From a virus, in IMG/VR virus record IMGVR_UViG_3300021962_000059: a stretch of 64,000 bases of DNA; one strand, 5' to 3'. The notes under the pieces were generated by a model. It made no database searches, had not been told where the DNA came from, and was given only the letters and a program-made list of their open reading frames with translations. Of the stretch, positions 1 to 64,000 are shown one piece after another. Each line of letters begins with the position of its first letter. Position 1 is the stretch's first letter. A program made the translations under genes and the position numbers.

Positions 1-2396
1 CTTCCCCAATTGGTGTTACGATTAATACCAATTGTTTTTTGAGTTTTTAACCAATCTTGGAACTCTTTAGCTCTTTTCTGCTCGTATTTATCTTTTATAG
101 CTTGACGTTTTCTTTCTAATTCAGCTAGTCTTTCAGGGGATTGAGCAATAGATAAAGATGTGGCTAATCTATTTAGACTATTAACCTCTCTTTGGATTTC
201 TTTTTCTATCTTTTGTTGTTGTCTTTTTTCTTGTTCTTTTCTTTTTTTAGTTAGTTCGGCTCGTTCGTTTATTTCTTGCTTAGTTTTAGGAATACGATTA
301 AGTTTATCGGTTTCTTGCTTAACCGCAATCTTTCTAGCAGACTCTAACTTTTCTAATAATTGAATAGCTCTATCACTGTTAACTCCAAATTGTCTGATAG
401 CAATTTGAACAGCTTTTTGCAATTTATTTAAATAATCGTCATTAATTTGTGGCGAAGTTAAATTTGGACGAGTATAAATTCCTTTTAATTCACTTAAAAC
501 TGGACTAGGTATGCTTTGCCCTTGTTTTAACTTAGATTCAATAACTCGCTCTAATCGCAATTGTCGTTTTAAGTCAGGATTAGCAAAGTTACCGTCAATC
601 TGTTTTGATGCGTTTTTAGACTCTTCAACAATTAATTTAATCTGCTCTTTAATGTAATCACTGGTTTTTTTCCAGTTTTTACGAGCATTAAATGTGGGTC
701 CAGGTGACGCTTCTGATATACCTCCTTGTATTTTTTTAGAATTTCTTTGTGACTCCTGTGTAATCTCATTAATATTTTCTTTAATTGATGCAGTTGTTTT
801 GTCCCAGTTTTGAGATGCTTGTCCAGAAGAAATGGCTTTAAAAATTTGTTTTTCTACATCTGTTTTTGGTGCGCTAACAAAAGCCTCTGTAGCACTAATA
901 GCTTTTTGCGCTGTATTTTTCCGATTAGCAATATCGGCTTGAATTCTTTGAAATTCTGTTCCAAATTTTTTATCTTTTTCTGGCAGATTTTTACCTAAAT
1001 CATTGATTCTTCCTTCTGCTCGTTTTGCTATATCATCATTCAACAAAAACTCAGCTTTTCCTCTTATTTCTCTTATTATTTCTAACGCTTCTGCCAATTC
1101 TTTAGGGTTTAATTTTCTTTTCCCTTTTTCTGCTTTATTAAGTAAAGTTTTTAACCTTTCTCTTTTATCGCCTGTTTTATTAAGTGCCTGCGCTACACTT
1201 TGATACATTTTTGATTGATGCCGAACGTGCGACATCGTTTCTTCAATAAAAGCATCAGTATTTTGCTCTAAATCTTTGTAGTTCCCAGCTATTTCTAACT
1301 TAGGCGCATTTTGTTGTGTAGCTCTTGGTGTACTAATAGCTTGTTCTGACGCTATTTTGCCCGCATTTAATGCGTTGGATTTAAGACTAGGGCTTCTTTC
1401 GGCTAAGACGGGAACTGGCTCTAATCTAGGAATATTTTTGATATTAGCAAGATCAGGTTTAAAAGACTGAGTGTCATTAGCAATATTTGATAGCACTGAA
1501 GACACCAAATTAATAACCGACTCTATGTTCTCTACGGTATTGGCAAATTTAACTGCATTATCAGTTATTTTGTCGATAGCTTGCGCTGTTTTTTGAATGC
1601 TTTTGGCAATTGCATCAGACTGTTCAGTATTAGAAAGTTTTTTAGGTTTAACTCCGTCTTCTGTTTCTGCACTTGATATTCTTTTTGTGTTTTTTTGATT
1701 TTTATTAGTAGCTTTAACGTTTCTAACGTTTAAACTTAGTCCCGCCGTTTCGTCAATTTGAGATAATACTTCGCTAGTTACATCTCCTAAAAATCCTCCT
1801 ATTCCTTCAAGTGAAATATTTGTAGATTTTTTTAAAGAAGATTCTAATCCTTTGCCAATTTTTTTAGATATAACGTTCCCAATTCCTTCAAAAACACCCG
1901 TAAAAACAGCTTCAAAAGGAGCCGTAGCAAATTTTGCAAAATTGGCAGTATTCTGTTTAAATGCTTCTAGATTTTCTTGTAAGCTGTTTTGTGCTGACTC
2001 AGCCATTGAATCAAGGGAGCTTTCAAATCCACTAGAATCAAGAGATATTTCTAGTGAACCTGATAGCAAATCTTGAATTGATTCTAGCTTTTCAAAAAAA
2101 TCATCTAATTTAATTAGATCAACTGATGGAGCTATTGTTTTATCGCTAACCCGATCAATGTGTTTTTCTTTTTCTGATAAATGTTTATTTAAACCATGCA
2201 ATGGACGGTGATCTACTGATGGAACAATTGTTAACTTAGGAATACTTTGTTTAAGAGACCATTCCATGTCTCTAGTGATTTTTTGGGCATGATCCTCAAG
2301 AGAAGAAAGCTGGTCTTTAGCCGATTTGATACCGCTATCATATTGGGCTGTATTTAGCCCTAGACCGATTTCTAAAGTACCAAGCGATAAAGACAT
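1..2396 (-). CDS. Tail tape measure protein, N-terminal ~798 codons (C-terminus lies beyond the window start)
   Basis: The minus-strand frame is open from ATG 2396-2394 to position 1. It is missing from the ORF track because no stop falls in the window. Long Lys/Glu/Gln/Asn-rich helical sequence. It follows the G/GT chaperone pair with a TAATG stop-start overlap. Confidence 0.75.
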   Translation of the reverse strand, partial: MSLSLGTLEIGLGLNTAQYDSGIKSAKDQLSSLEDHAQKITRDMEWSLKQSIPKLTIVPSVDHRPLHGLNKHLSEKEKHIDRVSDKTIAPSVDLIKLDDFFEKLESIQDLLSGSLEISLDSSGFESSLDSMAESAQNSLQENLEAFKQNTANFAKFATAPFEAVFTGVFEGIGNVISKKIGKGLESSLKKSTNISLEGIGGFLGDVTSEVLSQIDETAGLSLNVRNVKATNKNQKNTKRISSAETEDGVKPKKLSNTEQSDAIAKSIQKTAQAIDKITDNAVKFANTVENIESVINLVSSVLSNIANDTQSFKPDLANIKNIPRLEPVPVLAERSPSLKSNALNAGKIASEQAISTPRATQQNAPKLEIAGNYKDLEQNTDAFIEETMSHVRHQSKMYQSVAQALNKTGDKRERLKTLLNKAEKGKRKLNPKELAEALEIIREIRGKAEFLLNDDIAKRAEGRINDLGKNLPEKDKKFGTEFQRIQADIANRKNTAQKAISATEAFVSAPKTDVEKQIFKAISSGQASQNWDKTTASIKENINEITQESQRNSKKIQGGISEASPGPTFNARKNWKKTSDYIKEQIKLIVEESKNASKQIDGNFANPDLKRQLRLERVIESKLKQGQSIPSPVLSELKGIYTRPNLTSPQINDDYLNKLQKAVQIAIRQFGVNSDRAIQLLEKLESARKIAVKQETDKLNRIPKTKQEINERAELTKKRKEQEKRQQQKIEKEIQREVNSLNRLATSLSIAQSPERLAELERKRQAIKDKYEQKRAKEFQDWLKTQKTIGINRNTNWG

Positions 2397-2857
2397 TAGC
2401 TTTTCTCCCCTATTAATTGAATTATTTCGTCGTATAGTCCGCAATCGACTATTATCTGAGTGGCGAAGACTGGCACTTGTCCAGTTTTCATGGCTTCTAA
2501 CAAAATTTGAGCGGTTTCTTGATCAAGAAAATATTTTTTATTTTCTTTGAACTGGTAAGGCAGAAAATCACTAGGATTAAGACTTTGTGACTTGGAACCT
2601 TCCTTAGATTGCGCTATTAGGTAGGCGTGAACCATGGCGGCAATCTGACTAACCGTACCCGATAGCGAATTGATCTCTTCTGCCTTGACTTTTTGAATCC
2701 CTGAATATTTTTTTAGGATTAACCAGTCTGGCCACTCTTCCCACTCTTCGATAGATAACCCCCATGCACACCATTTGTAATAGATTTCTTCCCAATTAAT
2801 GGGGTTAGCGATTGCTTCTAACCGCGCATTAATTGCGTCTTCTATTCGTTTTTTTCG
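2396..2857 (-). CDS. gpT-like -1 frame extension of the tail assembly chaperone (expected only as a G-T fusion)
   Basis: The -1 frame is open for 153 codons, from 2857 to TAA at 2396-2398. The first 74 codons contain no ATG, GTG or TTG. The sequence is protein-like and Trp-rich (INWEEIYYKWCAWGLSIEEWEEW). Confidence 0.55.
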   Translation of the reverse strand, partial: RKKRIEDAINARLEAIANPINWEEIYYKWCAWGLSIEEWEEWPDWLILKKYSGIQKVKAEEINSLSGTVSQIAAMVHAYLIAQSKEGSKSQSLNPSDFLPYQFKENKKYFLDQETAQILLEAMKTGQVPVFATQIIVDCGLYDEIIQLIGEKS

Positions 2858-3627
2858 TCATCCTCCGTTGGCTCTGACTCTGTTTTTTCAGGTTCTGGTT
2901 TTTCAGGTTCTGGGTTTTGCCACTGGGTTATATCCTGCCAGAGATAGTCTTGATAGAGTTTTACTACCATAAATTGGGACATATCATTAATGTCTTCTAT
3001 AGTAAAGTCAACAGAAGATTTATCTTTGAGCTTAACTACCCGGCGAGGACTACCTAAAAAGTTAGCTAACAAGGCTTTATTGTAAGTTTCGTAGGTTGTT
3101 TCTCGATCCTTAAATAAAGCGTTTAATTCATCGAGATAAGGCTCTACAAGTTCTATAGATTCTCTTGTTAGTTCTCTTGTTTTTTTGCGGTTGTTTAATA
3201 TCGATTGCTGTACAATAGCGGCGGTTTCTACTTTTTGCTCTACGCTGTCAGATTTTACCCCGTCAAGGGCATCAACCATTACTTGCTCAATCCGCTCTCG
3301 GATCGAACCGTCATTAACTACCACCCCTTCAATTTCAGAGGTGGATAGCCCCGTTTTTTGCCCAATAGCTTTAATTCTCTCAAGATAAGCTTTATCAGCT
3401 TTTTCTCGTGCTTCTAGGTATTCCTTAACTGTTTCATTTTCCTTTGGATTAATCCCGTATCGTTTTAAAAACTTAATACCGATTTCCCCGTTTTCTTCAG
3501 TAGCAATTGCGTCTATCTTTTCTAATAAAGCATCATTGTCTTGGATATAATAAAGCCATTCTTTTTTTAAAGGGAAAAAGAATGTTTCATTGAACTTCAC
3601 TTTTCCTAACACGCTTAACTTCGCCAT
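2842..3627 (-). CDS. Tail assembly chaperone, gpG-like 0-frame product (261 aa, acidic C-terminus)
   Basis: Lies between the tube protein and the tape measure. It ends ...GAA AAA AAC GAA TAG, with a slippery heptamer 2 codons before the stop. Confidence 0.5.
   Translation of the reverse strand: MAKLSVLGKVKFNETFFFPLKKEWLYYIQDNDALLEKIDAIATEENGEIGIKFLKRYGINPKENETVKEYLEAREKADKAYLERIKAIGQKTGLSTSEIEGVVVNDGSIRERIEQVMVDALDGVKSDSVEQKVETAAIVQQSILNNRKKTRELTRESIELVEPYLDELNALFKDRETTYETYNKALLANFLGSPRRVVKLKDKSSVDFTIEDINDMSQFMVVKLYQDYLWQDITQWQNPEPEKPEPEKTESEPTEDDEKNE
2848..2854 (-). promoter_or_regulatory. -1 programmed frameshift slippery heptamer A AAA AAC
   Basis: Canonical X XXY YYZ heptamer in the 0 frame of 2842..3627. 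After a -1 slip the reading continues CGA ATA GAA... into the open T frame. Confidence 0.6.
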
Positions 3628-3883
3628 TTATTTTTACCTTTTGATTTCTTTTTGCACTTTGTTCTGTATTGAGCCACAGAGGATCAAGGGTTACAGATAC
3701 CTGTATTCTTTCTTGATTTTTTGTTCCGTCTGGTGGTTCGATTAATGTTTTTTCTTGTTGACCTATTTCTCGATCAAACGTACCGAAGGAAAACAAGAGG
3801 TAATTATTAATTATTTTGCAGTTAACTAACATCACCTCTTCGTTTTCATCAACAAGAAGGTTAACCGTTTTAATTGAGGTCAT
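3587..3883 (-). CDS. Hypothetical protein (98 aa) in the tail module
   Basis: ORF overlaps both neighbours (14 nt and 41 nt), as in tightly packed tail operons. No motif recognised. Confidence 0.4.
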   Translation of the reverse strand: MTSIKTVNLLVDENEEVMLVNCKIINNYLLFSFGTFDREIGQQEKTLIEPPDGTKNQERIQVSVTLDPLWLNTEQSAKRNQKVKINGEVKRVRKSEVQ

Positions 3884-4610
3884 CGGCTACATTGGGAGAG
3901 AATGGCGACGTTGCCATCGGTTTAATGTCGATTACATTGCCACTAATGGTTAGTGTGATATTCCCCTGTAAGAAGTTACCCTTTTCTCCACTAACATTTT
4001 GGCTAACATTTGTCTGGAATCCTAAACCGCCGCGCTGTCCCATGTAGATAATTTCGAGATAAATTCGCGCACCTTTTTGCTCTGCAGCCTTAATGATTTC
4101 ATAACCAGGATCGCCAAATACAACCGCACCCGATACCGATCCGGTACTCATAATCTCGGAGATGAATTTTTCAACCGCAATTTCGGTGAAAACACTATCA
4201 CTTACCTCAGTAGTAGAAGTATCAACGTTAAAGGTTTTTGCACTTATAAGCGGAACCCAAGATTTAAGCGTGCATTTTTGCGCGGGGGTAGCAAGGGATG
4301 CGGCAACTTTAGCAGGCTCGATCTGAATTGCTGTCTGAGTGGCTGTGGTTTTTGTCCGAACCACAACGTAGTCGCTACTACTAGCACCGAGATAAATAAG
4401 AGTACCGGGGTAAAGGATTCTACCAAATCCCCCCGTAGCCACAGTGAGGGTCGTGTCACCCAAGACAACCGCGGCAGCTAAATCGGCTTCTCGCGTCGGA
4501 GGATCTTCTCCAAACCCGTAAACACCCGATATGAAAAATCTTGTATCACGGGACGGTGTGAGGTTGTCACTCCGATTCAACTCTAAAATCTGATTACTCA
4601 TTCTGATCAC
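3870..4610 (-). CDS. Major tail (tube) protein
   Basis: 246 aa, Gly/Thr/Val-rich beta-type sequence. Conserved position upstream of the chaperones and tape measure. Confidence 0.55.
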   Translation of the reverse strand: MIRMSNQILELNRSDNLTPSRDTRFFISGVYGFGEDPPTREADLAAAVVLGDTTLTVATGGFGRILYPGTLIYLGASSSDYVVVRTKTTATQTAIQIEPAKVAASLATPAQKCTLKSWVPLISAKTFNVDTSTTEVSDSVFTEIAVEKFISEIMSTGSVSGAVVFGDPGYEIIKAAEQKGARIYLEIIYMGQRGGLGFQTNVSQNVSGEKGNFLQGNITLTISGNVIDIKPMATSPFSPNVADDLN

Positions 4611-4670
4611 TAACTAAACTTTTCTAGTTATATTGTACTATAAAGTTTAGAAAGTTAGTATTTATGTACT

Positions 4671-5120
4671 CTAGAAATCTAAAAGTCTAGCAGTAGTGAT
4701 TTTAAAAGTCGCTTTTGGTCTAATAATCCCTTCAGAAGTTTTGGTGTAAGGAGTTAGGCGCGGCTGATCTAGAAAATTCCAGTAGCGAGAAGATTTAAGT
4801 CTTTCAATTACTGGCGTTAAAGATTTCTCTAGATTATATTGTTTTAAGGTAATGCAATAGTTATTTATGCCTACGGTATAGCCTAATAGGTTTTCGTGAT
4901 AGGGGTCGGGTTCCCTCTGAATAATCGCTTCGATTCCACTATTAGGCTTTATTTTATAGTTAGCGGGTAGTTCGGGAGGTTCTACCCAGATAGCGTCAAT
5001 TTCATTTAATTTTTGCCCTGTAGGGCTTGTTATTTCGTATTTACCTAAGTCAATACCGATAAGTATTTTTAAATTGTTTCTAATACCTAACAAAATATCT
5101 CTTAATTCTGATTCAGTCAT
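4671..5120 (-). CDS. Hypothetical neck/tail-completion protein
   Basis: 149 aa ORF that overlaps the gp10-like gene by 8 nt. Called by position only. Confidence 0.4.
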   Translation of the reverse strand: MTESELRDILLGIRNNLKILIGIDLGKYEITSPTGQKLNEIDAIWVEPPELPANYKIKPNSGIEAIIQREPDPYHENLLGYTVGINNYCITLKQYNLEKSLTPVIERLKSSRYWNFLDQPRLTPYTKTSEGIIRPKATFKITTARLLDF

Positions 5121-5511
5121 TTAATTTTTCCTTTAAAATTTCACTATAAGCTTCAATTGGATTATAGTCTTCTATAGCTGTGTCTATAAAAGGTCGTGCG
5201 GGAACGTCTGTCACTGTCCCGTCGTTACGCTCTATCTGGTATCCTTCATGAACAAGAGCGGCGTAATCAGCCGTATAACCGACTACTTTATAGGTATCCG
5301 AAACATCTTCGATAAATTGACTATTTTTTAACTCACCTGTATCTACAATGTCCCGGGGTGAGCCAACTACACTACCATTTTTTCGCACGGTTTCCCGTGG
5401 CCAAGGCCATTTAGTATCTTCTATCTGAAAGTTAATCTCTTGGGCAAATTCGCCCACCATTTCGTCAAAAGACTCTATGGCTAATTGTTTTCCTAAATTC
5501 CAGTTAATCAT
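5113..5511 (-). CDS. HK97 gp10-family tail-completion / head-tail adaptor protein
   Basis: C-terminal motif ALVHEGYQ...VPARPFIDTAI resembles the HK97 gp10-like family signature. Position in the neck module agrees. Confidence 0.55.
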   Translation of the reverse strand: MINWNLGKQLAIESFDEMVGEFAQEINFQIEDTKWPWPRETVRKNGSVVGSPRDIVDTGELKNSQFIEDVSDTYKVVGYTADYAALVHEGYQIERNDGTVTDVPARPFIDTAIEDYNPIEAYSEILKEKLND

Positions 5512-5567
5512 TAAAAAATAGCCGTAAAGACAACTTACAGCTATTATAACAAGTTTGAATTAGTCGC

Positions 5568-5912
5568 TTATGGACAGTCGGTATTAATCCCCATAATCTC
5601 GCAAGCTTCAAAAAATTTATCTATTCCCCCAAATGTGTCAGGAGTAAGATTCTCGTGGGTAAATAAGCATCGAAGTTCTTCAATAATGCGATCACCCCTA
5701 AGTTTTCTTTGATAATCTTCTGGAGATGCGTATAACTCCCATTTATGCCCTTTTATTGCGCGATGGGTTTTAATATTGAACTTTTTGCCGTCAACCACTA
5801 TATATTTTTGATCAACTGATTCAATAGCTCCCCATCTACAAGTTCCATCTTCATAGGGAATCACCGCCCATACTTTAACCCCTTCTTTAATCTCGAAATC
5901 TTTCGGTAACAT
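5568..5912 (-). CDS. Hypothetical protein (114 aa)
   Basis: Intact ORF on the operon strand. No motif recognised. Confidence 0.45.
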   Translation of the reverse strand: MLPKDFEIKEGVKVWAVIPYEDGTCRWGAIESVDQKYIVVDGKKFNIKTHRAIKGHKWELYASPEDYQRKLRGDRIIEELRCLFTHENLTPDTFGGIDKFFEACEIMGINTDCP

Positions 5913-5925
5913 AAGTTTCCTTAAT

Positions 5926-6207
5926 CTAAAACCCTGATTGAATATAGGTCACGACGACATCGTGAATAAACTTAATATCTGTAGTTATACTTGTTTGATC
6001 GCCATAGTCTTTATCGTTATTCTGCAAAATGACGATAAATTTATTCAATCGACAAAGATAACGTACTCCTATCTGGGAATTTTTTATTCTTGCCCAATAT
6101 CCGTCATTATTGTCAGGAGATTGATTTTGCTCAAATTCCCAAAATTCCCAAAGATAATAGGGAATATTTTTTTTGATTGTAGATTGAAACTCTTGAAATG
6201 ATAACAT
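5926..6207 (-). CDS. Hypothetical protein (93 aa)
   Basis: Intact ORF preceded by a heptamer-repeat leader. Confidence 0.4.
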   Translation of the reverse strand: MLSFQEFQSTIKKNIPYYLWEFWEFEQNQSPDNNDGYWARIKNSQIGVRYLCRLNKFIVILQNNDKDYGDQTSITTDIKFIHDVVVTYIQSGF

Positions 6208-6228
6208 AATTGCCTCTGTTGATTTGTT

Positions 6229-6250
6229 GCTGATAGCTGATAACTGATTA
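6229..6250 (-). repeat. Phased heptamer repeats (minus strand nTATCAG / CAGTTAT type)
   Basis: Minus strand reads TAATCAG TTATCAG CTATCAG between the FGE stop and the next start. Confidence 0.8.
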
Positions 6251-6254
6251 GGAA

Positions 6255-6977
6255 CTAATTGTCACAGACTACCCGGAAGCCATAGTTAAAATCTGAGACA
6301 CGGTGATGGAGACAGCCTCGGTAGCTGCAATAGCAGTTAATCACATCGTTAACCCAAGAGCCACCCCGACGCACGACAATATCTTTGTAAGATTTATTGC
6401 TAGTTTCTGTCCAAGCACTGCCATCTGTCGGCGCACCGTCATAGCTATCGTGCCAAGTATCAGCGCACCACTCCCAAACATTACCAATCATGTCATATAA
6501 TCCCCAATTGTTAGGCCGTTTTAATCCTACAGGATGAGTTCTTTCCTGAGAATTTCTGTAATACTAAGCGTAGTCTCCTAACTCATTAGCATCATTGCCA
6601 TAATAAAAGCGAGTAGTAGTCCCTGCCCGACAAGCATACTCCCATTCGGCTTCCGTCGGTAGGCGATAGGTTTTGCCGGTTATTTGACTTAATTTCTGAC
6701 AAAAAGCTTGAGCATCGTTCCAACTAACATTTTCTACCGGATTTTGAGGATTATTTGAAAAATGAGAGGGATTTATTCCCATTACTGCTTCATATTGTGC
6801 CTGAGTCACTGGATATTTTCCAATCGCAAAACTTATAAGGTAAACCTTGTTGCAAGGTTTTTCATCTTTGGGATGGTTGCAATCTAAAGACAAAGTACCC
6901 ATCAAAAAGTTTCCTGTTGGCACGATTATCATTTCTAATGCGACCTGATTAGGCAAGGTTTCAGTAAATTGGTTCAT
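6255..6977 (-). pseudogene. FGE-sulfatase (SUMF1/EgtB-like) domain gene interrupted by one in-frame TAG
   Basis: ORFs 6564..6977 and 6255..6491 share one frame. Joined, they read ...NDANELGDYA[TAG]YYRNSQERTHPVGLKRPNNWGLYDMIGNVWEWC...RGGSW...GFRVV. The TAG (6564-6566) sits where family members have Trp (AWY). Confidence 0.7.
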
Positions 6978-7007
6978 TTCTTACTCCTAAGTGTTTTGTT
7001 TTTGACG

Positions 7008-7046
7008 GATGATAGCTGATAACTGATAACTGACTACTGATTACTG
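7008..7046 (-). repeat. Phased heptamer repeat leader
   Basis: Minus strand reads CAGTAAT CAGTAGT CAGTTAT CAGTTAT CAGCTAT CATCCGT CAAAAAC AAAACAC TTAGGAG, then ATG at 6977. Confidence 0.85.
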
Positions 7047-7048
7047 TT

Positions 7049-7324
7049 TCACCAAATTACTGAAAAGATAGACGGGATTAATAGCCTAAGTGGACAAATA
7101 ACACCGTTACTTTTAAACTGAATAACGTTACACTGCCTCATCCACTCAATATGATAGTAGTAGTAATGACCGTCTCCGTCTTTCTCTTTAACTATTACTG
7201 GATACTATCCAGTAATTATTTTTCTTAGCGAAGAAAAACTTAAAAGAGGTTTTTTCTCAGAAAATAACTCTTGATATTTTGCTTCGTCTATCTTAAACCG
7301 TTGGTATTCTGCTTTAGTTATCAT
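7049..7324 (-). other. 92-codon reading frame with an in-frame TAG at 7205-7207 (39 aa ORF plus a 51-codon open continuation)
   Basis: ATG 7324 has a TTAGGAG SD and encodes MITKAEYQRFKIDEAKYQELFSEKKPLLSFSSLRKIITG. After the TAG the frame continues YPVIVKEKDGDGHYYYYHIEWMRQCNVIQFKSNGVICPL... to TGA 7049-7051. Confidence 0.3.
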
Positions 7325-7350
7325 TTTGATACTCCTAAGTGATTTGTTTT

Positions 7351-7378
7351 TGATTACTGATAACTGATAACTGATTAT
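7351..7378 (-). repeat. Phased heptamer repeat leader
   Basis: Minus strand reads TTATAAT CAGTTAT CAGTTAT CAGTAAT CAAAAAC AAATCAC TTAGGAG TATCAAA ATG. Confidence 0.85.
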
Positions 7379-7521
7379 AACGCCGGATATTTGTCTAGCA
7401 CTGTTTGTGCTTCCTGATTTAAAGATTGAGCAAATAACTCAATCTCTTTGCAGAAAATTCGAGCCTTTTTAATTTCAGGTGGAGTTTGCGTTGTTTCGAT
7501 TAGTTGTTTGACGTTATCCAT
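7375..7521 (-). CDS. Small early protein (48 aa, below the ORF-track cutoff)
   Basis: ATG at 7521-7519 lies the same distance after the GAGGA SD of cassette 1 as in the other cassettes. Encodes MDNVKQLIETTQTPPEIKKARIFCKEIELFAQSLNQEAQTVLDKYPAL. Confidence 0.45.
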   Translation of the reverse strand: MDNVKQLIETTQTPPEIKKARIFCKEIELFAQSLNQEAQTVLDKYPAL

Positions 7522-7625
7522 AATCTTGTGTCCTCGTGTTTTGTTTACTTGATCCTATCTTACGATATTCTCCCAGAAATGTCAACTATCTGGGAGAATT
7601 ATTTTTCTGAACGTTTGTACTACTG
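7522..7625 (-). promoter_or_regulatory. Early promoter-operator-leader cassette 1
   Basis: -35 TTGACA (7585-7580), 17 bp spacer, -10 TAAGAT (7562-7557). Ten-bp inverted arms TTCTCCCAGA/TCTGGGAGAA (7568-7598) bracket the -35. The leader reads AAACAAAACACGAGGAC. Confidence 0.7.
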
Positions 7626-7641
7626 ATAACTGATAACTGGT
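7621..7641 (-). repeat. Phased heptamer repeats upstream of cassette 1
   Basis: Minus strand reads CCAGTTAT CAGTTAT CAGTAGT and runs into the conserved cassette 5' end AGTAGTACAAACGTTCA. Confidence 0.8.
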
Positions 7642-7643
7642 AT

Positions 7644-8699
7644 TTAACTAATCTCTATATCATTAGCATCAGCAAAATCGTTAATGTCCATAAACCAGTC
7701 TTCCCAGTCATCGGGGTCAGACAGATTGACTTTATCCATTGACCAGTGTCCTAGCTGTAAATATAGCCCTGCCTTCCACTTATCAGGATATGGATACAAC
7801 TGATTCTCTTTTTCGGTATCAGTAGGGGTGAGGATAAACTGGAGAATATCTTTCCCCCACTTGCCTTTTTTGACGCTATAGAAGCAGGATAAGGCATTAA
7901 TGAGGTCGTCGCACTCCTGCTGGTAGTCAGCAAAGTTCTCAGGGAGTGTAAATTTGGGTCGCTTTTTAGCCGTCCGTTTAGGTTTTGGTTGAGGCTCTGA
8001 TTGATTTTTTAGTTGCTTATTTTCCTGTTCTAATTCGTGGATACGAATGTGTAACTGAGTAACAGATTCGTTTAAGACTGTTATCTGATTTGTTTTTTGT
8101 TGCAGTAGATAAACCGCACATTCTAAATCGTGAACTCGTTGTTTTAGGCTGTCAATCCATGCTTCGTTGTATTCTTTACTCTGTTCTAATTCTTGATTTT
8201 TTTTCTCCAGAATTTCATTTTTTGTTTCTAGTTCCTCAACTAATTCGTTTAGGGTAGAAGCTTCGGTATTTAATCGAGGTGATTGAGGTATTAAACTAAT
8301 AGTCCAATCATCCAGTCCAGAAGACTCAGGTTCACCTAACAGTATATTGACAAGCGCAACTTGTCGTTTTTCAGAAAACGATAACTCGTCATCGGTCTTT
8401 AATTCATTTTCCTGATTTTCTGGAAGGGTGTATTCACAATCATCTAGGTAATCCCAAAGATCGTAACAATTGCGAGACTTGTAATCTTCTTGACTAAAGT
8501 TTTCTAGTGCGTCAAAAAGCTTCTGAGTGTCATAGTCAGCTAAATAAACACCTCGATTTTTAATCGTAACGTAATCGTCATTATCAGTCACTGATAATAT
8601 TCCGTGGTTCCCTTCAAAGTATCTTTGGTTAATTTGATCGAGATTGTTCTCAATACGTTTAATAATTGTCGATCTTTCGTAAAATTCGATGGAAGTCAT
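7644..8699 (-). CDS. Acidic early protein with central coiled coil (351 aa); N-domain paralogous to 8795..9331
   Basis: Start moved to ATG 8699 (MTSIEFYE...). The upstream 21 codons of the track ORF are the translated promoter cassette. Shares the motif CYDLWDYLDDCEYT. Confidence 0.6.
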   Translation of the reverse strand: MTSIEFYERSTIIKRIENNLDQINQRYFEGNHGILSVTDNDDYVTIKNRGVYLADYDTQKLFDALENFSQEDYKSRNCYDLWDYLDDCEYTLPENQENELKTDDELSFSEKRQVALVNILLGEPESSGLDDWTISLIPQSPRLNTEASTLNELVEELETKNEILEKKNQELEQSKEYNEAWIDSLKQRVHDLECAVYLLQQKTNQITVLNESVTQLHIRIHELEQENKQLKNQSEPQPKPKRTAKKRPKFTLPENFADYQQECDDLINALSCFYSVKKGKWGKDILQFILTPTDTEKENQLYPYPDKWKAGLYLQLGHWSMDKVNLSDPDDWEDWFMDINDFADANDIEIS

Positions 8700-8794
8700 G
8701 ATTTGTGTCCTCGTGTTTTGTTTGCCTAGATTTATCTTACAAGATTCTCCCATAAAAGTCAATAGATTGGGAGAATTATTTCTGAACAGGTGTA
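8700..8794 (-). promoter_or_regulatory. Early promoter-operator-leader cassette 2
   Basis: -35 TTGACT (8762-8757), 17 bp spacer, -10 TAAGAT (8739-8734). TTCTCCCA...TGGGAGAA arms and a GAGGA SD. Confidence 0.7.
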
Positions 8795-9331
8795 CTAATA
8801 TGAGTAATAAAACTCATCTACTTTTTGAGGTGTAATACCAGCATCATAAATGCGTCGGCGAATATCAATTGCGTCACCTTTGGCACTTAATCCGTAAAAT
8901 TTGCATAACTTACGAAGTTCACCCCAAGACAATTTATACAGTCGTCTTTTAAGACGACTGTAATCGTCGTCATACTCCGTTTCCTCGCTGATAGTTTGGC
9001 TGTCTTGTTTTGTAGAGTTTTCTAGAATGCCACTAACTTCTGGAGTATATTCGCAATCTCGAAGGTAATCAAAAAGATCATAGTAGCCGCCGTTGTCAAA
9101 ATCTTCATCGGTATAATTACATAAAGCATCCAAGAGCGACGGAACATGGTATTCAACCCCATCAATTGTCGCCACTAATAAATCGCTCAAGCGATTAACC
9201 GATATTTCTGAATGAAAAGTGGCACTAAAAGAATTGTTTATGATTAATTCCATGCGGGACTCAATTTCTTTAGCAAGTTCACCTACAGTGAGATCGGAGA
9301 ACAATTCATCAAACCATTTATGGTTAGCCAT
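8795..9331 (-). CDS. Early protein with a SAP-like C-terminal motif (178 aa)
   Basis: N-domain is paralogous to 7644..8699 (YYDLFDYLRDCEYT). The C-terminus LSWGELRKLCKFYGLSAKGDAIDIRRRI resembles a SAP DNA-binding motif. Confidence 0.55.
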   Translation of the reverse strand: MANHKWFDELFSDLTVGELAKEIESRMELIINNSFSATFHSEISVNRLSDLLVATIDGVEYHVPSLLDALCNYTDEDFDNGGYYDLFDYLRDCEYTPEVSGILENSTKQDSQTISEETEYDDDYSRLKRRLYKLSWGELRKLCKFYGLSAKGDAIDIRRRIYDAGITPQKVDEFYYSY

Positions 9332-9430
9332 GTTTAGTACCTCTCGTGTTTTGCTTACATTTCTAATGTATCTGATTCTCCCAATAAAGTCAATAGATTG
9401 GGTGAATTATTTTTGAACGTTTGTACTACT
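9332..9430 (-). promoter_or_regulatory. Early promoter-operator-leader cassette 3
   Basis: -35 TTGACT (9393-9388), 17 bp spacer, -10 TACATT (9370-9365). Same flanking palindrome arms and the same AGTAGTACAAACGTTCAAAAA 5' end. Confidence 0.65.
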
Positions 9431-9808
9431 ACGTCTTTGTTTGTAGCGTTGATGCTGAGATCGTTTTCTTTTGGGATCAAGTTCTCGGTGTTCCAAACAA
9501 TACCCAGAACTGTTACGGCTATTAAGTGCCGTAAACTTACCTATGGCTAGGCAAGCGACACAGTATTTAGTTTCAGGGATACTTACTTCTACAGAGAAAT
9601 TAATCCCTTTTATCTTAGGCTGTTTATCACAGATTAAAGCCACTCTTGTTAAGGCTATGCCAGATAGAGAGTAATCTTGTAATTTAATTAAGTTAGTGTC
9701 GATATTGTCGATATTGTCGATTTTTTGAACAGAAGATTTTAAAACTTCAAAATCTTCTGACTTGAGAGATAGGATTAGGATCATCGTAGTATTTATTGGT
9801 GTTAACAT
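9407..9808 (-). CDS. Hypothetical protein (133 aa)
   Basis: Intact ORF whose basic tail is encoded by the distal part of cassette 3. It has no cassette of its own, and a hairpin abuts its ATG. Confidence 0.35.
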   Translation of the reverse strand: MLTPINTTMILILSLKSEDFEVLKSSVQKIDNIDNIDTNLIKLQDYSLSGIALTRVALICDKQPKIKGINFSVEVSIPETKYCVACLAIGKFTALNSRNSSGYCLEHRELDPKRKRSQHQRYKQRRSSTNVQK

Positions 9809-9809
9809 G

Positions 9810-9831
9810 AAACGGGGAATTATCCCCGTTT
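9810..9831 (-). terminator. Hairpin AAACGGGGA-N4-TCCCCGTTT (possible terminator or attenuator)
   Basis: Perfect 9 bp stem. On the minus strand it is followed by a moderately U-rich stretch (UUUCAUGUU), and its 3' arm ends 1 nt before ATG 9808. Confidence 0.4.
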
Positions 9832-9966
9832 TGACTTACCAAATGCTGTAAAAGTGATAACCACCTTTTATGGCCTCTACGCCGCTAAAATGGGCGTTAT
9901 TGTGTTTGTAAGCGTCGTATATTTCTTTTTCCGTCGGCAACTCTAGAGACAAATCAACTAAAGCCG

Positions 9967-10221
9967 TCACACTGTACAGCGTGTCGTGGCATCCGTGGCT
10001 AAACTCCCCGCAGGAACCATAACCAGTTCCGAGACATAGATAGTGGTGTAGTCTAAAATGTCGTGGTGAATATGTCCGTGTTTTGCCTGAATAGCTTTTG
10101 CTATAAAACTAGCAATCGTGTGACTTCCCCAATGCCATCCGTGATTGCCAATATAGCCATCTTCGTAGATACGAAGTTCTTTTGCTTTAAACTTCTTAAA
10201 CCCGACTTGTTCTGTGTTCAT
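9967..10221 (-). CDS. Hypothetical protein (84 aa) with metallophosphoesterase-like motif remnants
   Basis: Motifs IGNHGWH and HGHIHH...VPAGS resemble MPP motifs III and V, but the N-terminal metal motifs are absent. Confidence 0.35.
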   Translation of the reverse strand: MNTEQVGFKKFKAKELRIYEDGYIGNHGWHWGSHTIASFIAKAIQAKHGHIHHDILDYTTIYVSELVMVPAGSLATDATTRCTV

Positions 10222-10276
10222 GGTATCCTCCTAAATAATAAATTAAATTAAGCAGTTTACTGACTTGCTTGGGTGA

Positions 10277-10630
10277 CTAAAATTTAAAAGTGATAAATTG
10301 TTCTAAGTGTTTGTTTTCCAAATCACGGAACTGTATTTGCTGTAAAGCGATATTCTCCGCTTCTTTATCAATCACAAAAGCGTTAATCATCTCGATGTCG
10401 GGAGATTTCTGATTAGCGATAACAGAAGCATAATATTCTAAATCTCCACTGATAATGTCATAGCGTTCACCAACTTTTTTATTATCAGCTTTTTTGAGGA
10501 TAACAGGGCGAATAAGTCCACCCATTTCAATAATAAGATTGGCTAAATTATCTAATTTAGTTTCGGAGAAGGTTTCTCTGGGAAGGGAAGGATTAATATC
10601 AGTAATATCAACTTGTAAAAATTTCCACAT
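10277..10630 (-). CDS. ParB N-terminal-like domain protein (117 aa)
   Basis: LDNLANLIIEMGGLIRPVILKK...YDIISGDLEYYASVIA resembles the ParB/Srx fold core. The catalytic GxRR motif is not seen. Confidence 0.4.
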   Translation of the reverse strand: MWKFLQVDITDINPSLPRETFSETKLDNLANLIIEMGGLIRPVILKKADNKKVGERYDIISGDLEYYASVIANQKSPDIEMINAFVIDKEAENIALQQIQFRDLENKHLEQFITFKF

Positions 10631-10724
10631 TTATTTAACTCCTGAAATTGTGTGTCTAGACTTATCTTACAATATTCTCCCAAAAATGTCAACTATTTGG
10701 GAGAATTATTTTTGAACGTTTGTA
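10631..10724 (-). promoter_or_regulatory. Early promoter-operator-leader cassette 4
   Basis: -35 TTGACA (10692-10687), 17 bp spacer, -10 TAAGAT (10669-10664). TTCTCCCAAA...TTTGGGAGAA arms and an AGGAG SD. Confidence 0.7.
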
Positions 10725-11528
10725 CTATTCAACGTTAAGCTCTTCTACAAGTTTGACGTATTCCTCGTACGTCGCTGAAAACCAATTGTCTCCAGCCATT
10801 TTTTCGACAAGATAGCAAGCATAAAGGGGCATTCCAGATTCTCGCATTTTTTTTGCAAGAGACCAAATCAGGCACGCCATGTCATTGTCGTCATCACCTA
10901 AAAACTTATCTCCGTCAAACCAGTCAGGAAACATTGGCTTAACTAATGCAATTTGTTCGGCTGTTACAACAGGCAGTTGAATTACATTTGATTTATTTTT
11001 AACTTCAGGTGTAGTTACTGTTGTAATTGCAGGTTTAGCGTTAACAGGCAATTGAATTACATTTGATTTATTTTCAGATTCGGATGCAGTTACTAGATCA
11101 GACAAAGCGGTATCAACCACGGGTTTATTGATAATTTCTGGACTTTTTAATCGAGAGTCCTTTTTCTGCTCATAATATCCGTCAGGAAGTATACTAAAAT
11201 ACTCATTGTCGGCAATTTTTGCAGTAATCTTCCAATCGTCCCCAGACATTTCTTTTATCTCTTGTAAATTAGATCTATAATCGGCATTCTCTACTTGAAT
11301 TACTGTATTGTTAGGATCGACGTAATCAATGTATCCTTTGTAATTATGATACTTTTTAGCAACTGCTTTAACTTCTGACATGGTATAGGAAGAACCGACT
11401 ATAGCTGCAACAGTAACAATGATCAACGAACCTGTTTTAGATTTGCCCATTCTGCAAGTCTTTACAGAAAACTTTAATTCTGGGAATGTTTGAGATAGTT
11501 CTTTTTTGAGTTGGTGTGATTTAGCCAT
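10725..11528 (-). CDS. Early protein (267 aa); N-domain paralogous to 11627..12454
   Basis: Shares QLKKELSQTFPELKFSVKT...YTMSEVKAVAKKYHNY with its neighbour. Contains the internal repeat NKSNVIQLPV twice. Confidence 0.6.
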   Translation of the reverse strand: MAKSHQLKKELSQTFPELKFSVKTCRMGKSKTGSLIIVTVAAIVGSSYTMSEVKAVAKKYHNYKGYIDYVDPNNTVIQVENADYRSNLQEIKEMSGDDWKITAKIADNEYFSILPDGYYEQKKDSRLKSPEIINKPVVDTALSDLVTASESENKSNVIQLPVNAKPAITTVTTPEVKNKSNVIQLPVVTAEQIALVKPMFPDWFDGDKFLGDDDNDMACLIWSLAKKMRESGMPLYACYLVEKMAGDNWFSATYEEYVKLVEELNVE

Positions 11529-11626
11529 GGTTTGTGTCCTCGTGTGTTTTGTTTGTCTAGATTTATCTTACGATATTCTCCCAATAAAGTCAAGTATATG
11601 GGAGAATCTTTTTTTGAACAGGTGTA
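11529..11626 (-). promoter_or_regulatory. Early promoter-operator-leader cassette 5
   Basis: -35 TTGACT (11593-11588), 17 bp spacer, -10 TAAGAT (11570-11565). Palindrome arms and a GAGGA SD. Confidence 0.7.
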
Positions 11627-12454
11627 CTAGGCGGCTAAAAGGATAGAACCGATGTACTCACAGACAGAATGAACCTTAGAAGTTTGGTTTTGTTTTAAAT
11701 TCTTAATTGTTTTTGCGCGTCTATATTGATTGTAGTAATCGTTAATGTCTGGTATCTCAAAAGAGAGATTTAACGCTAGTTCGCCAGTTTCGGACTTAAG
11801 GACTATTTGTTTGTCGGTAATCTCAATTTGAGCGTCCTTAAATTTAGACTCAAGGAATTTGATTGTTGTTTTTTCTGGTTTTTTACAAAACTCGTCTTTT
11901 TTAATCACGGGAGCATCAACTGATTTTAATTGGCTGATTTCCTTCTTAACTTCTACTGGTTTCTTTTGAATTGGTTCTGATTGTTCAATACCTGATTCTA
12001 TTTTTAAGATTTCTAAAACTAATTTAGCTTTATTCCGATTACCTTTGGTAATCGATAATTGGGCATTTAGGCGAGTTAGTTTAATCTGTAGTTTAGCTAT
12101 TTTGTTTTGCGGGGTAACTTCTTTGACTGTTCTAACTACAGTGTTATCGATGGCTTCTTCTTTGGTTTCTTGAATTGTTTCAATTACAGGGTTATCAATT
12201 TCTTCTTTGGTTTCTTCATCAGCATTGACAATAACATTAGTGTCACCAGTAACTGTTTGCCAATCCCAGTTGTGATATTTATTAGTGATTTCTTTTATCT
12301 CCGCTATTGTATAATCAGAATCTTTTAATCCTTTGATAGTTACTGCAATTTCAGTAATATTACCTTTACAAACCATTTTGGTTTTTACAGAAAACTTCAG
12401 TCCCGAAAATGCTTGAGTTAATTCCTTTTTTAATTCTTGTCCTTTGGTAGTCAT
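11627..12454 (-). CDS. Early protein (275 aa), paralogue of 10725..11528
   Basis: Has the conserved N-terminal ~65 aa. The remainder is Lys/Glu-rich. Confidence 0.6.
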   Translation of the reverse strand: MTTKGQELKKELTQAFSGLKFSVKTKMVCKGNITEIAVTIKGLKDSDYTIAEIKEITNKYHNWDWQTVTGDTNVIVNADEETKEEIDNPVIETIQETKEEAIDNTVVRTVKEVTPQNKIAKLQIKLTRLNAQLSITKGNRNKAKLVLEILKIESGIEQSEPIQKKPVEVKKEISQLKSVDAPVIKKDEFCKKPEKTTIKFLESKFKDAQIEITDKQIVLKSETGELALNLSFEIPDINDYYNQYRRAKTIKNLKQNQTSKVHSVCEYIGSILLAA

Positions 12455-12553
12455 TGTCTTGATCCTTGCGTGTTTTGCTTACATTTTTATTATGGATCGT
12501 TCTCCCAATAAAGTCAACTATCTGGGATAATCTTTTTTGAACGTTTGTACTAA
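12455..12553 (-). promoter_or_regulatory. Early promoter-operator-leader cassette 6
   Basis: -35 TTGACT (12518-12513), 17 bp spacer, -10 CATAAT (12495-12490). Palindrome arms TTCTCCCAAT.../...TGGGATAA. Confidence 0.65.
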
Positions 12554-12571
12554 GTATATTTACTCGTTATC

Positions 12572-13010
12572 ATTGTAGATAGATTGTAGATAGGGTGATC
12601 GACAACCGAAACCGTTACCCCGTAAAGGTTCTAGACTTTGTAGATAATGTCAATGCACTATAGAGGAAAAAAGAAGAAAGATAGAACAATAAACCAGACT
12701 GGACAATAAAAAACCGCAAGAGATAAACAAAGTCAACAGTAAAGCTGTTAGTTTGTATCTCGATTGTAGATAAGGTTATCTACAATCGAAAACCTTACAG
12801 GGTATAGGTTTCGAGGTTTGTTTATCTTGTCGATACTCTATACAGGGAAGAGAAAAGATAGAGAGAGATAAACGAACTGGACAATAAGAAAAGGATAAAA
12901 AATCTTGGCACGGGAAAATAGATCAACAATATAAACAAAGTCTAGAATCTATATATATCAATGCTTTTCAATGTTGATCACCTTATCTACAATCTATTTA
13001 CAAACCAACA
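12572..13010. repeat. Left iteron array (about two ~190 bp units, TTGTAGATA/TATCTACAA 9-mers, AT-rich TATATATA block)
   Basis: Units starting at 12572 and 12762 align at roughly 70 percent by eye. A 12 bp-arm palindrome GATTGTAGATAA-GG-TTATCTACAATC lies at 12762-12787. The array is an inverted copy of 23822-24445. Confidence 0.8.
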
Positions 13011-13019
13011 AACTATAAA

Positions 13020-13041
13020 CCCCCTATGAGTCCATAGGGGG
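13020..13041. terminator. Bidirectional hairpin terminator CCCCCTATG-N4-CATAGGGGG
   Basis: 9 bp GC-rich stem flanked by AAA on one side and TTTAT on the other. It lies 22 bp past the stop of 13063..13767. Confidence 0.6.
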
Positions 13042-13062
13042 TTTATATGGGTTTAGGTATTT

Positions 13063-13767
13063 TTACCGTTTTTTATCGTTCCGCATAAGCATTCGACCGC
13101 CTCGCCATCCCCGTGCTTTTTCCCGTTCGGTTTCGAGTAGGTTGAATTTGGCTATGTCTCGCTCTTTTTCGGCGTGTAGCTCTTCGATAACCAGACGCTT
13201 ATAGTCAATCATTGAGTTTTTACTGCTAAAGTCAGCGATCATAGTCTTTTGAGTTTTGATCAACTCCTCTAGTATTTGCTTTTCTTCGCTTAGTTTGACG
13301 ATTTGGCTCTCAAGTTGCCTTACTTCTGTAATTGCCTCGCTCTTGACGCGAAAACCAGCTAAGGTGTGAAGGAATAATCGGACTCCTAACTTAAGCACTT
13401 GAGAGGTTAACTCAGGATTATCCTTTGGCAACCACTTACAGATTAGGTCTTCTGGGATTAAATAAACCCCTTGCAACCCGCCCTCTGTTTGAATTTGAGC
13501 CTGCTTTAGTAATCCTAAGCCTAACCCTTTTGTGTTACCCCCTTGTAATCCGCTCCCTGCCTGAATTTGAGGGTGATTTGGAGATTCAGAAGTTACCCCC
13601 TTGCCATCTTCTTTAGACAGCCGGTTTAATCGCATAATGATGGCGTTGTGACTTTTCCCAGACATCCGTGCGTATCCCTTGATCGATGCGAAGCTTTCAC
13701 CAGTCTGGGTATCGATTATCAGTTCAATACCATCTTGATCAAATCGTTGTAAACTAGAAACAGCCAT
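13063..13767 (-). CDS. DNA-binding protein A: N-domain shared with 22537..23217, C-terminal coiled coil
   Basis: SSLQRFDQDGIELIIDTQTGESFASIKGYARMSGKSHNAIIMRL is near-identical to the N-terminus of 22537..23217 and looks KilA-N/Bro-N-like. The C-terminus is heptad-rich. Confidence 0.55.
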   Translation of the reverse strand: MAVSSLQRFDQDGIELIIDTQTGESFASIKGYARMSGKSHNAIIMRLNRLSKEDGKGVTSESPNHPQIQAGSGLQGGNTKGLGLGLLKQAQIQTEGGLQGVYLIPEDLICKWLPKDNPELTSQVLKLGVRLFLHTLAGFRVKSEAITEVRQLESQIVKLSEEKQILEELIKTQKTMIADFSSKNSMIDYKRLVIEELHAEKERDIAKFNLLETEREKARGWRGGRMLMRNDKKR

Positions 13768-13850
13768 ATTGACTCCTTATTAGTCTTATTGGTTAGTCCC
13801 TCGCGTCAACGAGGGCATATTAGTATTGTACCACTTTAAATAATTAATTA

Positions 13851-13882
13851 TTCCCCAATACAGAATTTTCTGTATTGGGGAA
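13851..13882. promoter_or_regulatory. Operator palindrome TTCCCCAATACAGAA-TT-TTCTGTATTGGGGAA
   Basis: Perfect 15 bp arms. It lies just upstream of the extended -10 TGGTACAAT of gene A. The core AATACAGAAnnTTCTGTATT recurs at 62623-62642. Confidence 0.6.
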
Positions 13883-14009
13883 TCTGGACACAGAAAAAAC
13901 GAGAATCAGGAAACCTATTAACAAAGATAACAAACTAATAAAACCTATATATATCAATACTTTTCACTGTCAATACCCTTGCTAACAATCTGGTAACAAT
14001 ATTAACTAA

Positions 14010-14037
14010 AAACCCGTCAATCAGTTGACGGGTTTTT
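14010..14037. terminator. Bidirectional terminator ACCCGTCAA-N4-TTGACGGGT
   Basis: 9 bp stem flanked by an A5 run and a T5 run. It lies directly 3' of 14040..14285. Confidence 0.65.
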
Positions 14038-14039
14038 AG

Positions 14040-14285
14040 TTAATTAAATTTTTCGTATTCTCTTAATATTATTTGGGTTGCCTCCTCGATTTGTTTTCCT
14101 TTTGATAGTAAGTTGAGAATTTTAGCTAGAACTTGCCTGACTCGTTCTTTACCTATTCCTAATTCTGCTGTAGTTGATGCCACTTTAAAGCGATAGTTCC
14201 GATGCCGGGAAGTGACAGGCACTGGGTCAAGATTGTTGTTTTTAGCCCACACCAGATAGATGTAAGCTTGTCTAGGAGTAATCAA
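14040..14285 (-). CDS. Small HTH protein resembling sigma-70 region 4 (81 aa)
   Basis: TAELGIGKERVRQVLAKILNLL matches the region 4.2 HTH pattern. Confidence 0.45.
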   Translation of the reverse strand: MITPRQAYIYLVWAKNNNLDPVPVTSRHRNYRFKVASTTAELGIGKERVRQVLAKILNLLSKGKQIEEATQIILREYEKFN

Positions 14286-14306
14286 AGTAATTGTCCTTTT
14301 AAAAGT

Positions 14307-14684
14307 TTAGGCATAAAAAACACCATCAGGATCATTTTCGTCAACTACTTCGCCGTCCTCGTTGTACAGTAATTTTACTTTTTCTGGCTTAAAATAAGCA
14401 ATTTTGAATTGTTCCGAAAGTATCTTGATTAAATCTTTAACTTCAGACTGTATCCCGTATTTAAAGCCAAAATAACCACCTTTAAATTCTTCGCCAATTT
14501 TCTTAATAGAAAAATAGCCTTCGCTGCCATTAAAGTAAACACGAATCTCGTCAGGTTTTTTGTCCCAAACACTAGCTTTTACAAAGCAACAAGCTTGCGA
14601 ATGCCACTCCGATCCTTTTGATTGGTTCCAGAGAGTTTGGAGTTTTTGTGCAAACTCTAGTCCTGAAATTAACTTTGCATCCAT
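14307..14684 (-). CDS. Hypothetical protein (125 aa)
   Basis: Intact ORF with an AAACAAAACAC-type leader and an AAGGA SD. Confidence 0.5.
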   Translation of the reverse strand: MDAKLISGLEFAQKLQTLWNQSKGSEWHSQACCFVKASVWDKKPDEIRVYFNGSEGYFSIKKIGEEFKGGYFGFKYGIQSEVKDLIKILSEQFKIAYFKPEKVKLLYNEDGEVVDENDPDGVFYA

Positions 14685-14757
14685 TTGATTTGTCCTTTTG
14701 TGTGTTTTGTTTATATTTTTATAGTAGATCGATTTTCTTGATAGGTGTTGGTCAAGT

Positions 14758-14787
14758 GTGACAGTTTATCAAGTGACACTGCGGGTA
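14758..14787. repeat. 30 bp direct repeat, copy 1 (GTGACAGTTTATCAAGTGACACTGCGGGTA)
   Basis: 27 of 30 positions match 15075-15104. The two copies bracket the structured region upstream of terS. Confidence 0.8.
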
Positions 14788-14804
14788 TCATTGAAAATAC
14801 TTTA

Positions 14805-15022
14805 AAACTATAATCCCAATGCTTTATTAGCATTGGGATTATAGAGAACCACTAGACCAAGTGCGTGCATTAGCTATCTACTATTTCAAGATAGTTACTG
14901 GACTTACACCAGCAAGCTTAGAACGACTTGTTAACCAGTCTCACTAGCCGACTACTATTTCAAATCGGTTGCTGATCTACCCAGTAGCTTATGGAGTCTC
15001 TAATTAATGGATGCACTCGGTT
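14805..15022 (-). ncRNA. Candidate structured ncRNA (~220 nt) antisense-upstream of terS
   Basis: A 16-position closing helix (15022-15007 with 14880-14865) has 14 pairs, including one G.U that exists only on the minus strand. Two hairpins share the loop UUGAAAUAGUAG. The 3' end is a 16 bp hairpin followed by UUUUAAAGUAUUUUC. The promoter is weak or unclear. Confidence 0.4.
14808..14844 (-). terminator. Perfect 16 bp hairpin CTATAATCCCAATGCT-TTATT-AGCATTGGGATTATAG
   Basis: A U-run follows it only on the minus strand. Confidence 0.55.
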
Positions 15023-15074
15023 TACTGTCCATATTCTAAATATATCATGATAATTTTCAGATAGTTGGCGAAGA

Positions 15075-15104
15075 GTGACGGTTTATCAAGTGTCACTGCG
15101 TGTA
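15075..15104. repeat. 30 bp direct repeat, copy 2 (GTGACGGTTTATCAAGTGTCACTGCGTGTA)
   Basis: Second copy of 14758-14787. Contains the inverted pair GTGAC-N12-GTCAC. Candidate pac or TerS-binding site. Confidence 0.8.
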
Positions 15105-15339
15105 CTTTTGTACTGGACTGATTGAATATCCGATTTATTACTGATTTTCAGTATATTTGGTTGTTTTACGTTCGTTCTCGTTGATTATTGATACTGAGAA
15201 TATTGTTAAGCATTTTTAACTATCATAAAGGTTTTTTCCTTTAGAACAATTTAATTTTGTCGGTTTATTTTTTGGTTGCACGGCACAAAAGCTGTCATTT
15301 TGGCATAATATTGATTAATCGAGATTATATCTTAATTTA

Positions 15340-16029
15340 ATGCCAAGACGAAAAAAAGCATCACCAAATAACTCAACCTCGACACCTAAAAGTCCTGTGT
15401 CAGGCAAAGTTAGTCGGTTTGATAATCTAATACCAAACTCACCTATCGAGTTTGGTCACTATCCTATCTGGGAAAGACAGCCTTGCGAAATGTCTCAATG
15501 GTTTGAAAAATTTCAAGCTTTTTACATTCATCTTCCTGCGGGGTACAGAACATTAAATCGTGCTTTCAATGATTGCGCTACGTCGGCAGGCGAGGAGATT
15601 CCAAAGACTGAAAGTAAGCGCAATATTACCGCACCAGAACAATGGCAATTAGCTTATAAAATGTATCGATGGGAGGATCGAGCTAAGGCGTATTGGCTTA
15701 AAAAGATACAAGATCAAGAGGCTTATAGAAATGAAATCCTAAACCAAATAATAGATAAAAGCATAAAGAATGCTTTTAAAACACTCGAAAAAAGCGAGGA
15801 GATAAACAATCGTTCACTGGACGATCCTAACGGCAATTGGAGTCATAAAGACGCTGTAATTATGACTAAAGCTGTCACTGAAATAGTAGAAAAAGCATTA
15901 GGGCTTGACACTGTAGAATATGCTATTAGTATTTTACAAAAAAATGGGTTAAAAGCAATTGATCCTGACGGGAACTTAATAGGACAGCCAACAGATAAGG
16001 GTAATTCAGAAGATGAAACTATCTTATAA
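15340..16029 (+). CDS. terS: Terminase small subunit
   Basis: Basic N-terminus. The segment FEKFQAFYIHLPAGYRTLNRAF...WQLAYKMYRWEDRAKAYW resembles a common TerS HTH/W-R-A motif. It overlaps terL by 17 nt. Confidence 0.6.
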   Translation: MPRRKKASPNNSTSTPKSPVSGKVSRFDNLIPNSPIEFGHYPIWERQPCEMSQWFEKFQAFYIHLPAGYRTLNRAFNDCATSAGEEIPKTESKRNITAPEQWQLAYKMYRWEDRAKAYWLKKIQDQEAYRNEILNQIIDKSIKNAFKTLEKSEEINNRSLDDPNGNWSHKDAVIMTKAVTEIVEKALGLDTVEYAISILQKNGLKAIDPDGNLIGQPTDKGNSEDETIL

Positions 16030-18889
16030 AAATCTCTCAAAGATAAAAACAGCAACCGAAAAATATCGACTTGTTAACACCAAAGAAGAAATTGTTTTTC
16101 CTCAATTACAAGAGGGAAAACAAGCTTTATTTGGAACAATTGATGCTGATGTAATCTTCTATGGCGGAGGCGCAGGAAGTGGAAAAGCAGGACGTGCATC
16201 CAAGACAGGAAAAGCGATTCGAGATAAAATGCTTTCTATGGCGGATGCGCTTTTAGGGAAAAAACTATTATCATATAATAGTAGTTTTAATGAATCGCAA
16301 ATGAAAGATTCAAAGGTCTTGGGATGGAGTGGTCAATGGATTGACTTCTCTGATCTTAAAGTCGGGGATAAGATTATGAATCCTGATGGCCAGTATCAAG
16401 AAATCATCCAAATTCATGAACAGGGATTCAAACAATTTTATCGGGTTTCTTTTGAAGACGGTACAAGTACAGAATGCTGTGGTGATCATTTATGGTCTTT
16501 TTGGGAATCTCGCCGTAATAGCCGCAGGAAGTCTAGTAATGGGATTAATCGAATTGAGTCGAATCTGACACCTCGAGGATGGAATACTAATTACATTACA
16601 AGAGCAAGGGTTAAGGATACTAATTGGTTGATTACTGAAATTAGTAAAGGAAGACGATTTATTATTCCAATTAACGCGCCATTGCAATTTACGGCACTCA
16701 ACAGGTCTGATACTGGCAGAGCCTATTTTTATGGTTGTTTAATAGGTGATGGTTCTTATTGTAGTGATTCAATTGTCGTAACAACTTCTGATAAGTTTAT
16801 TGCTGATAAACTTGTTGATATTTTAGGGAAAGAAGCTACTGTTAAAACACGAACACCAATAAAAGATGACCGCTTAGAAGTTTTATCCGTCAATGCGACA
16901 AAAGTTCAATGGGTTAAATCTTGGATAAGCAACAATGAATATAAAGGAAAAAGAGCGTGGGAAAAAGTATTTCCCGACGGCTATTTATCAGCATCTCTTG
17001 ATTTTCGTTATGCGTTTGCTCAAGGTCTTTTTGATACAGATGGAACTGTTGGAGATAAAAAAAGAGAAGTCTCCTATTGCACAACCAGTAAAGATTTGGC
17101 TATTCAGGTAGCTTCTTTGGTTCGTTCTTTGGGTTATATGGCTAAGATTACGGAAAGACAACCAAAATATAGATACAAAGGGGAACATTTAGATGGTCGT
17201 ACGGCTTACGTTGTGGCTGTTGAGGGAAATCATCTTGAATTACTTTTTAGTTTGCCGCGTAAAGTTAAACGAGCGAAAATACTTGGACAATTCAATGGAG
17301 GATCAAGTTGGCCGGGTAAAAGAATTGTTTCTATTGAACCAACTGAAATTGATTACGCTCGTTGTATTACTGTTAGTAATCCAAATCATCTTTATTTAAC
17401 AGACGATTATATAGTTACGCATAATAGCTTCGCATTATTAGCCGATTTTGCCCGTCAAGAATTTGTCAGCAATCCTGACTATCGGGCTGTTATTTTTCGC
17501 CGGACTTACCCTGAATTTACTCAAGCGGGCGGTTTAATAGATGAAAGCCAAAAAATCTATCAGGCAATAAAAGGCAATTTTATCGAAAAACCTCCGGGGT
17601 GGCGATTTCCATCTGGATCAAAAATAGCTTTTAGGCATTTACAATACGAAAAAACTGTCTATGTTTATCAAGGGGGGCAAATTGCAAAAATAGGTTTTGA
17701 TGAATTGACTCACTTTACAGAAGAGCAGTTTTTCTATCTTCTCTCTAGAAACCGATCTGTATCAGGGATTAAACCAGCAGTTAGAGCAACTTGTAACCCT
17801 GACGCTGACTCTTGGGTAGCTAGTTTTATCTCTTGGTGGATCGACCCTAAAACTGGGTATGCTATCGAGGAAAGAGCGGGAATAGTTAAATATTTTATTA
17901 GGCAAGGGGGCGCGGTTCATTGGGCTGACAGTAAACAAGAATTAATTGATAAGTTTAGTCTTAAAGATGAACTTTTTGATATTATCCCTGATGATAAAAA
18001 AGAAAAGTTTTTATCAGATACAGATGTAAATATTACACCAGATAAACTGATCAAAAGTTTTACTTTTATTCCTGCTACAATCTTTGATAATCCAGCTTTA
18101 ATTAGAGTTAACCCTACCTATTTGGCTAACCTTTACGCTTTACATCCTATTGAGCGGGAAAGACTTCTCAGGGGTAATTGGAAGATTAAATATGAATCTG
18201 GCACTGTATTTGATCGGACTTGGTTTGAGATACTCGATAAAGTACCCGATGATTGGAGACTAATAGGTAAGGTGAGGTTTTGGGATTTAGCGGCAACTGC
18301 TAAAGAGAATGCTGAAAACTATCACTGTTATACCAGTGGCACTCTTGTTTATAAGTATCAAAGAATTAAAAATACACTGCCAGATTCAACTGAGATTAAA
18401 GAATTTGCTTATGTGATTGCTGATAATATCTGTGAGCAGAAAAAGGTCGGGGAAGTGGAGTTAATGCTCAAAAATACTGCTGAATTAGATGGTAGAACCG
18501 TAGCCGTAAGATGGGAACAGGAAGGGGGATCGAGCGGTAAATTTGTTGAAAATACGATTACTAATGTAATTAGGGAAAACCACCCGAACCATGATGTTAG
18601 AGCTATCGCACCTCAAGGGGATAAACTCACTAGGGCTTTACCCGTAGCAACGGCGGCTAGTAGAGGACAAGTCTTTATCTTGAGAGATGGGATATGGAAT
18701 ACTCGATTTTTAAATGCTTGTCAGGGTTTTGATGGCAGTAAAAAAACACCCCCGACTAACGATATTGTGGATAGCTTATCAGGGGCTTTCTATTCTCTTG
18801 AAAATGAGTTTCAGGGACATGAGGAGGTTATTAGTGCGATTGTTACTAATATTCCCATTAATCGGTTTAGGGGCGGTTTTAGTCGCTAG
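16013..18889 (+). CDS. terL: Terminase large subunit, interrupted by an intein in the Walker A P-loop
   Basis: The exteins rejoin as YGGGAGSGK|SFALLADF (Walker A). Also present: Walker B IGFDELTHF, RATCNPD, and a C-terminal nuclease region. The mature protein would be about 545 aa. Confidence 0.85.
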   Translation: MKLSYKNLSKIKTATEKYRLVNTKEEIVFPQLQEGKQALFGTIDADVIFYGGGAGSGKAGRASKTGKAIRDKMLSMADALLGKKLLSYNSSFNESQMKDSKVLGWSGQWIDFSDLKVGDKIMNPDGQYQEIIQIHEQGFKQFYRVSFEDGTSTECCGDHLWSFWESRRNSRRKSSNGINRIESNLTPRGWNTNYITRARVKDTNWLITEISKGRRFIIPINAPLQFTALNRSDTGRAYFYGCLIGDGSYCSDSIVVTTSDKFIADKLVDILGKEATVKTRTPIKDDRLEVLSVNATKVQWVKSWISNNEYKGKRAWEKVFPDGYLSASLDFRYAFAQGLFDTDGTVGDKKREVSYCTTSKDLAIQVASLVRSLGYMAKITERQPKYRYKGEHLDGRTAYVVAVEGNHLELLFSLPRKVKRAKILGQFNGGSSWPGKRIVSIEPTEIDYARCITVSNPNHLYLTDDYIVTHNSFALLADFARQEFVSNPDYRAVIFRRTYPEFTQAGGLIDESQKIYQAIKGNFIEKPPGWRFPSGSKIAFRHLQYEKTVYVYQGGQIAKIGFDELTHFTEEQFFYLLSRNRSVSGIKPAVRATCNPDADSWVASFISWWIDPKTGYAIEERAGIVKYFIRQGGAVHWADSKQELIDKFSLKDELFDIIPDDKKEKFLSDTDVNITPDKLIKSFTFIPATIFDNPALIRVNPTYLANLYALHPIERERLLRGNWKIKYESGTVFDRTWFEILDKVPDDWRLIGKVRFWDLAATAKENAENYHCYTSGTLVYKYQRIKNTLPDSTEIKEFAYVIADNICEQKKVGEVELMLKNTAELDGRTVAVRWEQEGGSSGKFVENTITNVIRENHPNHDVRAIAPQGDKLTRALPVATAASRGQVFILRDGIWNTRFLNACQGFDGSKKTPPTNDIVDSLSGAFYSLENEFQGHEEVISAIVTNIPINRFRGGFSR
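16187..17425 (+). mobile_element. Intein (413 aa) with a double-motif LAGLIDADG homing endonuclease
   Basis: Starts at Ala59, right after the GSGK lysine, and ends ...IVTHN|S. Block B reads GDHLW. LAGLIDADG motifs YGCLIGDGSY and AQGLFDTDGTV. Block F reads RCITV. Confidence 0.8.
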
Positions 18890-19067
18890 TCCATCCACAA
18901 TGCCAAACGATACCAGAGGTACTAATATCAATGCGTTCTATTTCGACTGGGTTGTCATTTTTATTGCTAAAATAACGACACCAATGCCAGATAGCCTCTG
19001 GTTCGGATTTTGATGCGATAAGAAGACTGAATGACGTGACCGAATCTTTAATTAGATACAAATCCAT
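18879..19067 (-). CDS. Doubtful small ORF (62 aa) downstream of the higA-like gene
   Basis: Converges on terL and overlaps its end by 11 nt. No motif recognised. Confidence 0.25.
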   Translation of the reverse strand: MDLYLIKDSVTSFSLLIASKSEPEAIWHWCRYFSNKNDNPVEIERIDISTSGIVWHCGWTSD

Positions 19068-19095
19068 AAATCCTCGTTAATAGTTGTAAAATATC

Positions 19096-19374
19096 CTAAT
19101 CGATTTGATTTACTAGGGATTCTCGGTAAAGTCTTTCACGCTCTATCCAGAAACGAGCAGAAGGTACGCCTAAAGCTAACTCCATTTTGTAGGCAATACG
19201 GATAGTAATTTCTGCTTTACCTTTTATGATTTGATTGATAGTCTTTTTTGGCAACCCCATTCGATTGGCAAATTCAGTTCTAGTTATTTTTCTTTCCTTT
19301 AGGATGCCAGCAAGGGTTTCTCCTGGTGGAGAAACCCAATCGGGTGTAAATCTGTTCTCAATAGTATTAGTCAT
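19096..19374 (-). CDS. higA: HigA-type XRE-family antitoxin-like HTH protein
   Basis: PPGETLAGILKERKITRTEFANRMGLPKKTINQIIKGKAEITIRIAYKMELALGVPSARFW matches the HigA/VapI antidote pattern. Confidence 0.65.
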   Translation of the reverse strand: MTNTIENRFTPDWVSPPGETLAGILKERKITRTEFANRMGLPKKTINQIIKGKAEITIRIAYKMELALGVPSARFWIERERLYRESLVNQID

Positions 19375-19377
19375 GAA

Positions 19378-19920
19378 TTAATCTTCGTTATGTAAAAAAT
19401 CGTGAACAAAATAATTGACAACTTTGATAGCCTCTTTAGTTTTTGGGATAAAATCAAGGTCTAAAGCAATAAAAACAAAAGGGTCTTTTGTTTTTATTGT
19501 ATTTTCTAGCTTGTGAAAACAAGATATATCTAATAATAAAATATCTCCTGCTTTTACTGTTAGTCTTTGAGTGTCTTTTCTGCGAACTAACAGATTATCT
19601 ATTTGTTTATTGGGAATACTAAAGTAATCTGTTTTTAGGAGTTTTTCTATTTTTTTATTATTTACTGGGGATGCGTAAAGTTCATAACGATCACTTTCAA
19701 TAACTAAAATAATTGAGTATTTTCTGTCATCATTAATGTCATCGACGTGCCATTCTACTCCTAGCGTCCCCCATAAAGCATGAGAGTAATCGGACATATC
19801 ATAGAGAGGTGTCACATAATTATGTCTTATAGGAAATTTGACAGTAAAACAAGGATTATTTGCTATTTTGCTTAGATTGTCTAGATTATGGTATTTACCT
19901 AGTTTATGCAAAGATTTCAT
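19378..19920 (-). CDS. Cupin / 2OG-Fe(II) oxygenase-like protein (180 aa)
   Basis: Has an HxD...H arrangement (EWHVDD ... VKAGDILLLDISCFHK) typical of the double-stranded beta-helix fold. It ends 3 nt before the higA-like start. Confidence 0.4.
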   Translation of the reverse strand: MKSLHKLGKYHNLDNLSKIANNPCFTVKFPIRHNYVTPLYDMSDYSHALWGTLGVEWHVDDINDDRKYSIILVIESDRYELYASPVNNKKIEKLLKTDYFSIPNKQIDNLLVRRKDTQRLTVKAGDILLLDISCFHKLENTIKTKDPFVFIALDLDFIPKTKEAIKVVNYFVHDFLHNED

Positions 19921-19938
19921 TTTTTTGTTTGGTTGAGG

Positions 19939-19968
19939 ATTACTAACTGATAACTGGTAACTGATTAC
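19939..19968 (-). repeat. Phased heptamer repeat leader
   Basis: Minus strand reads TCAGTTA CCAGTTA TCAGTTA GTAATCC ... ATG 19920. Confidence 0.85.
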
Positions 19969-20462
19969 CTACCAAATAAAAAAGATGCAGCGCCAAGTAA
20001 ATACACCCATTCTTCTTCAAGCATTAATTCCGTTTTAGAAGGATCAGCTATATCAAATAAACAAAAGTCAACTTCATCTATACGATCACCGTCGTAATAT
20101 AACTCAATATCAGTTTCTGGAAATACTGTCATAAAGCTAAATTTAAATACGGCATCTTGACGATTCTCGCAAGTTAATGTAGCTGAATGACTTGGATTTT
20201 CCCACGGAATACGATCTCTAAAGTTTTGATAGGTTACTTTTAACTTCCAGTCAATAATTGAGGGAAAATCTTCTTTAAAATGATTTTCCTTTACCCATTT
20301 AGCAATTTCGTCTATTATCCATCCTTGATCCTTTTGGATAAAATAGTGAATGCCCTCTGAATATCGAAACGGATAAATTAACTTTGTTTCGTACCAGTCC
20401 AACTTAAATTCTTGCGGTTCCGATTTTATCTTAGGAAATTGTCCTATGTCTATTATTGTCAT
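19965..20462 (-). CDS. DUF6876-like protein (165 aa), distant paralogue of 20520..20858
   Basis: YPFRYSEGIHYFIQKDQGWIIDEIAKW parallels YPFEYTDGIKYLAENGGAYWLLDAIASW in the neighbour. Confidence 0.45.
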   Translation of the reverse strand: MTIIDIGQFPKIKSEPQEFKLDWYETKLIYPFRYSEGIHYFIQKDQGWIIDEIAKWVKENHFKEDFPSIIDWKLKVTYQNFRDRIPWENPSHSATLTCENRQDAVFKFSFMTVFPETDIELYYDGDRIDEVDFCLFDIADPSKTELMLEEEWVYLLGAASFLFGR

Positions 20463-20482
20463 AATTTTTACTCCTAATTTTT

Positions 20483-20518
20483 TACTGATATCTGATAACT
20501 GATTACTGATAACTGAGA
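20483..20518 (-). repeat. Phased heptamer repeat leader
   Basis: Minus strand reads TTCTCAG TTATCAG TAATCAG TTATCAG ATATCAG TAAAAAA TTAGGAG ... ATG 20462. Confidence 0.85.
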
Positions 20519-20519
20519 A

Positions 20520-20858
20520 TTAATATTCACTAGATAGCAACAAAACACCGTCATACAACCAAAGCGTGACCTCTGGAATAGGAAAATCGGTAAATGGTAT
20601 CTGCTGAGTTACAACAAGTCCATCGTCTTGTTCGCAGCTAAGAACTGCCGAGTTATCGGCATTAACTATCAGCATCCAAAACTGAATCTGGCTTGAATCA
20701 AGTTCTTTTTGCCATGACGCAATGGCATCAAGCAACCAGTAAGCTCCTCCATTTTCTGCTAAATACTTGATGCCGTCAGTGTACTCAAATGGGTAATTTT
20801 TATTGCGGTAATAGTTTTCAGTACCCGTAAAATTGCTAAGATTTTCTAGTTTGTTCAT
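20520..20858 (-). CDS. DUF6876-like protein (112 aa)
   Basis: FTGTENYYRNKNYPFEYTDGIKYLAENGGAYWLLDAIASWQ matches my recollection of the DUF6876 signature seen on plasmids and phages. Confidence 0.5.
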   Translation of the reverse strand: MNKLENLSNFTGTENYYRNKNYPFEYTDGIKYLAENGGAYWLLDAIASWQKELDSSQIQFWMLIVNADNSAVLSCEQDDGLVVTQQIPFTDFPIPEVTLWLYDGVLLLSSEY

Positions 20859-20880
20859 GATTTTAGTCTCCTAAATAATT

Positions 20881-20932
20881 GTTAGCTGACAACTGATTAC
20901 TGATAACTGATTACCGATAACTAATAACTGCT
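20881..20932 (-). repeat. Phased heptamer repeat leader (longest, about 7 units)
   Basis: Minus strand reads CAGTTAT TAGTTAT CGGTAAT CAGTTAT CAGTAAT CAGTTGT CAGCTAA CAATTAT TTAGGAG ... ATG 20858. Confidence 0.9.
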
Positions 20933-20934
20933 AT

Positions 20935-21207
20935 TTAGTCAGGAATACCATACCCATCTTCAAACCGTCCAGCGATCTGCTCATCAATCCATTGTCTTAT
21001 TTTTGGTGACAACTCAGCCACCGTAATAATCGGAGGCAGATTTAAATCAGGATAAAACATCACATAGTATTGTTCAATGCTTTTAAACGCTGGCCAAGGC
21101 AATACATCTTCATAGATAGTTAAAACTGTCAGTATGTGTTTTGAATCAACAACAAGAGCAACTTTGCCTGTGTTTGGAGAGATGCCTTCAATACGAATAC
21201 CTTTCAT
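20935..21207 (-). CDS. Hypothetical protein (90 aa)
   Basis: Intact ORF with a heptamer leader and a TTAGGAG SD. Confidence 0.5.
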   Translation of the reverse strand: MKGIRIEGISPNTGKVALVVDSKHILTVLTIYEDVLPWPAFKSIEQYYVMFYPDLNLPPIITVAELSPKIRQWIDEQIAGRFEDGYGIPD

Positions 21208-21230
21208 TTTTTTGACTCCTAAATAATTGT

Positions 21231-21260
21231 TGGCTGATAACTGATAACTGACAACTGATA
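21231..21260 (-). repeat. Phased heptamer repeat leader
   Basis: Minus strand reads CAGTTGT CAGTTAT CAGTTAT CAGCCAA CAATTAT TTAGGAG ... ATG 21207. Confidence 0.85.
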
Positions 21261-21262
21261 TA

Positions 21263-21754
21263 TTAAAACTCTTGCCATGTCATCGGATCAGACATTGGCT
21301 CGCTGTACCGACTTAAATCCGATGGCTCGGTATCTTCATAAATGAAGTCGTCATCAGGCTCATTTGAGGGGAATAAGTAAGGTCGTCCTGCACACTCTAT
21401 CCAATCTGAGTAACCAAAAATAGGTAACTGCGAAGGAACGCTAGAGCGCACAGGTTCAAATTCGATCTCAGGTAATTCGCAACCTGGGATTTTTTTCTCG
21501 GCATCAAAGCCACGGCGTAGTTTCCCATTAAAGGTATCGAAAAACCATTCACGCCCAGTCTTCTGGCAAATGACTCGGAGGGTCGTGATTTGACCCTCTC
21601 CCCATACTTCGAGGGATACACGGTGTTTTTGACCTCGGGCGATCATAGTGAAATCACCAGAGGTAATGGGGGCTTTGACGGAAACGCGATTGGATGGTAT
21701 CATGGCTTTGACCTTTACTAGGGTTGACGGAAAGGCGATCACACTAATTTGCAC
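21263..21754 (-). CDS. Hypothetical protein (163 aa; the start may be the internal Met at 21706)
   Basis: Intact ORF downstream of a TTGACA-N18-TAATAT promoter. Confidence 0.45.
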   Translation of the reverse strand: MQISVIAFPSTLVKVKAMIPSNRVSVKAPITSGDFTMIARGQKHRVSLEVWGEGQITTLRVICQKTGREWFFDTFNGKLRRGFDAEKKIPGCELPEIEFEPVRSSVPSQLPIFGYSDWIECAGRPYLFPSNEPDDDFIYEDTEPSDLSRYSEPMSDPMTWQEF

Positions 21755-21784
21755 TTGGGAGTGGTCGTCTTTCTCTATATCTGT

Positions 21785-21814
21785 ATATTACAATCATACT
21801 TGTAATATTGTCAA
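21785..21814 (-). promoter_or_regulatory. Sigma-70-type promoter CTTGACAATATT-N-TAATAT
   Basis: -35 TTGACA (21814-21809), 18 bp spacer, -10 TAATAT (21790-21785). The same GAATTGTCAAG-type box reads TTGTCA on the plus strand, toward the cro-like gene. Confidence 0.5.
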
Positions 21815-21867
21815 GGGGTATTCCAAAAAAAGTTATAATAAATATATCGAGTGCAAAAACTAATACA

Positions 21868-22071
21868 ATGGTACTAAAAAACAGGGTCAAGGAATTTACG
21901 GAGAACAAAGGTATTACGATTTACAAGTTTGCTAAAGATGTAGGCATATCCTTTAATACGGGGTATAGATTATCAAATGATCCGACTCACTTACCCTCTA
22001 TTACTGTCTTAGAAGCAATCTGTGATTATTATAAGGTCGATCCTAACGAAATTATCTATCGCATTGATTGA
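21868..22071 (+). CDS. Cro/CI-type XRE-family HTH regulator (67 aa)
   Basis: Start moved to the internal ATG (MVLKNRVKEFTENKGITIYKFAKDVGISFNTGYRL...), giving a typical XRE HTH protein. Confidence 0.6.
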   Translation: MVLKNRVKEFTENKGITIYKFAKDVGISFNTGYRLSNDPTHLPSITVLEAICDYYKVDPNEIIYRID

Positions 22072-22091
22072 AAGTGTGATATGCTAGTAAA

Positions 22092-22164
22092 GCGGGGTGA
22101 GTGAAATGGTTTCCACATAGGCCTCATAAGCCTAAAACACTAAGTTCGACTCCTAGACCCCACA
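22092..22164 (+). tRNA. Degenerate tRNA-like gene, anticodon CAU (Met or Ile2 type)
   Basis: The cloverleaf can be drawn: acceptor GCGGGGT/ACCCCAC (C2-A71 mismatch), a D arm with GG, anticodon stem TAGGC/GCCTA with loop CTCATAA, and T arm CTAAG-TTCGACT-CCTAG (one mismatch). G replaces U at position 8, and no CCA is encoded. Confidence 0.4.
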
Positions 22165-22168
22165 CTAA

Positions 22169-22462
22169 TTAAACAAAATCCCAATTAAGAGAATTATTAA
22201 ATTCTTGTATATCAGCAAGGGCTTTTTCCCCTGATTGGGTAATCCGATAGTATCTTTTTCTAGCACCGCCTCTATCGTTAGATCGCTCGGTTCCCCATCG
22301 GGATTTAATGAGTTCTTTTTCCTCTAATTTCTGGAATACAGAGTAAAACAAGCCAATATCAAGGCTTTTACCTTTAATATCAGCTATAGATTGAATTATC
22401 TGCAATCCTGATAATTCTTTATTGTAAAGAGTCCGCAAAACAAGGATTTCTTTAGGTCTCAT
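22169..22462 (-). CDS. PadR-family transcriptional regulator
   Basis: LSGLQIIQSI...LFYSVFQKLEEKELIKSRW...GGARKRYYRITQSGEKAL is the PadR winged-helix pattern. Confidence 0.7.
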   Translation of the reverse strand: MRPKEILVLRTLYNKELSGLQIIQSIADIKGKSLDIGLFYSVFQKLEEKELIKSRWGTERSNDRGGARKRYYRITQSGEKALADIQEFNNSLNWDFV

Positions 22463-22536
22463 CTAAATATGGTATAATATTGATACGCCCCCGCGTTAAC
22501 GGGGGACTAACCACAATTACTACTACACAGTAAATC

Positions 22537-23217
22537 ATGACTGATTCTAGTTTACAGCGTTTTGATCAAGATGGTATCGAACTGATTATCAATACCGAGA
22601 CTGGCGAAAGCTTTGCTACGGTGCGAGGATATGCCCGTATGTCTGGAAAAACACACACAACAATTTTACGGCGTTTAAAGGTGGTAACACCCGATGTTTT
22701 AAATCATGCTCAAATCCAGACAGCAGGCGGGCTACAACAATCAATGCTAATACCTATTAATATTGTTACGTCCATGCTTTTAAGTGATTATAATCAGACG
22801 CCAACGCAAAAACTATTTGAGTCTTTAGTGGCAATTTACAAGCATCAAGGGTTAGATACCAGTGGTTTTAATTTACACAATTTTAACAAAGATAAATCAA
22901 GGGTTTTAAAAGTCCGTGACAGAGAAAAGCAAATACAATTGGCTTATCAATCAAAATATGGGGGAGTAATAGAACATTCTACCGCTAACGGACGAATAGA
23001 TCTACTTACCGACACTACGATTTATGAGTTTAAATCGTTTAAAAATTATAAAGATTGCTTAGGTCAGCTACTTGCTTATCATGACTGCATCCCTGAAGCT
23101 AAACTTGTAGCTGTTTTATTTGGTGTACCTAAAGCAATAGCCTTTAATAGTCCAGAATGCAATCGGATAAAATCCTTGTTAAATAAATACGGAATTACAG
23201 CCGAATTTTTACGTTAA
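22537..23217 (+). CDS. DNA-binding protein B: N-domain shared with 13063..13767, C-terminal PD-(D/E)xK nuclease-like domain
   Basis: The N-terminus SSLQRFDQDGIELIINTETGESFATVRGYARMSGKTHTTILRRL matches gene A. In the C-terminus, GRIDLLTDTTIYEFK...QLLAY fits a D...ExK nuclease core. Confidence 0.55.
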   Translation: MTDSSLQRFDQDGIELIINTETGESFATVRGYARMSGKTHTTILRRLKVVTPDVLNHAQIQTAGGLQQSMLIPINIVTSMLLSDYNQTPTQKLFESLVAIYKHQGLDTSGFNLHNFNKDKSRVLKVRDREKQIQLAYQSKYGGVIEHSTANGRIDLLTDTTIYEFKSFKNYKDCLGQLLAYHDCIPEAKLVAVLFGVPKAIAFNSPECNRIKSLLNKYGITAEFLR

Positions 23218-23258
23218 CTGGGTCTATCGTGTTTCAATTGCGAAAACTCTACCCTAGA

Positions 23259-23303
23259 GGAACAAATCGAGTTAATGGGGGGATATTAGGCAAAAGCAGT
23301 AAA
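23259..23303 (+). repeat. 45 bp direct repeat, copy 1, flanking higA-2
   Basis: GGAACAAATCGAGTTAATGGGGGGATATTAGGCAAAAGCAGTAAA. Copy 2 at 23594-23639 is identical except for one extra A. Confidence 0.85.
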
Positions 23304-23327
23304 ACTGGTACATAAAGGAGTATAAAC

Positions 23328-23624
23328 ATGGTTCGCACACCTACCCATAGAAGACCCACCCATCCGGGTGAAATGCTGAACGAGGAATTTTTAAAGCCGA
23401 TGGGCATCACACAGAGTCAACTCGCTGATGCGATTGGGGTTCCTTACCAGCGAATTAATGAAATTGTCAACCGTCGCCGGGGGATTACCCCTAGCACCGC
23501 TTTAAGACTTGCTAAATACTTCCAAGTCTCTCCTGATTTTTGGTTGAATCTTCAAACCCGATTGGATTTGTTTGACACTAAACAGAAAGAGGGGGAACAA
23601 ATCGAGTTAATGGGGGGATATTAG
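23328..23624 (+). CDS. higA: HigA-family antitoxin-like HTH protein (98 aa)
   Basis: HPGEMLNEEFLKPMGITQSQLADAIGVPYQRINEIVNRRRGITPSTALRLAKYFQVSPDFWLNLQ is the canonical HigA antidote signature. Confidence 0.75.
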   Translation: MVRTPTHRRPTHPGEMLNEEFLKPMGITQSQLADAIGVPYQRINEIVNRRRGITPSTALRLAKYFQVSPDFWLNLQTRLDLFDTKQKEGEQIELMGGY

Positions 23625-23639
23625 GCAAAAAGCAGTAAA
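23594..23639 (+). repeat. 45/46 bp direct repeat, copy 2 (includes the last 10 codons of higA-2)
   Basis: See copy 1. Copy 1 encodes an orphan ...EEQIELMGGY* tail with no start codon. Confidence 0.85.
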
Positions 23640-23708
23640 TAAAGTTATTTACTGCTAAAATAAAAGGTACTTGAAATTGACATCATAATTGATAACTGAT
23701 AAAACCAA

Positions 23709-23736
23709 CCCCTGTAGGGACTACAGGGGTTTTTTA
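23709..23736 (+). terminator. Rho-independent terminator CCCCTGTAG-GGA-CTACAGGGG plus T6
   Basis: 9 bp GC-rich stem followed by TTTTTT, downstream of higA-2. Confidence 0.75.
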
Positions 23737-23741
23737 TTGCC

Positions 23742-23820
23742 TAATGTTCGGAGCTTAGTGGGTAATGTTCGGAGCTTAACAGCTTAATGTTCGGAGCTTA
23801 GTGGGTAATGTTCGGAGCTT
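23742..23820 (+). repeat. Four direct copies of TAATGTTCGGAGCTT at 21-22 bp spacing
   Basis: Copies at 23742, 23763, 23785 and 23806, all exact. Confidence 0.9.
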
Positions 23821-23821
23821 G

Positions 23822-24445
23822 GCTAGTTTGTTAGATTGTAAATAGATTGTAGATAAAGGTATTTACAATAGAATCCTTGATATATATAGATTTCAGACTT
23901 TGTTTATATTGTTATCCCTATCCCTGTGTCAGGATTTTTTGTGTTTTTATTGCTGACCTCGATTAATTAGATTGTTACTTTGTAAATAGATTGTAAATAA
24001 GGGTATTAACAAAAATAGAAAAGATGAAAGTATTGATATATATAGCTTTTATCATTTTTTTACCTCTTTGTTTATATTGCTCATAATTACCCCGTGTGTA
24101 TTTTTTTTGCTTTACTGTTGAGATTGTTGTTTTTTTTTATTGCTGACTTTGTTTGATTTCTTTGTTTTTCTCTCCTCCCTATAAAGCATCAACAGTATCT
24201 ACAAAGTCTAGAACCTAGACAGGGTAAGGATTTTGATTGTAGATAAGCTTATCTACAATCAATCACAAAAAGAACAGATTAGTGATGAAACACTTTTATT
24301 GCTGACTTTGCTGTATATCTTCTCTTTTCTTTCTTTTCCTCTATAAAGCATCGACAATATATACAAAGCCTGAAACCTATATCTAGCAAGAGTTTCCGTT
24401 GTCGATAACCTTATTTACAATCTATCTACAAACTACAATCGCTCT
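23822..24445. repeat. Right iteron array (inverted counterpart of 12572-13010)
   Basis: Contains a perfect 26 bp palindrome GATTGTAGATAAGCTTATCTACAATC at 24235-24260, multiple TTGTA[AG]ATA / TATCTACAA 9-mers and TATATATA blocks. The reverse complement of 24330-24420 aligns with 12590-12670. Confidence 0.8.
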
Positions 24446-24477
24446 GTAGTATTTGTAATATATGTAATACAGATAGA

Positions 24478-24508
24478 CAAAAAAATACCGCTCCCTCGTA
24501 GGGCGGTA
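24478..24508 (-). terminator. Minus-oriented hairpin plus U-run, upstream of a plus-strand operon
   Basis: The minus strand reads ACCGCCCTACGAGGGAGCGGTA followed by TTTTTTT. Confidence 0.4.
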
Positions 24509-24562
24509 ATCCACAGTGAATCTTCTTAAAAATTCTCTCACAGTCTTAATAGAATTGTCAAG

Positions 24563-24607
24563 GCAAAAAAATAACCGCGCTCCCGGGTGCGGTATAAAAG
24601 AGCGCGG
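24563..24607 (-). terminator. Minus-oriented hairpin CCGCGCTC-N17-GAGCGCGG plus U-run
   Basis: 8 bp GC stem. On the minus strand it is followed by TTATTTTTTT. Confidence 0.35.
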
Positions 24608-24689
24608 CGACTTAAATATGTTTTCCTTTTAAGTATATCTCAAAAAAGAAAATTTAATATACAATACAATAAACAGTACAATCTCGTTA

Positions 24690-25148
24690 ATGTCTCAAAA
24701 AGTCCTTACAGGTAATCTCTATTTAATAGGGCAGTCGTATCCTACGATTGTTAGCGAAACTGTTATTGAGATTAAGCAGGGAACGACTTGGGATGAGGAG
24801 TTTTTTATTCAAGGGGATATTACAGGGTGGAACATTAACTTTTATGTAGCCAAACAATCAGGTGAGGCTAGAATAGCTACTGGTCGGATCGAGGGGTTAC
24901 AGTTTGGAAATTTTACGGTAGAGGGAACTGAATATGAAAATTACACTTATTTTAAGTTGATTATCGATAGTAATATTACCGCTGAAATGGACATTACCCC
25001 AATTGCGATTAAAGAAATATCTCAACCAAAGGCTGGTAGGGATTACTGGCAAGCTGACTTAGAAGCTTCTAAAACAATTGCTGGTAAATTGATAGTTCAA
25101 CCTTTAGCTTTTGACCTAACTCCTGTAGTAGTGAGAGGACAAGTCTAA
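24690..25148 (+). CDS. Structural protein of the fibre/baseplate operon (152 aa)
   Basis: First gene of six tightly coupled plus-strand ORFs. Beta-rich sequence. Confidence 0.45.
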   Translation: MSQKVLTGNLYLIGQSYPTIVSETVIEIKQGTTWDEEFFIQGDITGWNINFYVAKQSGEARIATGRIEGLQFGNFTVEGTEYENYTYFKLIIDSNITAEMDITPIAIKEISQPKAGRDYWQADLEASKTIAGKLIVQPLAFDLTPVVVRGQV

Positions 25149-25618
25149 TGGCAGTCATTATTCAATCTTCTGGTGCGATAGCGGAGATAACAGGTAGTTC
25201 TCAAAAGATAATTCTTTCAGCTACTTTAGGGAATGCTGGATGGTCTCCTGTTCTTTCTTTGATTTCCGACGGCAATCGTCGGGTACTGCAAATATCTGAT
25301 TGGGTAGGCGGTTCTGGTTCGCCACCAGCTATTGGAGGATATATCGGGAATAATGGCATAGTTTTATTGATTACTGATGCAATTAATATTCGTGGCGAAA
25401 AAGGTGAGCAGGGAGAGCCAAGTCCGTCCTATCTCCACGCTCAATCTACTGCTTCTAATACTTGGTTAATTAACCATAATTTAAATGCTTATCCTCAAAT
25501 TCAATTATTTAGCTTAGGTTGGGTTAAAATTTATGCCGATGAACAGCATCTATCTTTAAATACTACCCAAGTATCTTTTTCGTATCCTACTACAGGATAC
25601 GCGATTCTTTCTTTATAG
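25148..25618 (+). CDS. Tail fibre-like protein with a short collagen-like segment
   Basis: Contains the Gly-X-Y run GEKGEQGEP. The C-terminal motif NTWLINHNLNAYPQIQLF is common in phage fibre tips. Confidence 0.5.
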   Translation: MAVIIQSSGAIAEITGSSQKIILSATLGNAGWSPVLSLISDGNRRVLQISDWVGGSGSPPAIGGYIGNNGIVLLITDAINIRGEKGEQGEPSPSYLHAQSTASNTWLINHNLNAYPQIQLFSLGWVKIYADEQHLSLNTTQVSFSYPTTGYAILSL

Positions 25619-25627
25619 AGGTAAAAT

Positions 25628-26422
25628 ATGCCTAGATTTGATAATAATCTTACTTTTGCTACTAATGCTACGGCAAAAGTCCCCAATCCACAGAGTGGAA
25701 GCGACGCTGTAAATCTTCAATTTATAGAAGATTATTTTACTGGATTAAATGAAAAGACGGCAGTTTTAGCTTCATCCTCTGGTAATATTAATTTAGCCGC
25801 TCCGGGATCGACTATTGGGGGAATAACGATGCCCCTTAATGGTCGTTTTTTAGCACCTAATCAAACAAATAACACCCAAAACGGGATTTACATTTGGAAC
25901 GGGGCTTCTGTACCGGCAACGCGAAGTTCTGATGCAAATACTTCTGCTGAGTTGAATAATGCTACTGTTTATGTTCCCGATTCTACGGGAACAACTATCG
26001 GTGCGACTTATCGACAAATTACTCGAAATCCAGTAATAGGAACCGATCCAATTATCTGGACTGTTTACGGAAATTCTGTCCCCGACGCAACAACAACTAC
26101 TCCAGGAAGAGTAACTTTAGCAACCTCGACAAATATTAATAACAATACCGATACAAGTAAAGTTGTTACAGTTGAGGCTTTGCTAGGCTCAAATGTAATT
26201 AAACGACAAGCTAAAGCAGTAATCGGAAATGGCACTGATAGCACTTTTCCAATTTCTCATACTTTGAATACTTTTGACGTTGATGTTAAAGTGCGTAGAA
26301 CTGCTGGTGATCGGGCTGACGTTTATCCGGATATTACTCGTCCGACTACTGGATCGATTACGGTCGCTTTTTCTTATGTGCCGTCTGTAGGGGAATTTAC
26401 TGTTTTATTGGAGGCTTATTAA
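25628..26422 (+). CDS. Tail fibre protein
   Basis: SDAVNLQFIEDYF and TTTPGRVTLATSTNINNNTDTSKVVTVEAL are recurrent phage tail-fibre motifs. Confidence 0.55.
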   Translation: MPRFDNNLTFATNATAKVPNPQSGSDAVNLQFIEDYFTGLNEKTAVLASSSGNINLAAPGSTIGGITMPLNGRFLAPNQTNNTQNGIYIWNGASVPATRSSDANTSAELNNATVYVPDSTGTTIGATYRQITRNPVIGTDPIIWTVYGNSVPDATTTTPGRVTLATSTNINNNTDTSKVVTVEALLGSNVIKRQAKAVIGNGTDSTFPISHTLNTFDVDVKVRRTAGDRADVYPDITRPTTGSITVAFSYVPSVGEFTVLLEAY

Positions 26423-26423
26423 T

Positions 26424-26843
26424 GTGCCAGAGAACGCAGGTTTAATTACAAAAGCGCGTGATCTTGTCGATGCTAACTACGTTGCTACTAGACAACAGTT
26501 TCAAGGAATTATTTATGAGGATGTGAATACAGGTTCTCCTAACGAGAATCTGTTAGTTTATCCTCGTAATTATACTCTACAAGCTATTTCTGTTCAAAAT
26601 AATCGAGTTGGCTCGTCAGGGTCGGGAGTAATTTCTATCCTGTTTGGTTCTGGTGCTAGTTTTGTTGCGGTTCCAGGTTTGTCTTCTCGGACTGTTACTA
26701 CTACTAATACAGTGTATAATGTTACTGGTAGTGGTCAATTGGTAACCACGTCTCAGCAGTTACAGGTACAGTTTGTTTCTGTAACTAGCGGACCGATAAA
26801 TGTCGCGATTTATTTCTATTTTAGTGAGCAGTTTGTATTATGA
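26424..26843 (+). CDS. Hypothetical structural protein (139 aa, GTG start)
   Basis: Coupled ORF within the fibre operon. Confidence 0.4.
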   Translation: MPENAGLITKARDLVDANYVATRQQFQGIIYEDVNTGSPNENLLVYPRNYTLQAISVQNNRVGSSGSGVISILFGSGASFVAVPGLSSRTVTTTNTVYNVTGSGQLVTTSQQLQVQFVSVTSGPINVAIYFYFSEQFVL

Positions 26844-27232
26844 ATAGTTTAAAAGCTTTTAATCTGTTTAAAGAAAATCCTGAGTTATTTGCTCTCTACA
26901 GTGCTGGTATAGCCAATCAAGCGAGAGTAAATATGCACCAAATATCCACTGATCCAGGGTTTCAAGTTGCATTTGCAACTGTAATCCGATATTTAATTCT
27001 TGTCGAGTTGCAATTTAACGAAACTTTTCGATCCCAATTGACAAGATTAGCTATGCAAGAAGCAACTACTGGTGAAAATCCAAGAATATTGCTTTCTTTT
27101 CTTCCTGATGGAAATTTGGCAGATGTTCCAGAAATTGACATAAAAACAGCTATTGTAAATCAATTTACCGATAACGGACCACTAAATCAATTACTGAACC
27201 GAAATGTTATTAAATTTAGTTTTAATTTATGA
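26840..27232 (+). CDS. Hypothetical protein (130 aa); possible fibre assembly factor
   Basis: Has a 4 nt overlap at each end and a helical composition. Confidence 0.4.
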   Translation: MNSLKAFNLFKENPELFALYSAGIANQARVNMHQISTDPGFQVAFATVIRYLILVELQFNETFRSQLTRLAMQEATTGENPRILLSFLPDGNLADVPEIDIKTAIVNQFTDNGPLNQLLNRNVIKFSFNL

Positions 27233-27747
27233 TAATCTTAAGGAAAAAAGCTGCGCCAGCTTCACCTTCTTTAATTCCAGGTACAATCTTTCAGTTTGTA
27301 GGATTGACAATCAATGCTGGATCAGTTGCAAACGTAACAAATGGATCTGGCTTGACTCCTGCTATTCCTGCGTTAACGGGAGTACACGAAAATTATAGTA
27401 ATACGAACGGAGTTCGAAGTGCCAATATAATAACTTCTCCTGTTAGTTTGCTATTTACTTTTCCCGCCGTTTACTGGGTAACTGGAATGAGTTTTTGGCA
27501 GGTTACAGGATTCAACAGCGATAATGGACTTCGTTCTGTTTTAATTCAGTCTTCTTTAGATAATTCGTCGTGGATTTCAGTACCCAACGGATCATTGCAG
27601 TTTCCCTTTGGAGGCGACATTCCTTCAAATCCGATTGTTATCTCTTGGCCTCCTGTTCAAGCAAGATTTATCCGATTTTTAGTAAACAGTGTTTGGGGTG
27701 GCACTAGAATCGCTCTTTCGGAAGTGCAATTTGCTGGATATTTATAG
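27229..27747 (+). CDS. F5/8 type C (discoidin)-like carbohydrate-binding protein
   Basis: MSFWQVTGFNSDNGLRSVLIQSSLDNSSW...ARFIRFLVNSVWGGTRIALSEVQFAGY matches the galactose-binding-like domain pattern. Confidence 0.55.
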   Translation: MIILRKKAAPASPSLIPGTIFQFVGLTINAGSVANVTNGSGLTPAIPALTGVHENYSNTNGVRSANIITSPVSLLFTFPAVYWVTGMSFWQVTGFNSDNGLRSVLIQSSLDNSSWISVPNGSLQFPFGGDIPSNPIVISWPPVQARFIRFLVNSVWGGTRIALSEVQFAGYL

Positions 27748-28857
27748 ATCATCCCATCCACTTAACCCAGAAGACATAATGTAGTTGGTAACAGTAGCTT
27801 CAAAAAAGTTTGATTTAGTGTGACCTTCTCCTTGAGTATCAGAGAATTTTTCCAAGTGGGAATAGGGGGATTTTTTGTATTTGTCTTCTGTAAAAATTGG
27901 ATTTAAACCAATCGCCCTTAGTCGAATATTGGCTAAATATTTTGTGTATTGATCAGTGCTATCTTCTGTAATTCCTAATATTTGATTGCCGACAATATGA
28001 TTAGTCCATTTAATTTCTTGTTCAACTGCACAATAAAATAAATCTTCTATTTCTTTTTTGCTATAAGAGAAAACATTCATTGCTTCAATAATTAACTTTT
28101 GATATAATCGGACGTGACTTAATTCGTCTCGATTGATCATCCTAAAAATATCGGCAGAACCAGGCATTAATTGTCGAGAAGCAAGATTATAAAAGAATAT
28201 AAATCCATTATAAAAATACAAACTTTCTAGCAAATAATCAGCAAGAAGGGCAATAAAATAGCTTTTAGTAGTTTGTTTGTCGATGTATTCCTGGTAAAGA
28301 TTAGCAATAAATTCACAACGATCTTTAAGAATTTTATCGGTACGCCAAAAGTCATAAACTTGACTTCTCTGATCCGATGGAATGATAGTCTCAATTAAGT
28401 ATTGGTAACTTTGATTGTGCATAGCCTCTTGAGAGATTTGTTCTGCCATACAAAGGCTAATCTCTGGGGCTGTGACGCAAGATTTTAGGTGGGGGATGTT
28501 ACAGGTCTGGACAGAATCAAGAAAAGTTAAATAAGACAAAATACCATCATAAGCACGTCTTTCGTCAAGGGTTAAGTTATTGTAGTTAGTCACATCTTGA
28601 GTGACATCTATTTTTTGCGGGATCCAGAAGTTTTCACGCATTTGTTGGTATAAACCTACCGCCCAACTATAACGAACGTCGTTTAATTGCATTAAGTTGG
28701 TAGTGTTACCAAACCAGATAGATCGGGTTTCAGTTGTATCATTTCCTGATGGATTAAAGATCGGAGAAACAGGCATTTTGCCGTTAAGATTTGCTGATGT
28801 CATAGCCTTGATTAAGTAGATTATTTTGATACTGGTTTTGTTTTTAAAGGTTCCCAT
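27742..28857 (-). CDS. nrdB: Ribonucleotide reductase class Ia beta subunit (the start may be Met at 28803)
   Basis: Di-iron ligand motifs EQISQEAMHNQSYQY and NRDELSHVRLY. Adjacent to nrdA. Confidence 0.85.
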   Translation of the reverse strand: MGTFKNKTSIKIIYLIKAMTSANLNGKMPVSPIFNPSGNDTTETRSIWFGNTTNLMQLNDVRYSWAVGLYQQMRENFWIPQKIDVTQDVTNYNNLTLDERRAYDGILSYLTFLDSVQTCNIPHLKSCVTAPEISLCMAEQISQEAMHNQSYQYLIETIIPSDQRSQVYDFWRTDKILKDRCEFIANLYQEYIDKQTTKSYFIALLADYLLESLYFYNGFIFFYNLASRQLMPGSADIFRMINRDELSHVRLYQKLIIEAMNVFSYSKKEIEDLFYCAVEQEIKWTNHIVGNQILGITEDSTDQYTKYLANIRLRAIGLNPIFTEDKYKKSPYSHLEKFSDTQGEGHTKSNFFEATVTNYIMSSGLSGWDDL

Positions 28858-29129
28858 TCTCTACATTGTACACAGGAAATAGAAGGATTTACACTACATT
28901 TTAGATTGAAATTTTTGTGAGTTTCAGGATTATAATATTTACAAGAACTAATTCGATTGCGTTCAGCTACTGAATAGTATTTGAATTGTTTAATTGTATA
29001 AATTAAATTAGTCTTAAATCTAAAAAACACTCTACACAAAACAACAGTGAAAATTAAAGCAATATAAAGTAAAAATATACTTAATGCAATAGTTGCTAAA
29101 AAGTTAATAATTATTAACACAATATTCAT
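28821..29129 (-). CDS. Small membrane protein with a C-terminal Cys cluster (102 aa)
   Basis: Hydrophobic N-terminal ~35 aa, then CKYYNP...CSVNPSISCVQC. Confidence 0.4.
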   Translation of the reverse strand: MNIVLIIINFLATIALSIFLLYIALIFTVVLCRVFFRFKTNLIYTIKQFKYYSVAERNRISSCKYYNPETHKNFNLKCSVNPSISCVQCREWEPLKTKPVSK

Positions 29130-29134
29130 AATGA

Positions 29135-29287
29135 TTATTTTCGAGTATTGATAAAATTTTTAAGACCTTCAATGAATCCAAGAGAAAAACTGATTGTATA
29201 AAACATAATAAAAAAAACAATTAGTACAAGTATTGTAAATATTACAATAGCCGCAATAGATAGAATGACAGTAGAAATAATATTCAT
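29135..29287 (-). CDS. Small membrane protein (50 aa, below the ORF-track cutoff)
   Basis: MNIISTVILSIAAIVIFTILVLIVFFIMFYTISFSLGFIEGLKNFINTRK. It fits exactly between nrdA and the next ORF. Confidence 0.4.
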   Translation of the reverse strand: MNIISTVILSIAAIVIFTILVLIVFFIMFYTISFSLGFIEGLKNFINTRK

Positions 29288-29289
29288 GG

Positions 29290-31557
29290 TTAATTAGCGC
29301 AACTAGAGCAGTTATCTTTAAAGTTATCTTTTTGAACAGTTCGTACATAATAAACCGCTTTACAGCCTGATTCCCACGCTAAGATTAAAGTCTCATAAAT
29401 TTCTTTAGCTGTTAATGCGCGGTTTGGTTCATCAGGAAAATAAACACCTTGATTAAGGTTAAACAGTAATTCCATAGAAATCCCTGTATCAATCCATTTT
29501 TGCATTTCGGCAATTGCTTGAACGACAATCTTTTGGTCAAGATTTTGATTTTCTTGATAATACCAAAAAGATTCTTTAATAAAAGGAGGGCAATTAGGGA
29601 TCGCACCTTTTGAGTTCTTTTCTGTAAATACCCGCTTAAAAACAGGTAAAACACTGGCAGTACAACCCTGAATTAAAGATGATGTGGTATTGGGGGCTAT
29701 AGCAGTAATATGAGAGTTTCTAATGCCGTAGCGTTGCACATTAGCGGCTAATCGATGCCAATGATAATAAGTACCTCCATCACAGAGGAACTTAAACCAT
29801 TCTAACGGTTTAGCTCCTAGTAATTTACCTTGACTCCATTCACTACCAGAAAAAGCTTGATAAGCACCGCGTTCTTTAGCCAATCTCATCGAAGCGTGAG
29901 TACAATAATAGCTAATTCTTTCAAATAAATCACTGATAGATTTGTCTTTATGAGATACTTTATAAGATAATTTTCGTTTAGCTAACCAGTCAGCTAAACC
30001 CATAACCCCAACTCCAATAGTCCGATAACGGTCATTGTGTTCTTTGGCTTCACCAATTGGGGGACAAGTGAGGTCAATAGTATTATCGAGCATCCTGACA
30101 GCAAGGTAACACATTTCCGCTAAATTAGCACCAGTTTCAATATTGGCAAGATTAAGACTAACTAAATTACAGCAATGGGCGGTTTTACCTGGCGTGACAT
30201 TTGAAAAACTCTCACAGCATAAATTAACACCGGGGATATAGCCATCGTGTTTATTAGGATTATCTCGGTTAATGGTATCTTTAAAGGCAAGATAGGGCAT
30301 ACCCGTCTCAATTTGAGAGCGCATAACATCCTTGAATAACTCCCTAGCGTTAACTTTTTTGTAGAGAGTTATTTTTATCCCTAGACTATCTTCGATTAAT
30401 TTGTAGGCAGTTTCAAACTTATCTCCCCATAATTCTGCTAATTCTATACCTAATTCCGTCCGAACTTGATAGGGATCGACTAATGTCCACTCGGCTTTAT
30501 CTACTACCCGACGCATAAATTCATCGGGAATAACCAATTGAGGGAAAACATCATAGGCTTTTCTTCTTTGATCACCATTTTCTGTCTGCATTTCCAGAAA
30601 TTCTGGCACGTCTAAATGCCAGATGTCAACCCCAACAGTGACAGCCCCAGCGCGTCTCCCCCCTTGATTTACTGCGATAGCTGTATCGTTGAGTAATTTA
30701 ATCCACGGAATAATCCCACCAGAAGCGTTAGCTTTTCCCATAACCGAGCTACCAGTGGCACGGATTCTACTTACATTCACCCCGACACCACCGCCATTTT
30801 TAGAGATACGAGCAGTATTAGTAATCTCGCTAAAAATACTCTCTAGATTGTCTTGCGTTGCCACGATAAAGCAGCTACTCAAAGAACCGTTAGGGGTTCT
30901 TAAATTACCTAAAATTGGGGTAGCAAGAGAGATTTTTCTTTGAGCTATAGCTAAATAAATTTGAAGCGCAATTCTTAATCTATTTTCTGATTTTTCTTCT
31001 ACACTGGCAAGCAATAAAGCGCAAGTCAAAAAAGCCTCTTGAGGTAATTCACAATCAAGTAAGTACCTTTCTGATAACATGATCGCACCAGCGTAGTCAA
31101 AATCTTTATCGTATTCTGGGTATATCCACTCTCCTGCAATCTCTAGGTCTTTTTCATCATAAATTTCAGTAATTTTTGAATCATAAACACCTCTCTCCAC
31201 TTGCCATTGGACATATTTAGCGTAGTCAGTCCCTTCAAACCTTTTAAAAACTGTACGGGATAAATACCCACCAAATTCTCTTTTGATTCTAGTATCTTTC
31301 CACAGTCCCCAGATATGAAGTCTTCCAGCTACATACTTCCAGTCGGTTTCCTCTACACAGAACAATTGTGTAGCTACATTGATTAAATTTTCTTGAATTT
31401 CCCTAGTGGTAATCCCATCTCGTAATCGAGAAGTTAATCCTGATTCTAATGCAAGAGGATTGACTTCTAACCCTTCACACGCCCATTCTACTACTCGCCG
31501 AATTTTGGTGATGTCTAAAGAACAAGTTTCACCACTTCTTTGAATTACGTTAATCAT
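29290..31557 (-). CDS. nrdA: Ribonucleotide reductase class Ia alpha subunit with an ATP-cone
   Basis: N-terminal ATP-cone (VIQRSGETCSLDITKIRRVVEWA), active-site NLCCES, and a C-terminal CSSCAN redox tail. 755 aa. Confidence 0.9.
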   Translation of the reverse strand: MINVIQRSGETCSLDITKIRRVVEWACEGLEVNPLALESGLTSRLRDGITTREIQENLINVATQLFCVEETDWKYVAGRLHIWGLWKDTRIKREFGGYLSRTVFKRFEGTDYAKYVQWQVERGVYDSKITEIYDEKDLEIAGEWIYPEYDKDFDYAGAIMLSERYLLDCELPQEAFLTCALLLASVEEKSENRLRIALQIYLAIAQRKISLATPILGNLRTPNGSLSSCFIVATQDNLESIFSEITNTARISKNGGGVGVNVSRIRATGSSVMGKANASGGIIPWIKLLNDTAIAVNQGGRRAGAVTVGVDIWHLDVPEFLEMQTENGDQRRKAYDVFPQLVIPDEFMRRVVDKAEWTLVDPYQVRTELGIELAELWGDKFETAYKLIEDSLGIKITLYKKVNARELFKDVMRSQIETGMPYLAFKDTINRDNPNKHDGYIPGVNLCCESFSNVTPGKTAHCCNLVSLNLANIETGANLAEMCYLAVRMLDNTIDLTCPPIGEAKEHNDRYRTIGVGVMGLADWLAKRKLSYKVSHKDKSISDLFERISYYCTHASMRLAKERGAYQAFSGSEWSQGKLLGAKPLEWFKFLCDGGTYYHWHRLAANVQRYGIRNSHITAIAPNTTSSLIQGCTASVLPVFKRVFTEKNSKGAIPNCPPFIKESFWYYQENQNLDQKIVVQAIAEMQKWIDTGISMELLFNLNQGVYFPDEPNRALTAKEIYETLILAWESGCKAVYYVRTVQKDNFKDNCSSCAN

Positions 31558-31624
31558 TTATTTACTCCTGGTTTTTATTTTTTTTAAAGAGGGTAAGACT
31601 TTTTTATGCCTTTTGTTGTATCTC

Positions 31625-31885
31625 CTACTCAAAATCTGGCCAGCATCCAGATTTCTCCCATTTTCCATCTGATCGAACTGTCCAATTTTCTGTTAAATTT
31701 GAACAAAGATTTGTTTTGGGATTATTGCCATTCTTTACACTTCCTTTCCATCTTTTAACAGTAGATAAACTAACTTCATAAAGCCTTGCAAATTCCTGAT
31801 CGGTGAAAATTCTGCCAACAAAAACTATTTTAGGAATAGTATAGTTTCGATACCATTTAGTATTTTCGTAATCACCTAAAAACAT
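31625..31885 (-). CDS. HTH protein, paralogue family member 1 (86 aa)
   Basis: FTDQEFARLYEVSLSTVKRWK...NLCSNLTENWTVRSDGKWEKS is shared with the next two ORFs. Confidence 0.5.
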   Translation of the reverse strand: MFLGDYENTKWYRNYTIPKIVFVGRIFTDQEFARLYEVSLSTVKRWKGSVKNGNNPKTNLCSNLTENWTVRSDGKWEKSGCWPDFE

Positions 31886-31889
31886 TTAT

Positions 31890-32195
31890 CTACTCCTGAT
31901 TTTTGATTTTATTTGAAAGCTCTATAGGGTTTGGTAACGACATTTCTATTCTACCAAAAATTCCTTTGTATTCTGTCTTTTCCCATTTACCATCTTTTCT
32001 AATTGTCCAGTTGTGAGGTAAAGTTGAACAGAGTTTTGTGTTTGGTTGACGACAAGCTTTTATATCTTTTTTCCATCTGCGAATAGTAGTTAAGCTAACG
32101 TCGTAAATTTCGGCAATCTCTTTATCATTAAAAGTTTCACCAGCTTGGATTAAAGCAGGGGTAATATGTGATCGCTTAAAAGATTTTGTCAGCAT
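31890..32195 (-). CDS. HTH protein, paralogue family member 2 (101 aa)
   Basis: FNDKEIAEIYDVSLTTIRRWK...KLCSTLPHNWTIRKDGKWEKTEY. Confidence 0.5.
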   Translation of the reverse strand: MLTKSFKRSHITPALIQAGETFNDKEIAEIYDVSLTTIRRWKKDIKACRQPNTKLCSTLPHNWTIRKDGKWEKTEYKGIFGRIEMSLPNPIELSNKIKNQE

Positions 32196-32241
32196 TTTAT
32201 CTATCTCCTTTAGTCATACCTTGATACCATTTATTGCTGTA

Positions 32242-32490
32242 CTACTCTAACAACCCTAGCATTCCTTCAATATTAGGACGGTCGTTTTCTTCTGATTTTT
32301 CGTAAGCCGCTTTTATAGCTTTATCAATCCAATCATTAATTTGATCATGCCTAATTTCTTCATAATCGGTTTTATCATCAATTTCGTTTTCACTCTTAAT
32401 TCCTATATTTGAATAAAGTAATAAGAAATTGTATAAATCAATTTCGTTGACCGATTATATTAACTTTTTAAGAACTTGTTTAGCGTCCAT
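32242..32490 (-). other. 83-codon frame with an in-frame TAA at codon 12
   Basis: MDAKQVLKKLI[TAA 32455-32457]SVNEIDLYNFLLLYSNIGIKSENEIDDKTDYEEIRHDQINDWIDKAIKAAYEKSEENDRPNIEGMLGLLE*. After the TAA there is no in-frame start until near the end. Confidence 0.25.
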
Positions 32491-32518
32491 TGTTATTTCT
32501 CCTTTTTTGTACTAGCTT

Positions 32519-32938
32519 TTATCGCCACCACAATCTATGAACGATAGTAGTTATATCATCAGTCACAACTTTTACTATAGCCCCTTTCCATGAAGAGTTT
32601 TTATTTGGGTTATATTCTGTTCTTTCCCACATTTTGTTATCCTTAATCTTCCAAATTTTAGGCAAAGAATAACTGCAACAGAGGTTTGTATTTGGTTCCC
32701 ATTCGTTTCCTATGTATTTTCGCCACTTACGGGCAGTAGTTAAATTAATTTCATAAAGGTTTGCAATTTCTCCATCGGTAAAAGTTTCGCCAGACTCAAT
32801 TAAATTAGGGATAATGTATGACTTAGCAAAAAACCTTTGATCATCATTTAATACATTAAGGGTTACTAAATTTGTCGGCATTTTATCTGTCCTAAGTGTA
32901 ACTTGTTTTGAAATAATTACATTTTCATTGGTTGCCAA
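32519..32938 (-). CDS. HTH protein, paralogue family member 3 (139 aa)
   Basis: FTDGEIANLYEINLTTARKWR...NLCCSYSLPKIWKIKDNKMWERTEY. Confidence 0.5.
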   Translation of the reverse strand: MATNENVIISKQVTLRTDKMPTNLVTLNVLNDDQRFFAKSYIIPNLIESGETFTDGEIANLYEINLTTARKWRKYIGNEWEPNTNLCCSYSLPKIWKIKDNKMWERTEYNPNKNSSWKGAIVKVVTDDITTIVHRLWWR

Positions 32939-33315
32939 TTAATTGATATTTTTAGTTTATCATAAGTTCCAGCTTTTATAAAGCCACACTCTTCTAAATA
33001 TTCTATTAAAGATTTAATTCGTTTTCTAGGAAAGCCTAAAATATCAGCTAATTGAGTAATATTAGTCATTGTAAATTTGCCGTTATTTTTTTCTTTGATT
33101 GACTTTGCAGTAGATATAATAGCTTGTCCTTTTATAGCCAAGTAAGCTTTTAAGTTGCCATGATATCGTTGACCTTTTGCTGTTTTTAAAGAGTTAATTA
33201 TAGCAGTCTCATTGCCGTCAAAACACAAGTTGCAAGGATTAACATAGCAAGGGCATTTATACAGATAAGTACCGTCGGGAAAAGATTGTTCCTTTGGAAT
33301 GATTTGTGTTGACAT
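32917..33315 (-). CDS. Cys-cluster plus winged-helix-like protein (132 aa)
   Basis: N-terminal CPCYVNPCNLCFDG. C-terminal ITQLADILGFPRKRIKSLIEYLEECGFIK. Confidence 0.4.
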   Translation of the reverse strand: MSTQIIPKEQSFPDGTYLYKCPCYVNPCNLCFDGNETAIINSLKTAKGQRYHGNLKAYLAIKGQAIISTAKSIKEKNNGKFTMTNITQLADILGFPRKRIKSLIEYLEECGFIKAGTYDKLKISINWQPMKM

Positions 33316-34857
33316 TTATTTATCCTGAGTGTAATTTGTTTTTTGTTGAGATGCTCGTTCAATTTCTCTAGCTAAATAGCCGATATGAAGGGATTGAATA
33401 CTAGGGCAATCAGTAACTATTTGACGGATTAGCTTTAAAGGATTCTTGCCTTCCCATTTTCCCACAAATTCACCATTAGGGGTTAGCTGACCAACTGTGA
33501 TATTGTTCCCATCCGTTTCTACTAAAAAGTTACCAGTAGGGTCACTGTAAGATTGAATCTCTTTATTAATAATTGATTGATATTGATTATTAATTAGCTG
33601 TTCTACGTTTTCCCAACAGTCATCGTAAATATGGGCTGATTGACTAATAGTAATCAGTGGACCCATTGTTAAATCGTAGTCGGACTGACTAGCAATTCCA
33701 TCTCTGATATGATGCTGTAAAGCCCGCAATCCCATTGCGTTAGCTGGCCAAGCGGAAAACATATCATTACTCCTAAAGGTAGCTGTCAGTGACAATTCAT
33801 TATCTACTACTCTTACCCAAATATGATTAAGGCAAGGTGAACCGCCGTGATTATGGTCTGAATCACCCTTTTTTCTTTCTCCTCGCACGATTGTATTATA
33901 ATCGTTGTTACGCCAACTGTTATGTTCGGCAAGTATTTGATAGTTTCCACTTCCACTATCCCATAAAGACATAACGGCACTAGCTGAGTCAATTTCTTTG
34001 ACTAATTTATTGATAACTGCTTTAATTTGATCTTGACCAAACCAAGAACGCAATCGTTGACCATAGGTATATTTAACCCCTTCTCGATAATCAGCATCAT
34101 CAAGTATTTGTGGAATATAGTTCTTTAGATACTCTTTATCTAAAGGTAAGTAATTGGGTTCGGGAAAGTAAAAGTCTTCTGGTTCATCGGTAACTATCGC
34201 CATTAAGTCGATTAATTCTTGCCATTTACCATCATACCCAGTCGGTCTGATAGTGCCAGTGGTTTTGATTCTTTGCAGTATTTTTATCCAAGTTTCAGCA
34301 ATAGTTTTACCTTCAATCCGATGACCATAGAGCGGACCAGGTTTTACCTCTGATGTGGGTTCATTGTAGGGAAAGACCATTGGTTCTGCCCACGGTTTCA
34401 CTTTAGAGTATTGATTTAAGCTCTTTATCTCTACTATCCAATCAAGATTTGAGACTACATTAATTGAAGACCGTGATTGATTTAAAACTTCCAAAGGAAT
34501 ATCTATATCAATATACCCTTTTACCAAAGAGTCAATTATCCAGCACGGTTTCCCTACATCGTTTTTTCCTTTATAAACTCCATTTTCAAAGAAATCTTTT
34601 AGGCATTGAACACTACCAGAATTTTTGTCTTCACGGGTTGAATTTATTACAACAAGATAACGAACGTGGGGATTAGCTAACAAATTACGGACTAAAAAGT
34701 TAATTCCCCTTGATGCGCTATAAAGATTACCAATCACGGCATAATCAGAGGGATCAAGTTTTGAAGCTACCGACTTAGCGGGAGTCCATCCTGTACAGAT
34801 AGCTATATGGCCTGTTCCGATGATTAATTGATTAGGTTTGTAGATTGCGTTAAACAT
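33316..34857 (-). CDS. ThyA-superfamily dUMP C5-(hydroxy)methylase fused to an N-terminal MtrA-like (DUF4346) domain
   Basis: The C-terminal half has GGSPCLNHIWVRVVDNELSLTATFRSNDMFSAWPANAMGL. This aligns with ThyA PCH..QFYV and RS.D...G.PFN and keeps the Asn that specifies uracil. The N-terminal LYSASRGINFLVRNLLANPHVRYLVV resembles DUF4346/MtrA. Confidence 0.6.
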   Translation of the reverse strand: MFNAIYKPNQLIIGTGHIAICTGWTPAKSVASKLDPSDYAVIGNLYSASRGINFLVRNLLANPHVRYLVVINSTREDKNSGSVQCLKDFFENGVYKGKNDVGKPCWIIDSLVKGYIDIDIPLEVLNQSRSSINVVSNLDWIVEIKSLNQYSKVKPWAEPMVFPYNEPTSEVKPGPLYGHRIEGKTIAETWIKILQRIKTTGTIRPTGYDGKWQELIDLMAIVTDEPEDFYFPEPNYLPLDKEYLKNYIPQILDDADYREGVKYTYGQRLRSWFGQDQIKAVINKLVKEIDSASAVMSLWDSGSGNYQILAEHNSWRNNDYNTIVRGERKKGDSDHNHGGSPCLNHIWVRVVDNELSLTATFRSNDMFSAWPANAMGLRALQHHIRDGIASQSDYDLTMGPLITISQSAHIYDDCWENVEQLINNQYQSIINKEIQSYSDPTGNFLVETDGNNITVGQLTPNGEFVGKWEGKNPLKLIRQIVTDCPSIQSLHIGYLAREIERASQQKTNYTQDK

Positions 34858-34993
34858 TAGCCTTTCCTTTTTCTTTGAGATTTGGTTGTTTCCAAGTTTC
34901 TATTTCTTTGAGAAATGAATCGGACTTAGGTTTCCAGTTCTCTATTTTTTCTAGAAGCAAGTCCAGTTTTGCATTAATTTCTTCAAGAGTCAT
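34850..34993 (-). CDS. Small helical protein (47 aa, below cutoff)
   Basis: MTLEEINAKLDLLLEKIENWKPKSDSFLKEIETWKQPNLKEKGKANV. Its stop overlaps the next ATG. Confidence 0.35.
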   Translation of the reverse strand: MTLEEINAKLDLLLEKIENWKPKSDSFLKEIETWKQPNLKEKGKANV

Positions 34994-35132
34994 AATTGAT
35001 TTTACCTCTACTTTGTTCAACAGATTCTATTTCTGTTAATGTTTTTTTGATTGATTCTTTTTCGTTGGTAAGCAATTCTCTTACTTCTTGAAAAAGAATT
35101 GATATTCTTTTGTCAATTTCTACAGTATTCAT
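34983..35132 (-). CDS. Small helical protein (49 aa, below cutoff)
   Basis: MNTVEIDKRISILFQEVRELLTNEKESIKKTLTEIESVEQSRGKINYDS. Its stop overlaps the next ATG. Confidence 0.35.
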   Translation of the reverse strand: MNTVEIDKRISILFQEVRELLTNEKESIKKTLTEIESVEQSRGKINYDS

Positions 35133-35201
35133 GGAGAATTTCTTTGTGCTAATTTTTACTATCTGGCATCAATCTAATAACCAATAACTGACATTGCGGC
35201 A

Positions 35202-35405
35202 CTACTCTGTTTTTGGGAAAGGATTATCACCTAATCCCCACTGGTGTTTAAGAAGAGCGTTGTACATATTTTCCCTGACTATCATTTGTTCATAAAGCTT
35301 GATCAGAAAATCCTGCGCTTGTTCGTGACTCATTTCTTGTACCTGAATACGAAAAGAACGAATACTAAACTGCTGTTCTAATGAAAGTTTGGTAGGTTGA
35401 GACAT
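35202..35405 (-). CDS. nblA: Phycobilisome degradation protein NblA
   Basis: MSQPTKLSLEQQFSIRSFRIQVQEMSHEQAQDFLIKLYEQMIVRENMYNALLKHQWGL follows the NblA family pattern and is very close to Anabaena/Nostoc NblA as I recall it. Start moved to the internal Met. Confidence 0.8.
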   Translation of the reverse strand: MSQPTKLSLEQQFSIRSFRIQVQEMSHEQAQDFLIKLYEQMIVRENMYNALLKHQWGLGDNPFPKTE

Positions 35406-35418
35406 AATTGCTCCTAAG

Positions 35419-35610
35419 TTAAAATTCAGACTCTTCCTTCTGGGGTTCATATCTATTATCAAAGTCTTCCAATGTTTGTTTTAAGCAATGATAAAAGCCG
35501 TTAAATTCGTCAAAGGGTTCCCAATCTTCTTTGTGCTTTTCCAGAAGCTTTCTTGCTAACTCTGGTTCGATGGGAACGTAAATGTAATCTTCTAGTGATT
35601 TATCTTGCAT
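35419..35610 (-). CDS. Hypothetical acidic protein (63 aa)
   Basis: Intact ORF on the operon strand. Confidence 0.4.
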   Translation of the reverse strand: MQDKSLEDYIYVPIEPELARKLLEKHKEDWEPFDEFNGFYHCLKQTLEDFDNRYEPQKEESEF

Positions 35611-35621
35611 AGCATCTCTTT

Positions 35622-35813
35622 TTAGATAATTATCTGCTTTTGATCGCCGCCTTTCTGGAGTATTAACTGACTATCTTCTTTGGCATATAAAGCCATAAGT
35701 TTTAATCCTTTGCAAATGACTTCAGACTCTGTTAAGCCTAGCTGTTTGGCTATTTCTTCAAGGTGTTCTGAGTCTTTTTTACATAAGTTGATTTCCCATT
35801 TGTGAATACCCAT
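35622..35813 (-). CDS. Hypothetical small protein (63 aa)
   Basis: Intact ORF. A possible HTH-like segment is LEEIAKQLGLTESEVICKGL. Confidence 0.4.
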   Translation of the reverse strand: MGIHKWEINLCKKDSEHLEEIAKQLGLTESEVICKGLKLMALYAKEDSQLILQKGGDQKQIII

Positions 35814-35816
35814 GAT

Positions 35817-35912
35817 TTAATTTTTTCCTAAATAAAACCAGTAAAACCATAGAATCACTATCGCAATATTTAACATAAAAAATGTTAAATACATCAACAA
35901 TTGTTTTGACAT
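35817..35912 (-). CDS. 31 aa hydrophobic peptide (below cutoff)
   Basis: MSKQLLMYLTFFMLNIAIVILWFYWFYLGKN. Its stop lies 3 nt before the next ATG. Confidence 0.3.
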   Translation of the reverse strand: MSKQLLMYLTFFMLNIAIVILWFYWFYLGKN

Positions 35913-35965
35913 ATTTTTTGTTTCTATAAATTTACCATAACTAAACTATACGGCTTCTTACTTGA

Positions 35966-35994
35966 ATTGTCAAGATAATTTTGATACACTAAGA
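35966..35994 (+). promoter_or_regulatory. Promoter TTGTCA-N17-TAAGAT within a GAATTGTCAAG box
   Basis: The plus strand reads cTTGAATTGTCAagataattttgatacacTAAGAT, upstream of ATG 36019. The TTG start in the ORF track lies inside the -35 box. Confidence 0.5.
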
Positions 35995-36018
35995 TTAGAT
36001 AAATTTATATTAGTACAA

Positions 36019-36453
36019 ATGTTCGACACTGCTATTGGAGTTGCTGGGAAATTTTTAGAAAATCCCATAATTAAGGCTAATGCCTCCCTATCTTTTTCCG
36101 TGGCTACAGGTTCGACTGTAACTACGGATAGCGTAGGTAATCCGATTATAAGCCCTACAGCGATGGAATCCGTAGTAATTGCCTGTTGGTTACATCAAAC
36201 AAAACCTTCTGTGGCAGAAGTGCAAGAGGGTAGCTATCTCGATTGTGAATACTTTGAAGGAAGATTGGTAAAGCCTAGAGACTACCCTTTTCCAATTAGA
36301 ACTACAGGGGAACTGCAAGTAACAATTAATGGCAGAATCGGTCTTGTTAGGCAGTTAAATGTATTTGAATCGCCGACAAGTCAACAGTTAGGAATTGCCG
36401 CAAAATTAGGACGTAGGATTAAACTTTATGCAAGGTTTGAGCAAGGTAGTTAA
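36019..36453 (+). CDS. Hypothetical protein (144 aa from the ATG)
   Basis: An isolated plus-strand ORF in a minus-strand region, with its own promoter. Confidence 0.45.
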   Translation: MFDTAIGVAGKFLENPIIKANASLSFSVATGSTVTTDSVGNPIISPTAMESVVIACWLHQTKPSVAEVQEGSYLDCEYFEGRLVKPRDYPFPIRTTGELQVTINGRIGLVRQLNVFESPTSQQLGIAAKLGRRIKLYARFEQGS

Positions 36454-36597
36454 CTTTCAGAACCTTTTAGATAACCGAGGTATCCAGAGACAATTGCTGT
36501 AATAACATTGCCGTAAGTATCGCTAGTTTCAGGAGTAAAGAAAGAATGAATCAAGCAGGCAAAGACAATTAAAACACAGACAATAGATGGGTCTAAT

Positions 36598-37011
36598 TTA
36601 AGGTGTGGCATTATCGTTATCATCATCCTCTATAAAAATTTTCTTTATAATCGGTTTATCACTAATTGTTAACTTTAATTCGTCTTTATGCCATTTTGTA
36701 AAGATTGGATCGTATCCATAAATATATTTTAAGCTGTCCCCGACAATAATCCCTGCTTTTTTTAAACCATCATTGACGTATTTTGCACTACCACAAATAT
36801 TATCAGGGTCACGTCCAAAATTTTTAATTCGCCATTCGTAAAGTAGCCATACTTTATCAGGAAACCGTGGAATTTCTTGTTCTATGATAAGTTTTTGTAT
36901 GTCAAAATCCCATTGTTTTTTAGTAGTCGCACTTTTAAATTTGTTTGCACGAGCCAACCTTATCTGTTCATTGAGAGTCGGGGGAAGTGGACAGATGAAA
37001 ACGGCTTTCAT
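36598..37011 (-). CDS. rusA: RusA-family Holliday junction resolvase
   Basis: LPPTLNEQIRLA...GRDPDNICGSAKYVNDGLKKAGIIVGDS matches the RusA motifs (P-x-x-N, D-x-DN, DD/GD). Confidence 0.6.
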   Translation of the reverse strand: MKAVFICPLPPTLNEQIRLARANKFKSATTKKQWDFDIQKLIIEQEIPRFPDKVWLLYEWRIKNFGRDPDNICGSAKYVNDGLKKAGIIVGDSLKYIYGYDPIFTKWHKDELKLTISDKPIIKKIFIEDDDNDNATP

Positions 37012-37679
37012 AAGCTTATTGGGCGATACTTCTTAAATACCATTAACAAATCGTCGGGAATTGTACCAAGCTGACCAGTTCCATAGTTAATTTTTGCCTC
37101 TTCAAAAGGTAATTCTACAGACGAAACACCTTTAAAAGAACCTGTATTACACACCCAATCTAAAATACGACCAAAAGCCGCTTTTATTTCTCTTGTTTGT
37201 CGGTTATCTTGAGAGAAGTCAATACCGCTAGAATATTCCACGTCAGCCTCGGAAAACTCAGGATATGGCTCACGATTATAGCCATGATAACCCCAATATC
37301 CCCACGATCTACTGATTGCAGTAGATAAATGGATCTGACCATCAATATCGATTATATAATCGTTAGAACCTAGAGTTTGCCAACTGTCAGGAGCGATAGC
37401 CCGATTAAATCCGTCGGTAATATTGCCTAATCTAGCTTTAATTATCGGAGCGGGGTTGCTGACAAGTGGAGTATTTATACTGACATAAGTTAATCTAAAA
37501 TTTTGGAATTTTAGATTAACTCTTAGCTTTTCCCGGTGACGGGTAATCTCTAAAGGTCGATCCGCTCCTCTATCGCCTTCGATAATTGATTGGACAAAGT
37601 AAATCGCACCAGTGACGGCATCTTCTGGTAAAGATACCGATGGTGCGAATAGTAGGAGGTCATCAAGGCTAAAAATCAT
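37008..37679 (-). CDS. Hypothetical head-completion / connector protein (223 aa)
   Basis: Called by position, downstream of the MCP. ATGA overlap with rusA. Confidence 0.3.
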   Translation of the reverse strand: MIFSLDDLLLFAPSVSLPEDAVTGAIYFVQSIIEGDRGADRPLEITRHREKLRVNLKFQNFRLTYVSINTPLVSNPAPIIKARLGNITDGFNRAIAPDSWQTLGSNDYIIDIDGQIHLSTAISRSWGYWGYHGYNREPYPEFSEADVEYSSGIDFSQDNRQTREIKAAFGRILDWVCNTGSFKGVSSVELPFEEAKINYGTGQLGTIPDDLLMVFKKYRPISL

Positions 37680-37891
37680 TAGTTTGATTTACTCAATAGA
37701 GGGCATGAGTTGTCATGAACCGGACAAAATGGACGATGATCGAGATCAGTTCTGAGTTGACCTTTACACCGGTTACAGACTGGATAGCCCAATGCTTTTA
37801 GATTGTTATAAGTGACTTCATTGGTTCCATTTGTTGGGGGAATGTTTTTAACAGTTGGAGTTTCTTCGATGGTGGGTTCTTTGCTTGCCAT
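37679..37891 (-). CDS. Small zinc-ribbon protein (70 aa)
   Basis: CNRCKG...CPVHDNSC. Confidence 0.4.
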   Translation of the reverse strand: MASKEPTIEETPTVKNIPPTNGTNEVTYNNLKALGYPVCNRCKGQLRTDLDHRPFCPVHDNSCPLLSKSN

Positions 37892-37911
37892 AATTGTTAG
37901 AAAGATAGGGT

Positions 37912-39810
37912 TTATACGGCCACGTCTAGGGTTCTTAATTCAGCTACTCGCAACTGTTGAGAAGCTTCACCAGTACCTACGGGGTCAACGTCTAAGGTTT
38001 TATATCCGAGCCACGCTAACCAAGTTGCGCGAATCCGACGATCAAATTGAGTGACATTATCAAAAGTGATTTGAAACGGCATCCCTACTCCAACACCTAA
38101 CGCACCGGCTCCAATTAAATAACCAGTACGGGTAGTTTTAGCACCTAAAGAACCGCCTAATGTTTCGCTTTGAACACCGGGTTGGCCAGCCGCTCCGACA
38201 CCGACGCTATTGCCAGTTTCAAAGATATGGAATTTTTCGACTAATCCTAAATACGAGCTAACCCTTCCAGTATCCCCAGGGGGAATATAAGACGGATTGA
38301 GGATATTTAGTAAAGCGTCAAGATCACGAGTCGTATTTGCTTGCCAATCGTCATCGTAACTCTCTTTTAATTGCAGAATTTGAGTCGAATTTAGGAATAA
38401 CAGATACGTCTGGTCAGGATACATTTGGAACCTGTTATCGTGGGCATATTGGTACAATCGCCGCAAGAATCCTTTGGTAAAAGTTCCATCATCTCCTGTT
38501 GCTGATAGTCCAGTGGGGGAGGTAACAAGACTGCCTTTTTTGTTATATAAATGCAGTGACGTGCTATCAAGCATAGTTTTGATCATGGTATTATCAAAAC
38601 TTGCATAGTCGTAATACAGCGTATTCTGCATCCAATCAAGCATTCCCATCGCACTAAAATATTCAGTGAAAGTTGGGATAGAAACAGGTCGGATTGCAGT
38701 AGAAGCTCCTACTTTACCGCGTCCATATTCAAAGATTTCTGCCGATACGCTAGACGCACTATTATTATCTGATTCAGAAGTCAGATCAGCATACTCACCC
38801 TTTCCTGATAGTTGATAGTCGCTTACCGACGGGGAACTGGTTAAATAATTCAGTCTAGGAATACGAATAACAGTTCCATTACGAGCCGTAAAGTCTAAGG
38901 CATAATTAGGAATCTGCCAAAATGCAAACCCAGGGATTTGGGTTGTACGGAGAATTGCTGACAAAGTGTCAAGAAAAAACGGGGGCAGATCCGCCGCAGT
39001 CGTTGGGCTATTTTTTGAAACTTGACCGCCCATTACAGGGGCCGAACGAGTCCCTCTAAACCAGCCTTGTTTGCGTCCCCAATCATCTAAAGAGTTGACA
39101 ATCTGTTGTCGGTTATTTTTGACATGGCGATCTAATCGTACTTTATCGTACAGGTTTACTGTTTGATTACCGCCCATTACAGGAGCCGAATAGATTACAC
39201 CAGAATTTTTCTGAATGTCCTCGATTAGCTCAAAGGTTTCGTCAAGCGCACCTGTAATTTTATCGGCATCATGGGCGACGGTTTTATTGAAGTTAGGCAA
39301 CTGCATTTTTTCTGGTGTTTGGCTACCGTGAAGCTTTCCTAAGTCAGTAAAGTTGTTAATCGTCTTTTCCGACTCAGTGACTTTAGTTTCTAGTTGAGCG
39401 ATTTTCTTGTGGGATTCTTGGATAGCTTCCGTGGCAGAATTGAGAGAAGCTTCTAGGGTAGCTTTCGTAGCCTCGAATTGTTGCTTTTGGGCTTCTAATG
39501 CCGATTGTTTTTCCAATTCCATCGCTTGCTTTACCGATTCAACGGTTGCCGTCACGGTATTTTGTACAAGCTCTTGAAGCATTTTGGGGTCAAAAGCTGG
39601 CGCGGGAGCAGTAGCGGTAACAGGAGTAGGTTCGGGGTCAGAATTTTTAACTGGTACACCACCACCATCAGAAGACTTTAAATCACCTCGAAAAGCCGCT
39701 TTTTTAGTCAAGGTAAAGACTTCCTCTTGAGAAGGAGCATCACTTCCTTCTGCTGAATCTTTAATAACTACGGGAGTAACCCGCTTAATTTCTTTTAGGG
39801 TACTTTTCAT
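37912..39810 (-). CDS. Major capsid protein with an N-terminal coiled-coil (delta/scaffold-like) domain
   Basis: 632 aa. The N-terminal ~170 aa are Ala/Glu/Gln-rich coiled coil, followed by a large alpha/beta domain. It lies directly after the protease gene. Confidence 0.6.
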   Translation of the reverse strand: MKSTLKEIKRVTPVVIKDSAEGSDAPSQEEVFTLTKKAAFRGDLKSSDGGGVPVKNSDPEPTPVTATAPAPAFDPKMLQELVQNTVTATVESVKQAMELEKQSALEAQKQQFEATKATLEASLNSATEAIQESHKKIAQLETKVTESEKTINNFTDLGKLHGSQTPEKMQLPNFNKTVAHDADKITGALDETFELIEDIQKNSGVIYSAPVMGGNQTVNLYDKVRLDRHVKNNRQQIVNSLDDWGRKQGWFRGTRSAPVMGGQVSKNSPTTAADLPPFFLDTLSAILRTTQIPGFAFWQIPNYALDFTARNGTVIRIPRLNYLTSSPSVSDYQLSGKGEYADLTSESDNNSASSVSAEIFEYGRGKVGASTAIRPVSIPTFTEYFSAMGMLDWMQNTLYYDYASFDNTMIKTMLDSTSLHLYNKKGSLVTSPTGLSATGDDGTFTKGFLRRLYQYAHDNRFQMYPDQTYLLFLNSTQILQLKESYDDDWQANTTRDLDALLNILNPSYIPPGDTGRVSSYLGLVEKFHIFETGNSVGVGAAGQPGVQSETLGGSLGAKTTRTGYLIGAGALGVGVGMPFQITFDNVTQFDRRIRATWLAWLGYKTLDVDPVGTGEASQQLRVAELRTLDVAV

Positions 39811-39832
39811 TACTGATTACTGATCACTAACT
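39811..39832 (-). repeat. Heptamer repeats abutting the MCP start
   Basis: The minus strand reads TTAGTGA TCAGTAA TCAGTA, then ATG 39810. Confidence 0.7.
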
Positions 39833-39851
39833 ATTAAATACAATTGTAGTA

Positions 39852-39865
39852 CAGAACTTTCTGTT
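39852..39865. promoter_or_regulatory. Palindrome ACAGAA-CT-TTCTGT (third copy of the operator core)
   Basis: Same half-sites as 13851-13882 and 62623-62642. Lies between the protease stop and the MCP start. Confidence 0.35.
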
Positions 39866-40585
39866 TTAGTTAAAAACAAAAGTATTAAGACGGGAATCTA
39901 CTAATCTCGCCTGACGACAATTGCCACTGGTAACGAAACTGCATTCGATGGAGTCCATCTTTCCGGATCGGCGATAGTAAGGGGTTAGGATTTCTTCATC
40001 TACTAATCCAGCCATATAAGGGGGATAGTGAGGGCATTTAGGATCGCTGTAGGGAATATCACAGATAGGGCAAATCGACTCACCATAGAAAAACCCGCCC
40101 ATTGAAACATCGGCTTTCCGTCCATAGGAAATCTCAGAAATAATCGGGTGAGTCGCTTCTACAAAACCAAAAACCAAGACTTGATGATAACCGTCTTTTT
40201 GAATTATTCGATAATCTTCGCTTGGATTAGGGGATTTTTCGAGGATTCTTGCTATCCCCTCTTTACTTACGCGGGGCAAAGAATAAATTAAGGAATCATA
40301 AATCATGCCAAAAGTTTTGGTCTGATCGTCCCATTCATGATCGATCATCAAAGCGCATCCGGGATAACTAGCCACCATAGTTTCTAGGGCATTTTTATCC
40401 CAGACTTGCAAAGAACTGTGAATTAAGTTATTTGAGGCAATTAAAGCGAATCGCATTAACTCCGATGGTTCCCACGGATCGAGTCCGTAAGGTTTAAATT
40501 GGTTGATTAATTGCATCTCGTCATCGGTGGGGTGACGAGTCTCTAGTAATTGCTCTAATTCAGCGCGGGTTAATTTTAGTTCCAT
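39866..40585 (-). CDS. Prohead protease (or scaffold) candidate
   Basis: Lies between the MuF-like gene and the MCP. ALMIDHEWDDQTKTFGMIY and DVSMGG loosely resemble S78/U35 protease motifs. Also has a Cys4 cluster. Confidence 0.4.
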   Translation of the reverse strand: MELKLTRAELEQLLETRHPTDDEMQLINQFKPYGLDPWEPSELMRFALIASNNLIHSSLQVWDKNALETMVASYPGCALMIDHEWDDQTKTFGMIYDSLIYSLPRVSKEGIARILEKSPNPSEDYRIIQKDGYHQVLVFGFVEATHPIISEISYGRKADVSMGGFFYGESICPICDIPYSDPKCPHYPPYMAGLVDEEILTPYYRRSGKMDSIECSFVTSGNCRQARLVDSRLNTFVFN

Positions 40586-40626
40586 AGCGATAAAAAATAC
40601 TTATACAAACAATTCTATCTAAAGAC

Positions 40627-40655
40627 TTGACGTTTATAGTTGGTTGATGTATATT
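40627..40655 (+). promoter_or_regulatory. Plus-strand promoter TTGACG-N17-TATATT in a minus-strand intergenic gap
   Basis: -35 at 40627-40632, 17 bp spacer, -10 at 40650-40655. Confidence 0.5.
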
Positions 40656-40661
40656 AATAGA

Positions 40662-40771
40662 GTGTGTACAGTCTCCATCCAAACCTATAAATAACCAATT
40701 TCAATATAAAATTTTCGTCTCTGAAGGAAGTGTAAAGTATCTAGCGTGGAAGTGGCCTCCACGCTTTTTTA
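40662..40771 (+). ncRNA. Candidate ~110 nt sRNA (promoter plus intrinsic terminator)
   Basis: Lies downstream of the 40627 promoter and ends in the hairpin AGCGTGGA-N7-TCCACGCT (40743-40765) plus TTTTTTATTTT. It contains no ORF. Confidence 0.45.
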
Positions 40772-41413
40772 TTTTGTCCATCCAAAATTTAACGAGAGCA
40801 TATTCTGGCTAGGGCGTGTCCTGGAATTAGAAAAAACAAAATAACAACCACAATTAGCCCGACAAGTGCATTTTTCAGTCGGTCGGGGGAGTGTTCCAAT
40901 TGGCTGCCAACCGGCACTCTCATAAAAAAGACACTCTTGGCAAGATTCTCTTTTGGTAATTATTCTCTTTTCCCACTTGTTGATTAGAGCGTGACCTCTC
41001 CTATTCCCCTCTTCAAAAGCTTCCCTAGACTTAGCAACATACATCTTAGAGCGGTTTATTATTTGGGCTTCTGATTGAGTACCCAAAATAATATCGCGGG
41101 AAAATTTTCTTAATCGTGCGTATTGCGTCCTAAGCATCTGACCGATTCTACCGTAGTCAGAAGCGTTCATATCGGGTTTACCAATCCGATAAAGTTGAAT
41201 AGTTAGGTCTTTAATCTCAAAAGACATCTTTTCTTCCCACTCGCTGACAGTTATTTTTTTCTGCAAAAGGTCACGGGTAAGTTTATCTGTTTTTTGGATA
41301 CGGGCATTAATAGTTTGTTGGGAGATTTGTCTAACTTTTTCGGTAGAGACAAATCTACCTGTTCTATTATCTCGATAGCGTCGAGTTGCAGGATTAAAGG
41401 AAAAATCATTCAT
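40769..41413 (-). CDS. Head morphogenesis protein, SPP1 gp7 / Mu F-like
   Basis: The C-terminal CQECLFYESAGWQPIGTLPRPTEKCTCRANCGCYFVF is the typical Mu F family ending. Position near the portal agrees. Confidence 0.65.
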   Translation of the reverse strand: MNDFSFNPATRRYRDNRTGRFVSTEKVRQISQQTINARIQKTDKLTRDLLQKKITVSEWEEKMSFEIKDLTIQLYRIGKPDMNASDYGRIGQMLRTQYARLRKFSRDIILGTQSEAQIINRSKMYVAKSREAFEEGNRRGHALINKWEKRIITKRESCQECLFYESAGWQPIGTLPRPTEKCTCRANCGCYFVFSNSRTRPSQNMLSLNFGWTK

Positions 41414-41576
41414 AATTTATTTCTGGTTCTAATAGATTCTTAAATTCATCATCCGGAGGTTTCTTTTTCCAGTCGTCAATAGCTTTTTGAATGTCATCGG
41501 CTGTTACTTCGGCTCTTTCTAGTAATCGAGCAACTGGTTGTAGGTTTTTATCTTCTGGGTTGAATTTATCTGTCAT
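41406..41576 (-). CDS. Small acidic protein (56 aa, below cutoff)
   Basis: MTDKFNPEDKNLQPVARLLERAEVTADDIQKAIDDWKKKPPDDEFKNLLEPEINYE. Overlaps the next start. Confidence 0.35.
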   Translation of the reverse strand: MTDKFNPEDKNLQPVARLLERAEVTADDIQKAIDDWKKKPPDDEFKNLLEPEINYE

Positions 41577-41578
41577 GG

Positions 41579-41788
41579 TTATTTGTCTCCCAGTCCGTCA
41601 TAAACTAATTCTTGGGTGTTTTCTGATTTATTAAGTTTAGCCTTTAGATCACGGTTTTTAACTTCTAACATTTTCACCTTTAACTTTAATTTTTCATGAT
41701 CAAACATCAGGTTGTCGTAAGAATCGATTAATTCAGCGTATTCGGCTCTCAAATCTTCGATGATAGCGTCAAAATTGTTGTTATTCAT
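41579..41788 (-). CDS. Coiled-coil protein (69 aa)
   Basis: Heptad-rich sequence LKLKVKMLEVKNRDLKAKL. Confidence 0.4.
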   Translation of the reverse strand: MNNNNFDAIIEDLRAEYAELIDSYDNLMFDHEKLKLKVKMLEVKNRDLKAKLNKSENTQELVYDGLGDK

Positions 41789-41846
41789 GATTCTTTTATT
41801 TTTAATTTTAACATATTGTCGTTAACTATAATTTCTTCTGTCATGG

Positions 41847-42779
41847 TTAGAATAAGGCTAATTGTAATGGAAAATTATCTAGTGGTTCTTCTGGTTCCTC
41901 TATCGGTTCATCTGGAATATGTTCTATGGGTTGGTCTAATCTGTTACAAGCTATTCGATAATATTCTAGTTCTTTCTCGATACAGATATAATTTCTACCC
42001 AATTCTTTGCAAGCTAAGGCAGTAGTACCAGAACCACAAAAAGGGTCGAGGACTGTCCCACCGGGAGGAGTTAACATCTCTACTAACCGTTTCATTACTT
42101 CTATTGGCTTTTCTGTGGGATGATTGTAGATACCCTTTCCTGCTCGTCCTGGCTGCCGATAAGGCGGCAAAAAAGACCATACATTTGTAAAATTAACATC
42201 TCTAACCGCATATTCGCCTCTGTTATATTCCATCTTTTTAAATTTTCTTGTTACGTTAAACCTTAACCTTTGAGTATCGCCAAATTCTGTTGGTTCTCCA
42301 AATGAACCAGTTTCTATTTTTTTAATTAGTGCAGCAAAGTATCTTTTATAAGATTCTATGCTATGTGTATCAAACATGATACCTGGTATTTTAACATCTG
42401 AATAACGACCAGTCACTTTATTCGCTTTGTGATGCTTACTTGTTCTATATAGTATTATCGACTCATGGCTTTTAGAAAGATTGCTAGGATGAGTTGAGAC
42501 AGTAACTCTTTTTACCCATGAGATATGTTCGTAATAATGCAGCTTCTCATTATTAGCCAAATTAATCCAATTAACCATCGTTGGCATTTGTCCAAAAAAG
42601 CAATAAAAGCCATTAGTAACTCGTTTTACTTCTCTGGTAAATAATGGAATATCAATTGCAGAATCCCATTCAGCCAATCCAATGCCATAAGGCGGATCAG
42701 TTATCACAGCATCTATTGAACCATCAGGAATATCTTTTAAAACATCAAAACAATCGCCGTGAATAATTTGATTAATCAT
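41847..42779 (-). CDS. DNA methyltransferase, beta-class N6A/N4C (PF01555-like)
   Basis: Motif IV VITDPPYGIG is N-terminal and motif I VLDPFCGSGTTALAC is C-terminal. Confidence 0.8.
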   Translation of the reverse strand: MINQIIHGDCFDVLKDIPDGSIDAVITDPPYGIGLAEWDSAIDIPLFTREVKRVTNGFYCFFGQMPTMVNWINLANNEKLHYYEHISWVKRVTVSTHPSNLSKSHESIILYRTSKHHKANKVTGRYSDVKIPGIMFDTHSIESYKRYFAALIKKIETGSFGEPTEFGDTQRLRFNVTRKFKKMEYNRGEYAVRDVNFTNVWSFLPPYRQPGRAGKGIYNHPTEKPIEVMKRLVEMLTPPGGTVLDPFCGSGTTALACKELGRNYICIEKELEYYRIACNRLDQPIEHIPDEPIEEPEEPLDNFPLQLALF

Positions 42780-44046
42780 TTTGATTTATATTTAATTTTT
42801 TAACAGGTTGTTTATTGGTTTCTTCATCAGTTAAATCAGAACCAGTATCCTCAACTTCGCCCCCTGACATACCATCGATAGACTCACTCCATTCTGGCCA
42901 CAATATCCGATATTTATTCCTAGCATTTTCAGCATAAAAGTCTAAACCTTTTCTAAGAATAATTTCCGTATCGATGACCTGCTTAATCGCACCGCTAAGA
43001 AGCTGACACCATCCGTATCTCATCCTAGAATACCGACGGTCAGGCGAGCGGGATAACTCTTTAGTTCCCCCTTTTGACTCTAACCCCGGAAAGAAATAGG
43101 TAGGGAATCCGGGGATAATTAGCTTATACCGGCATTGTAAAAGAGTTTCAATTAACCCTGTTAAATCAGAGTTAAAATTAGCCATTTTGCGAATATCTTG
43201 ACCGGGAAACTTGAGAACATGATCGGTTATAATACCACTTTTCCTACGGATTCCTAAGTCTCGTTCGTAACTCTCAGACTGTTCTTTAGATACCCCCGGC
43301 ATGATATGAAGGGTCGGGGAAACTCCCAAGTCATTAGATGCCCTAATTAAATTATCAAAAGCTTGTTTAACATCAGCCCACGCATCTAAGGACGCTAACC
43401 AAAGAGAGCGACCATAAAGGAAATCAGGTTCATGGCGAATATGACAGATTTTATAGGGTTCAAAAAAATAATCAGGGTCAGAATCTGAAACGTATTTTCT
43501 TTGCTCAAAACCAATTAATTCCCCTTGATCAGTTTCTTTTCTAAAGATCTCAAAGGTAGGTAGATAAAGAGTCTTTGTTACACAAAAGTCTTTGGATTTG
43601 TTAGCAGATAAACCCTCTCTTTCAATACCTAACTCTAGGAAACATTCCCCTTTTCCTAATGCCCATCTTAAAGCTTTTTTAAGCCTATCCCCACCAATCA
43701 CATAGGTTGAAAAATTTTGTTTTCTTAATCTAATATCCTCAGCAATAGCAAACACTTCTGGGTTAATAGGAGTGTCTTCATCGTCTAGGGTTTTGGCTAC
43801 CATCCATCCTTGATCATCCCCATCATCAGAAGCAAAGGTATCAGAAGCGGCCATATCTAAGGCGTGAATGACCTCATAACACCACTGATTAAGTTCGATT
43901 AATTCTCTCGATATTCTCGGATCACGGATAGGATTTTCCGTAATCTCCAAATCATACCGACGCGATACCGACACGATCCCTGGTGAGGAGAGGGAACGCT
44001 GAGAACCTCTTAATGTTTGGTCATCCTTTTTCTTCTTTTTTGCCAT
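42772..44046 (-). CDS. Portal protein candidate (424 aa)
   Basis: Called from its size and its position upstream of the MuF-like, protease and MCP genes. No motif recognised by eye. Confidence 0.5.
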   Translation of the reverse strand: MAKKKKKDDQTLRGSQRSLSSPGIVSVSRRYDLEITENPIRDPRISRELIELNQWCYEVIHALDMAASDTFASDDGDDQGWMVAKTLDDEDTPINPEVFAIAEDIRLRKQNFSTYVIGGDRLKKALRWALGKGECFLELGIEREGLSANKSKDFCVTKTLYLPTFEIFRKETDQGELIGFEQRKYVSDSDPDYFFEPYKICHIRHEPDFLYGRSLWLASLDAWADVKQAFDNLIRASNDLGVSPTLHIMPGVSKEQSESYERDLGIRRKSGIITDHVLKFPGQDIRKMANFNSDLTGLIETLLQCRYKLIIPGFPTYFFPGLESKGGTKELSRSPDRRYSRMRYGWCQLLSGAIKQVIDTEIILRKGLDFYAENARNKYRILWPEWSESIDGMSGGEVEDTGSDLTDEETNKQPVKKLNINQND

Positions 44047-44079
44047 TGGAACTGCCGTGTACTACTTCTATGATATAAG

Positions 44080-44111
44080 AAAAAAAGACCATTTTGTTAA
44101 TGGTCTTTTTT
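44080..44111 (-). terminator. Bidirectional terminator AGACCATT-TTGT-AATGGTCT
   Basis: 8 bp stem flanked by an A7 run and a T5-6 run. On the minus strand it follows 44131..44406. Confidence 0.65.
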
Positions 44112-44130
44112 AAATCACCCAAGGAGAAAT

Positions 44131-44406
44131 CTAAATATTAAAAAATCTATCGAATGTTCCGTCGCTCCGCAAAACCCTTCTTTCGTCAATATCATCACTG
44201 GAAAAAAATAAATCGGTAATTATTGCTTGCATTAAGACATTAGCTGCTTTATTGGATATTGTAATTCCCACTCTTGAGGTCGCATCCACTACATAATTAT
44301 CCCCTACGGGACAATGAGTAATTGTAACAATCTTGTAACAGTCGATAAACTCTGGATAACTATCTACGGTTTCTAAAATCAACGGACGAAATTCTCTTGT
44401 ATTCAT
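44131..44406 (-). CDS. Hypothetical protein (91 aa) in a moron-like unit
   Basis: Has its own consensus promoter and terminator. Confidence 0.5.
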   Translation of the reverse strand: MNTREFRPLILETVDSYPEFIDCYKIVTITHCPVGDNYVVDATSRVGITISNKAANVLMQAIITDLFFSSDDIDERRVLRSDGTFDRFFNI

Positions 44407-44428
44407 GATAACCTCTTAACCTAACTAA

Positions 44429-44457
44429 ATATTACAGATTACTTTTTGAATTGTCAA
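44429..44457 (-). promoter_or_regulatory. Consensus promoter cTTGACAATTC-N-TAATAT
   Basis: -35 TTGACA (44457-44452), 17 bp spacer, -10 TAATAT (44434-44429). Confidence 0.6.
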
Positions 44458-44461
44458 GATT

Positions 44462-45220
44462 TTAGATAAATCTTAAAGCCCTCTCGTAATACCGTTTTCT
44501 TTCAGCTAGTCCATTTGTACCACCGTTGACGCGGCGGGTAACTTGTTCAACGGTTGCCCCACGGTCGCATAATTCATTCATTTTGTTATTTTGCCACCAA
44601 AACCCAGAAGGTAAAAACAAATATCTTTCGCTGACATATCGCCACCCTTCCATAACACGCTGATCGCCTATGTAGTTAGCAAATGCCTGATAATTAGCTC
44701 TGCCAGTCATTTGCAAGGCATCTACACCTCTAAACTTTCTCCCATCACCAGGACGGGTATTTCCTAAGTCTCTACGCTCTTCATAATTTGAGCCGTCATG
44801 AATTTCTACCATAAACCTTAAGCCTGCTGATTCATGGGCTATTTGACTTAAAAAGTGCCTTACTCTTGGTAGCGTGATAATATCAAATCTCTTAAGGCAT
44901 TCATCTAATTTTTGGAACTGAAAATCAGTAATTTTATCGTTAAGCCTATCAAACACAGCCTCAACTTGATCCTTGCGAACCACAGTAGGATTAAGGTCGT
45001 CAAAGTGACTAACAAATGCGTACCAGTTAAATCTACCCTCAATCGGTGGTTTTATTTCTATTAAATAGTGATTTTTTTCTCTTCTAATGATTTGATTATA
45101 AATTACCTTTTGACCAGATTTAATTGGAACTGATCTAAAGTCTTGGGGAAGACTTTCAGAACTAGAGTCGATTAGGTGAGACTTTAAGATAGTGTTGCGA
45201 TTTGCTGTTAGGGATTTCAT
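44462..45220 (-). CDS. Endolysin, glycoside hydrolase family 19-like
   Basis: HFLSQIAHESAGLRFMVEI...YEERRDLGNTRPGDGRKFRGVDALQMTGRANYQAF matches the GH19 catalytic region. Confidence 0.75.
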   Translation of the reverse strand: MKSLTANRNTILKSHLIDSSSESLPQDFRSVPIKSGQKVIYNQIIRREKNHYLIEIKPPIEGRFNWYAFVSHFDDLNPTVVRKDQVEAVFDRLNDKITDFQFQKLDECLKRFDIITLPRVRHFLSQIAHESAGLRFMVEIHDGSNYEERRDLGNTRPGDGRKFRGVDALQMTGRANYQAFANYIGDQRVMEGWRYVSERYLFLPSGFWWQNNKMNELCDRGATVEQVTRRVNGGTNGLAERKRYYERALRFI

Positions 45221-45251
45221 AGTAGTTTAGCTAGTAAAGTTGACAATTCTA

Positions 45252-45659
45252 TTAAGGTTTATGTTCAAGTATTCCAATTCGTCTGTCAAATTCTTCCTGT
45301 TTCCTGCGAATTGTTTCTATTTGATCAAAAATAGATGAGAAAGTTTCTTGTTTGGCTTTAATTAGGCTCATCTCTTTGTCGAGTTGAGATGTTAATGTGG
45401 TCAGTTTTTCTATTCCTGTTGATAGTTTTTCGACCATTTTCTCTAGTTTCTGTTCAAAAGATTCCATCTTCCTTGATATCTTCTCAAGGGTTTCGTGATC
45501 AAGTTCTTTAGCCTGTGATCTGGTATTTTTTGAAAGCACACTAAGTAATGCTATTGCAATAGCCAAAACAGTGCCGATGTCATTAAGACTTATTTTTAGA
45601 CCATAATTCCCAGCATAAGGGGGATGGCTTTGGTTGTTAGCAACAGAAATATAATACAT
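45252..45659 (-). CDS. Membrane-anchored coiled-coil protein (holin or spanin candidate)
   Basis: One TM segment (IGTVLAIAIALLSVL), then coiled coil. It lies directly upstream of the endolysin. Confidence 0.4.
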   Translation of the reverse strand: MYYISVANNQSHPPYAGNYGLKISLNDIGTVLAIAIALLSVLSKNTRSQAKELDHETLEKISRKMESFEQKLEKMVEKLSTGIEKLTTLTSQLDKEMSLIKAKQETFSSIFDQIETIRRKQEEFDRRIGILEHKP

Positions 45660-45718
45660 AGTAAAAGGGGATGTATTTGGTTGGTAACAGAAATATAATA
45701 CATAGTAAAAGGGGAGTA
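45631..45718 (-). repeat. 44 bp tandem duplication covering the start codon context
   Basis: AACAGAAATATAATACATAGTAAAAGGGGA occurs at 45642-45671 and again at 45686-45715. Confidence 0.85.
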
Positions 45719-45768
45719 TAAAACCATTCTAGTCTTTTTTCTTTACTAGATAAAATATTTAAAAAAAG

Positions 45769-48714
45769 TTAACCTTGTCTTGGAGGTGCAAGATAAAAAT
45801 CATTACCTTTCATAAAGTTTCCAAAGCTAGGGATACCTCCAAAGTTTTGAACGTTATCCCAATCGTTTCTACAGGCATTATAGGTACGCTCACAACCAGC
45901 AGTTAAAATTACCTTGTCATGGGCGGCGATAGAGTCAGCCGCACCAGTAAATAACTCAATTCTAGTCCTTTGACCAGATTGCTGAATAGTTTGGTAGATT
46001 GCATAAGTAGCTGATTTATTTTTCCCATCGATAAAGGTACACTTCCCCCATCTAAGGTTAGCAAAATTATCGCCGTAAACGTCAAAAACACGACGATCAC
46101 CGACGCTGGCAACGTAAGTGGTATAAGTTGGGGGGATTTTTCGACAACCAGTTCCATCGCCGTTATCTTGCCCAAAAAACCATCGACAAGATGGGGATGT
46201 TTTTTCGTCTCTAGACTGTCTAAGCTTAATGCTCCCTTCTGTGAGATTTTCGAGAGTATAAGCCTCCTCGCTTTTTGATGTAATTTCTCCTATATATCCG
46301 ACCTGTACCTGTTCGTCAGGAAGACTAAGAAGTGAGTTAGGAAGATTACGCCAATTGACTACGGCTGTGATAATTTTTGCCTCTTGAAATCGGTCTGAGA
46401 AGATTAAATTTTCTGTAATATTGTCGCTAAAAGCTCCCCGCATTTCTTCATTATCTGCCTCAATTCCTAGCTTTCTTTCTAGGGCTGTGGGGTCAAGGGC
46501 ATGATGTGATTTAAATACTATCCCATCGATTATTAAATCACGGGAAAAGTTGGTATATCCTAATTTTTGCCCGTCCGTAAGTTCAATTAAAATACATCGA
46601 CAAAGGGTTAGAACGGGACTTGAGAGATTACCATTTGTCCCATTGTCTATTACTATTCCCTCGCTAAATCTTCTAATCTGTAATTCTCCAAGAGAATAAA
46701 TTTTTAGAGATGTTTGGTTCTGATAGCTTAAACTTTGAGAGTTAAACCTAGATACAATTGATGAATTGTTAACTAAATCTGGGTAGCGAAAGGTAGCACC
46801 CGAACCTTTAGCACACAGCCATAAACAAATTAAATATTCAATATCTTTTTGATCAAGGGTCTTTCTTTGTTGTAAAGAGTTTATATCAGCAGGCGCATTT
46901 CTCCTAGAGTATCTTTTTCTTTCTCCAGAAGATAAAGTGATTATATTGGTTTCAAATTGAGGGCTAATAGTAGATTGCTTGGTTAGATTAAGTGCAAAAT
47001 CGTGGTTAATTGTAGCGTTAAAAATATCAGGCGGGATAATATCTGGTTCAATTCTTGATTCACGCAAAATAAGGTTTGGGACTGAAAAAAGACCGTTAAT
47101 ATTGGTCGGATTTCCGTTGACAGTTTTAACAATTGGTTGATAATCTAACTTATCCTCTTCAAAGTGGCAAAGGGTTTTAAATGTTCCTTCCCAAGTTAGT
47201 GTTCCAGGGTTAGGAGGTGTTTCAAACACTACTCTATCGGGAGTCACGCAATAACCAGATAGTAATGTATTACCTTGATAGATTTTAGGGTTAAAAGGGT
47301 ATTCATGAAGAGCAAATTTATATCTCTGGTTAAAATATCGAGTGGTCGTAATATCTGGTACTGGTAAATTTGGTTGCCCTCCCCATGTGTGTACCCACCA
47401 CGCTTCATAGATATGCCTTCTGCCATTATCACCTATTGGAGTGAGTAAAGTGTGTCTAATCCAATCGTATTGTCCATTGCCAGATTTAATACCAACGACA
47501 ATAGCATAATGGCTTATAGGTAATAAAAATATTGGATTAGGAGCGTTAAAAACAATATTATTAGTACCTGATGGAATATTGCTGGGAATAATAAAATCTG
47601 TTACTTTGTCCCAATGATAGTTATTATAACTTACCTCGTTATTTCCAAAAGGGAAAGATCCCCTGTACAAACTAACTACTAATTCAGAAGAAGGAACAAC
47701 TTGAGTTAACCTAAGAGTAATTGAACCAAGCCAATATCCATCAACCTTTCTTAGACTAGGATTCTCGAAATTATCTGTAGGAACTTCAAAATAAGCCGCT
47801 CTCCATCGATCAACTGTTATATCGTCATAACCACTAGATTCGCTGATTGGACGTACAGTATCAACAAATGTCCTTGAGTTATAAGGTGGTTCGGGATAGA
47901 GGATTGGTCGATAATATTCATTTCCCCCGCAAGAATATTTTTTAGTTAATAGAAACTCTGTTCTTATTCCGTCAGCACTGGGATAAAGAACACCTTGAGT
48001 TGATACGCCGTTCTCAAGTATTTTAGGATTTTTTGTAGCTTCAAAATCGGATAAGTCTCGATAGAGGAGACCTCCTTTTGCCCCTTTAACGGCTTCATGA
48101 AAGTCTAAGAGATTGTTTAGATCATCAGATTTTAAAGCAGTACGGGAAAGATTAAAAATACGAATGGGGTCAGCCCATTCTATAATTCTTTGTTCTGCTG
48201 TCCCAGTGTTGTCATATTCAAAGTTAGAAAATTGAATTTCTGTCTGATAGTCTCGATCAGGAACTATCGGGAAATTAGGAGTATTTAAAGGGTAAGGGCT
48301 TAATGGAAAATAAATAGGATTAATAATAGGAGCGACTTCTATAATTTCAACATTGTAAGCTAATTTTGTAGATTCAGGAGGAGAACTTAATGGAGAATAA
48401 CTAGGGCAAGTTCTTTTTAAATTTACTCCACTAGGAAAAACAAACTCTCCATTAAATACAAACTTACTGGTTACGGTGTCTCTAATATACTGAGATTCTG
48501 CTATTGGATAAATATCGACTTGTTGTCCATATTTAGTCTCAATCTTCCATATCTGATCAAATTGGTTTATCCCCCCAGTGATTGTTAAAAAGGGATTTTT
48601 ATCCCAAGAAATGGGGGTGACGGTTCTCCAAAATATAGGATTATCTTGAGTCCCATCTAAGCTTTTTTCTCTAGCGGTTCCAAAAACGTGATAATAAATA
48701 TTGTGCTGGTTCAT
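45769..48714 (-). CDS. Distal tail / hub protein: GTA gp12-like (DUF2460) plus gp13-like (DUF2163/BR0599) fusion
   Basis: FEYDNTGTAEQRIIEWADPIRIFNLS...LLDFHEAVKGAKGGLLYRDLSDFEAT is DUF2460-like. The C-terminal ILTAGCERTYNACRNDWDNVQNFGGIPSFGNFMKGND is BR0599-like. Confidence 0.6.
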   Translation of the reverse strand: MNQHNIYYHVFGTAREKSLDGTQDNPIFWRTVTPISWDKNPFLTITGGINQFDQIWKIETKYGQQVDIYPIAESQYIRDTVTSKFVFNGEFVFPSGVNLKRTCPSYSPLSSPPESTKLAYNVEIIEVAPIINPIYFPLSPYPLNTPNFPIVPDRDYQTEIQFSNFEYDNTGTAEQRIIEWADPIRIFNLSRTALKSDDLNNLLDFHEAVKGAKGGLLYRDLSDFEATKNPKILENGVSTQGVLYPSADGIRTEFLLTKKYSCGGNEYYRPILYPEPPYNSRTFVDTVRPISESSGYDDITVDRWRAAYFEVPTDNFENPSLRKVDGYWLGSITLRLTQVVPSSELVVSLYRGSFPFGNNEVSYNNYHWDKVTDFIIPSNIPSGTNNIVFNAPNPIFLLPISHYAIVVGIKSGNGQYDWIRHTLLTPIGDNGRRHIYEAWWVHTWGGQPNLPVPDITTTRYFNQRYKFALHEYPFNPKIYQGNTLLSGYCVTPDRVVFETPPNPGTLTWEGTFKTLCHFEEDKLDYQPIVKTVNGNPTNINGLFSVPNLILRESRIEPDIIPPDIFNATINHDFALNLTKQSTISPQFETNIITLSSGERKRYSRRNAPADINSLQQRKTLDQKDIEYLICLWLCAKGSGATFRYPDLVNNSSIVSRFNSQSLSYQNQTSLKIYSLGELQIRRFSEGIVIDNGTNGNLSSPVLTLCRCILIELTDGQKLGYTNFSRDLIIDGIVFKSHHALDPTALERKLGIEADNEEMRGAFSDNITENLIFSDRFQEAKIITAVVNWRNLPNSLLSLPDEQVQVGYIGEITSKSEEAYTLENLTEGSIKLRQSRDEKTSPSCRWFFGQDNGDGTGCRKIPPTYTTYVASVGDRRVFDVYGDNFANLRWGKCTFIDGKNKSATYAIYQTIQQSGQRTRIELFTGAADSIAAHDKVILTAGCERTYNACRNDWDNVQNFGGIPSFGNFMKGNDFYLAPPRQG

Positions 48715-48765
48715 AGATTTAGGGTAATTCTATAATGAAAATGTGATACTTAGAAAATTTAAATA

Positions 48766-49308
48766 TCAATAACTTTGTCCGTTGATGCTAAATTGAAAAG
48801 GACCAGACCCAGAAAAAACACCCCAAATATTTGAAGCCCCTTGATCATTGCTAAAAATAGCCTGATCACCGATCAACCAACCAGTCAACCCTGTTTCTAC
48901 AGTAGAATCAGTCTTAGCCCAAAAATATCTTCCACTACCAATTGAAACCCCAGCAACTAACCAGTAAGTAGTATTAGCGGTTAATAGTTGCGGACTGGTA
49001 AGCGTAAACTCGTAATTGTTAGTGCCACCAATAGAAGGAACATTGAAATTCATTATCTCAGTGTTTGGGCTTCCACTGCCACTATAGAGTTTAACAAACA
49101 AAGAACCCGAAGTGAATTGACCAAACCGAAGAGTGACCGAGCTAATAACATGAACATTACTGGCATTGCCAGTTTGAAAACTTGAACTCACCCATTGATC
49201 GTTTTTTACCTCGAATCCCGCACTAGCTGGAGTTATTGGGGGTCGGTTGCTAACAAGATTTATTACCTGATTAGGGATTGGCATCGGATCAATAGTCAAT
49301 GGCAACAT
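48766..49308 (-). CDS. Tail-associated lectin-like protein (180 aa)
   Basis: Beta-rich. LLTANTTYWLVAGVSIGSGRYFW resembles a segment inside the hub protein. Confidence 0.4.
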   Translation of the reverse strand: MLPLTIDPMPIPNQVINLVSNRPPITPASAGFEVKNDQWVSSSFQTGNASNVHVISSVTLRFGQFTSGSLFVKLYSGSGSPNTEIMNFNVPSIGGTNNYEFTLTSPQLLTANTTYWLVAGVSIGSGRYFWAKTDSTVETGLTGWLIGDQAIFSNDQGASNIWGVFSGSGPFQFSINGQSY

Positions 49309-50948
49309 TAGGGATTCTCCGTGTAATCTATCCGAAAACTGATATTAATTAGTCCTGTGATCGAACTAAAGCTAATTCTTAATCTTCCGCCCGCACTAAG
49401 AATATTATTAGCAGTGGCTAATTGATCAGCTAATACCGTAGTGGTACAATTCAAACTATTGAGTCCCGATATATTAGTCGTATCATTTTGAATAGAAATT
49501 ACGGCACTCCCACTACTCAGGGAGTTGATTAGTCCAGAAACTTTATTGATTGTTACTCCTACGGGAAAAGGAGGTAAAGTCAATGTTTTCGGAAAAGATG
49601 CTCCTTCAAGCCTTGGATCATTCGCAATAAGTGCAAAAATAGTAATCGGCCAAGAATCTTCGCTGCTTCCCCCGCCACCAGTTGGTAAATTCTTGATAGC
49701 AGAAGCATCTAATCGATCACCGCCAGTCAAGGTGGCGAGAGAATCTCTGATTTGAGAAGCTGATAAAACAGGTAAATTAGTTAGTTGACTTCCATCTACT
49801 GCGGGTAATTTAGCGGTATTGTCCAGTCGAATTAGATTGTTAGCTTCGACTCCAATGGGTATTTCAGTGATAGTTCCATTGCCATTGGTGGGCTTACCTA
49901 ATGCAATATTCCCGCTATTTGTCTGTTGTAGCTTGGAATAAGTGACAGATTGATTGTCGATAGTCCAAGTCGTACCAGAGTTAGAAACAGTAATATCACC
50001 CTTATCACCATCTGTAACCCCAGTTCCCCCACCCCCAGTAGGTAAATTAGTTAGTTGGCTCCCGTCTATTGCCGGTAGTTTAGCGGCACTATCTAACCTG
50101 ACAATACTATTGGCAGTCGTACCAGTTTCTACTGTCCAAGTTGTACCAGAGTTACTAACGGCTACATCACCTTTATCACCATCAGTAACACCAGTAATAT
50201 TAAGATCATTAAGCTGTTTTTGAAGTTTACCAAAACCCTGTAAAACGTTGTCAGTAGTGGTTATTGCGCCACCAGTAGTTGTTGACAGTCCAGTTAATAC
50301 AGTTGTTAAAACATTTGCGGACGGATTGATATTATTAATCTGATTTTGAATCTTACCTAACGAAATTAGCAGCGTATCAGTAGCAGTTATCGCACCTCCA
50401 GTAGATGTACTTAAAGCTGTCAATGGAGTTGATAAAACTTTTGAGAAGAACCCAAAAAACCCTTTAACTCCTGATTCTTTTCCATAGAAAGTATCGTTAT
50501 TAGGATTCCCTGCGATTTCATCAGCTTTGGCTACTATTCCCGCAGCACTTCCCCCGTATTCAGCAACAAGCATATCCCCCGCGCCTGTTACTGTCTGCCA
50601 GTTTGTACCATTAAAAAATAAATTATCACCAGAAACAAGGGAGACTTTTATCCCTAGAAAAGGTAGCCAAAATCCCCAATCGCCATTAGGCTGCCCATTT
50701 AGCCCAATCAAAGGAAAGGCTATTTGATTAGTCTTTCCTTCCCATGCTCCGGTGGCTCCCGTGGGAACAATATAATAGCTATCTGGTGTTAATCCAGAAG
50801 TTGGGGGAGTTGTCACGATTCGACTAATTACTGGCACGGAAGCCACCGATGTTAATCGAATCAGTTCGTTTACAAGCTGTTCTTTATACTCCTGAGATGG
50901 GTTAAGCATAAAGCCGTTATTGCCTAATATTTTCCCAGTCATCTCCAA
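49308..50948 (-). CDS. Tail fibre with a DUF2793-like N-terminus and internal repeats
   Basis: The N-terminal YYIVPTGATGAWEGKTNQIAF...WGFWLP is DUF2793-like. Repeat modules are GVTDGDKGD[IV].VSNSGTTWT and KLPA[IV]DGSQLTNLPTGGGG. Confidence 0.65.
   Translation of the reverse strand: MEMTGKILGNNGFMLNPSQEYKEQLVNELIRLTSVASVPVISRIVTTPPTSGLTPDSYYIVPTGATGAWEGKTNQIAFPLIGLNGQPNGDWGFWLPFLGIKVSLVSGDNLFFNGTNWQTVTGAGDMLVAEYGGSAAGIVAKADEIAGNPNNDTFYGKESGVKGFFGFFSKVLSTPLTALSTSTGGAITATDTLLISLGKIQNQINNINPSANVLTTVLTGLSTTTGGAITTTDNVLQGFGKLQKQLNDLNITGVTDGDKGDVAVSNSGTTWTVETGTTANSIVRLDSAAKLPAIDGSQLTNLPTGGGGTGVTDGDKGDITVSNSGTTWTIDNQSVTYSKLQQTNSGNIALGKPTNGNGTITEIPIGVEANNLIRLDNTAKLPAVDGSQLTNLPVLSASQIRDSLATLTGGDRLDASAIKNLPTGGGGSSEDSWPITIFALIANDPRLEGASFPKTLTLPPFPVGVTINKVSGLINSLSSGSAVISIQNDTTNISGLNSLNCTTTVLADQLATANNILSAGGRLRISFSSITGLINISFRIDYTENP
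49676..50195 (-). repeat. Intragenic repeats of the tail fibre gene
   Basis: DNA repeats at 49963-50025 and 50133-50195, and at 49775-49845 and 50043-50113, with a third partial copy near 49676. Confidence 0.75.
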
Positions 50949-52740
50949 ACTCCTCTATCATCTTGGCTTTTACCCAGTTATTATTTTCAATTTTACAAAG
51001 ACTTTTCAAGTAAGTTTCATAACGATTTAAGTCTTCTTTATTATAGTCTTTTTTGAAAATTGCGTGAAGTCTCCACGACTTAGGCGGCATCCAGTCCTTG
51101 CTTAATTTAGGATTTTTGAATGTTTTGATCATCCATCCCCGGACACTGTCAATATGCTCACCTTTTTTATAAGCTTCTTTGAGAGCGTATTTATAGGCTA
51201 GGTATAATTCTCTATCTCTATCGTGAATTATGATTTCTAATCTTTCGTTGGCTATTTGTTTCTTTTCTTTTGTTGGAAATTCGTAACCACAGTGAGGGCA
51301 AATACGAGCGGAAGCATAAGTGATTTTACCGCAATTTTCGCACTCTTTAATCGGAGCCTGTCCTTTTTGAGTATCGGAAGATGTAGAAAGCTTGGGATAG
51401 TCCACATCTTCGATAAATCCGTGTTCCGTCACGTTCCCCGCTTGATCTAATACCAAACAGTCAATTTTATCTAGCCAGCTACAGAGTCTTTGACCCCGAC
51501 CAGTCATTTGAATATAAAGAGTCCGGCTTTTAGTCGGTCTGGCATGGATAATACAAGAAATTGCAGGTAAGTTAAATCCGATCCCGCAAGTGTTAATATT
51601 TACAATTCCCCGCAATCTTAATTCAGCTACTTTTCTGAATATTTCTCTTCTTTCCTGTTCTGGTGTTTCAGCCGTGATAATAGCCGTGGGAACACCCCTT
51701 TTATTAAATTCTGTACAGAGGCTTTTTGCGTGTTCTACACCCGCAGCGAAGCAAACAAATTGTCTCCCTTGACCGAGCCTACGATACTCGGAAACCGTTG
51801 ATTTTACCGCTTCTAGGCAACGAATTTCTAGCTGACTAACATCAAAATCACCGCCATTGATTTTTACTCCTTTAGTATTGATTTTATTTTTAGTACCAAA
51901 ATAAACACAACCAACAAGCGCACCCTGTTCAATCATTTCTTTGGGAGTAGGACCAGTTACCTGAACCTCAAAAATATCTCCTAACTCCTCTCTTTTTGAC
52001 AAACGCCACGGAGTTGCTGTTAGACCAATTACGAGACGATTATCTACTGGTAGGGTTTTTCCCGAAAAAAGATGCTGTTGCTTACGAATCACTTCCCATG
52101 CTGAGTTTATCTCTTGTAAAGTTTCCTTTGATTCAGCGTGAATTAGGCTAAGATGTTTGTATTTTTCCTTAGCTTCATCAAAAGTGATTTTGTAGGGTTC
52201 TAAGTCTTCTCTTTCTACGGCAATCCCTAATACTGCTAATTCATCACGAATATCTTTAATTGAGGTTGTTTGTTTACCATTTTTAAGATTTGGGAAGTTA
52301 TCTTTAAACCACTGACAATAAGCTGATAAATGCACTTCATCAGCTAGTATTACTTCGGGATTGAACCAACTCAAGTCGCGCCCTCTAGACAAGGTTTGCG
52401 TTGTTGCAATTTGAACTAACTGACTTCTATCTTCTTTATAACCACCAGCAATTACTCCGGCAGTTAATCCAAATTTTGCTAATGTTTCTAGAGTCTGTTC
52501 TATGAGTACCGTAAAGGGTACTACAATTAAAGTCCGTCGCTGTCTTTTTACTGCGGCATCATAGATTATTTGACAGAAAAATACTGTTTTTCCCCATCCG
52601 CAAGGGGCAACTACTAAGGCTCTTTTATGGATTTTTAGAGCATCATACAGTTCTCTTTTAAGAGCTTTTTGGTCGTCTCTTAATTGAATTTGTGGTTTAG
52701 TCGGTACGAAAAGTGTTTGTGTTTGTAGTGTTAGTGTCAT
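50917..52740 (-). CDS. SF2 DEAD/DEAH-box helicase with a C-terminal zinc ribbon
   Basis: Walker A APCGWGKT, DEVH box, TATPWR, QMTGRGQR, and CENCG...CPHCG. Confidence 0.8.
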   Translation of the reverse strand: MTLTLQTQTLFVPTKPQIQLRDDQKALKRELYDALKIHKRALVVAPCGWGKTVFFCQIIYDAAVKRQRRTLIVVPFTVLIEQTLETLAKFGLTAGVIAGGYKEDRSQLVQIATTQTLSRGRDLSWFNPEVILADEVHLSAYCQWFKDNFPNLKNGKQTTSIKDIRDELAVLGIAVEREDLEPYKITFDEAKEKYKHLSLIHAESKETLQEINSAWEVIRKQQHLFSGKTLPVDNRLVIGLTATPWRLSKREELGDIFEVQVTGPTPKEMIEQGALVGCVYFGTKNKINTKGVKINGGDFDVSQLEIRCLEAVKSTVSEYRRLGQGRQFVCFAAGVEHAKSLCTEFNKRGVPTAIITAETPEQERREIFRKVAELRLRGIVNINTCGIGFNLPAISCIIHARPTKSRTLYIQMTGRGQRLCSWLDKIDCLVLDQAGNVTEHGFIEDVDYPKLSTSSDTQKGQAPIKECENCGKITYASARICPHCGYEFPTKEKKQIANERLEIIIHDRDRELYLAYKYALKEAYKKGEHIDSVRGWMIKTFKNPKLSKDWMPPKSWRLHAIFKKDYNKEDLNRYETYLKSLCKIENNNWVKAKMIEEFGDDWENIRQ

Positions 52741-52754
52741 GTTTTTATTTGAGA

Positions 52755-53213
52755 TTATATTTTGGTTTCAATGAAATCTATAGTCACTCGCAATTGACTA
52801 TCTTTTTTAGCTTTCCTAGACGAGTCTATTTTGGGCTGCATCTCATTTTCAATAAAATCTGAGATAGGTTTCATTATTTTTTTTGCTTCTGCGAGTAAAG
52901 TATCTAAGTTTTTACCGTCTCCTTGTATTTTTTTTCTGTTTGATTTTATCTCAACCCAACTAAAGCAAGGAATCCGATCAGGTTCTAAAGCGAAACATTC
53001 TACTGTAACTATTAATTTTTTAGAATATTTATTTTGAAACTCAATCCACATCTTGCATTCATATTGCCCTAGACATTGACAAAACATACGCAGTGTTCCT
53101 TGTAGATAGGAGAATCCGTCTTCTGTTTTTATTTGCCATTCCGAGCAATTAGACTGACTAAAAGTTTCTTTACAGAAAACTTCAATTTGTTTTAATGCTT
53201 CTGTTTTGTTCAT
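52755..53213 (-). CDS. Tandem paralogue family, divergent member P1 (152 aa)
   Basis: N-helix ALKQIEVFCKETF and C-helix AKKIMKPISDFIENEMQ. Confidence 0.55.
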   Translation of the reverse strand: MNKTEALKQIEVFCKETFSQSNCSEWQIKTEDGFSYLQGTLRMFCQCLGQYECKMWIEFQNKYSKKLIVTVECFALEPDRIPCFSWVEIKSNRKKIQGDGKNLDTLLAEAKKIMKPISDFIENEMQPKIDSSRKAKKDSQLRVTIDFIETKI

Positions 53214-53217
53214 TGTT

Positions 53218-53700
53218 TTAACAGGTAATCGTTTTGATGAAATTTGATATAGCCTCTACTATTTCGTCTGTTTTATCACAGATAAAATCAATCTCATTTT
53301 GTTTATCAGGGTTCTCAACGTCACTGTAAAGTGATTCATGGTAACTAAACCCTATATATTTATATATTTCTTTTATTTGCCCTGTTCTTAAGTCAAATAT
53401 TCTACTTTTCACTTTGACTGCTGGTAAATCATCAGAATCTCGGTAATGACACATGACTTTAATATGGGCTATTGTTTGCTTGTCTAAAAGAACCTTAGCA
53501 TTACCTATTAAGTGAATTTGTTCATCAAATTTTAATTGCCATTCCGACCAAAGAAGGCTTTTAAACGCCCAACTGTTCCAGTCGGAATTGTTGTTATATT
53601 CTTTGTAACAAAAAGCCGCAATCTTTTGTAGTATTCTTGCTTTTCTCGAGCGCTCCATAGCTTCTAGTTTTTTAAAAAACTCTTCTGCTGTTATTGTCAT
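53218..53700 (-). CDS. Tandem paralogue family, divergent member P2 (160 aa)
   Basis: ILQKIAAFCYKEY...WSEWQLKF...IVEAISNFIKTI. Confidence 0.5.
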   Translation of the reverse strand: MTITAEEFFKKLEAMERSRKARILQKIAAFCYKEYNNNSDWNSWAFKSLLWSEWQLKFDEQIHLIGNAKVLLDKQTIAHIKVMCHYRDSDDLPAVKVKSRIFDLRTGQIKEIYKYIGFSYHESLYSDVENPDKQNEIDFICDKTDEIVEAISNFIKTITC

Positions 53701-54074
53701 AGTGTCACCTCGGTTTGTATTTCATTTTTGATAAACTGAAAAATATCAATCATAATCTGTGTTCCTTTTTTACGCCATAGATTTAATTCTTCATGTTTAG
53801 CGGTTCCACTTTTCTTGAATGAGATTTTACTGTTTTTTCTGTCATTTATCCATACAAGAAAACTTCCTTCCCAATCTAAATTAGAAATAGTAGATCGACC
53901 TTCTATATAATTTCTAAAATCATTAGTAAACTTTATATCTATCCATATAGACTTAGGGCGATACCCGTAAATCATGTCTTGAGTTCTGCTTAAAGACGTA
54001 AATGACCACTTTAGCTCTGGGTAAGTTTTTTGGCAGAAATTGAATATTTTTGTGGTTACTTCTGTTATATTCAT
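53697..54074 (-). CDS. Tandem paralogue family, subfamily A member P3 (125 aa)
   Basis: MNITEVTTKIFNFCQKTYPELKW...DWEGSFLVWIN...IMIDIFQFIKNEIQTEVTL. ATGA overlaps on both sides. Confidence 0.65.
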   Translation of the reverse strand: MNITEVTTKIFNFCQKTYPELKWSFTSLSRTQDMIYGYRPKSIWIDIKFTNDFRNYIEGRSTISNLDWEGSFLVWINDRKNSKISFKKSGTAKHEELNLWRKKGTQIMIDIFQFIKNEIQTEVTL

Positions 54075-54451
54075 AGTGTCACCTGAGATTGTATTTCAAT
54101 TTCGATAAAGTCAAAAATGCTTGACAGTATTTCTTTGGCTTTTACAAATAAATCTGTTGACGTATCAAATTCTTTTTTTGATTTAAAAGAAAATTGAGTT
54201 CCTGTTCTGTCTAACCAAATCTTGAAAGAACCAGTCCATATTTCTGTACTAGAAATAAATGCACTTATATCTCCTAATACAACGTGACTTTCTAATCGCG
54301 TCCCGATAATCTCTATGCCTATATCAATTCCAGTTGTTTCACCCCAAATACGGGAAGTTAAATCTGTGTAATTTATCTGTTCCCAATTTATTTCTGAGTA
54401 ACGGTCTTTGCAAAAATTGAATATTTTTTGAGTTGTTTCTGTTATATTCAT
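54071..54451 (-). CDS. Tandem paralogue family, subfamily A member P4 (126 aa)
   Basis: MNITETTQKIFNFCKDRYSEINW...WTGSFKIWLD...ILSSIFDFIEIEIQSQVTL. Confidence 0.65.
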   Translation of the reverse strand: MNITETTQKIFNFCKDRYSEINWEQINYTDLTSRIWGETTGIDIGIEIIGTRLESHVVLGDISAFISSTEIWTGSFKIWLDRTGTQFSFKSKKEFDTSTDLFVKAKEILSSIFDFIEIEIQSQVTL

Positions 54452-54867
54452 AGTGTCACCTCGGATTGTATTTCATGTTCAATAAATGAAAGAATGTCAA
54501 TCATAATCTGTGTCCCTTTTTCACACCATAAGTTTAGTTCTTCATGCTGACATATTCCATCTCCTTTAAACAAAATTTCATTATTTTTTTCTTGGTTTAC
54601 CCATGCCGTAAAAACTCCTTCCCATGCTAAACGATCTATAGTGCAATAACCTTTTATTAAGCCAACTTGCAAATTACTCGGATCGTGACTAATAATGTCT
54701 ATGTATATTTTTATAGTAAGTATTCCTAGTCTAGTAAAAAAAGCTTTACATCCATAAATACACGGTTCCCCATTTCGTCCAGTCCAACTATCATCATCCC
54801 ATCTTAAATCGGGATGATTTTTCTGACAAAAATCTAATATTTTTGTGGTTACTTCTGTTATGTTCAT
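54448..54867 (-). CDS. Tandem paralogue family, subfamily A member P5 (139 aa)
   Basis: MNITEVTTKILDFCQKNHPDLRW...AWEGVFTAWVN...IMIDILSFIEHEIQSEVTL. Confidence 0.65.
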   Translation of the reverse strand: MNITEVTTKILDFCQKNHPDLRWDDDSWTGRNGEPCIYGCKAFFTRLGILTIKIYIDIISHDPSNLQVGLIKGYCTIDRLAWEGVFTAWVNQEKNNEILFKGDGICQHEELNLWCEKGTQIMIDILSFIEHEIQSEVTL

Positions 54868-55289
54868 AGTGTCACCTCGGTTTGTATTTCATTTTTGATA
54901 AACTCAAAAATATCAATCATAATCTGTGTCCCTTTTTCACACCATAGATTTAACTCTTCGTGTTTAGCGGTTCCACTTTTCTTGAATGAGATTTGACTGT
55001 TTTTTCTGTCATTTATCCATACAAGAAAACTTCCTTCCCAATCTAAATTAGAAATAGTAGATCGACCTTCTATATAATTTCTAAAATCGCTAGGTGAACC
55101 GTCACTGCTATAAGAGTTGTTACTATTGACCCTTATATCTATTTGTATTCCATTTATAGAATTAAGAATAGGGCGATACCCGTAAATCATGTCTTGAGTT
55201 CTGTCTAAAGACGTAAATGACCACTTTAGCTCTGGGTAAGTTTTTTGGCAGAAACCTAATATTTTTTGGGCTGTTTCTTGTTTGTTCAT
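54864..55289 (-). CDS. Tandem paralogue family, subfamily A member P6 (141 aa from MNKQETAQ; the track start at 55310 is an alternative)
   Basis: The C-terminal ~60 aa are nearly identical to P3. The central segment is replaced by ILNSINGIQIDIRVNSNNSYSSDGSPSD. Confidence 0.6.
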   Translation of the reverse strand: MNKQETAQKILGFCQKTYPELKWSFTSLDRTQDMIYGYRPILNSINGIQIDIRVNSNNSYSSDGSPSDFRNYIEGRSTISNLDWEGSFLVWINDRKNSQISFKKSGTAKHEELNLWCEKGTQIMIDIFEFIKNEIQTEVTL

Positions 55290-55293
55290 AATT

Positions 55294-55773
55294 TTAACTT
55301 TTAACCTCAACTATTTTGCAAAACCTTAAAATAGTCTCCATTATCTTTATTGCCTCTGGAACCAAAATATTGAACTCTTCTTTGTTTCCGCTTGGATAAA
55401 GATTATATCTTGAGTTGCAGTCTGGTGTTTCGTTATAACCGTATATCCAACTTAAGGCAACCAAAGACCCGCCTAACGTACCTTCTATTGTGATTTTTTC
55501 AAGGCATTTGTCTACTAATTGATATTCAGTCGAAATTTCTCGACATTCAATCAAAACTTCATACTTTTTACATTTTATTAACTTACCATAAGTTTTGTAA
55601 AGATAATCCTCTTTAATTATCAAAGTTCCTATTAAACGAATACATTTATCGTCTGCAACTGTATCCCATTCTGAGATGTCCACTGTATCGTATTCGGAGA
55701 TGGTCATCTGCTCAAAAGTTTTTTTAAAGAAATCTCTGATTTCTTTAAGTGACTTTTCTTTTAATACTTCCAT
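55294..55773 (-). CDS. Tandem paralogue family, divergent member P7 (159 aa)
   Basis: LKEIRDFFKKTFEQ...VPEAIKIMETILRFCKIVEV. Confidence 0.5.
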   Translation of the reverse strand: MEVLKEKSLKEIRDFFKKTFEQMTISEYDTVDISEWDTVADDKCIRLIGTLIIKEDYLYKTYGKLIKCKKYEVLIECREISTEYQLVDKCLEKITIEGTLGGSLVALSWIYGYNETPDCNSRYNLYPSGNKEEFNILVPEAIKIMETILRFCKIVEVKS

Positions 55774-55783
55774 TGTTTTTACC

Positions 55784-56116
55784 TCAAATACAAATAACTA
55801 GATCACCGACACAAACATTGATAAATTTCTCACAATCGTATCGAGAATTATTACAAGCTTGAATAATAGAAGTATTTTCCTCAATAGAAATAACCATCCC
55901 TGATCCCTTATAAAGGATACGATGACCAATAAAGTCTCTAGTTATTGGGTCGTATATTGGGTTGTTTGTAATTGAATAAACCAGATGAGAGTCATTTATT
56001 CTCATACGATTTAATTCGCCACGGTTTATTACTACTTTAAAATCATCGATAACTTCAATTACCTTAGCTGGATACGTTCCTTTAGTCGGAAGTCCTAGCT
56101 CCTCGTCTGTTGTCAT
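55784..56116 (-). CDS. Unrelated 110 aa beta-rich protein embedded in the array
   Basis: Intact ORF. Its ATG lies 4 nt after the stop of the truncated paralogue. Confidence 0.45.
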   Translation of the reverse strand: MTTDEELGLPTKGTYPAKVIEVIDDFKVVINRGELNRMRINDSHLVYSITNNPIYDPITRDFIGHRILYKGSGMVISIEENTSIIQACNNSRYDCEKFINVCVGDLVICI

Positions 56117-56120
56117 TGTT

Positions 56121-56243
56121 TTAAGTGCCTGTAGCCTCAGTTGTTTTAATAAAGCCTAAAATAGTCTCCATTATCTTTGTCGCTTCTGGAATTAAGATAT
56201 TTAAGATTTCGTTGTCCCCCTCACTTTTTGGCTCTTTTTTAAT
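56121..56243 (-). pseudogene. Truncated paralogue (only the C-terminal helix of a P7-like gene)
   Basis: 56154-56228 aligns at roughly 75 percent by eye with the 3' end of P7. It reads (ATT)KKEPKSEGDNEILNILIPEATKIMETILGFIKTTEATGT* immediately after an AGGAG SD. Confidence 0.6.
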
Positions 56244-56267
56244 CTGTTACTCCTATTGGGTGAAATT

Positions 56268-56290
56268 ACTAGACAGATATTTTGTCTAGT
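56268..56290 (-). promoter_or_regulatory. Inter-gene hairpin ACTAGACA-N7-TGTCTAGT preceding the leader AATTTCACCCAATAGGAG
   Basis: 8 bp stem. A paralogous hairpin and leader occur at 57554-57576. Confidence 0.5.
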
Positions 56291-56297
56291 AGTGTTT

Positions 56298-56660
56298 TCA
56301 TTCTTGAATCTCATCAAGAATGAAAGTGAAGATGTCTAGCATTACTTTTCGGGTTTCTCTGTATTTGTTGTCAAAATAATCGCATTTTGACTTTCTAATA
56401 TAATCAAAGAATATTTTATTTTCATAAGAACGGTTATTGTCTCTATCGTCAGGGTTTATCCATAATTCAAATGTGCCTACATAATACGCTTCACATAAAA
56501 CACGCTTAAGCAAGCCATCCAGAAAAACCTCTATTATTAATTCATCAGGAAAAAGTGGACACTGAATTATATTATTTTCAGGGTCAAGATTCCATCTTAA
56601 ATTTGGATAACTTCTGTGACAGAATTCCAATATTTTCTCTGTTATTTGTTTTATGTCCAT
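56298..56660 (-). CDS. Tandem paralogue family, subfamily B member P8 (120 aa)
   Basis: MDIKQITEKILEFCHRSYPNLRW...GTFELWINP...VMLDIFTFILDEIQE. Confidence 0.65.
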   Translation of the reverse strand: MDIKQITEKILEFCHRSYPNLRWNLDPENNIIQCPLFPDELIIEVFLDGLLKRVLCEAYYVGTFELWINPDDRDNNRSYENKIFFDYIRKSKCDYFDNKYRETRKVMLDIFTFILDEIQE

Positions 56661-56675
56661 TGGTGTTGCTCCTAT

Positions 56676-57086
56676 TTATTCTTGAATTTCGTTAGCAATA
56701 AAATTGAAAATACCTAGCATCACTTCTCGATATTTTTTGTACAAGTCCCAGTCTTTTTTATCCCACTCTTTTGTTATTGGGAGACTACGAAAATCTATTT
56801 TTTTGTCACAATTTAGATGAATACCAAACATCCCCAACCAACCTACATTAACTAGGTCAAAGTGTCCGATTATATAATCATCGGTAGTTTCTTCTTTATA
56901 AGAAGAAACATCATTTCTTTTGTCTGAGCAAATTTTTAGAGTTACTTTAAACAGAGAATCTACTCCACAAATTACAGTTTTATTTGTACATTCACTATTT
57001 AATTTATCTACATTCCACTCTAAATCTGGGTATTGATTTAAGCAATAACCTGATATTTTGTAAGCTATTAGTTGTATCTCCATCAC
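56676..57086 (-). CDS. Tandem paralogue family, subfamily B member P9 (136 aa)
   Basis: ...IAYKISGYCLNQYPDLEW...GWLGMFGIHLN...VMLGIFNFIANEIQE. Confidence 0.65.
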   Translation of the reverse strand: MMEIQLIAYKISGYCLNQYPDLEWNVDKLNSECTNKTVICGVDSLFKVTLKICSDKRNDVSSYKEETTDDYIIGHFDLVNVGWLGMFGIHLNCDKKIDFRSLPITKEWDKKDWDLYKKYREVMLGIFNFIANEIQE

Positions 57087-57098
57087 TGTTACTCCTGT

Positions 57099-57527
57099 CT
57101 ATTCTTGAATTTCATCTTCAATAAAATTAAAGATTTCTCTCACCATTTTTCTGGCTTTTTTTACTAAAAGCCAGCTATCATCATTCCAATCGTCATGAGT
57201 AGCAAGCATAAGCTCTAATTCGCTGTCTTTGTTATGGTTTAACTTAACCTCAAAACTACCCGACCAGAAAAGTAGAGATTTTTCTTCTGATTGAGGTATT
57301 AGAAGCGACCCCAATATATAATCGTAAGTAGCTTCTTTTTCGTAAAACTCTTGTTTTTCATCTGAGCAAATTTCTAGCTCTAATTTAAATAAAGAGCAAG
57401 AGCCAAGAATAAGTGCGACAACGTTATAGTTATTTTTATGGCTGTCAAAATAGTTACAGTTCCAGCCTAAATCTGAATAACTTTGGCAGAAATTAAATAA
57501 TTTTTCTGTCACTTGTTTTGTATCCAT
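57099..57527 (-). CDS. Tandem paralogue family, subfamily B member P10 (142 aa)
   Basis: MDTKQVTEKLFNFCQSYSDLGW...WSGSFEVKLN...MVREIFNFIEDEIQE. Confidence 0.65.
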   Translation of the reverse strand: MDTKQVTEKLFNFCQSYSDLGWNCNYFDSHKNNYNVVALILGSCSLFKLELEICSDEKQEFYEKEATYDYILGSLLIPQSEEKSLLFWSGSFEVKLNHNKDSELELMLATHDDWNDDSWLLVKKARKMVREIFNFIEDEIQE

Positions 57528-57553
57528 TGATTTTACTCCTATTAGGTGAACTT

Positions 57554-57576
57554 ACTAGACAGATATTCTGTCTAGT
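57554..57576 (-). promoter_or_regulatory. Inter-gene hairpin ACTAGACAGA-TAT-TCTGTCTAGT preceding the leader AAGTTCACCTAATAGGAG
   Basis: 10 bp stem between P11 and P10. Confidence 0.5.
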
Positions 57577-57583
57577 ATTGTTT

Positions 57584-57982
57584 TTACTCTTGAATCTCAT
57601 TAAGGATGAAATTGAAAATGTCTAGCATTACTTTTCGGCATTGACTAGCTAATTTCCAATGTTCTGCACTCCATAGTTCATGTTTATAATAGGCAAGATT
57701 CTCAAAAACTATATAGTCTTCATACCGATAGCTCATGTCTTCGATGGGAGGATTTATCCAAATTTTAAACTTTCCTATTTGGTTATCTTGCCACTCAACA
57801 CACTTGAGTTGTCCGTCTAATCCCGACCAAATACCGTATTTAATCTTTATGCTGTCATCAGAAAAAGTTAAGCATTGAATGATTTTATAGTCATTATCTG
57901 TAAAATCAAAATTCCAGTCTAAATCTGGGTATTTTTCTTCACAGAAATTTAGTATCTTTTCTGCTATTTGTTGTGTGTCCAT
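57584..57982 (-). CDS. Tandem paralogue family, subfamily B member P11 (132 aa)
   Basis: MDTQQIAEKILNFCEEKYPDLDW...IGKFKIWINP...VMLDIFNFILNEIQE. Confidence 0.65.
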   Translation of the reverse strand: MDTQQIAEKILNFCEEKYPDLDWNFDFTDNDYKIIQCLTFSDDSIKIKYGIWSGLDGQLKCVEWQDNQIGKFKIWINPPIEDMSYRYEDYIVFENLAYYKHELWSAEHWKLASQCRKVMLDIFNFILNEIQE

Positions 57983-58007
57983 TCGTTAGTCCTGTTGGGT
58001 GAAATTA

Positions 58008-58160
58008 CTAGGAAATACCTACTGTTTCTTCTACTACGATACTGTGATGACCGTTGCGACTTAGAGCTTCTAAATAAGAAGCTAATCGACTCGCGTGCAT
58101 AGATGTTTTAATCTTGCAAGGCTTGTTTTTTCCATCTATTGTTCTAATTGTGTATCGCAT
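58008..58160 (-). CDS. Small protein (50 aa, below cutoff)
   Basis: MRYTIRTIDGKNKPCKIKTSMHASRLASYLEALSRNGHHSIVVEETVGIS. A 3 nt gap separates it from the upstream ORF. Confidence 0.35.
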   Translation of the reverse strand: MRYTIRTIDGKNKPCKIKTSMHASRLASYLEALSRNGHHSIVVEETVGIS

Positions 58161-58163
58161 CTG

Positions 58164-58322
58164 CTATCTCCAATTTTTTGAATTTTGCCTGCAATAATCT
58201 AAATGCGCCTTAAGTCTTTTGGCAGACTTTTGTTCATCTGTTCCTCTAATAAGTCCTTTGTTCTTATCAATGTCATCCTGACTTGATAATTTAGCCCATG
58301 CTTTCTTTTTTTCTTCTGTCAT
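58164..58322 (-). CDS. Small basic protein (52 aa, below cutoff)
   Basis: MTEEKKKAWAKLSSQDDIDKNKGLIRGTDEQKSAKRLKAHLDYCRQNSKNWR. Tightly packed between its neighbours. Confidence 0.35.
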   Translation of the reverse strand: MTEEKKKAWAKLSSQDDIDKNKGLIRGTDEQKSAKRLKAHLDYCRQNSKNWR

Positions 58323-58324
58323 AA

Positions 58325-58513
58325 TTACACCTTTACTGTTTCAAGTCCACGCTGTTCTAAGATTTTATTATACTCTTTGATTTTCGAGTATAAAACCTCT
58401 CGTTTTTGTTGTGCGGTTTCCCCAGATTCTTGCTTAGAACTTCGATATTGTCCCGCGTAAAAATTAGCGTAATAACTAATTTTAGCAGTGTCTATATTTG
58501 CAACAAGCTTCAT
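58325..58513 (-). CDS. Hypothetical protein (62 aa)
   Basis: Intact ORF with a heptamer-type leader and a TAAGGAG SD. Confidence 0.45.
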   Translation of the reverse strand: MKLVANIDTAKISYYANFYAGQYRSSKQESGETAQQKREVLYSKIKEYNKILEQRGLETVKV

Positions 58514-58542
58514 AATTTTCTCCTTAATTCATTGTTGTTTTT

Positions 58543-58562
58543 AACTAATAACTGATAACTAA
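58543..58562 (-). repeat. Heptamer repeat leader
   Basis: Minus strand reads TAGTTAT CAGTTAT TAGTTAA AAACAAC AATGAAT TAAGGAG. Confidence 0.75.
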
Positions 58563-58593
58563 ATCCAATTAATTTTTCCACCTTGCCCGAACA

Positions 58594-58836
58594 TCATATG
58601 TATAAAGCATACATATAAATTGGGTCAGGATTATCTGGTGGTTCATACATTTGATCGTAGGCAGCCTCAATGTCAGAATCTTCAATGTCACCATTAATTA
58701 AATGGTCAATCAAAATAGCAGCCATGTTTTCAGCTTCTTCTTTGGTTAATTGAAGGCCTAAGTCACTCCAATGATCAGTTGCATACTCAAGAATGTATTT
58801 AACTAATTCATCGACTTTATCTTGCAATTTACTCAC
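58594..58836 (-). CDS. Acidic hypothetical protein (80 aa, GTG start)
   Basis: An AGGAGG SD lies 5 nt before GTG 58836. It is downstream of a consensus promoter. Confidence 0.5.
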   Translation of the reverse strand: MSKLQDKVDELVKYILEYATDHWSDLGLQLTKEEAENMAAILIDHLINGDIEDSDIEAAYDQMYEPPDNPDPIYMYALYI

Positions 58837-58862
58837 GATTTCCTCCTTGATTCATTACTTAA

Positions 58863-58891
58863 ATCTTACATTATTCTACTAGAATTGTCAA
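58863..58891 (-). promoter_or_regulatory. Consensus promoter cTTGACAATTC-N-TAAGAT
   Basis: -35 TTGACA (58891-58886), 17 bp spacer, -10 TAAGAT (58868-58863). Confidence 0.6.
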
Positions 58892-59091
58892 GAAATTTCT
58901 TGAAAATCTTCTTTTCTAAAACAGTAAAATTGTTCTCCTTTTGTGAGGTGATCGATTGATTCAAAATGGTAGTAGATTCCTATGGCAGTCTTAATAATTC
59001 CCAGTGGTTTGCACTGAGGAAAAATACGACCATAGGAATTGACACGATAAACTTTTTCAGGGTATCGAGAGGGAATATATTGTCCAATCAT
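58888..59091 (-). CDS. Hypothetical protein (67 aa from MIGQYIPS...)
   Basis: Start moved to ATG 59091. The first 10 codons of the track ORF are the translated T-arm of the tRNA-like element. Confidence 0.45.
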   Translation of the reverse strand: MIGQYIPSRYPEKVYRVNSYGRIFPQCKPLGIIKTAIGIYYHFESIDHLTKGEQFYCFRKEDFQEIS

Positions 59092-59092
59092 A

Positions 59093-59294
59093 GGTACTAG
59101 AGACGGGAATTGAACCCGCAAAACTTAATTAAATCTACTCCTGACGAAACGCCCTTCCCTTACTCAATCTTTGCCAAGTTCGGTGGATTCGCAAATTTCA
59201 GTTTTGAAACAAAAAATAAAGGTATTTTTTGTATTAAGTCCCTTTTCGGTTGAAGGCTCCGTTTCACAGCCTTTAGCTACCAAGCTACTCTAGC
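59093..59294 (-). ncRNA. tRNA-like RNA with a ~130 nt internal insert
   Basis: 5' GCTAGAG-TA-(AGCT-TGGT-AGCT). 3' GCGGG-TTCAATT-CCCGT followed by CTCTAGT-A-CC. The 7 bp acceptor pairing begins with G1.U72, and U8 and A9 are present. The predicted TSS of the upstream promoter falls on the first acceptor base. Confidence 0.5.
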
Positions 59295-59300
59295 ACTTCA

Positions 59301-59329
59301 ATCCTATCAGAGGCTTCTGAAATTGTCAA
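59301..59329 (-). promoter_or_regulatory. Promoter TTGACA-N17-TAGGAT driving the tRNA-like RNA
   Basis: -35 at 59329-59324, 17 bp spacer, -10 at 59306-59301. Predicted +1 is about 59294. The -35 begins 6 nt after the primase stop. Confidence 0.6.
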
Positions 59330-59334
59330 TCCTA

Positions 59335-62220
59335 TCAGGTACTTATATCCTGTAGATAACAGTTAGAAAATGGAATTGTAAAAGCGATCACAGACCCATT
59401 TAAGATAGTTTCTACCCTCAAAAGCCATTGATTGTCAAAAGTCACTTCGATAACTTTTCCGACTGCTCTTGGTGGGATAGTTCGCTCTCCTATCTCTATA
59501 GATGCACCCGTTCGCACTAATACCCTTTCTTTTTCAAGATCAGGAAGACTATCAATGTGTACACCATCAGCCGAGAACTCATCGACTGGCTCCGATTCAA
59601 CTTCTACTATCTCAGGGTTAGAGATCGGTTCATTTTTTGGAGTAGGAGTGGGAATCTGGACAATTTCCTCTTTTATTTCTGATTGATATTCCAGAGATTC
59701 GGGTTCTTCTATCTCAAAAGCTTCTAATTCTTTTGGCTCTTGATAGCGCAGTATCATGCCCCTTGATTTGACCTCTAATCGTCCATAGCCAGCTTGTTCT
59801 AACTGAGTAAGTAGGGTGCGGGCAATAGAGGTGTTTACTTTTTCCCCGTTAATTTTACGCCCGCCGAATTTTTGGGCAACTTCCCGGGGTTTAATCTGTC
59901 CTGCGCTTTTGACAATCTCCCATATCTCGGATAAGATTCCCTGTACCGGATTCTCATCCTGAGAAGTAACCCCTTGAATTGTCAAGAATTGACTGATATA
60001 GAAGTCAGTCATCTTAGCAGCTTTTTTAGCTGTTTGTACTGGTATTTTATAGAGGTCGGTATTATCTGGATCAAATATCCAGTTCAATAGATGGATTGCC
60101 AGAGTAAGCCTTAAGAAAGTCTTCATCTGTTTCCCTATATAAGAAGCAAATGATGGATTAATCGCCCGATACTTTTTGATAAGCATCTCGTAATGATACT
60201 TAATACCGAAGGCATAATCCTCTCCAGTTTCGGTAAACCAACAATTATAAGGATCGACGATTCCATCTTCATCAGCTTCTAGATTAATCCCGCTGATTTG
60301 ATTGATAATATTTTGGATGCACTCTTGAATCGAGTTAGGGTCTTCTGGCGGTCTCCCACGTTGAGGATCGAGGGGTTCATGCAATAGGAAAAGAAACCGA
60401 GAAACCAATCCATCTACATCATTAGATAGGTCTAAGTATTTTTGTACTTTCTGTATCTGTATCCCACCTAATATATTGATAGTTTGCCCATTCAGGAAAT
60501 AGCGATTTTCCTCTTTTACCCTATCAAAAGTATTTTGTACTGGATCATTCCAAGATGATAATAATCGTTGCCGGTCATTACCTTTACCGCCCGACCGGTA
60601 TTGATTTAAGCCTTCAAATAATCCCGTTAACTCATCCGCTACCCACACCCCACCTTGCCAACGAGGTTGAGTGGACATCGTTTTCAGGACACCATCGAAA
60701 GTTCCTTCGTCATAAAACCAGCGACGGGATTGACAGTTTTCTTTTTCGTAAAGACTAGGATTTACTTCAGCGTTTTCTTTGTGTATGCTACGCTCTTCGC
60801 GGGTCATTTCTGCCCATTCTGCTTTTAATTCTTTTAGCCTAGCTTGCTTTTTAGAGAGCCTTTCTAACTCATCTAAGTCCTTTCTTTTTAATACCTTGTA
60901 AATTTCTTTTTGAGTAGTAGTTTTCCCACTACTTACACCACCAGCATCAGCACAATAAAAAATCGGGTATTCTTTCCAGCACTCCCTTTCCCTTGCAGTA
61001 GTTCGGAGGTTAACTGCAAATCGACTACCTAAGATAGCCCCTAATATTGGCCATAGGGAGTGTAGCAATCGGATTGGGGGCTGGTTAAGTGTTCTGGCGC
61101 GGGATATGATTGCCTCAGCTAAAGGTTGGGGTAATATTTGAAAAAGATCAATCTCTTTTTTCTGATAATGCTTACCCCTTAAAAAACCCTCTAATCCTGT
61201 TTTAATAGCGTCCCCTTCCGCTATTTCTGTTTTACGAATTTCGATTAAATGCCGTATTTCTGTTGGCTTTTTACCAGTGGCTTTTGCCCATAAATCGACT
61301 TTTTCTTGCCATTGGGTTCTAGTGATTTCCTCTTGTCCAATACAGCCGTCAATGGCTGTTATTAAGTCTTGGAAAGTCATAGTTTCTGTTACTGTGACTT
61401 CCTTCTCTTTTTTCTCCTTTACTTCTTTTGGTTTGTCAACTATCGAGGCTAATAGTTCTTTAAGATCAATTTTCTTTTCCTCAATCCAGTTGATGATATC
61501 TACCCCCTGAGAATCTGGCAAGTGATTCCATATAAGAGAGTCTGGATAGGCATAAAGCCATTTTGCTTCTGGGAAATCTTGATAAATTTTCTGGCAGTGA
61601 GCTACTCCCCCTTTGTCACGGTCCGGGCATAAAACTAATTTTGCTCCCTTTAAAGCTTCTGTGTGAGACGGTTGCCATTTCTTTGATCCGCCTATATTGC
61701 AAGTGGCAACTAATCCAAAAGATTCAAGCTTTTCTACTTTAGTCTCACCCTCGACTATATAAATCGGAGTTCCTTCCTTGATAGCCTTTTCTAGGCGATC
61801 TGCGTGGTAAAGAGGTATATTTTTGTACTCAATATCACCTATGCCCCACTTCCAGTTTTTACCATTATCTGTAGAGTGCTGTTGTTTTATATCCTTTTTC
61901 CAAATACCATCTTCTTTGTAATCCTTCCGGTACACACGGACTCTCACCCCATTGGCAAGAGGGGGATAAAGGAAGTATTGGGTTTTTTCTTCTTTATAGG
62001 CAGAAAATTTGACTTCTTTTTTAAGATAGTAGAGCGGTGTACCCTCACTATCTACTTTGCTCGATTTTTCCCATCCTGGTGCGGGGTCATAGTTTCGTTT
62101 GCAGACTGAGATGGTATTGCCGTCATCGGCTACATACATATAGCACCAATCGGGCTTGCCACAGTGGGGGCAAGGATTGTTTTTGTCGATCTTGACACGG
62201 TTAGAGTTTTGTGTTACCAT
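59335..62220 (-). CDS. Primase-helicase (zinc finger, TOPRIM, DUF3987-like P-loop domain)
   Basis: CPHCGKPDWC, TOPRIM motifs IVEGETKVEKL and CPDRDKGG, and the P-loop DAGGVSSGKTT. 961 aa. Confidence 0.8.
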   Translation of the reverse strand: MVTQNSNRVKIDKNNPCPHCGKPDWCYMYVADDGNTISVCKRNYDPAPGWEKSSKVDSEGTPLYYLKKEVKFSAYKEEKTQYFLYPPLANGVRVRVYRKDYKEDGIWKKDIKQQHSTDNGKNWKWGIGDIEYKNIPLYHADRLEKAIKEGTPIYIVEGETKVEKLESFGLVATCNIGGSKKWQPSHTEALKGAKLVLCPDRDKGGVAHCQKIYQDFPEAKWLYAYPDSLIWNHLPDSQGVDIINWIEEKKIDLKELLASIVDKPKEVKEKKEKEVTVTETMTFQDLITAIDGCIGQEEITRTQWQEKVDLWAKATGKKPTEIRHLIEIRKTEIAEGDAIKTGLEGFLRGKHYQKKEIDLFQILPQPLAEAIISRARTLNQPPIRLLHSLWPILGAILGSRFAVNLRTTARERECWKEYPIFYCADAGGVSSGKTTTQKEIYKVLKRKDLDELERLSKKQARLKELKAEWAEMTREERSIHKENAEVNPSLYEKENCQSRRWFYDEGTFDGVLKTMSTQPRWQGGVWVADELTGLFEGLNQYRSGGKGNDRQRLLSSWNDPVQNTFDRVKEENRYFLNGQTINILGGIQIQKVQKYLDLSNDVDGLVSRFLFLLHEPLDPQRGRPPEDPNSIQECIQNIINQISGINLEADEDGIVDPYNCWFTETGEDYAFGIKYHYEMLIKKYRAINPSFASYIGKQMKTFLRLTLAIHLLNWIFDPDNTDLYKIPVQTAKKAAKMTDFYISQFLTIQGVTSQDENPVQGILSEIWEIVKSAGQIKPREVAQKFGGRKINGEKVNTSIARTLLTQLEQAGYGRLEVKSRGMILRYQEPKELEAFEIEEPESLEYQSEIKEEIVQIPTPTPKNEPISNPEIVEVESEPVDEFSADGVHIDSLPDLEKERVLVRTGASIEIGERTIPPRAVGKVIEVTFDNQWLLRVETILNGSVIAFTIPFSNCYLQDIST
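62192..62220 (+). promoter_or_regulatory. Possible plus-strand promoter TTGACA-N17-TACCAT inside the primase 5' end
   Basis: -35 at 62192-62197. The -10 at 62215-62220 is the complement of the primase start codon region. Confidence 0.35.
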
Positions 62221-62226
62221 AGCTTT

Positions 62227-62276
62227 ATATGAAAAGTGTTTTGTTTACACGACCCGCCTCCAAGCGGGTTTTTTAT
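62227..62276 (+). ncRNA. Candidate ~50 nt cis-antisense RNA to the primase leader
   Basis: Ends in ACCCGC-CTCCAA-GCGGGT (62252-62269) plus TTTTTT, which is a terminator only on the plus strand. Confidence 0.35.
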
Positions 62277-62359
62277 TGGGTAGATGGAGTGGTAGGGAAC
62301 AAATCAAAGTATTTACTATCCTAGCAGAATTTTCTTGATCGGTAAATACTACACTTGCA

Positions 62360-62608
62360 CTACACCTGCAAATCCTTGCTACGCTTAGGTTTTAGGCTAT
62401 GCAAAGAGTTGTAAAACGCGGCTTCCCCCTCTTTCCTTGCATTGAGTTCGGTATCAACGGGAATGATAAGGTAGGATTTTAGTGCAATTTCGATCACCTC
62501 TGGAGTTTTCAAACCTAAAATCTCGGCTCTTTGGCACATCTCAGCCCATAACTCTTTTTTTACTCGGACTGACACAACTTTTATAGGGGCATCTTGATTA
62601 ACAGACAT
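62360..62608 (-). CDS. Ribbon-helix-helix (CopG/Arc-like) regulator
   Basis: IKVVSVRVKKELWAEMCQRAEILGLKTPEVIEIALKSYL fits the beta-alpha-alpha RHH pattern. Confidence 0.55.
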   Translation of the reverse strand: MSVNQDAPIKVVSVRVKKELWAEMCQRAEILGLKTPEVIEIALKSYLIIPVDTELNARKEGEAAFYNSLHSLKPKRSKDLQV

Positions 62609-62622
62609 AGATTAAGCTATGA

Positions 62623-62642
62623 AATACAGAATTTTCTGTATT
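62623..62642. promoter_or_regulatory. Operator palindrome AATACAGAA-TT-TTCTGTATT overlapping an extended -10 TGGTATAAT
   Basis: On the minus strand TGGTATAAT runs directly into the palindrome, 15 bp upstream of ATG 62608. Confidence 0.55.
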
Positions 62643-62668
62643 ATACCACAAAAGTTGAGTTTGGCTAT

Positions 62669-62702
62669 AAGTTTTTTGTAAGTTTTTTGTAAGTTTTTTG
62701 TA
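62669..62702 (+). repeat. Three tandem 11 bp repeats TAAGTTTTTTG
   Basis: ctaTAAGTTTTTTGTAAGTTTTTTGTAAGTTTTTTGtaagg. The period is about one helical turn. They overlap the -35 region of the plus-strand promoter (-10 TAAGAT at 62711-62716). Confidence 0.8.
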
Positions 62703-62743
62703 AGGTAGTGTAAGATAAGGGTATCTTATCAAAATATGATTTT

Positions 62744-63349
62744 ATGGCTACACCACGGTTTAATAGTGACGGGACACCTCGCAAGCGAGTCAAGGCTTCG
62801 GCTCTGACAGAAAAAGGTATAGTGCGAATGGCTGGCACTATCAAGGGAAAGCGGCTAAGCTTGGGCATGACTCAAGCTGAGTTTACCGAGTGGATATTGA
62901 AAGAAGGTAAGCGGTTGGGCTTGCCTGGCACAGAATTTTCTAATGGCGCAATTCAGAACTGGGAGCTAAAAAATATCGCTAGTTGCCCTGATCTAGGGAA
63001 TATGCGGCTGTTGGCTGCTGTATTTGGGCTTGATACGGATTCTTTTGTGAACTATCTTAATGGTGATTGGCCGACAATTCAGGATTTTCTCAAAGACCCA
63101 ATCAATCAAAAAAAGGATTGTGTTAAGAATCCTAATCTAATCCCGGAACTTTTTCAGGAAGCTGATACTCAGGTCAAGGCAAAACTTGTAATCAAAGAAG
63201 TCGAGTCTCTTTATTCAAAACTGGATGAGTTACAAAAAATGATTAAAGAGATCGATCTAGAGGATGTAAAGTCTTTTCTGTGTTCCGCCCCAAAGGAATT
63301 ACAGAAAGAAGTTTACCAATATTTACAGGAGAAACTAATCGGAGCGTAA
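62744..63349 (+). CDS. CI-like XRE-family repressor candidate (201 aa)
   Basis: HTH KGKRLSLGMTQAEFTEWILKEG...NGAIQNWELKN. Divergent from the RHH gene. Confidence 0.55.
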   Translation: MATPRFNSDGTPRKRVKASALTEKGIVRMAGTIKGKRLSLGMTQAEFTEWILKEGKRLGLPGTEFSNGAIQNWELKNIASCPDLGNMRLLAAVFGLDTDSFVNYLNGDWPTIQDFLKDPINQKKDCVKNPNLIPELFQEADTQVKAKLVIKEVESLYSKLDELQKMIKEIDLEDVKSFLCSAPKELQKEVYQYLQEKLIGA

Positions 63350-63391
63350 CAGAAAAAACAGAGGGTTAACCCTCTGTTTTTTCTTTGAAAT

Positions 63392-63754
63392 TCATTCAAA
63401 CATATCATTTGTTGCTTGATATGTCCTAACTGGAGTAAATCCTTCTTTATCTTTTCGGTTAATTCCGTAGGCACTCAAGTACGGACCACAAAGGGGAACA
63501 ACTTCTAGATGTCTGTAATAATTCTCTAAGTTCCATCGGCTACCATCAGAAAATTCGTAAACTGTATATCCGTAAACTATTTCAATTTTTTCTACACTCC
63601 CAAGTATCCTTTTAGTGTGTTTATTTCTAAAAATCTTTTTTTCTGCCCGTTGTTTTTCTTTTTCTATTTTTTCTGGACTCAGATGTACGGGGTCAGGACA
63701 AGGCCACTCTATCTCACGGGCGGGACAATCTAAAGCCACAAAATTTAAAAACAT
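63392..63754 (-). CDS. Hypothetical protein (120 aa)
   Basis: Intact ORF with a heptamer-type leader and a TAGGAG SD. Confidence 0.45.
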   Translation of the reverse strand: MFLNFVALDCPAREIEWPCPDPVHLSPEKIEKEKQRAEKKIFRNKHTKRILGSVEKIEIVYGYTVYEFSDGSRWNLENYYRHLEVVPLCGPYLSAYGINRKDKEGFTPVRTYQATNDMFE

Positions 63755-63788
63755 AATGAGTTACTCCTAATTCATTTGATTTTTTGAC

Positions 63789-63848
63789 TAATTACTGATC
63801 ACTTACTTCTGATAACTGACGACTTACTTCTGCTATCTGATAACTAAG
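63789..63848 (-). repeat. Heptamer-type repeats, partly translated as the C-terminus of the upstream ORF
   Basis: The minus strand reads ...CTTAGTTATCAGATAGCAGAAGTAAGTCGTCAGTTATCAGAAGTAAGTGATCAGTAA. Confidence 0.75.
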
Positions 63849-64000
63849 AATTTGCATATCAAATGTCTTGCACTCTATCTCAATTAATAAAACTTTAATC
63901 GTTTCTAATGCACATCTTGCTTCTACACAGTCTAAAGACGCTAATTTATCGAGCATCTGTTTATAGAGGATAGCTTTTTCCTTTTTATTGAAGCCACTAG
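63792..64000 (-). CDS. Partial ORF (N-terminus beyond the window end)
   Basis: The frame is open from the window edge to TAA 63792-63794: ...KEKAILYKQMLDKLASLDCVEARCALETIKVLLIEIECKTFDMQILSYQIAEVSRQLSEVSDQ*. Confidence 0.4.
   Translation of the reverse strand, partial: SGFNKKEKAILYKQMLDKLASLDCVEARCALETIKVLLIEIECKTFDMQILSYQIAEVSRQLSEVSDQ

Follow-up and report, generated by a model that had tools for sequence, protein, structure and literature searches.

Several phages encode small RNAs that stand alone as transcription units, each with its own promoter and an intrinsic terminator, as is the case for lambda OOP, P1 c4 RNA and P4 CI RNA. RNA may also travel as cargo of a regulatory operon, a situation that has precedent in acr-aca loci: RNA anti-CRISPRs have reportedly been described by Camara-Wilpert and colleagues in 2023, and a study by Birkholz and colleagues in 2024 is said to present Aca2 as an RNA-binding regulator. 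T4-type phages reportedly carry mobile regulatory cassettes of the PeSL type, a description that is said to go back to Arbiol and colleagues in 2010, and the pneumococcal BOX elements have a modular A-Bn-C organization. To our knowledge, cyanophages have yielded few structured non-coding RNAs so far, and uncultured freshwater phages almost none.

The locus considered here lies upstream of the terminase genes in a 64-kb stretch of viral DNA (IMG/VR record IMGVR_UViG_3300021962_000059), referred to below as the window. Comparison of its sequence with those of related contigs leads us to lean, if only slightly, towards reading positions 14804-15104 as a cassette that encodes a structured non-coding RNA, with transcription from the minus strand and directed away from the terminase genes; the cassette is optional and occurs in single copy. 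The region is reinterpreted: its conspicuous repeats would be promoter/operator modules that act as recombination points, and its core is not the packaging site. The clear limits of the predicted RNA, together with natural presence/absence and two- or three-module variants in near-identical phages, makes this an unusually tractable candidate, and the role of an accessory phage RNA could be approached through this promoter-fold-terminator unit.

Genes surrounding the non-coding gap

The initial annotation had placed a 655-bp gap ahead of terS, in agreement with the layout found here:

14685-15339: non-coding gap of 655 bp between a divergent 125-aa open reading frame and the putative terS
14307-14684, minus strand: 125-aa orphan open reading frame with its ATG at 14684, part of the variable cargo of the leftward operon
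14040-14285, minus strand: small HTH-like protein of 81 aa, conserved at 86% or more in 26/26 relatives
15340-16029, plus strand: putative small terminase terS, 229 aa
16013-18889: TerL, matching Terminase_6N, with a LAGLIDADG intein inside

The name terS was given on the sole ground that this gene lies directly ahead of, and overlaps, TerL. The nearest cultured TerL proteins, those of Rhizobium phages, are only ~42% identical, and neither an INPHARED DNA search nor tblastn with TerS and a 234-aa neighbour matched any cultured phage. Searches of the neighbouring proteins against Pfam, PHROGs and PDB sequences yielded sub-threshold hints only. The 125-aa protein belongs to no Pfam or PHROG family, and its slot is filled by other orphans in relatives; the 81-aa protein bears a weak resemblance to Sigma70_r4 (E=0.036, below the cut-off). 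Other non-coding arrays, similar in kind, are present at 12572-13010.

Direct repeats and promoter modules

The direct repeats, initially reported as 30 bp long, are real and extend over 41 nt, with 85% identity between the two copies; their 26-nt core occurs at these two sites only in the 64-kb window, with 0 occurrences expected by chance. They had been taken for the flanks of an element, a role that the comparison does not bear out, since each copy forms the upstream half of a leftward promoter cassette of ~100 nt, in which a palindrome (consensus among relatives TGTGACA-N10-TGTCACA) is followed by a -10 of the form TAYATT. One such cassette would drive the 125-aa gene, whereas its counterpart directly adjoins the helix that closes the structured core:

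15064-15104, minus strand: direct repeat copy 2, putative upstream half of the leftward promoter cassette that would drive the structured RNA
15074-15097: 24-bp quasi-palindrome AGTGACG-N10-TGTCACT within repeat copy 2
15033-15063, minus strand: AT-rich promoter block, nearly invariant in all copies
15060-15055, minus strand: weak -35-like CTGAAA
15047-15046 (TG) and 15044-15039 (TATATT), minus strand: extended -10, invariant in all relatives
15038-15033, minus strand: alternative, overlapping -10 TAGAAT
14747-14787, minus strand: direct repeat copy 1, forming the upstream half of the cassette with the putative promoter of the 125-aa gene
14757-14780: palindrome of copy 1, with one arm mutated
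14685-14746, minus strand: remainder of this cassette and leader of the 125-aa gene, from alignment with L001, L019 and the early cassettes
14726-14721, minus strand: -10 TACTAT of the 125-aa gene, followed by the AAACAAAACACAC leader and by AAGGA before the ATG

The direct repeats are read here as duplicated promoter/operator modules that would serve as recombination points, and recombination between such modules would explain the gain, loss and rearrangement of cassettes among close relatives. The promoter of the RNA had been considered unconvincing, with TAGAAT near 15030 as its best -10. A consensus promoter scan does match CTGAAA-16-TAGAAT, and the alignment of relatives brings out the conserved, extended TG-n-TATATT, which points to a predicted sigma-70-type promoter on the minus strand with a poor -35 and to an inferred transcription start near 15032. 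This -10 is in register with TACTAT, TATATT and TACATT of three leftward gene cassettes, and also with TACATT of the early cassettes; furthermore, a 25-nt stretch covering the -10 and the leader is identical between the leftward cassettes and the early cassettes of this genome (TTGACT-17-TACATT). The palindrome heads leftward gene cassettes too, and one copy of it lies at a fixed 262-266 nt before type-1 terS; taken alone, it could be a site of some kind.

Fold and terminator of the structured core

The suggestion that the repeats enclose a region rich in secondary structure was confirmed on both strands, where positions 14790-15060 fold better than shuffled sequences (z -4.7 for the minus and -6.25 for the plus strand), as does the core alone (z -2.6 and -3.5, respectively). 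In the consensus fold, 98.8% of the alignment cells are paired, and the covariance model matches the minus strand at 194.6 bits. The predicted elements are as follows:

14850-15032, minus strand: structured core of the candidate RNA (RNAalifold: 62 pairs, -54.6 kcal/mol)
15027-15013 with 14864-14850, minus strand: closing helix P1, 15 positions with 13 pairs in the window, including G15018.U14859
15009-15000 with 14938-14929, minus strand: P2
14986-14981/14975-14970, minus strand: HaA, first hairpin of module A
14968-14963/14953-14948, minus strand: HbA, second hairpin of module A
14954-14962, minus strand: 9-nt loop of HbA, UGAAAUAGU, invariant in all copies
14927-14922 with 14871-14865, minus strand: P3
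14915-14909/14901-14895, minus strand: HaB, first hairpin of module B
14894-14889/14879-14874, minus strand: HbB, second hairpin of module B
14880-14888, minus strand: loop of HbB, identical to that of HbA (UGAAAUAGU)
14844-14829 with 14823-14808, minus strand: perfect 16-bp hairpin followed by UUUU at 14807-14804, putative intrinsic terminator

The core is built of two modules, three in some relatives, each with two hairpins that are separated by 0-1 nt; the repeat units measure 74-90 nt. The 9-nt loops are invariant, and the stems that carry them vary: that of HbB reads CUAUCU/AGAUAG in the window versus CCGAUU/AGUCGG in relatives. The two hairpins that had been noted as sharing a 12-mer do so, at 14878-14889 (one position away from the location first given) and at 14952-14963, and differ in their stems (CTATCT/AGATAG versus CCGA/TCGG, respectively). 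A closing helix exists as proposed, with the pairing 15027-15013/14850-14864 in place of 15022-15007/14880-14865. The complementary stretches UACUGG/CCAGUA are likewise present; in the consensus of relatives, each half belongs to a local hairpin in one of the two repeated modules instead of to a shared internal helix. An inverted repeat of 18-20 bp, perfect in some relatives, marks the two ends of the core.

The 16-bp hairpin with its U-run, described initially as specific to the minus strand, is so, and has the features of an intrinsic terminator: a perfect stem and a 5-nt loop, followed by UUUUAAAGUAUUUUC. The rule used in the terminator scan missed it by one T, there being 4 T in the first 8 bases. 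Perfect hairpins of the same class follow other minus-strand genes, at 14001-14044, 13850-13883 and 13014-13047. A hairpin is found downstream of the core in every context, with the 16-bp stem and UUUU in the window and in contig L003, and with a different, 13-bp hairpin and a weaker U-tract in other relatives.

The element holds no open reading frame. A search of the whole window with Rfam 15 at gathering thresholds returned a tRNA at 22092-22164 as its sole match, and for 14600-15400 the matches at E<=10 reached 11-18 bits, far below the thresholds; ARAGORN found no tRNA or tmRNA at the element, and only a tRNA-Met at 22092-22165.

Covariation and the question of strand

Covariation was assessed on 12 distinct two-module and 3 three-module variants, which are ~90% identical and thus of low diversity. 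Three adjacent pairs of HbB (139/157, 140/156 and 141/155) have compensatory changes on both sides with the loop kept, 11 further pairs show one-sided, wobble-compatible changes, and the observed score was equalled in just 1 of 500 shuffles. The double-sided changes, three in all, are confined to one hairpin of a single sequence, that of the window, and may stem from a single templated event.

The strand of the RNA had been argued from a G.U pair that would become an A.C mismatch on the opposite strand, and this argument fails. The P1 pair 14/173 goes through the series A-U, G.U and G-C, all three states being paired only on the minus strand, and P2 includes two adjacent G.U pairs that are A.C mismatches on the other strand; one P1 position forms a G.U only on the plus strand. 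Among the pairs that the predicted folds of both strands share, strand-specific wobbles number 3 versus 2, and a strand call from G.U versus A.C counts was rejected, as these are symmetric once prediction bias is removed. The strand cannot be called from base-pair statistics; what speaks for the minus strand is the promoter, the terminator and the arrangement of the neighbouring genes.

Distribution among related phages

The comparison set consisted of ~30 related IMG/VR contigs, with 26 relatives found through the HTH protein, 19 of which carry the core. The core is 87-93% conserved in ~20 contigs with differing flanks, and is present as one copy per genome, as seen in four genomes that are 91-100% complete. 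It is missing from two genomes with a 92-93% identical TerS, G005 (100% complete) and G007 (92%), and from five other loci, so that 7/26 relatives lack it; conversely, it is ~90% identical in phages with a TerS that is only 53% identical. Filled and empty sites have their junctions at the 41-nt repeats. L017, L020, L022 and L012 have a 90-nt duplication that begins five bases before the base of P2 and copies the whole P2 domain. More divergent homologues were sought; the 26 relatives found through the HTH protein are all at least 86% identical, and the distant relative L014/G006 has neither the gap nor a match. A scan of 241 million metagenome records encountered only phage copies and added one new variant.

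The gene adjoining the element varies by locus, being one of 125 aa, 128 aa, 153 aa or the HTH gene itself. The left neighbour is a minus-strand gene in every case, as is the right neighbour in ~8 contigs. Covariance-model matches place the element upstream of the HTH gene and in the same orientation in 19/19 loci, and in all cases it lies 0.3-3.4 kb upstream of terS.

A candidate RNA cassette and alternative explanations

The reading put forward initially, of a discrete minus-strand RNA of ~220 nt with its own terminator, is still the best one, by inference. In the account that we propose, the leftward promoter module (repeat copy 2, with its palindromic, operator-like site and extended -10) would start transcription from ~15032, generating an RNA in which P1 closes around two tandemly duplicated modules, or three in some relatives. 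Each module would consist of an adjacent pair of hairpins, the second of which presents the shared loop on a 6-bp stem. In the window, the transcript would end at the 16-bp hairpin and U-run (14844-14804), yielding an RNA of ~190-230 nt, and repeat copy 1 would start a new transcript that covers the 125-aa gene and the small HTH gene; about half of the relatives lack a second promoter, and in these the same RNA would form the 5' leader of the HTH gene. With its two or three identical loops, the RNA could be a multivalent platform or decoy for protein binding, carried as accessory cargo in an early operon of variable content whose last gene encodes a conserved small HTH regulator. No conserved site complementary to the loops was found in the window or in the loci of relatives.

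Instead of a free small RNA, the structured RNA may act in cis as a regulatory leader of the leftward operon, whose last gene is the HTH gene, a reading that we regard as rather unlikely; it could act as an operator bound by the HTH protein or another factor, or provide nut/put-like control of read-through at the hairpin. In 9-10 of the 19 contigs, nothing but a hairpin and 64-72 nt lies between the core and the HTH start codon, too little space for a further promoter, and many of these contigs have a degenerate hairpin. L013-type loci have a perfect hairpin 14 nt before the start codon and no second promoter, an arrangement that fits a leader better than a free RNA. The fixed orientation relative to the HTH gene is in line with this possibility, as is the location of the two-hairpin modules between an early-type promoter, which they follow closely, and a terminator-like hairpin. 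It is opposed by the window, L003 and L019-type loci, where a strong hairpin and a complete second promoter cassette intervene between the core and the next gene, by the diversity of the adjoining gene, and by the seven relatives that have the HTH gene and its operon without the element, from which it follows that the HTH gene does not need the leader.

It is improbable that the dyads and repeats function as double-stranded or extruded DNA sites, for protein binding or recombination at a module border, in which case the element would resemble the other repeat arrays of the genome, such as those at 12572-13010, and not an RNA. The strand symmetry of the structure signal, the bounding inverted repeat and the location in a rearrangement hot spot are consistent with this view, and the neighbouring palindromes have loops and spacers whose orientation is flipped from one relative to another, which shows hairpin dynamics at the DNA level. 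However, the loops are invariant while a stem covaries, and a dimeric protein on duplex DNA would give the opposite pattern; in addition, the two adjacent G.U pairs of P2 are strand-specific, a conserved promoter abuts the core in fixed orientation, and the element is neither multi-copy nor joined to its surroundings at the inverted repeat.

Transcription of the same structured RNA from the plus strand, towards terS, appears more improbable still. Despite better z-scores, a fold that is about as good, the plus-specific P1 wobble and a small hairpin at the 3' side (GCACUYGGUUUAGUGC, then the T-run UUAUAUUUU), the plus-strand consensus is poorer in pairs and energetically less favourable (48 pairs, -48.9 vs 62 pairs, -54.6). 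Moreover, there is no conserved plus-strand promoter, the left flank in the window and L003 is wholly unlike that of other copies, and in ~8 contigs the surrounding genes are all on the minus strand. A terS 12-mer of the window and L003 is complementary to the plus-strand loops at 11/12 positions; it is missing from all other element-bearing phages and has the same sense as the minus-strand loops, and was rejected as an antisense target.

The initial annotation had also raised the possibility of a pac site or TerS recognition region and, more remotely, of a packaging RNA, and for the structured core both now seem very improbable: the element is invariably near terS and a palindrome copy keeps a fixed distance to type-1 terS, but absence of the core from 92-100% complete genomes with 92-93% identical TerS means that it is neither pac nor ori, its conservation alongside a TerS of only 53% identity points the same way, and the palindrome heads leftward gene cassettes as well. 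A phi29-type packaging RNA in particular is not supported, as the loops are identical and not mutually complementary, unlike those of phi29 pRNA, and the element is dispensable.

Two further identities were set aside. The layout is superficially similar to that of a type III toxin-antitoxin system (ToxIN-like), but the two proteins encoded downstream (81 aa and 125 aa) have no match to the ToxN/AbiQ-type endoribonucleases. A metagenome scan for the doubled loop motif matched a CRISPR array (L066) in a Candidatus Fischerbacteria MAG, whose 37-nt repeat has 14 nt at its 5' end in common with the phage motif; none of its 27 spacers matches the phage and the 12-mer occurs in no other CRISPR array of the metagenome collection, and a CRISPR-repeat mimic (RNA anti-CRISPR or solitary repeat unit) was rejected as chance.

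Comparison with known systems

Like OOP, c4 RNA and CI RNA, the element is a short, ORF-free and hairpin-rich unit within an early or regulatory region, with loops as its likely functional surfaces. Unlike them, it is modular, with two or three copies, and optional among close relatives; it has no sequence or Rfam relation to these RNAs, and a search of the window and the loci for complementary targets gave none.

The resemblance to acr-aca operons lies in a promoter with an inverted repeat, variable orphan cargo and a conserved small HTH gene, although no Acr or Aca homology was found. By this analogy, the RNA might be an anti-defence or host-takeover decoy whose loops titrate an RNA-binding protein or nuclease of the host or of a rival phage, with a module number that would be adjustable through duplication; we consider this specific role unlikely.

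HK022 put and lambda nut also involve paired hairpins just downstream of an early leftward promoter and before terminator-like hairpins, in copies with similar loops and different stems. The modules described here, in contrast, are enclosed in a long closing helix, share no sequence similarity with put or nut, belong to a dispensable element and are followed by promoters downstream of the terminators.

As in BOX elements and MITEs, terminal inverted repeats close an ORF-free element whose number of internal modules varies. The TIR-like P1 would suit a MITE or transposable repeat, but the single copy per genome and the presence/absence junctions, which lie at the 41-nt promoter repeats and not at the inverted repeat, do not; the metagenome scan, too, found copies in phages only.

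Finally, the module differs from PeSL in having a 24-bp palindrome and no good -35, and in that one copy is predicted to drive a structured non-coding RNA. As in PeSL, repeated modules that combine a predicted promoter with a dyad, here the 41-nt repeats, head successive genes and mark the points at which genes are gained, lost or inverted among relatives.

Architecture of the locus

The core, a structured stretch at 14850-15032 upstream of terS, and the cassette that bears it (the element) represent a candidate for a new, narrowly distributed RNA family, whose predicted setting is a promoter-cassette architecture also present elsewhere in the same genome. The initial annotation of this region was confirmed with corrections of coordinates, and its interpretation is partly supported.

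Features of the terS-upstream region

14040-14285, minus strand, HTH gene (81-aa small HTH-like protein)
14307-14684, minus strand, 125-aa ORF, on the left side of the gap
14685-15339, non-coding gap between the 125-aa and 229-aa ORFs
15044-15039, minus strand, predicted -10 of the core (TATATT, TG ahead), in register with the -10s of gene cassettes
15340-16029, plus strand, 229-aa ORF (putative terS), on the right side of the gap, overlapping TerL
16013-18889, plus strand, TerL, Terminase_6N match, with a LAGLIDADG intein inside

The direct repeats around this region are longer than the 30 bp first described, spanning 41 nt (14747-14787, copy 1, and 15064-15104, copy 2) with 85% identity, and their 26-nt core has no further occurrence in the 64 kb. 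The two hairpins said to carry the same loop 12-mer were recovered, CTACTATTTCAA being common to two 33-nt stretches (14868-14900 and 14942-14974) within hairpins of unlike stems, as was the perfect 16-bp hairpin (14808-14844), which has TTTT behind it on the minus strand alone. The closing helix (P1) exists, but it had been misplaced: it pairs 15027-15013 with 14850-14864, at 13 of 15 positions, including G15018.U14859. The Rfam search that had been proposed for the candidate RNA gave no match even at E<=10, and the region holds no tRNA match.

Relatives were gathered from IMG/VR and metagenome contigs with TerS, the doubled loop motif and the small HTH protein as queries, yielding ~30 related contigs, five of which are 82-90-kb records estimated to be 91-100% complete; cultured-phage collections contained neither a DNA match to the window nor a TerS match. 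Identity across all copies is 87-93% in a conserved unit that consists of the core (217-220 nt) and the AT-rich block on its right-hand side (window 14847-15069); both flanks vary between contigs. The element is single-copy in four near-complete genomes, and a covariance model trained on 11 distinct copies detects it in 19 of the 26 loci carrying the HTH gene.

Direct repeats as predicted promoter modules

Each repeat, read on the minus strand, extends into a ~100-nt module composed of a palindrome (consensus TGTGACA-N10-TGTCACA), CTTCGCCAAC, a -10 hexamer and a leader. The hexamers lie in register (TACTAT for the 125-aa gene, TATATT and TACATT in contigs L001 and L019, TATATT before the core), which predicts copy 1 to be the promoter module of the 125-aa gene and copy 2 that of the core, with a likely start near 15032, which is five bases ahead of P1. 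The early cassettes at window 7.5-12.5 kb, of the form TTGACT-17-TACATT, have exactly the same -10 and leader, TACATTAGAAATGTAAGCAAAACAC, as L019.

The palindrome occurs in 1-4 copies per genome, nearly always in the variable region upstream of terS, one copy lying upstream of type-1 terS at a constant distance of 262-266 nt. It appears to mark recombination points, since among relatives its 10-nt spacer is flipped in place, adjoining genes are inverted, and cassettes are gained or lost. The spacer reads GTTTATCAAG in L019 (position 4238) vs CTTGATAAAC in L028, with flanks otherwise identical, and the loop of a 13-bp hairpin left of the core reads CAGTAAA vs TTTACTG between the same flanks (L019 and L025); in-place flips of this sort are the mark that template-switch inversion leaves at inverted repeats. 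Another palindrome family, CGTGCCAGTGCCTAAAGTGGCACA (GTGCCA...TGGCAC), found in the same variable region (L013 1208, L007 1071, L025 10779), may be a variant operator.

Free RNA or leader

A strong hairpin and, behind it, a complete second predicted promoter cassette come after the core in the window, in L003 and in L019-type loci, a layout that would fit a discrete RNA of ~190-230 nt, much like the ~220-nt minus-strand RNA with its own terminator first proposed. In L005- and L013-type loci (9-10 of 19), the 81-aa HTH gene starts just beyond the core, with only a hairpin, degenerate in many cases, and 64-72 nt ahead of its start codon; the RNA is predicted to be the 5' leader of this gene there, because no second promoter lies between them. 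The HTH gene is independent of the element, being present without it in 7 of 26 loci.

Fold of the core

The minus-strand consensus fold (RNAalifold) comprises P1, P2 around module A and P3 around module B, and 98.8% of alignment cells are paired in it. Each module follows the pattern AAGCU, hairpin Ha, 0-1 nt, hairpin Hb, CUGR, where Hb has a 6-bp stem and the invariant loop UGAAAUAGU. A 90-nt duplication in L012, L017, L020 and L022 creates a third module; its start is five bases ahead of the P2 base, and the whole P2 domain is copied.

The observed covariation score was reached by only 1 of 500 shuffles, and slid controls drop to 22-43% paired. Sequence diversity is low, with only 12 distinct two-module and 3 three-module variants, all ~90% identical. 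All double-sided changes are confined to one hairpin of one sequence, HbB of the window (Hb of module B), where three adjacent pairs are changed on both sides (CG>UA, GC>AU, AU>UA) around an unchanged loop; these could stem from a one-step templated quasi-palindrome event. An invariant loop on a covarying stem is the pattern of a hairpin working single-stranded and is not what a dimeric protein would impose on its duplex site, and we consider a DNA-level role of the element unlikely.

Strand of transcription

Base pairing does not decide the strand: wobbles make up 13-14% of pairs in either strand's own predicted fold, the 26 pairs common to both folds include 3 vs 2 strand-specific wobbles, and P1 has one position paired on the minus strand only and one on the plus strand only. 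The minus-strand fold is predicted to be somewhat better than the plus-strand fold (62 vs 48 pairs; -54.6 vs -48.9 kcal/mol; SCI 0.96 vs 0.93). An RNA made from the plus strand is unlikely: both strands fold far better than shuffles, the plus strand with the better z-scores (-6.25 vs -4.7 for the region, -3.5 vs -2.6 for the core), but its fold has fewer pairs and weaker energy, and the core has no conserved plus-strand promoter, given that window and L003 share no left-flank similarity with the other copies.

The context, namely promoter, terminator-like hairpins and gene order, favors the minus strand, where a conserved predicted promoter adjoins the core. Every arrangement has a hairpin after the core, that of the window having its U-run on the minus strand only, and perfect 15-20-bp hairpins also follow other nearby minus-strand genes. 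The left neighbor of the element is always a minus-strand gene, as is the right neighbor in ~8 contigs, and the element is upstream of and co-oriented with the HTH gene in 19/19 loci, while other genes of the region occur inverted. A minus-strand RNA, free or as a leader, is probable.

Perfect 15-20-bp hairpins after or between minus-strand genes lie at window 14001-14044, 13850-13883 and 13014-13047, and an extended -10, TGGTACAAT, comes after the second; the order of hairpin and then promoter seems to recur in the leftward operon.

Distribution and packaging

The element is absent from the relatives' genome records G005 (100% complete) and G007 (92%), which share 92-93% TerS identity with the window, and from the distant relative G006; at empty sites, the left and right flanks are the same and are linked by a single copy of the repeat. 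Conversely, it is ~90% identical in phages with TerS of only 53% identity; in these phages its place is behind a DNA methyltransferase gene, 1.9-3.4 kb upstream of terS. These comparisons rule out that the core has an essential role in cis (pac, ori), including the initially suggested pac/TerS recognition region, and argue against co-evolution with TerS.

If a pac site lies near terS, window 15105-15339 (235 nt, repeat copy 2 to terS), 84-86% conserved in all type-1 relatives, would be a better candidate than the core. This stretch contains a dyad, TACTGAnnnTCAGTA, at 15140-15154 and a possible extended -10, TGGCATAAT, at ~15301-15309. The TerL intein (~413-aa LAGLIDADG) is polymorphic among close relatives, being present in the window (16013-18889) and L005 (3674-6550) but not in L001 (3674-5311) or L013 (3674-5314), whose TerL has 545-546 aa. 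In L003 (2050-2793), about 19 codons close to the C-terminus of TerS are tandemly duplicated within the gene, which brings the protein to 248 aa, compared with 229 aa.

Function and operon context

The locus is ordered as promoter with inverted repeat, variable orphan cargo (the RNA and ORFs of 125, 128, 153 and 163 aa) and conserved small HTH gene, whose product shows a sub-threshold Sigma70_r4 hint only. A 111-aa paralogue in the variable block before terS (L013 1701-2036, L005 1714-2049) shares the N-terminal ITPRQA-IY motif and has an extra C-terminal CxxC...CxxC zinc ribbon (Pfam hints, E 0.004). L035 carries a 413-aa ORF 750-1991 nt left of the element, on the plus strand relative to the orientation of the element, with YKFRIYPNTEQE near its N-terminus, a motif typical of TnpB/OrfB; since this ORF is found in that contig only, an IS-type insertion beside the HTH gene is likely.

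The metagenome scan also matched a CRISPR array in a Candidatus Fischerbacteria MAG (L066 848-2881, = L072, MFGW01000002.1; 28 repeats), whose 37-nt repeat GTTGAAATAGTAGTCCCAATGATGAGGGAACTGAAAG starts with GTTGAAATAGTAGTC, the 14-mer of the phage hairpin loop and stem. The link is attributed to chance: 0/27 spacers match the phage and the motif is in no other array of the collection.

A search for targets of the RNA found no conserved site complementary to the loop in the window or in any of the loci. The two or three identical loops may make the RNA a multivalent platform that binds a protein or serves as a decoy, and an anti-defence role is possible, albeit with a small chance. Its general kind, the phage-encoded structured sRNA or leader, is known, and the layout of the locus resembles that of acr-aca-type accessory operons.

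Follow-up and report, generated by a model that had tools for sequence, protein, structure and literature searches.

Heptamer arrays of the TAACTGA/ATCAGTT family in a Microcystis phage and their putative part in the exchange of gene cassettes

Tandem heptamer repeats are among the oldest unexplained features of cyanobacterial genomes, and the DNA of an uncultured virus analysed here (IMG/VR record IMGVR_UViG_3300021962_000059, a stretch of 64,000 nucleotides, hereafter the window) raises the question of what such repeats do in a phage. Several spacers between its minus-strand genes, including those at 19.9-21.3 kb, contain runs of CAGTTAT, which a sequence-only reading had taken for systematic operon-internal 5' leaders. 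We find that these arrays are TAACTGA/ATCAGTT tandem microsatellites, a family that fills the genome of the Microcystis host. As to their role, we give an even chance to the reading, drawn from comparison of related sequences, that they are host-type microsatellite linkers which mark, and probably mediate, the exchange of gene cassettes.

The arrays are real: with at most two mismatches the dimer CAGTTATCAGTTAT has 24 matches in the window, all on the minus (coding) strand, against a chance expectation of 0.84 and a largest count of 5 in 100 dinucleotide-preserving shuffles. Tandem Repeats Finder reports period 7 at 6229-6248, 7010-7046, 7351-7375, 7622-7639, 19944-19965, 20484-20516, 20875-20930, 21234-21260, 39809-39828 and 58542-58562, and period 21 at 63794-63845. 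Chaining of units yields 11 minus-strand arrays of at least two units versus one chance-like array on the plus strand (Table 1). The copies described earlier as weak, at 23689-23700 and 35173-35191, consist of only two degenerate units each, and the repeats at 63792-63848 are, as had been claimed, part of the reading frame upstream, whose product ends in ...ILSYQIAEVSRQLSEVSDQ*; here the number of units differs among relatives. The motif at 39809-39832 has a constant copy number in 37 relatives and coincides with no synteny break (0/27).

Table 1. Arrays, Shine-Dalgarno (SD) sites and genes of the window, with the genes in and next to the 19.9-21.3 kb block lettered A to F
Feature	Position	Strand	Remarks
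Array, 2-3 units	6229-6250	-	After stop of FGE-sulfatase C-terminal ORF, before ORF 5926-6207
Array, 5 units	7008-7046	-	Then CATCCGT CAAAAAC AAAACAC TTAGGAG and ATG of FGE-sulfatase-domain gene
Array	7351-7378	-	Then CAAAAACAAATCAC TTAGGAG and ATG of 39-aa ORF
Array	7619-7641	-	Directly 3' of stop of 372-aa ORF; no start codon after
Gene F, 92 aa	19096-19374	-	HTH_3/XRE
Gene E, 180 aa	19378-19920	-	
Array, 3 units	19939-19968	-	Between genes D and E; then TAATCCTCAACCAAACAAAAAA and ATG, without SD
Gene D, 165 aa	19965-20462	-	DUF6876 paralogue of gene C
SD of gene D, TTAGGAG	20471-20477	-	3 off heptamer register
Array, 4-5 units	20483-20518	-	Between genes C and D
Gene C, 112 aa	20520-20858	-	DUF6876; mobile cassette
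SD of gene C, TTAGGAG	20868-20874	-	In register with array; 9 nt before ATG 20858
Array, 8 units counting degenerate ones	20875-20932	-	Between genes B and C; longest in window
Gene B, 90 aa	20935-21207	-	No family match; mobile cassette
SD of gene B, TTAGGAG	21216-21222	-	In register with array; 8 nt before ATG 21207
Array	21223-21260	-	Between genes A and B; TAT CAGTTGT CAGTTAT CAGTTAT CAGCCAA CAATTAT
Gene A, 163 aa	21263-21754	-	No family match; conserved left anchor of variable block; stop 21263-21265
Weak copy, 2 units	23685-23700	-	Within iteron-rich non-coding region
Weak degenerate copy, 2 units	35173-35191	-	About 10 nt past stop codon
Fixed motif, 2-3 units	39809-39832	-	Runs into ATG of 632-aa gene
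Array, 3 units	58541-58562	-	Then AAACAAC AATGAAT TAAGGAG and ATG
21-nt super-repeat (3 x 7)	63792-63848	-	C-terminal tail of upstream ORF

The view that these are tandem heptanucleotides of the cyanobacterial type is borne out, but their link to the STRR repeats of heterocystous cyanobacteria has to be given up. Mazel et al. reportedly described STRR1-3 in 1990 as tandem heptanucleotides of heterocystous cyanobacteria; the units are CCCCAGT (STRR1), TTGGTCA and CAACAGT (STRR3). Both kinds of repeat lie in intergenic DNA of cyanobacterial type, and STRR1 and STRR3 share the CAGT core with the window arrays, but the unit sequence is another one, the host is not heterocystous, and the period-7 arrays of the window contain none of the three named units.

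Instead, CAGTTAT is the reverse complement of a rotation of TAACTGA and rotates to TCAGTTA and ATCAGTT, which places the arrays in the TAACTGA/ATCAGTT direct-repeat family. The family itself is already known from M. aeruginosa and its phage Mic1 (PMC4679880; PMC7156551). TAACTGA intergenic direct repeats were described in Beggiatoaceae, cyanobacteria and Bacteroidetes, with 265 sets in M. aeruginosa NIES-843 (MacGregor 2015, PMC4679880). The window arrays resemble them in several respects: the same heptamer on the opposite strand, head-to-tail sets of at least two units (2-8 in the window) far above chance and often interrupted by related heptamers, and a mostly intergenic position (112 of 119 unique arrays of the phage family) adjoining gene ends; in both, no RNA structure is predicted. 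CAGTTAT itself accounts for 149 of 372 units, the others being one-mismatch variants (within arrays for example CAGTAAT, CAGTTGT, CAGCTAT and TAGTTAT), and the AGT core is 94-95% conserved. Moreover, scanning genome contigs with (CAGTTAT)4 gave matches in Microcystis, Okeania, Scytonema, other Nostocales, Parabeggiatoa and Bacteroidota, which reproduces the phylogenetic spread reported by MacGregor (2015), Microcystis included. Microcystis genomes hold 559-690 trimer matches each versus 0 with a control pattern.

The host had been sought among heterocyst formers such as Nostoc and Anabaena, and this part of the earlier reading is corrected here. A genome of the genus Microcystis has a CRISPR array of 38 repeats in which at least five spacers match the window, and the RNR genes of the window are 75-84% identical to Microcystis chromosomal genes; since both point there, we take Microcystis as the host. 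In line with this, the window and the Microcystis phage MaMV-DC have a 950-bp block in common: genes E and F correspond to ORF35L/34L of MaMV-DC with 85% DNA identity, and upstream of ORF35L stands a decayed copy of the 19939-19968 leader. In the host genome the repeat is abundant on both strands; its orientation relative to genes is mixed (12 versus 12 of 29 loci), and an arrangement like that of the phage is rare (2/29). A dependence of host-array orientation on the replichore is not supported either: in G001 the 37 arrays of at least five units fall into 14 runs where 18.4 are expected (z about -1.6), and plus-strand arrays are found across the supposed gap. When cassette genes were searched for in host chromosomes, gene D had no match in two Microcystis genomes, and matches of the 'kinase' gene in cyanobacterial loci reflect only that it encodes a common FGE-sulfatase-domain protein.

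For placement and orientation we used about 170 related viral contigs with 119 unique arrays. Intergenic arrays in sense orientation make up 105 of these, a single one is antisense, six lie between divergent or convergent genes and seven are within ORFs, all in sense; counting only arrays of at least three units, 59 are sense versus 0 antisense. The array starts at most 10 nt from the upstream stop in 62 of 118 cases and ends at most 40 nt from the next ATG in 73 of 117, with a modal distance of 24-32 nt. It is usually followed by the gene's own A-rich leader of 15-25 nt with TTAGGAG, and in some cases by a promoter cassette. A pure DNA-homology role would not require the sense bias, which hints at an RNA-level or strand-specific constraint.

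The proposed modular string of stop, heptamers, spacer, TTAGGAG, 6-9 nt and ATG is present at 7008-7046, 7351-7378, 20483-20518, 20875-20932, 21223-21260, 58541-58562 and 63792-63848. It breaks down at the remaining sites: 19939-19968 lacks an SD, 39809-39832 runs straight into the ATG, 6229-6250 has only AGAGG, and 7619-7641 has an inverted-repeat promoter cassette (TTGACA ... TAAGAT) after it in place of a start codon. The placement in operon-internal spacers just 5' of strong SD sites stands as such. A scan for promoters and terminators found no enrichment in the 19.9-21.3 kb block, and therefore the arrays there are probably operon-internal. As 5' leaders they are nevertheless not obligatory: arrays also stand behind a stop codon with a promoter cassette as the next element downstream, in the window (7619-7641) as well as in L291, L292, L300, L303 and Mic1 (60168-60195), and among the orthologues of a single gene some have an array, others a promoter cassette and others neither of them, so that the absence of repeats at orthologous junctions, named beforehand as a sign of neutral slippage, is found in part.

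The 7-nt register that was said to continue through the SD holds in five of seven window leaders, with TTAGGAG or TAAGGAG in phase at 7012, 7353, 20875, 21223 and 58548; at 20488 the offset is 3 and at 63792 it is 6. The leaders in phase belong to two or three paralogous leader types. In 43 unique leaders of the phage family, SD phases 0, 1, 3, 4, 5 and 6 occur 10, 1, 12, 3, 5 and 12 times, respectively. Since phases 0, 3 and 6 are equally common among relatives, the register is no constraint, and we dropped its coupling to the SD as unsupported.

The reading as exchange linkers draws on the block at 19.9-21.3 kb, whose genes stand in permuted order in the relatives, with the homology switch point at the 3' end of the array. 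Gene C, array-flanked in all 12 relatives retrieved by protein, stands in the order A-B-C-D-E in the window, A-C-B in L223, A-C-E in L232, A-C-FGE in L233 and FGE-C in L234. The left part of the C>B, C>E and C>N68 junctions is linked to gene C; it reads TTTCAGTCATCAG[C/T]TATCAGT and is identical in L223 and L232, and the switch to the partner-specific leader falls at the array end. The 24 nt before the ATG travel with the downstream gene, as their identity is 0.49 where the downstream gene is the same and the upstream one differs, versus 0.37 where both differ. Of 53 comparisons made with relatives at the four junctions of the block, 40 show a break in collinearity, and per family, neighbour conservation amounts to 0.47-0.54 at array junctions versus 0.66-0.76 at others.

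However, breakage is not peculiar to arrays. Over all window junctions, synteny is broken at 50 of 90 array spacers (0.56) versus 106 of 218 array-free ones (0.49), which gives no support to arrays as uniquely breakage-prone junctions; a cruder count (0.63 versus 0.29) was inflated by HSPs merely stopping at the repeat. In the other plastic region, junctions with promoter cassettes are broken just as frequently as array junctions. Because array-free and promoter-cassette junctions break similarly, we regard the arrays as one of two junction elements and not as uniquely recombinogenic. Against the exchange reading stand also the end of the block shared with MaMV-DC, which lies inside the 3' end of gene D and away from the arrays, and several variable junctions in relatives that have no array, as well as the unbroken motif at 39809-39832, the small share of length differences in multiples of 7 given below, and the strict sense orientation, for which this reading does not account. 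The coincidence of breakpoints with arrays is what we observe; recombination at the arrays as the cause of the shuffling is what we infer from it. If so, the shared repeats would offer a portable stretch of homology for joining cassettes, by recombination of the phage or of the host, and joining at this point would preserve both ORFs and ribosome-binding sites. On the transcript the arrays would be merely structure-free intercistronic spacers, and slippage might alter their copy number without consequence.

Functionally, such linkers would be comparable to the PeSL (promoter-early stem-loop) cassettes of T4-type phages (Arbiol 2010, PMC2839356; Comeau 2014, PMC4122927). In either case short non-coding modules recur beside small ORFs without known function, in hyperplastic regions where relatives differ by insertion, deletion, replacement or permutation of the genes so flanked, and the broken comparisons at 19.9-21.3 kb place the arrays at just such boundaries of variable ORFs. 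In contrast to PeSL, which combines a promoter with a stem-loop terminator, the arrays are promoterless, structure-free microsatellites common to the host genome, with no promoter or terminator enrichment and fold z-scores at or above 0.

The closest parallel in a phage is Mic1, for which Yang (2020) reported the ATCAGTT repeat together with its presence in M. aeruginosa and suggested a host origin (PMC7156551); the report covers one repeat region with 20 copies, without positional, orientation or comparative analysis (PMC7156551). We find that Mic1 has the arrangement stop-(CAGTTAT)17-...TATTAGGAG-N6-ATG, with 22 of 22 dimer matches on the sense strand. Unit, sense orientation, architecture (stop, array, short spacer, TTAGGAG-like SD, ATG) and host genus are identical to those of the window, which differs in having at least 11 dispersed short arrays at cassette boundaries and in belonging to an unrelated phage family. 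A search for DNA matches between the window phage and Mic1 gave none, and the best cultured TerL relative of the window phage has 40% identity. Both this phage family and, independently of it, the Mic1-like phages have arrays in the short spacers between small accessory genes.

A role as translational leaders is possible, though in our judgement unlikely. By analogy, (CAGUUAU)n could act as an unstructured standby or S1-binding platform, or as a site for an RNA-binding protein, that raises or tunes initiation at the adjacent SD in polycistronic mRNAs. The strict sense orientation of the arrays of at least three units fits this idea, as do their position just 5' of the SD at the modal distance given above and their probably operon-internal setting, in which neither promoters nor terminators are enriched. 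In six of seven leaders the fold z-score lies between +0.4 and +2.1; since these values are positive, the leaders are predicted to be unstructured, as the sequence-only reading had supposed, and on the mRNA (CAGUUAU)n is stop-free in all frames and without self-complementarity. A translational role was also proposed for the same repeat in Beggiatoaceae (MacGregor 2015, PMC4679880). In 'Maribeggiatoa', however, the sense strand reads TAACTGA with stops in all frames, and the repeat takes the place of the RBS, its end lying about 1 nt from the start codon (PMC4679880), whereas the phage arrays, set in phage operons, read CAGTTAT in sense without stops and end 24-32 nt before the ATG with a canonical TTAGGAG between. 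They are therefore not translational leaders of the BOGUAY type, and the opposite orientation makes for a different RNA sequence. Further points against a leader role are that arrays upstream of promoter cassettes would fall outside the leader of the downstream gene, that orthologues do with an array, a promoter cassette or neither, that copy number varies from 2 to 17, that the SD phase is not conserved, and that strong canonical SDs are present anyway.

We consider it just as improbable that the arrays are a functionless by-product, that is, a slippage-prone repeat seeded by host DNA or by a replication or repair bias and kept where tolerated, namely in spacers outside coding sequence and in the orientation free of stops, so that its overlap with plastic junctions reflects available spacers only. 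The abundance of the repeat on both host strands, the variable copy number, the presence or absence of arrays at orthologous genes, the decayed copies in MaMV-DC and at 23685 and 35173, and the equal breakage of array-free plastic junctions would all agree with this, and degenerate heptamers between array and SD would explain the in-register leaders as decayed units. It leaves the near-absolute sense bias unexplained, because both orientations should be harmless outside ORFs and both are found at host loci in equal number. Conservation of the AGT core and the fact that one and the same cassette is bordered by arrays in many different contexts also speak against it. Very unlikely is a role in RNA processing or protein docking, as a single-stranded AU-rich cleavage site that uncouples cistrons or as a duplex repeat bound by a protein of the host or the phage: the RNA is U/A-rich and, by prediction, unstructured, the AGT core is conserved, the arrays lie exactly between cistrons, and AG/UUA in the unit presumably resembles the enterobacterial RNase E motif RN/WUU, but that match is only partial, the Rfam covariance models gave no match at E up to 1 across positions 19000-22000, and the arrays vary in copy number and are dispensable at orthologous junctions.

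Returning to the reading as exchange linkers, its significance lies in the fact that Microcystis phages carry the repeat systematically, in one fixed orientation, at the boundaries of shuffled accessory genes. To our knowledge, no vector is known that would account for the odd spread of the TAACTGA family over three phyla; homology patches for modular exchange would be a candidate account of both its spread and its role. A wider idea, which we regard as rather doubtful, is that CAGTTAT/TAACTGA forms a 'linker language' of Microcystis and its unrelated phages (this family, Mic1-like siphoviruses and MaMV-type myoviruses), possibly extending to the host chromosome, in which ready-to-express cassettes are swapped within arrays. 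The sense orientation might then reflect a dedicated strand-specific factor, either a repeat-binding protein or a transcription- or replication-coupled process, that makes or uses the arrays. Besides, the heptamer signature ties uncultured freshwater phages to Microcystis-type hosts.

With regard to slippage, arrays of the phage family have between 2 and 9 copies. Where flanks are strictly conserved (at least 90% identical), 2 of 21 length differences are multiples of 7, a count made noisy by crude ORF boundaries, and clean 7-nt steps between relatives are rare. A clear copy-number series is seen only at the Mic1_58 junction, with 3, 6, 10 and 17 units.

Tandem Repeats Finder reported ten period-7 arrays and one period-21 array of the CAGTTAT type in the window, and chaining gave 11 minus-strand arrays of at least two units each, next to a single plus-strand match that looks like chance. 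The dimer CAGTTATCAGTTAT, searched with up to two mismatches, matched 24 times, always on the minus strand (24/24), at a chance level of 0.84 expected from dinucleotide-preserving shuffles. The heptamer units have an AGT core that is 94-95% conserved and vary at positions 1, 5 and 6. All loci listed by the sequence-only reading are present, including two copies it had called weak, which are indeed so, and repeats it took to be translated, which form a 21-nt super-repeat from which the upstream ORF takes its tail, ...ILSYQIAEVSRQLSEVSDQ*.

Coordinates of the arrays, genes and matching regions in the window
Feature	Position	Strand	Description
FGE-sulfatase-domain gene	6255-6977	minus	called 'kinase' by PHROGs (phrog_18508)
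In-frame TAG in this gene	6564-6566	minus	at a conserved Trp position (...GDYA*YYRNS...)
Promoter cassette	7540-7615	minus	inverted repeat TTCTCCCAGA...TCTGGGAGAA around TTGACA, TAAGAT -10 box, AAACAAAACACGAGGA leader
Array	7619-7641		stop codon before, inverted-repeat promoter cassette after
Large terminase (TerL)	16013-18889	plus	958 aa
Block shared with MaMV-DC	19087-20031		950 bp
Intercistronic arrays	19800-21400	minus	by direct reading, four spacers between five small co-oriented ORFs
Genes C and D	19965-20858	minus	Pfam DUF6876
Weak copies	23689-23700, 35173-35191		
Short-match region	24001-44000		34-40-nt matches
RNR genes	27742-31557	minus	
513-aa protein	33316-34857	minus	thymidylate-synthase-like domain, PterinBD-DUF4346, weak MtrA-like N-terminus
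Array	39809-39832		fixed two-unit motif, point changes only (37 relatives)
Translated repeats	63792-63848		21-nt super-repeat

The sense-strand, stop-proximal and intergenic placement of the arrays is strict in at least three phage groups. Relatives were retrieved by protein (gene C, the 632-aa protein, the FGE-sulfatase-domain gene and the 120-aa gene), so that the selection of the resulting 167 loci is independent of the repeats. Among 119 unique family arrays, 105 occupy intergenic DNA in the sense direction of their flanking genes and a single one is antisense. Six separate divergent or convergent genes and seven lie within ORFs, the latter all in sense (7/7); arrays of at least three units are sense in 59 cases and antisense in none. 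The array start overlaps or lies within 10 nt of the upstream stop codon in 62/118 cases, this stop frequently coming from the TAG in the first unit, TAGTTAT, and the array end lies at most 40 nt upstream of the next ATG in 73/117 (mode 24-32 nt). In sense orientation, the CAGTTAT repeat is stop-free in all frames. The Microcystis phage Mic1 matches this architecture exactly, taa-(CAGTTAT)17-CAGTTAG TAACACC TATTAGGAG-N6-ATG, with 22/22 dimer matches on the sense strand. The family of the window accounts for 60 of the 102 viral contigs with (CAGTTAT)3, and others are Mic1-like or belong to a third group, [4x]...TTAGGAG...ATG.

Besides, the arrays coincide with exchange points of accessory-gene cassettes. 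Gene order is variable among relatives between the conserved gene A and the HTH gene F (A-B-C-D-E-F in the window; A-C-B'-..., A-C-E-F, A-C-FGE-... and FGE-C-...-FGE in the retrieved loci L223, L232, L233 and L234, respectively), and arrays flank gene C in 12/12 relatives. The stop-proximal part of an array stays linked to the upstream gene (L223 and L232 share an identical TTTCAGTCATCAGCTATCAGT behind gene C), the last 15-25 nt before the ATG stay linked to the downstream gene (gene B, ATTATTTAGGAGTCAAAAAA; gene E, CATCAACCAAATAAAAA), and junction printouts locate the homology switch at the 3' end of the array. For the 24 nt preceding the ATG, compared over 69 unique array junctions, identity is 49% for the same downstream and a different upstream gene versus 37% if both differ. 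Array junctions have a neighbour conservation per family of 0.47-0.54, below the 0.66-0.76 of others, and at the four junctions at 19.9-21.3 kb 40/53 comparisons with the window are non-collinear. Counted across all junctions of the window, spacers without arrays break about as frequently as those with arrays (0.49 vs 0.56), because the other plastic region (~5.5-10 kb) has promoter-cassette junctions; arrays are therefore one of two repeated junction elements. Core junctions show zero breaks. Since genes C and D are paralogues, the shuffling in the variable block involves both unrelated ORFs and members of a single small-protein family. In the block common to the window and the Microcystis phage MaMV-DC, the latter has, at 30312-30448 (L391 3836-3972), a decayed heptamer leader (CAGTTAC CAGTAAT TAGTTAG TAATCCTCGACC...) and an unannotated leftover from the gene D 3' end, which places the transfer breakpoint inside this gene.

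At even chances, we propose that the arrays would supply portable homology at which cassettes are exchanged, a working similar to that of the PeSL cassettes of T4-type phages, and that on the mRNA they would act as spacers free of structure. Compared with shuffles, seven leaders show no better folding (z +0.39 to +2.13 in six, -1.17 in one), and for the 146-nt Mic1 leader (-2.7 kcal/mol) 200/200 shuffles fold at least as well. A function as translational or standby leader appears unlikely to us. The arrays had been regarded as systematic 5' leaders, a role that is not obligatory, as some precede promoter cassettes and FGE-sulfatase orthologues carry upstream an array (2-5 units), a promoter cassette (in some relatives of the 7540-7615 type) or neither. 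The 120-aa gene has three different upstream contexts, and the composite of stop, array and promoter cassette recurs in L291, L292, L300 and L303 and downstream of Mic1_58. From the supposed register with the Shine-Dalgarno sequence (SD), five window leaders are in phase and two are not. The former comprise two to three paralogous types (CAGCYAA CAATTAT TTAGGAG; CAAAAAC AAA(A/T)CAC TTAGGAG; the 58.5-kb TAAGGAG leader) and are most simply decayed repeat units spared indels; the phase spread over 43 unique family leaders (0:10, 1:1, 3:12, 4:3, 5:5, 6:12) rules out register as a constraint. We also consider it improbable that the arrays are a neutral by-product of slippage. Copy number is variable (3, 6, 6, 10 and 17 at the Mic1_58 junction, depending on the phage) and arrays are dispensable at orthologous genes; the orientation rule is the sole observation left unexplained by every DNA-level reading. 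RNA processing or protein docking is very improbable, and an Rfam search of 19000-22000 (E up to 1) matched no family. Promoter-like and terminator-like sites, looked for at 18800-22700, were not enriched.

The heptamer itself is a known, host-type microsatellite: rotating CAGTTAT gives ATCAGTT, and its reverse complement is a rotation of TAACTGA. ATCAGTT occurs 20 times at 59,828-60,196 of the Mic1 genome, where a host origin was suggested, and in sets of 2-40 units at many sites of M. aeruginosa NIES-843 (PMC7156551). TAACTGA direct repeats are described for Beggiatoaceae, 15 cyanobacteria and 5 Bacteroidetes, with 265 sets in NIES-843 (MacGregor, PMC4679880). This is the same distribution as in our (CAGTTAT)4 scan of one genome per species, which found Microcystis, Okeania, Scytonema and other Nostocales, Parabeggiatoa, Flavobacteriia and Marinifilum. 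Two complete Microcystis genomes contain 559 and 690 CAGTTAT trimers on both strands (control pattern 0). Presumably, CAGTTAT is not among the three named STRR units, with which it has the CAGT core in common. In contrast to the phages, only 2/29 Microcystis host arrays show the leader-like arrangement; 12 follow a co-oriented stop and 12 precede a start in TAACTGA orientation. When host arrays are read in CAGTTAT direction, a gene boundary falls within 100 nt of the 5' side in 24/29 and of the 3' side in 2/29 (17 loci, L004-L113). The phage orientation corresponds to MacGregor's 'reverse' and is thus opposite to the Beggiatoa arrangement. What is new is the systematic way in which the arrays are arranged, their fixed orientation, opposite to that in Beggiatoa, and the link to modular shuffling; the repeat family, and the fact that one Microcystis phage has it, are already published (PMC4679880, PMC7156551).

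A heterocyst-forming host, as implied by the sequence-only reading, does not fit: the host is Microcystis, which is no heterocyst former. The window belongs to an uncultured Microcystis-infecting phage family of ~90 kb (relatives' contigs 78-97 kb), based on i) the MaMV-DC block (85% identity), ii) the RNR genes, which share 71-84% DNA identity with chromosomal genes in 17/17 Microcystis-genus genomes searched and, by this identity, are probably host-derived auxiliary genes, iii) many short matches (92-100% identity) in Microcystis-genus genomes, at least five of them within 2 kb of one contig (G008:C274:3500-6300, L396) in a CRISPR array with 38 copies of the 37-nt repeat GTTTCAATCCCTAGTAGGGTTTAAGATTAATTGGAAC, and iv) a TerL whose closest cultured relative (Aphanizomenon phage CL131) is only 40% identical. 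The spacer matches are direct evidence for Microcystis as host.

TerL contains a LAGLIDADG/Hom_end intein-type insert, and inteins are reported for Mic1 TerL as well. The 513-aa protein may be a nucleotide-modification enzyme, given its distant similarity, and no closer one, to phage dUMP hydroxymethylase and ThyA genes. The FGE-sulfatase gene, split by the TAG into two halves in the same frame, is either a nonsense pseudogene or a sequence variant; relatives carry multiple copies of its family (132 members in 168 loci).
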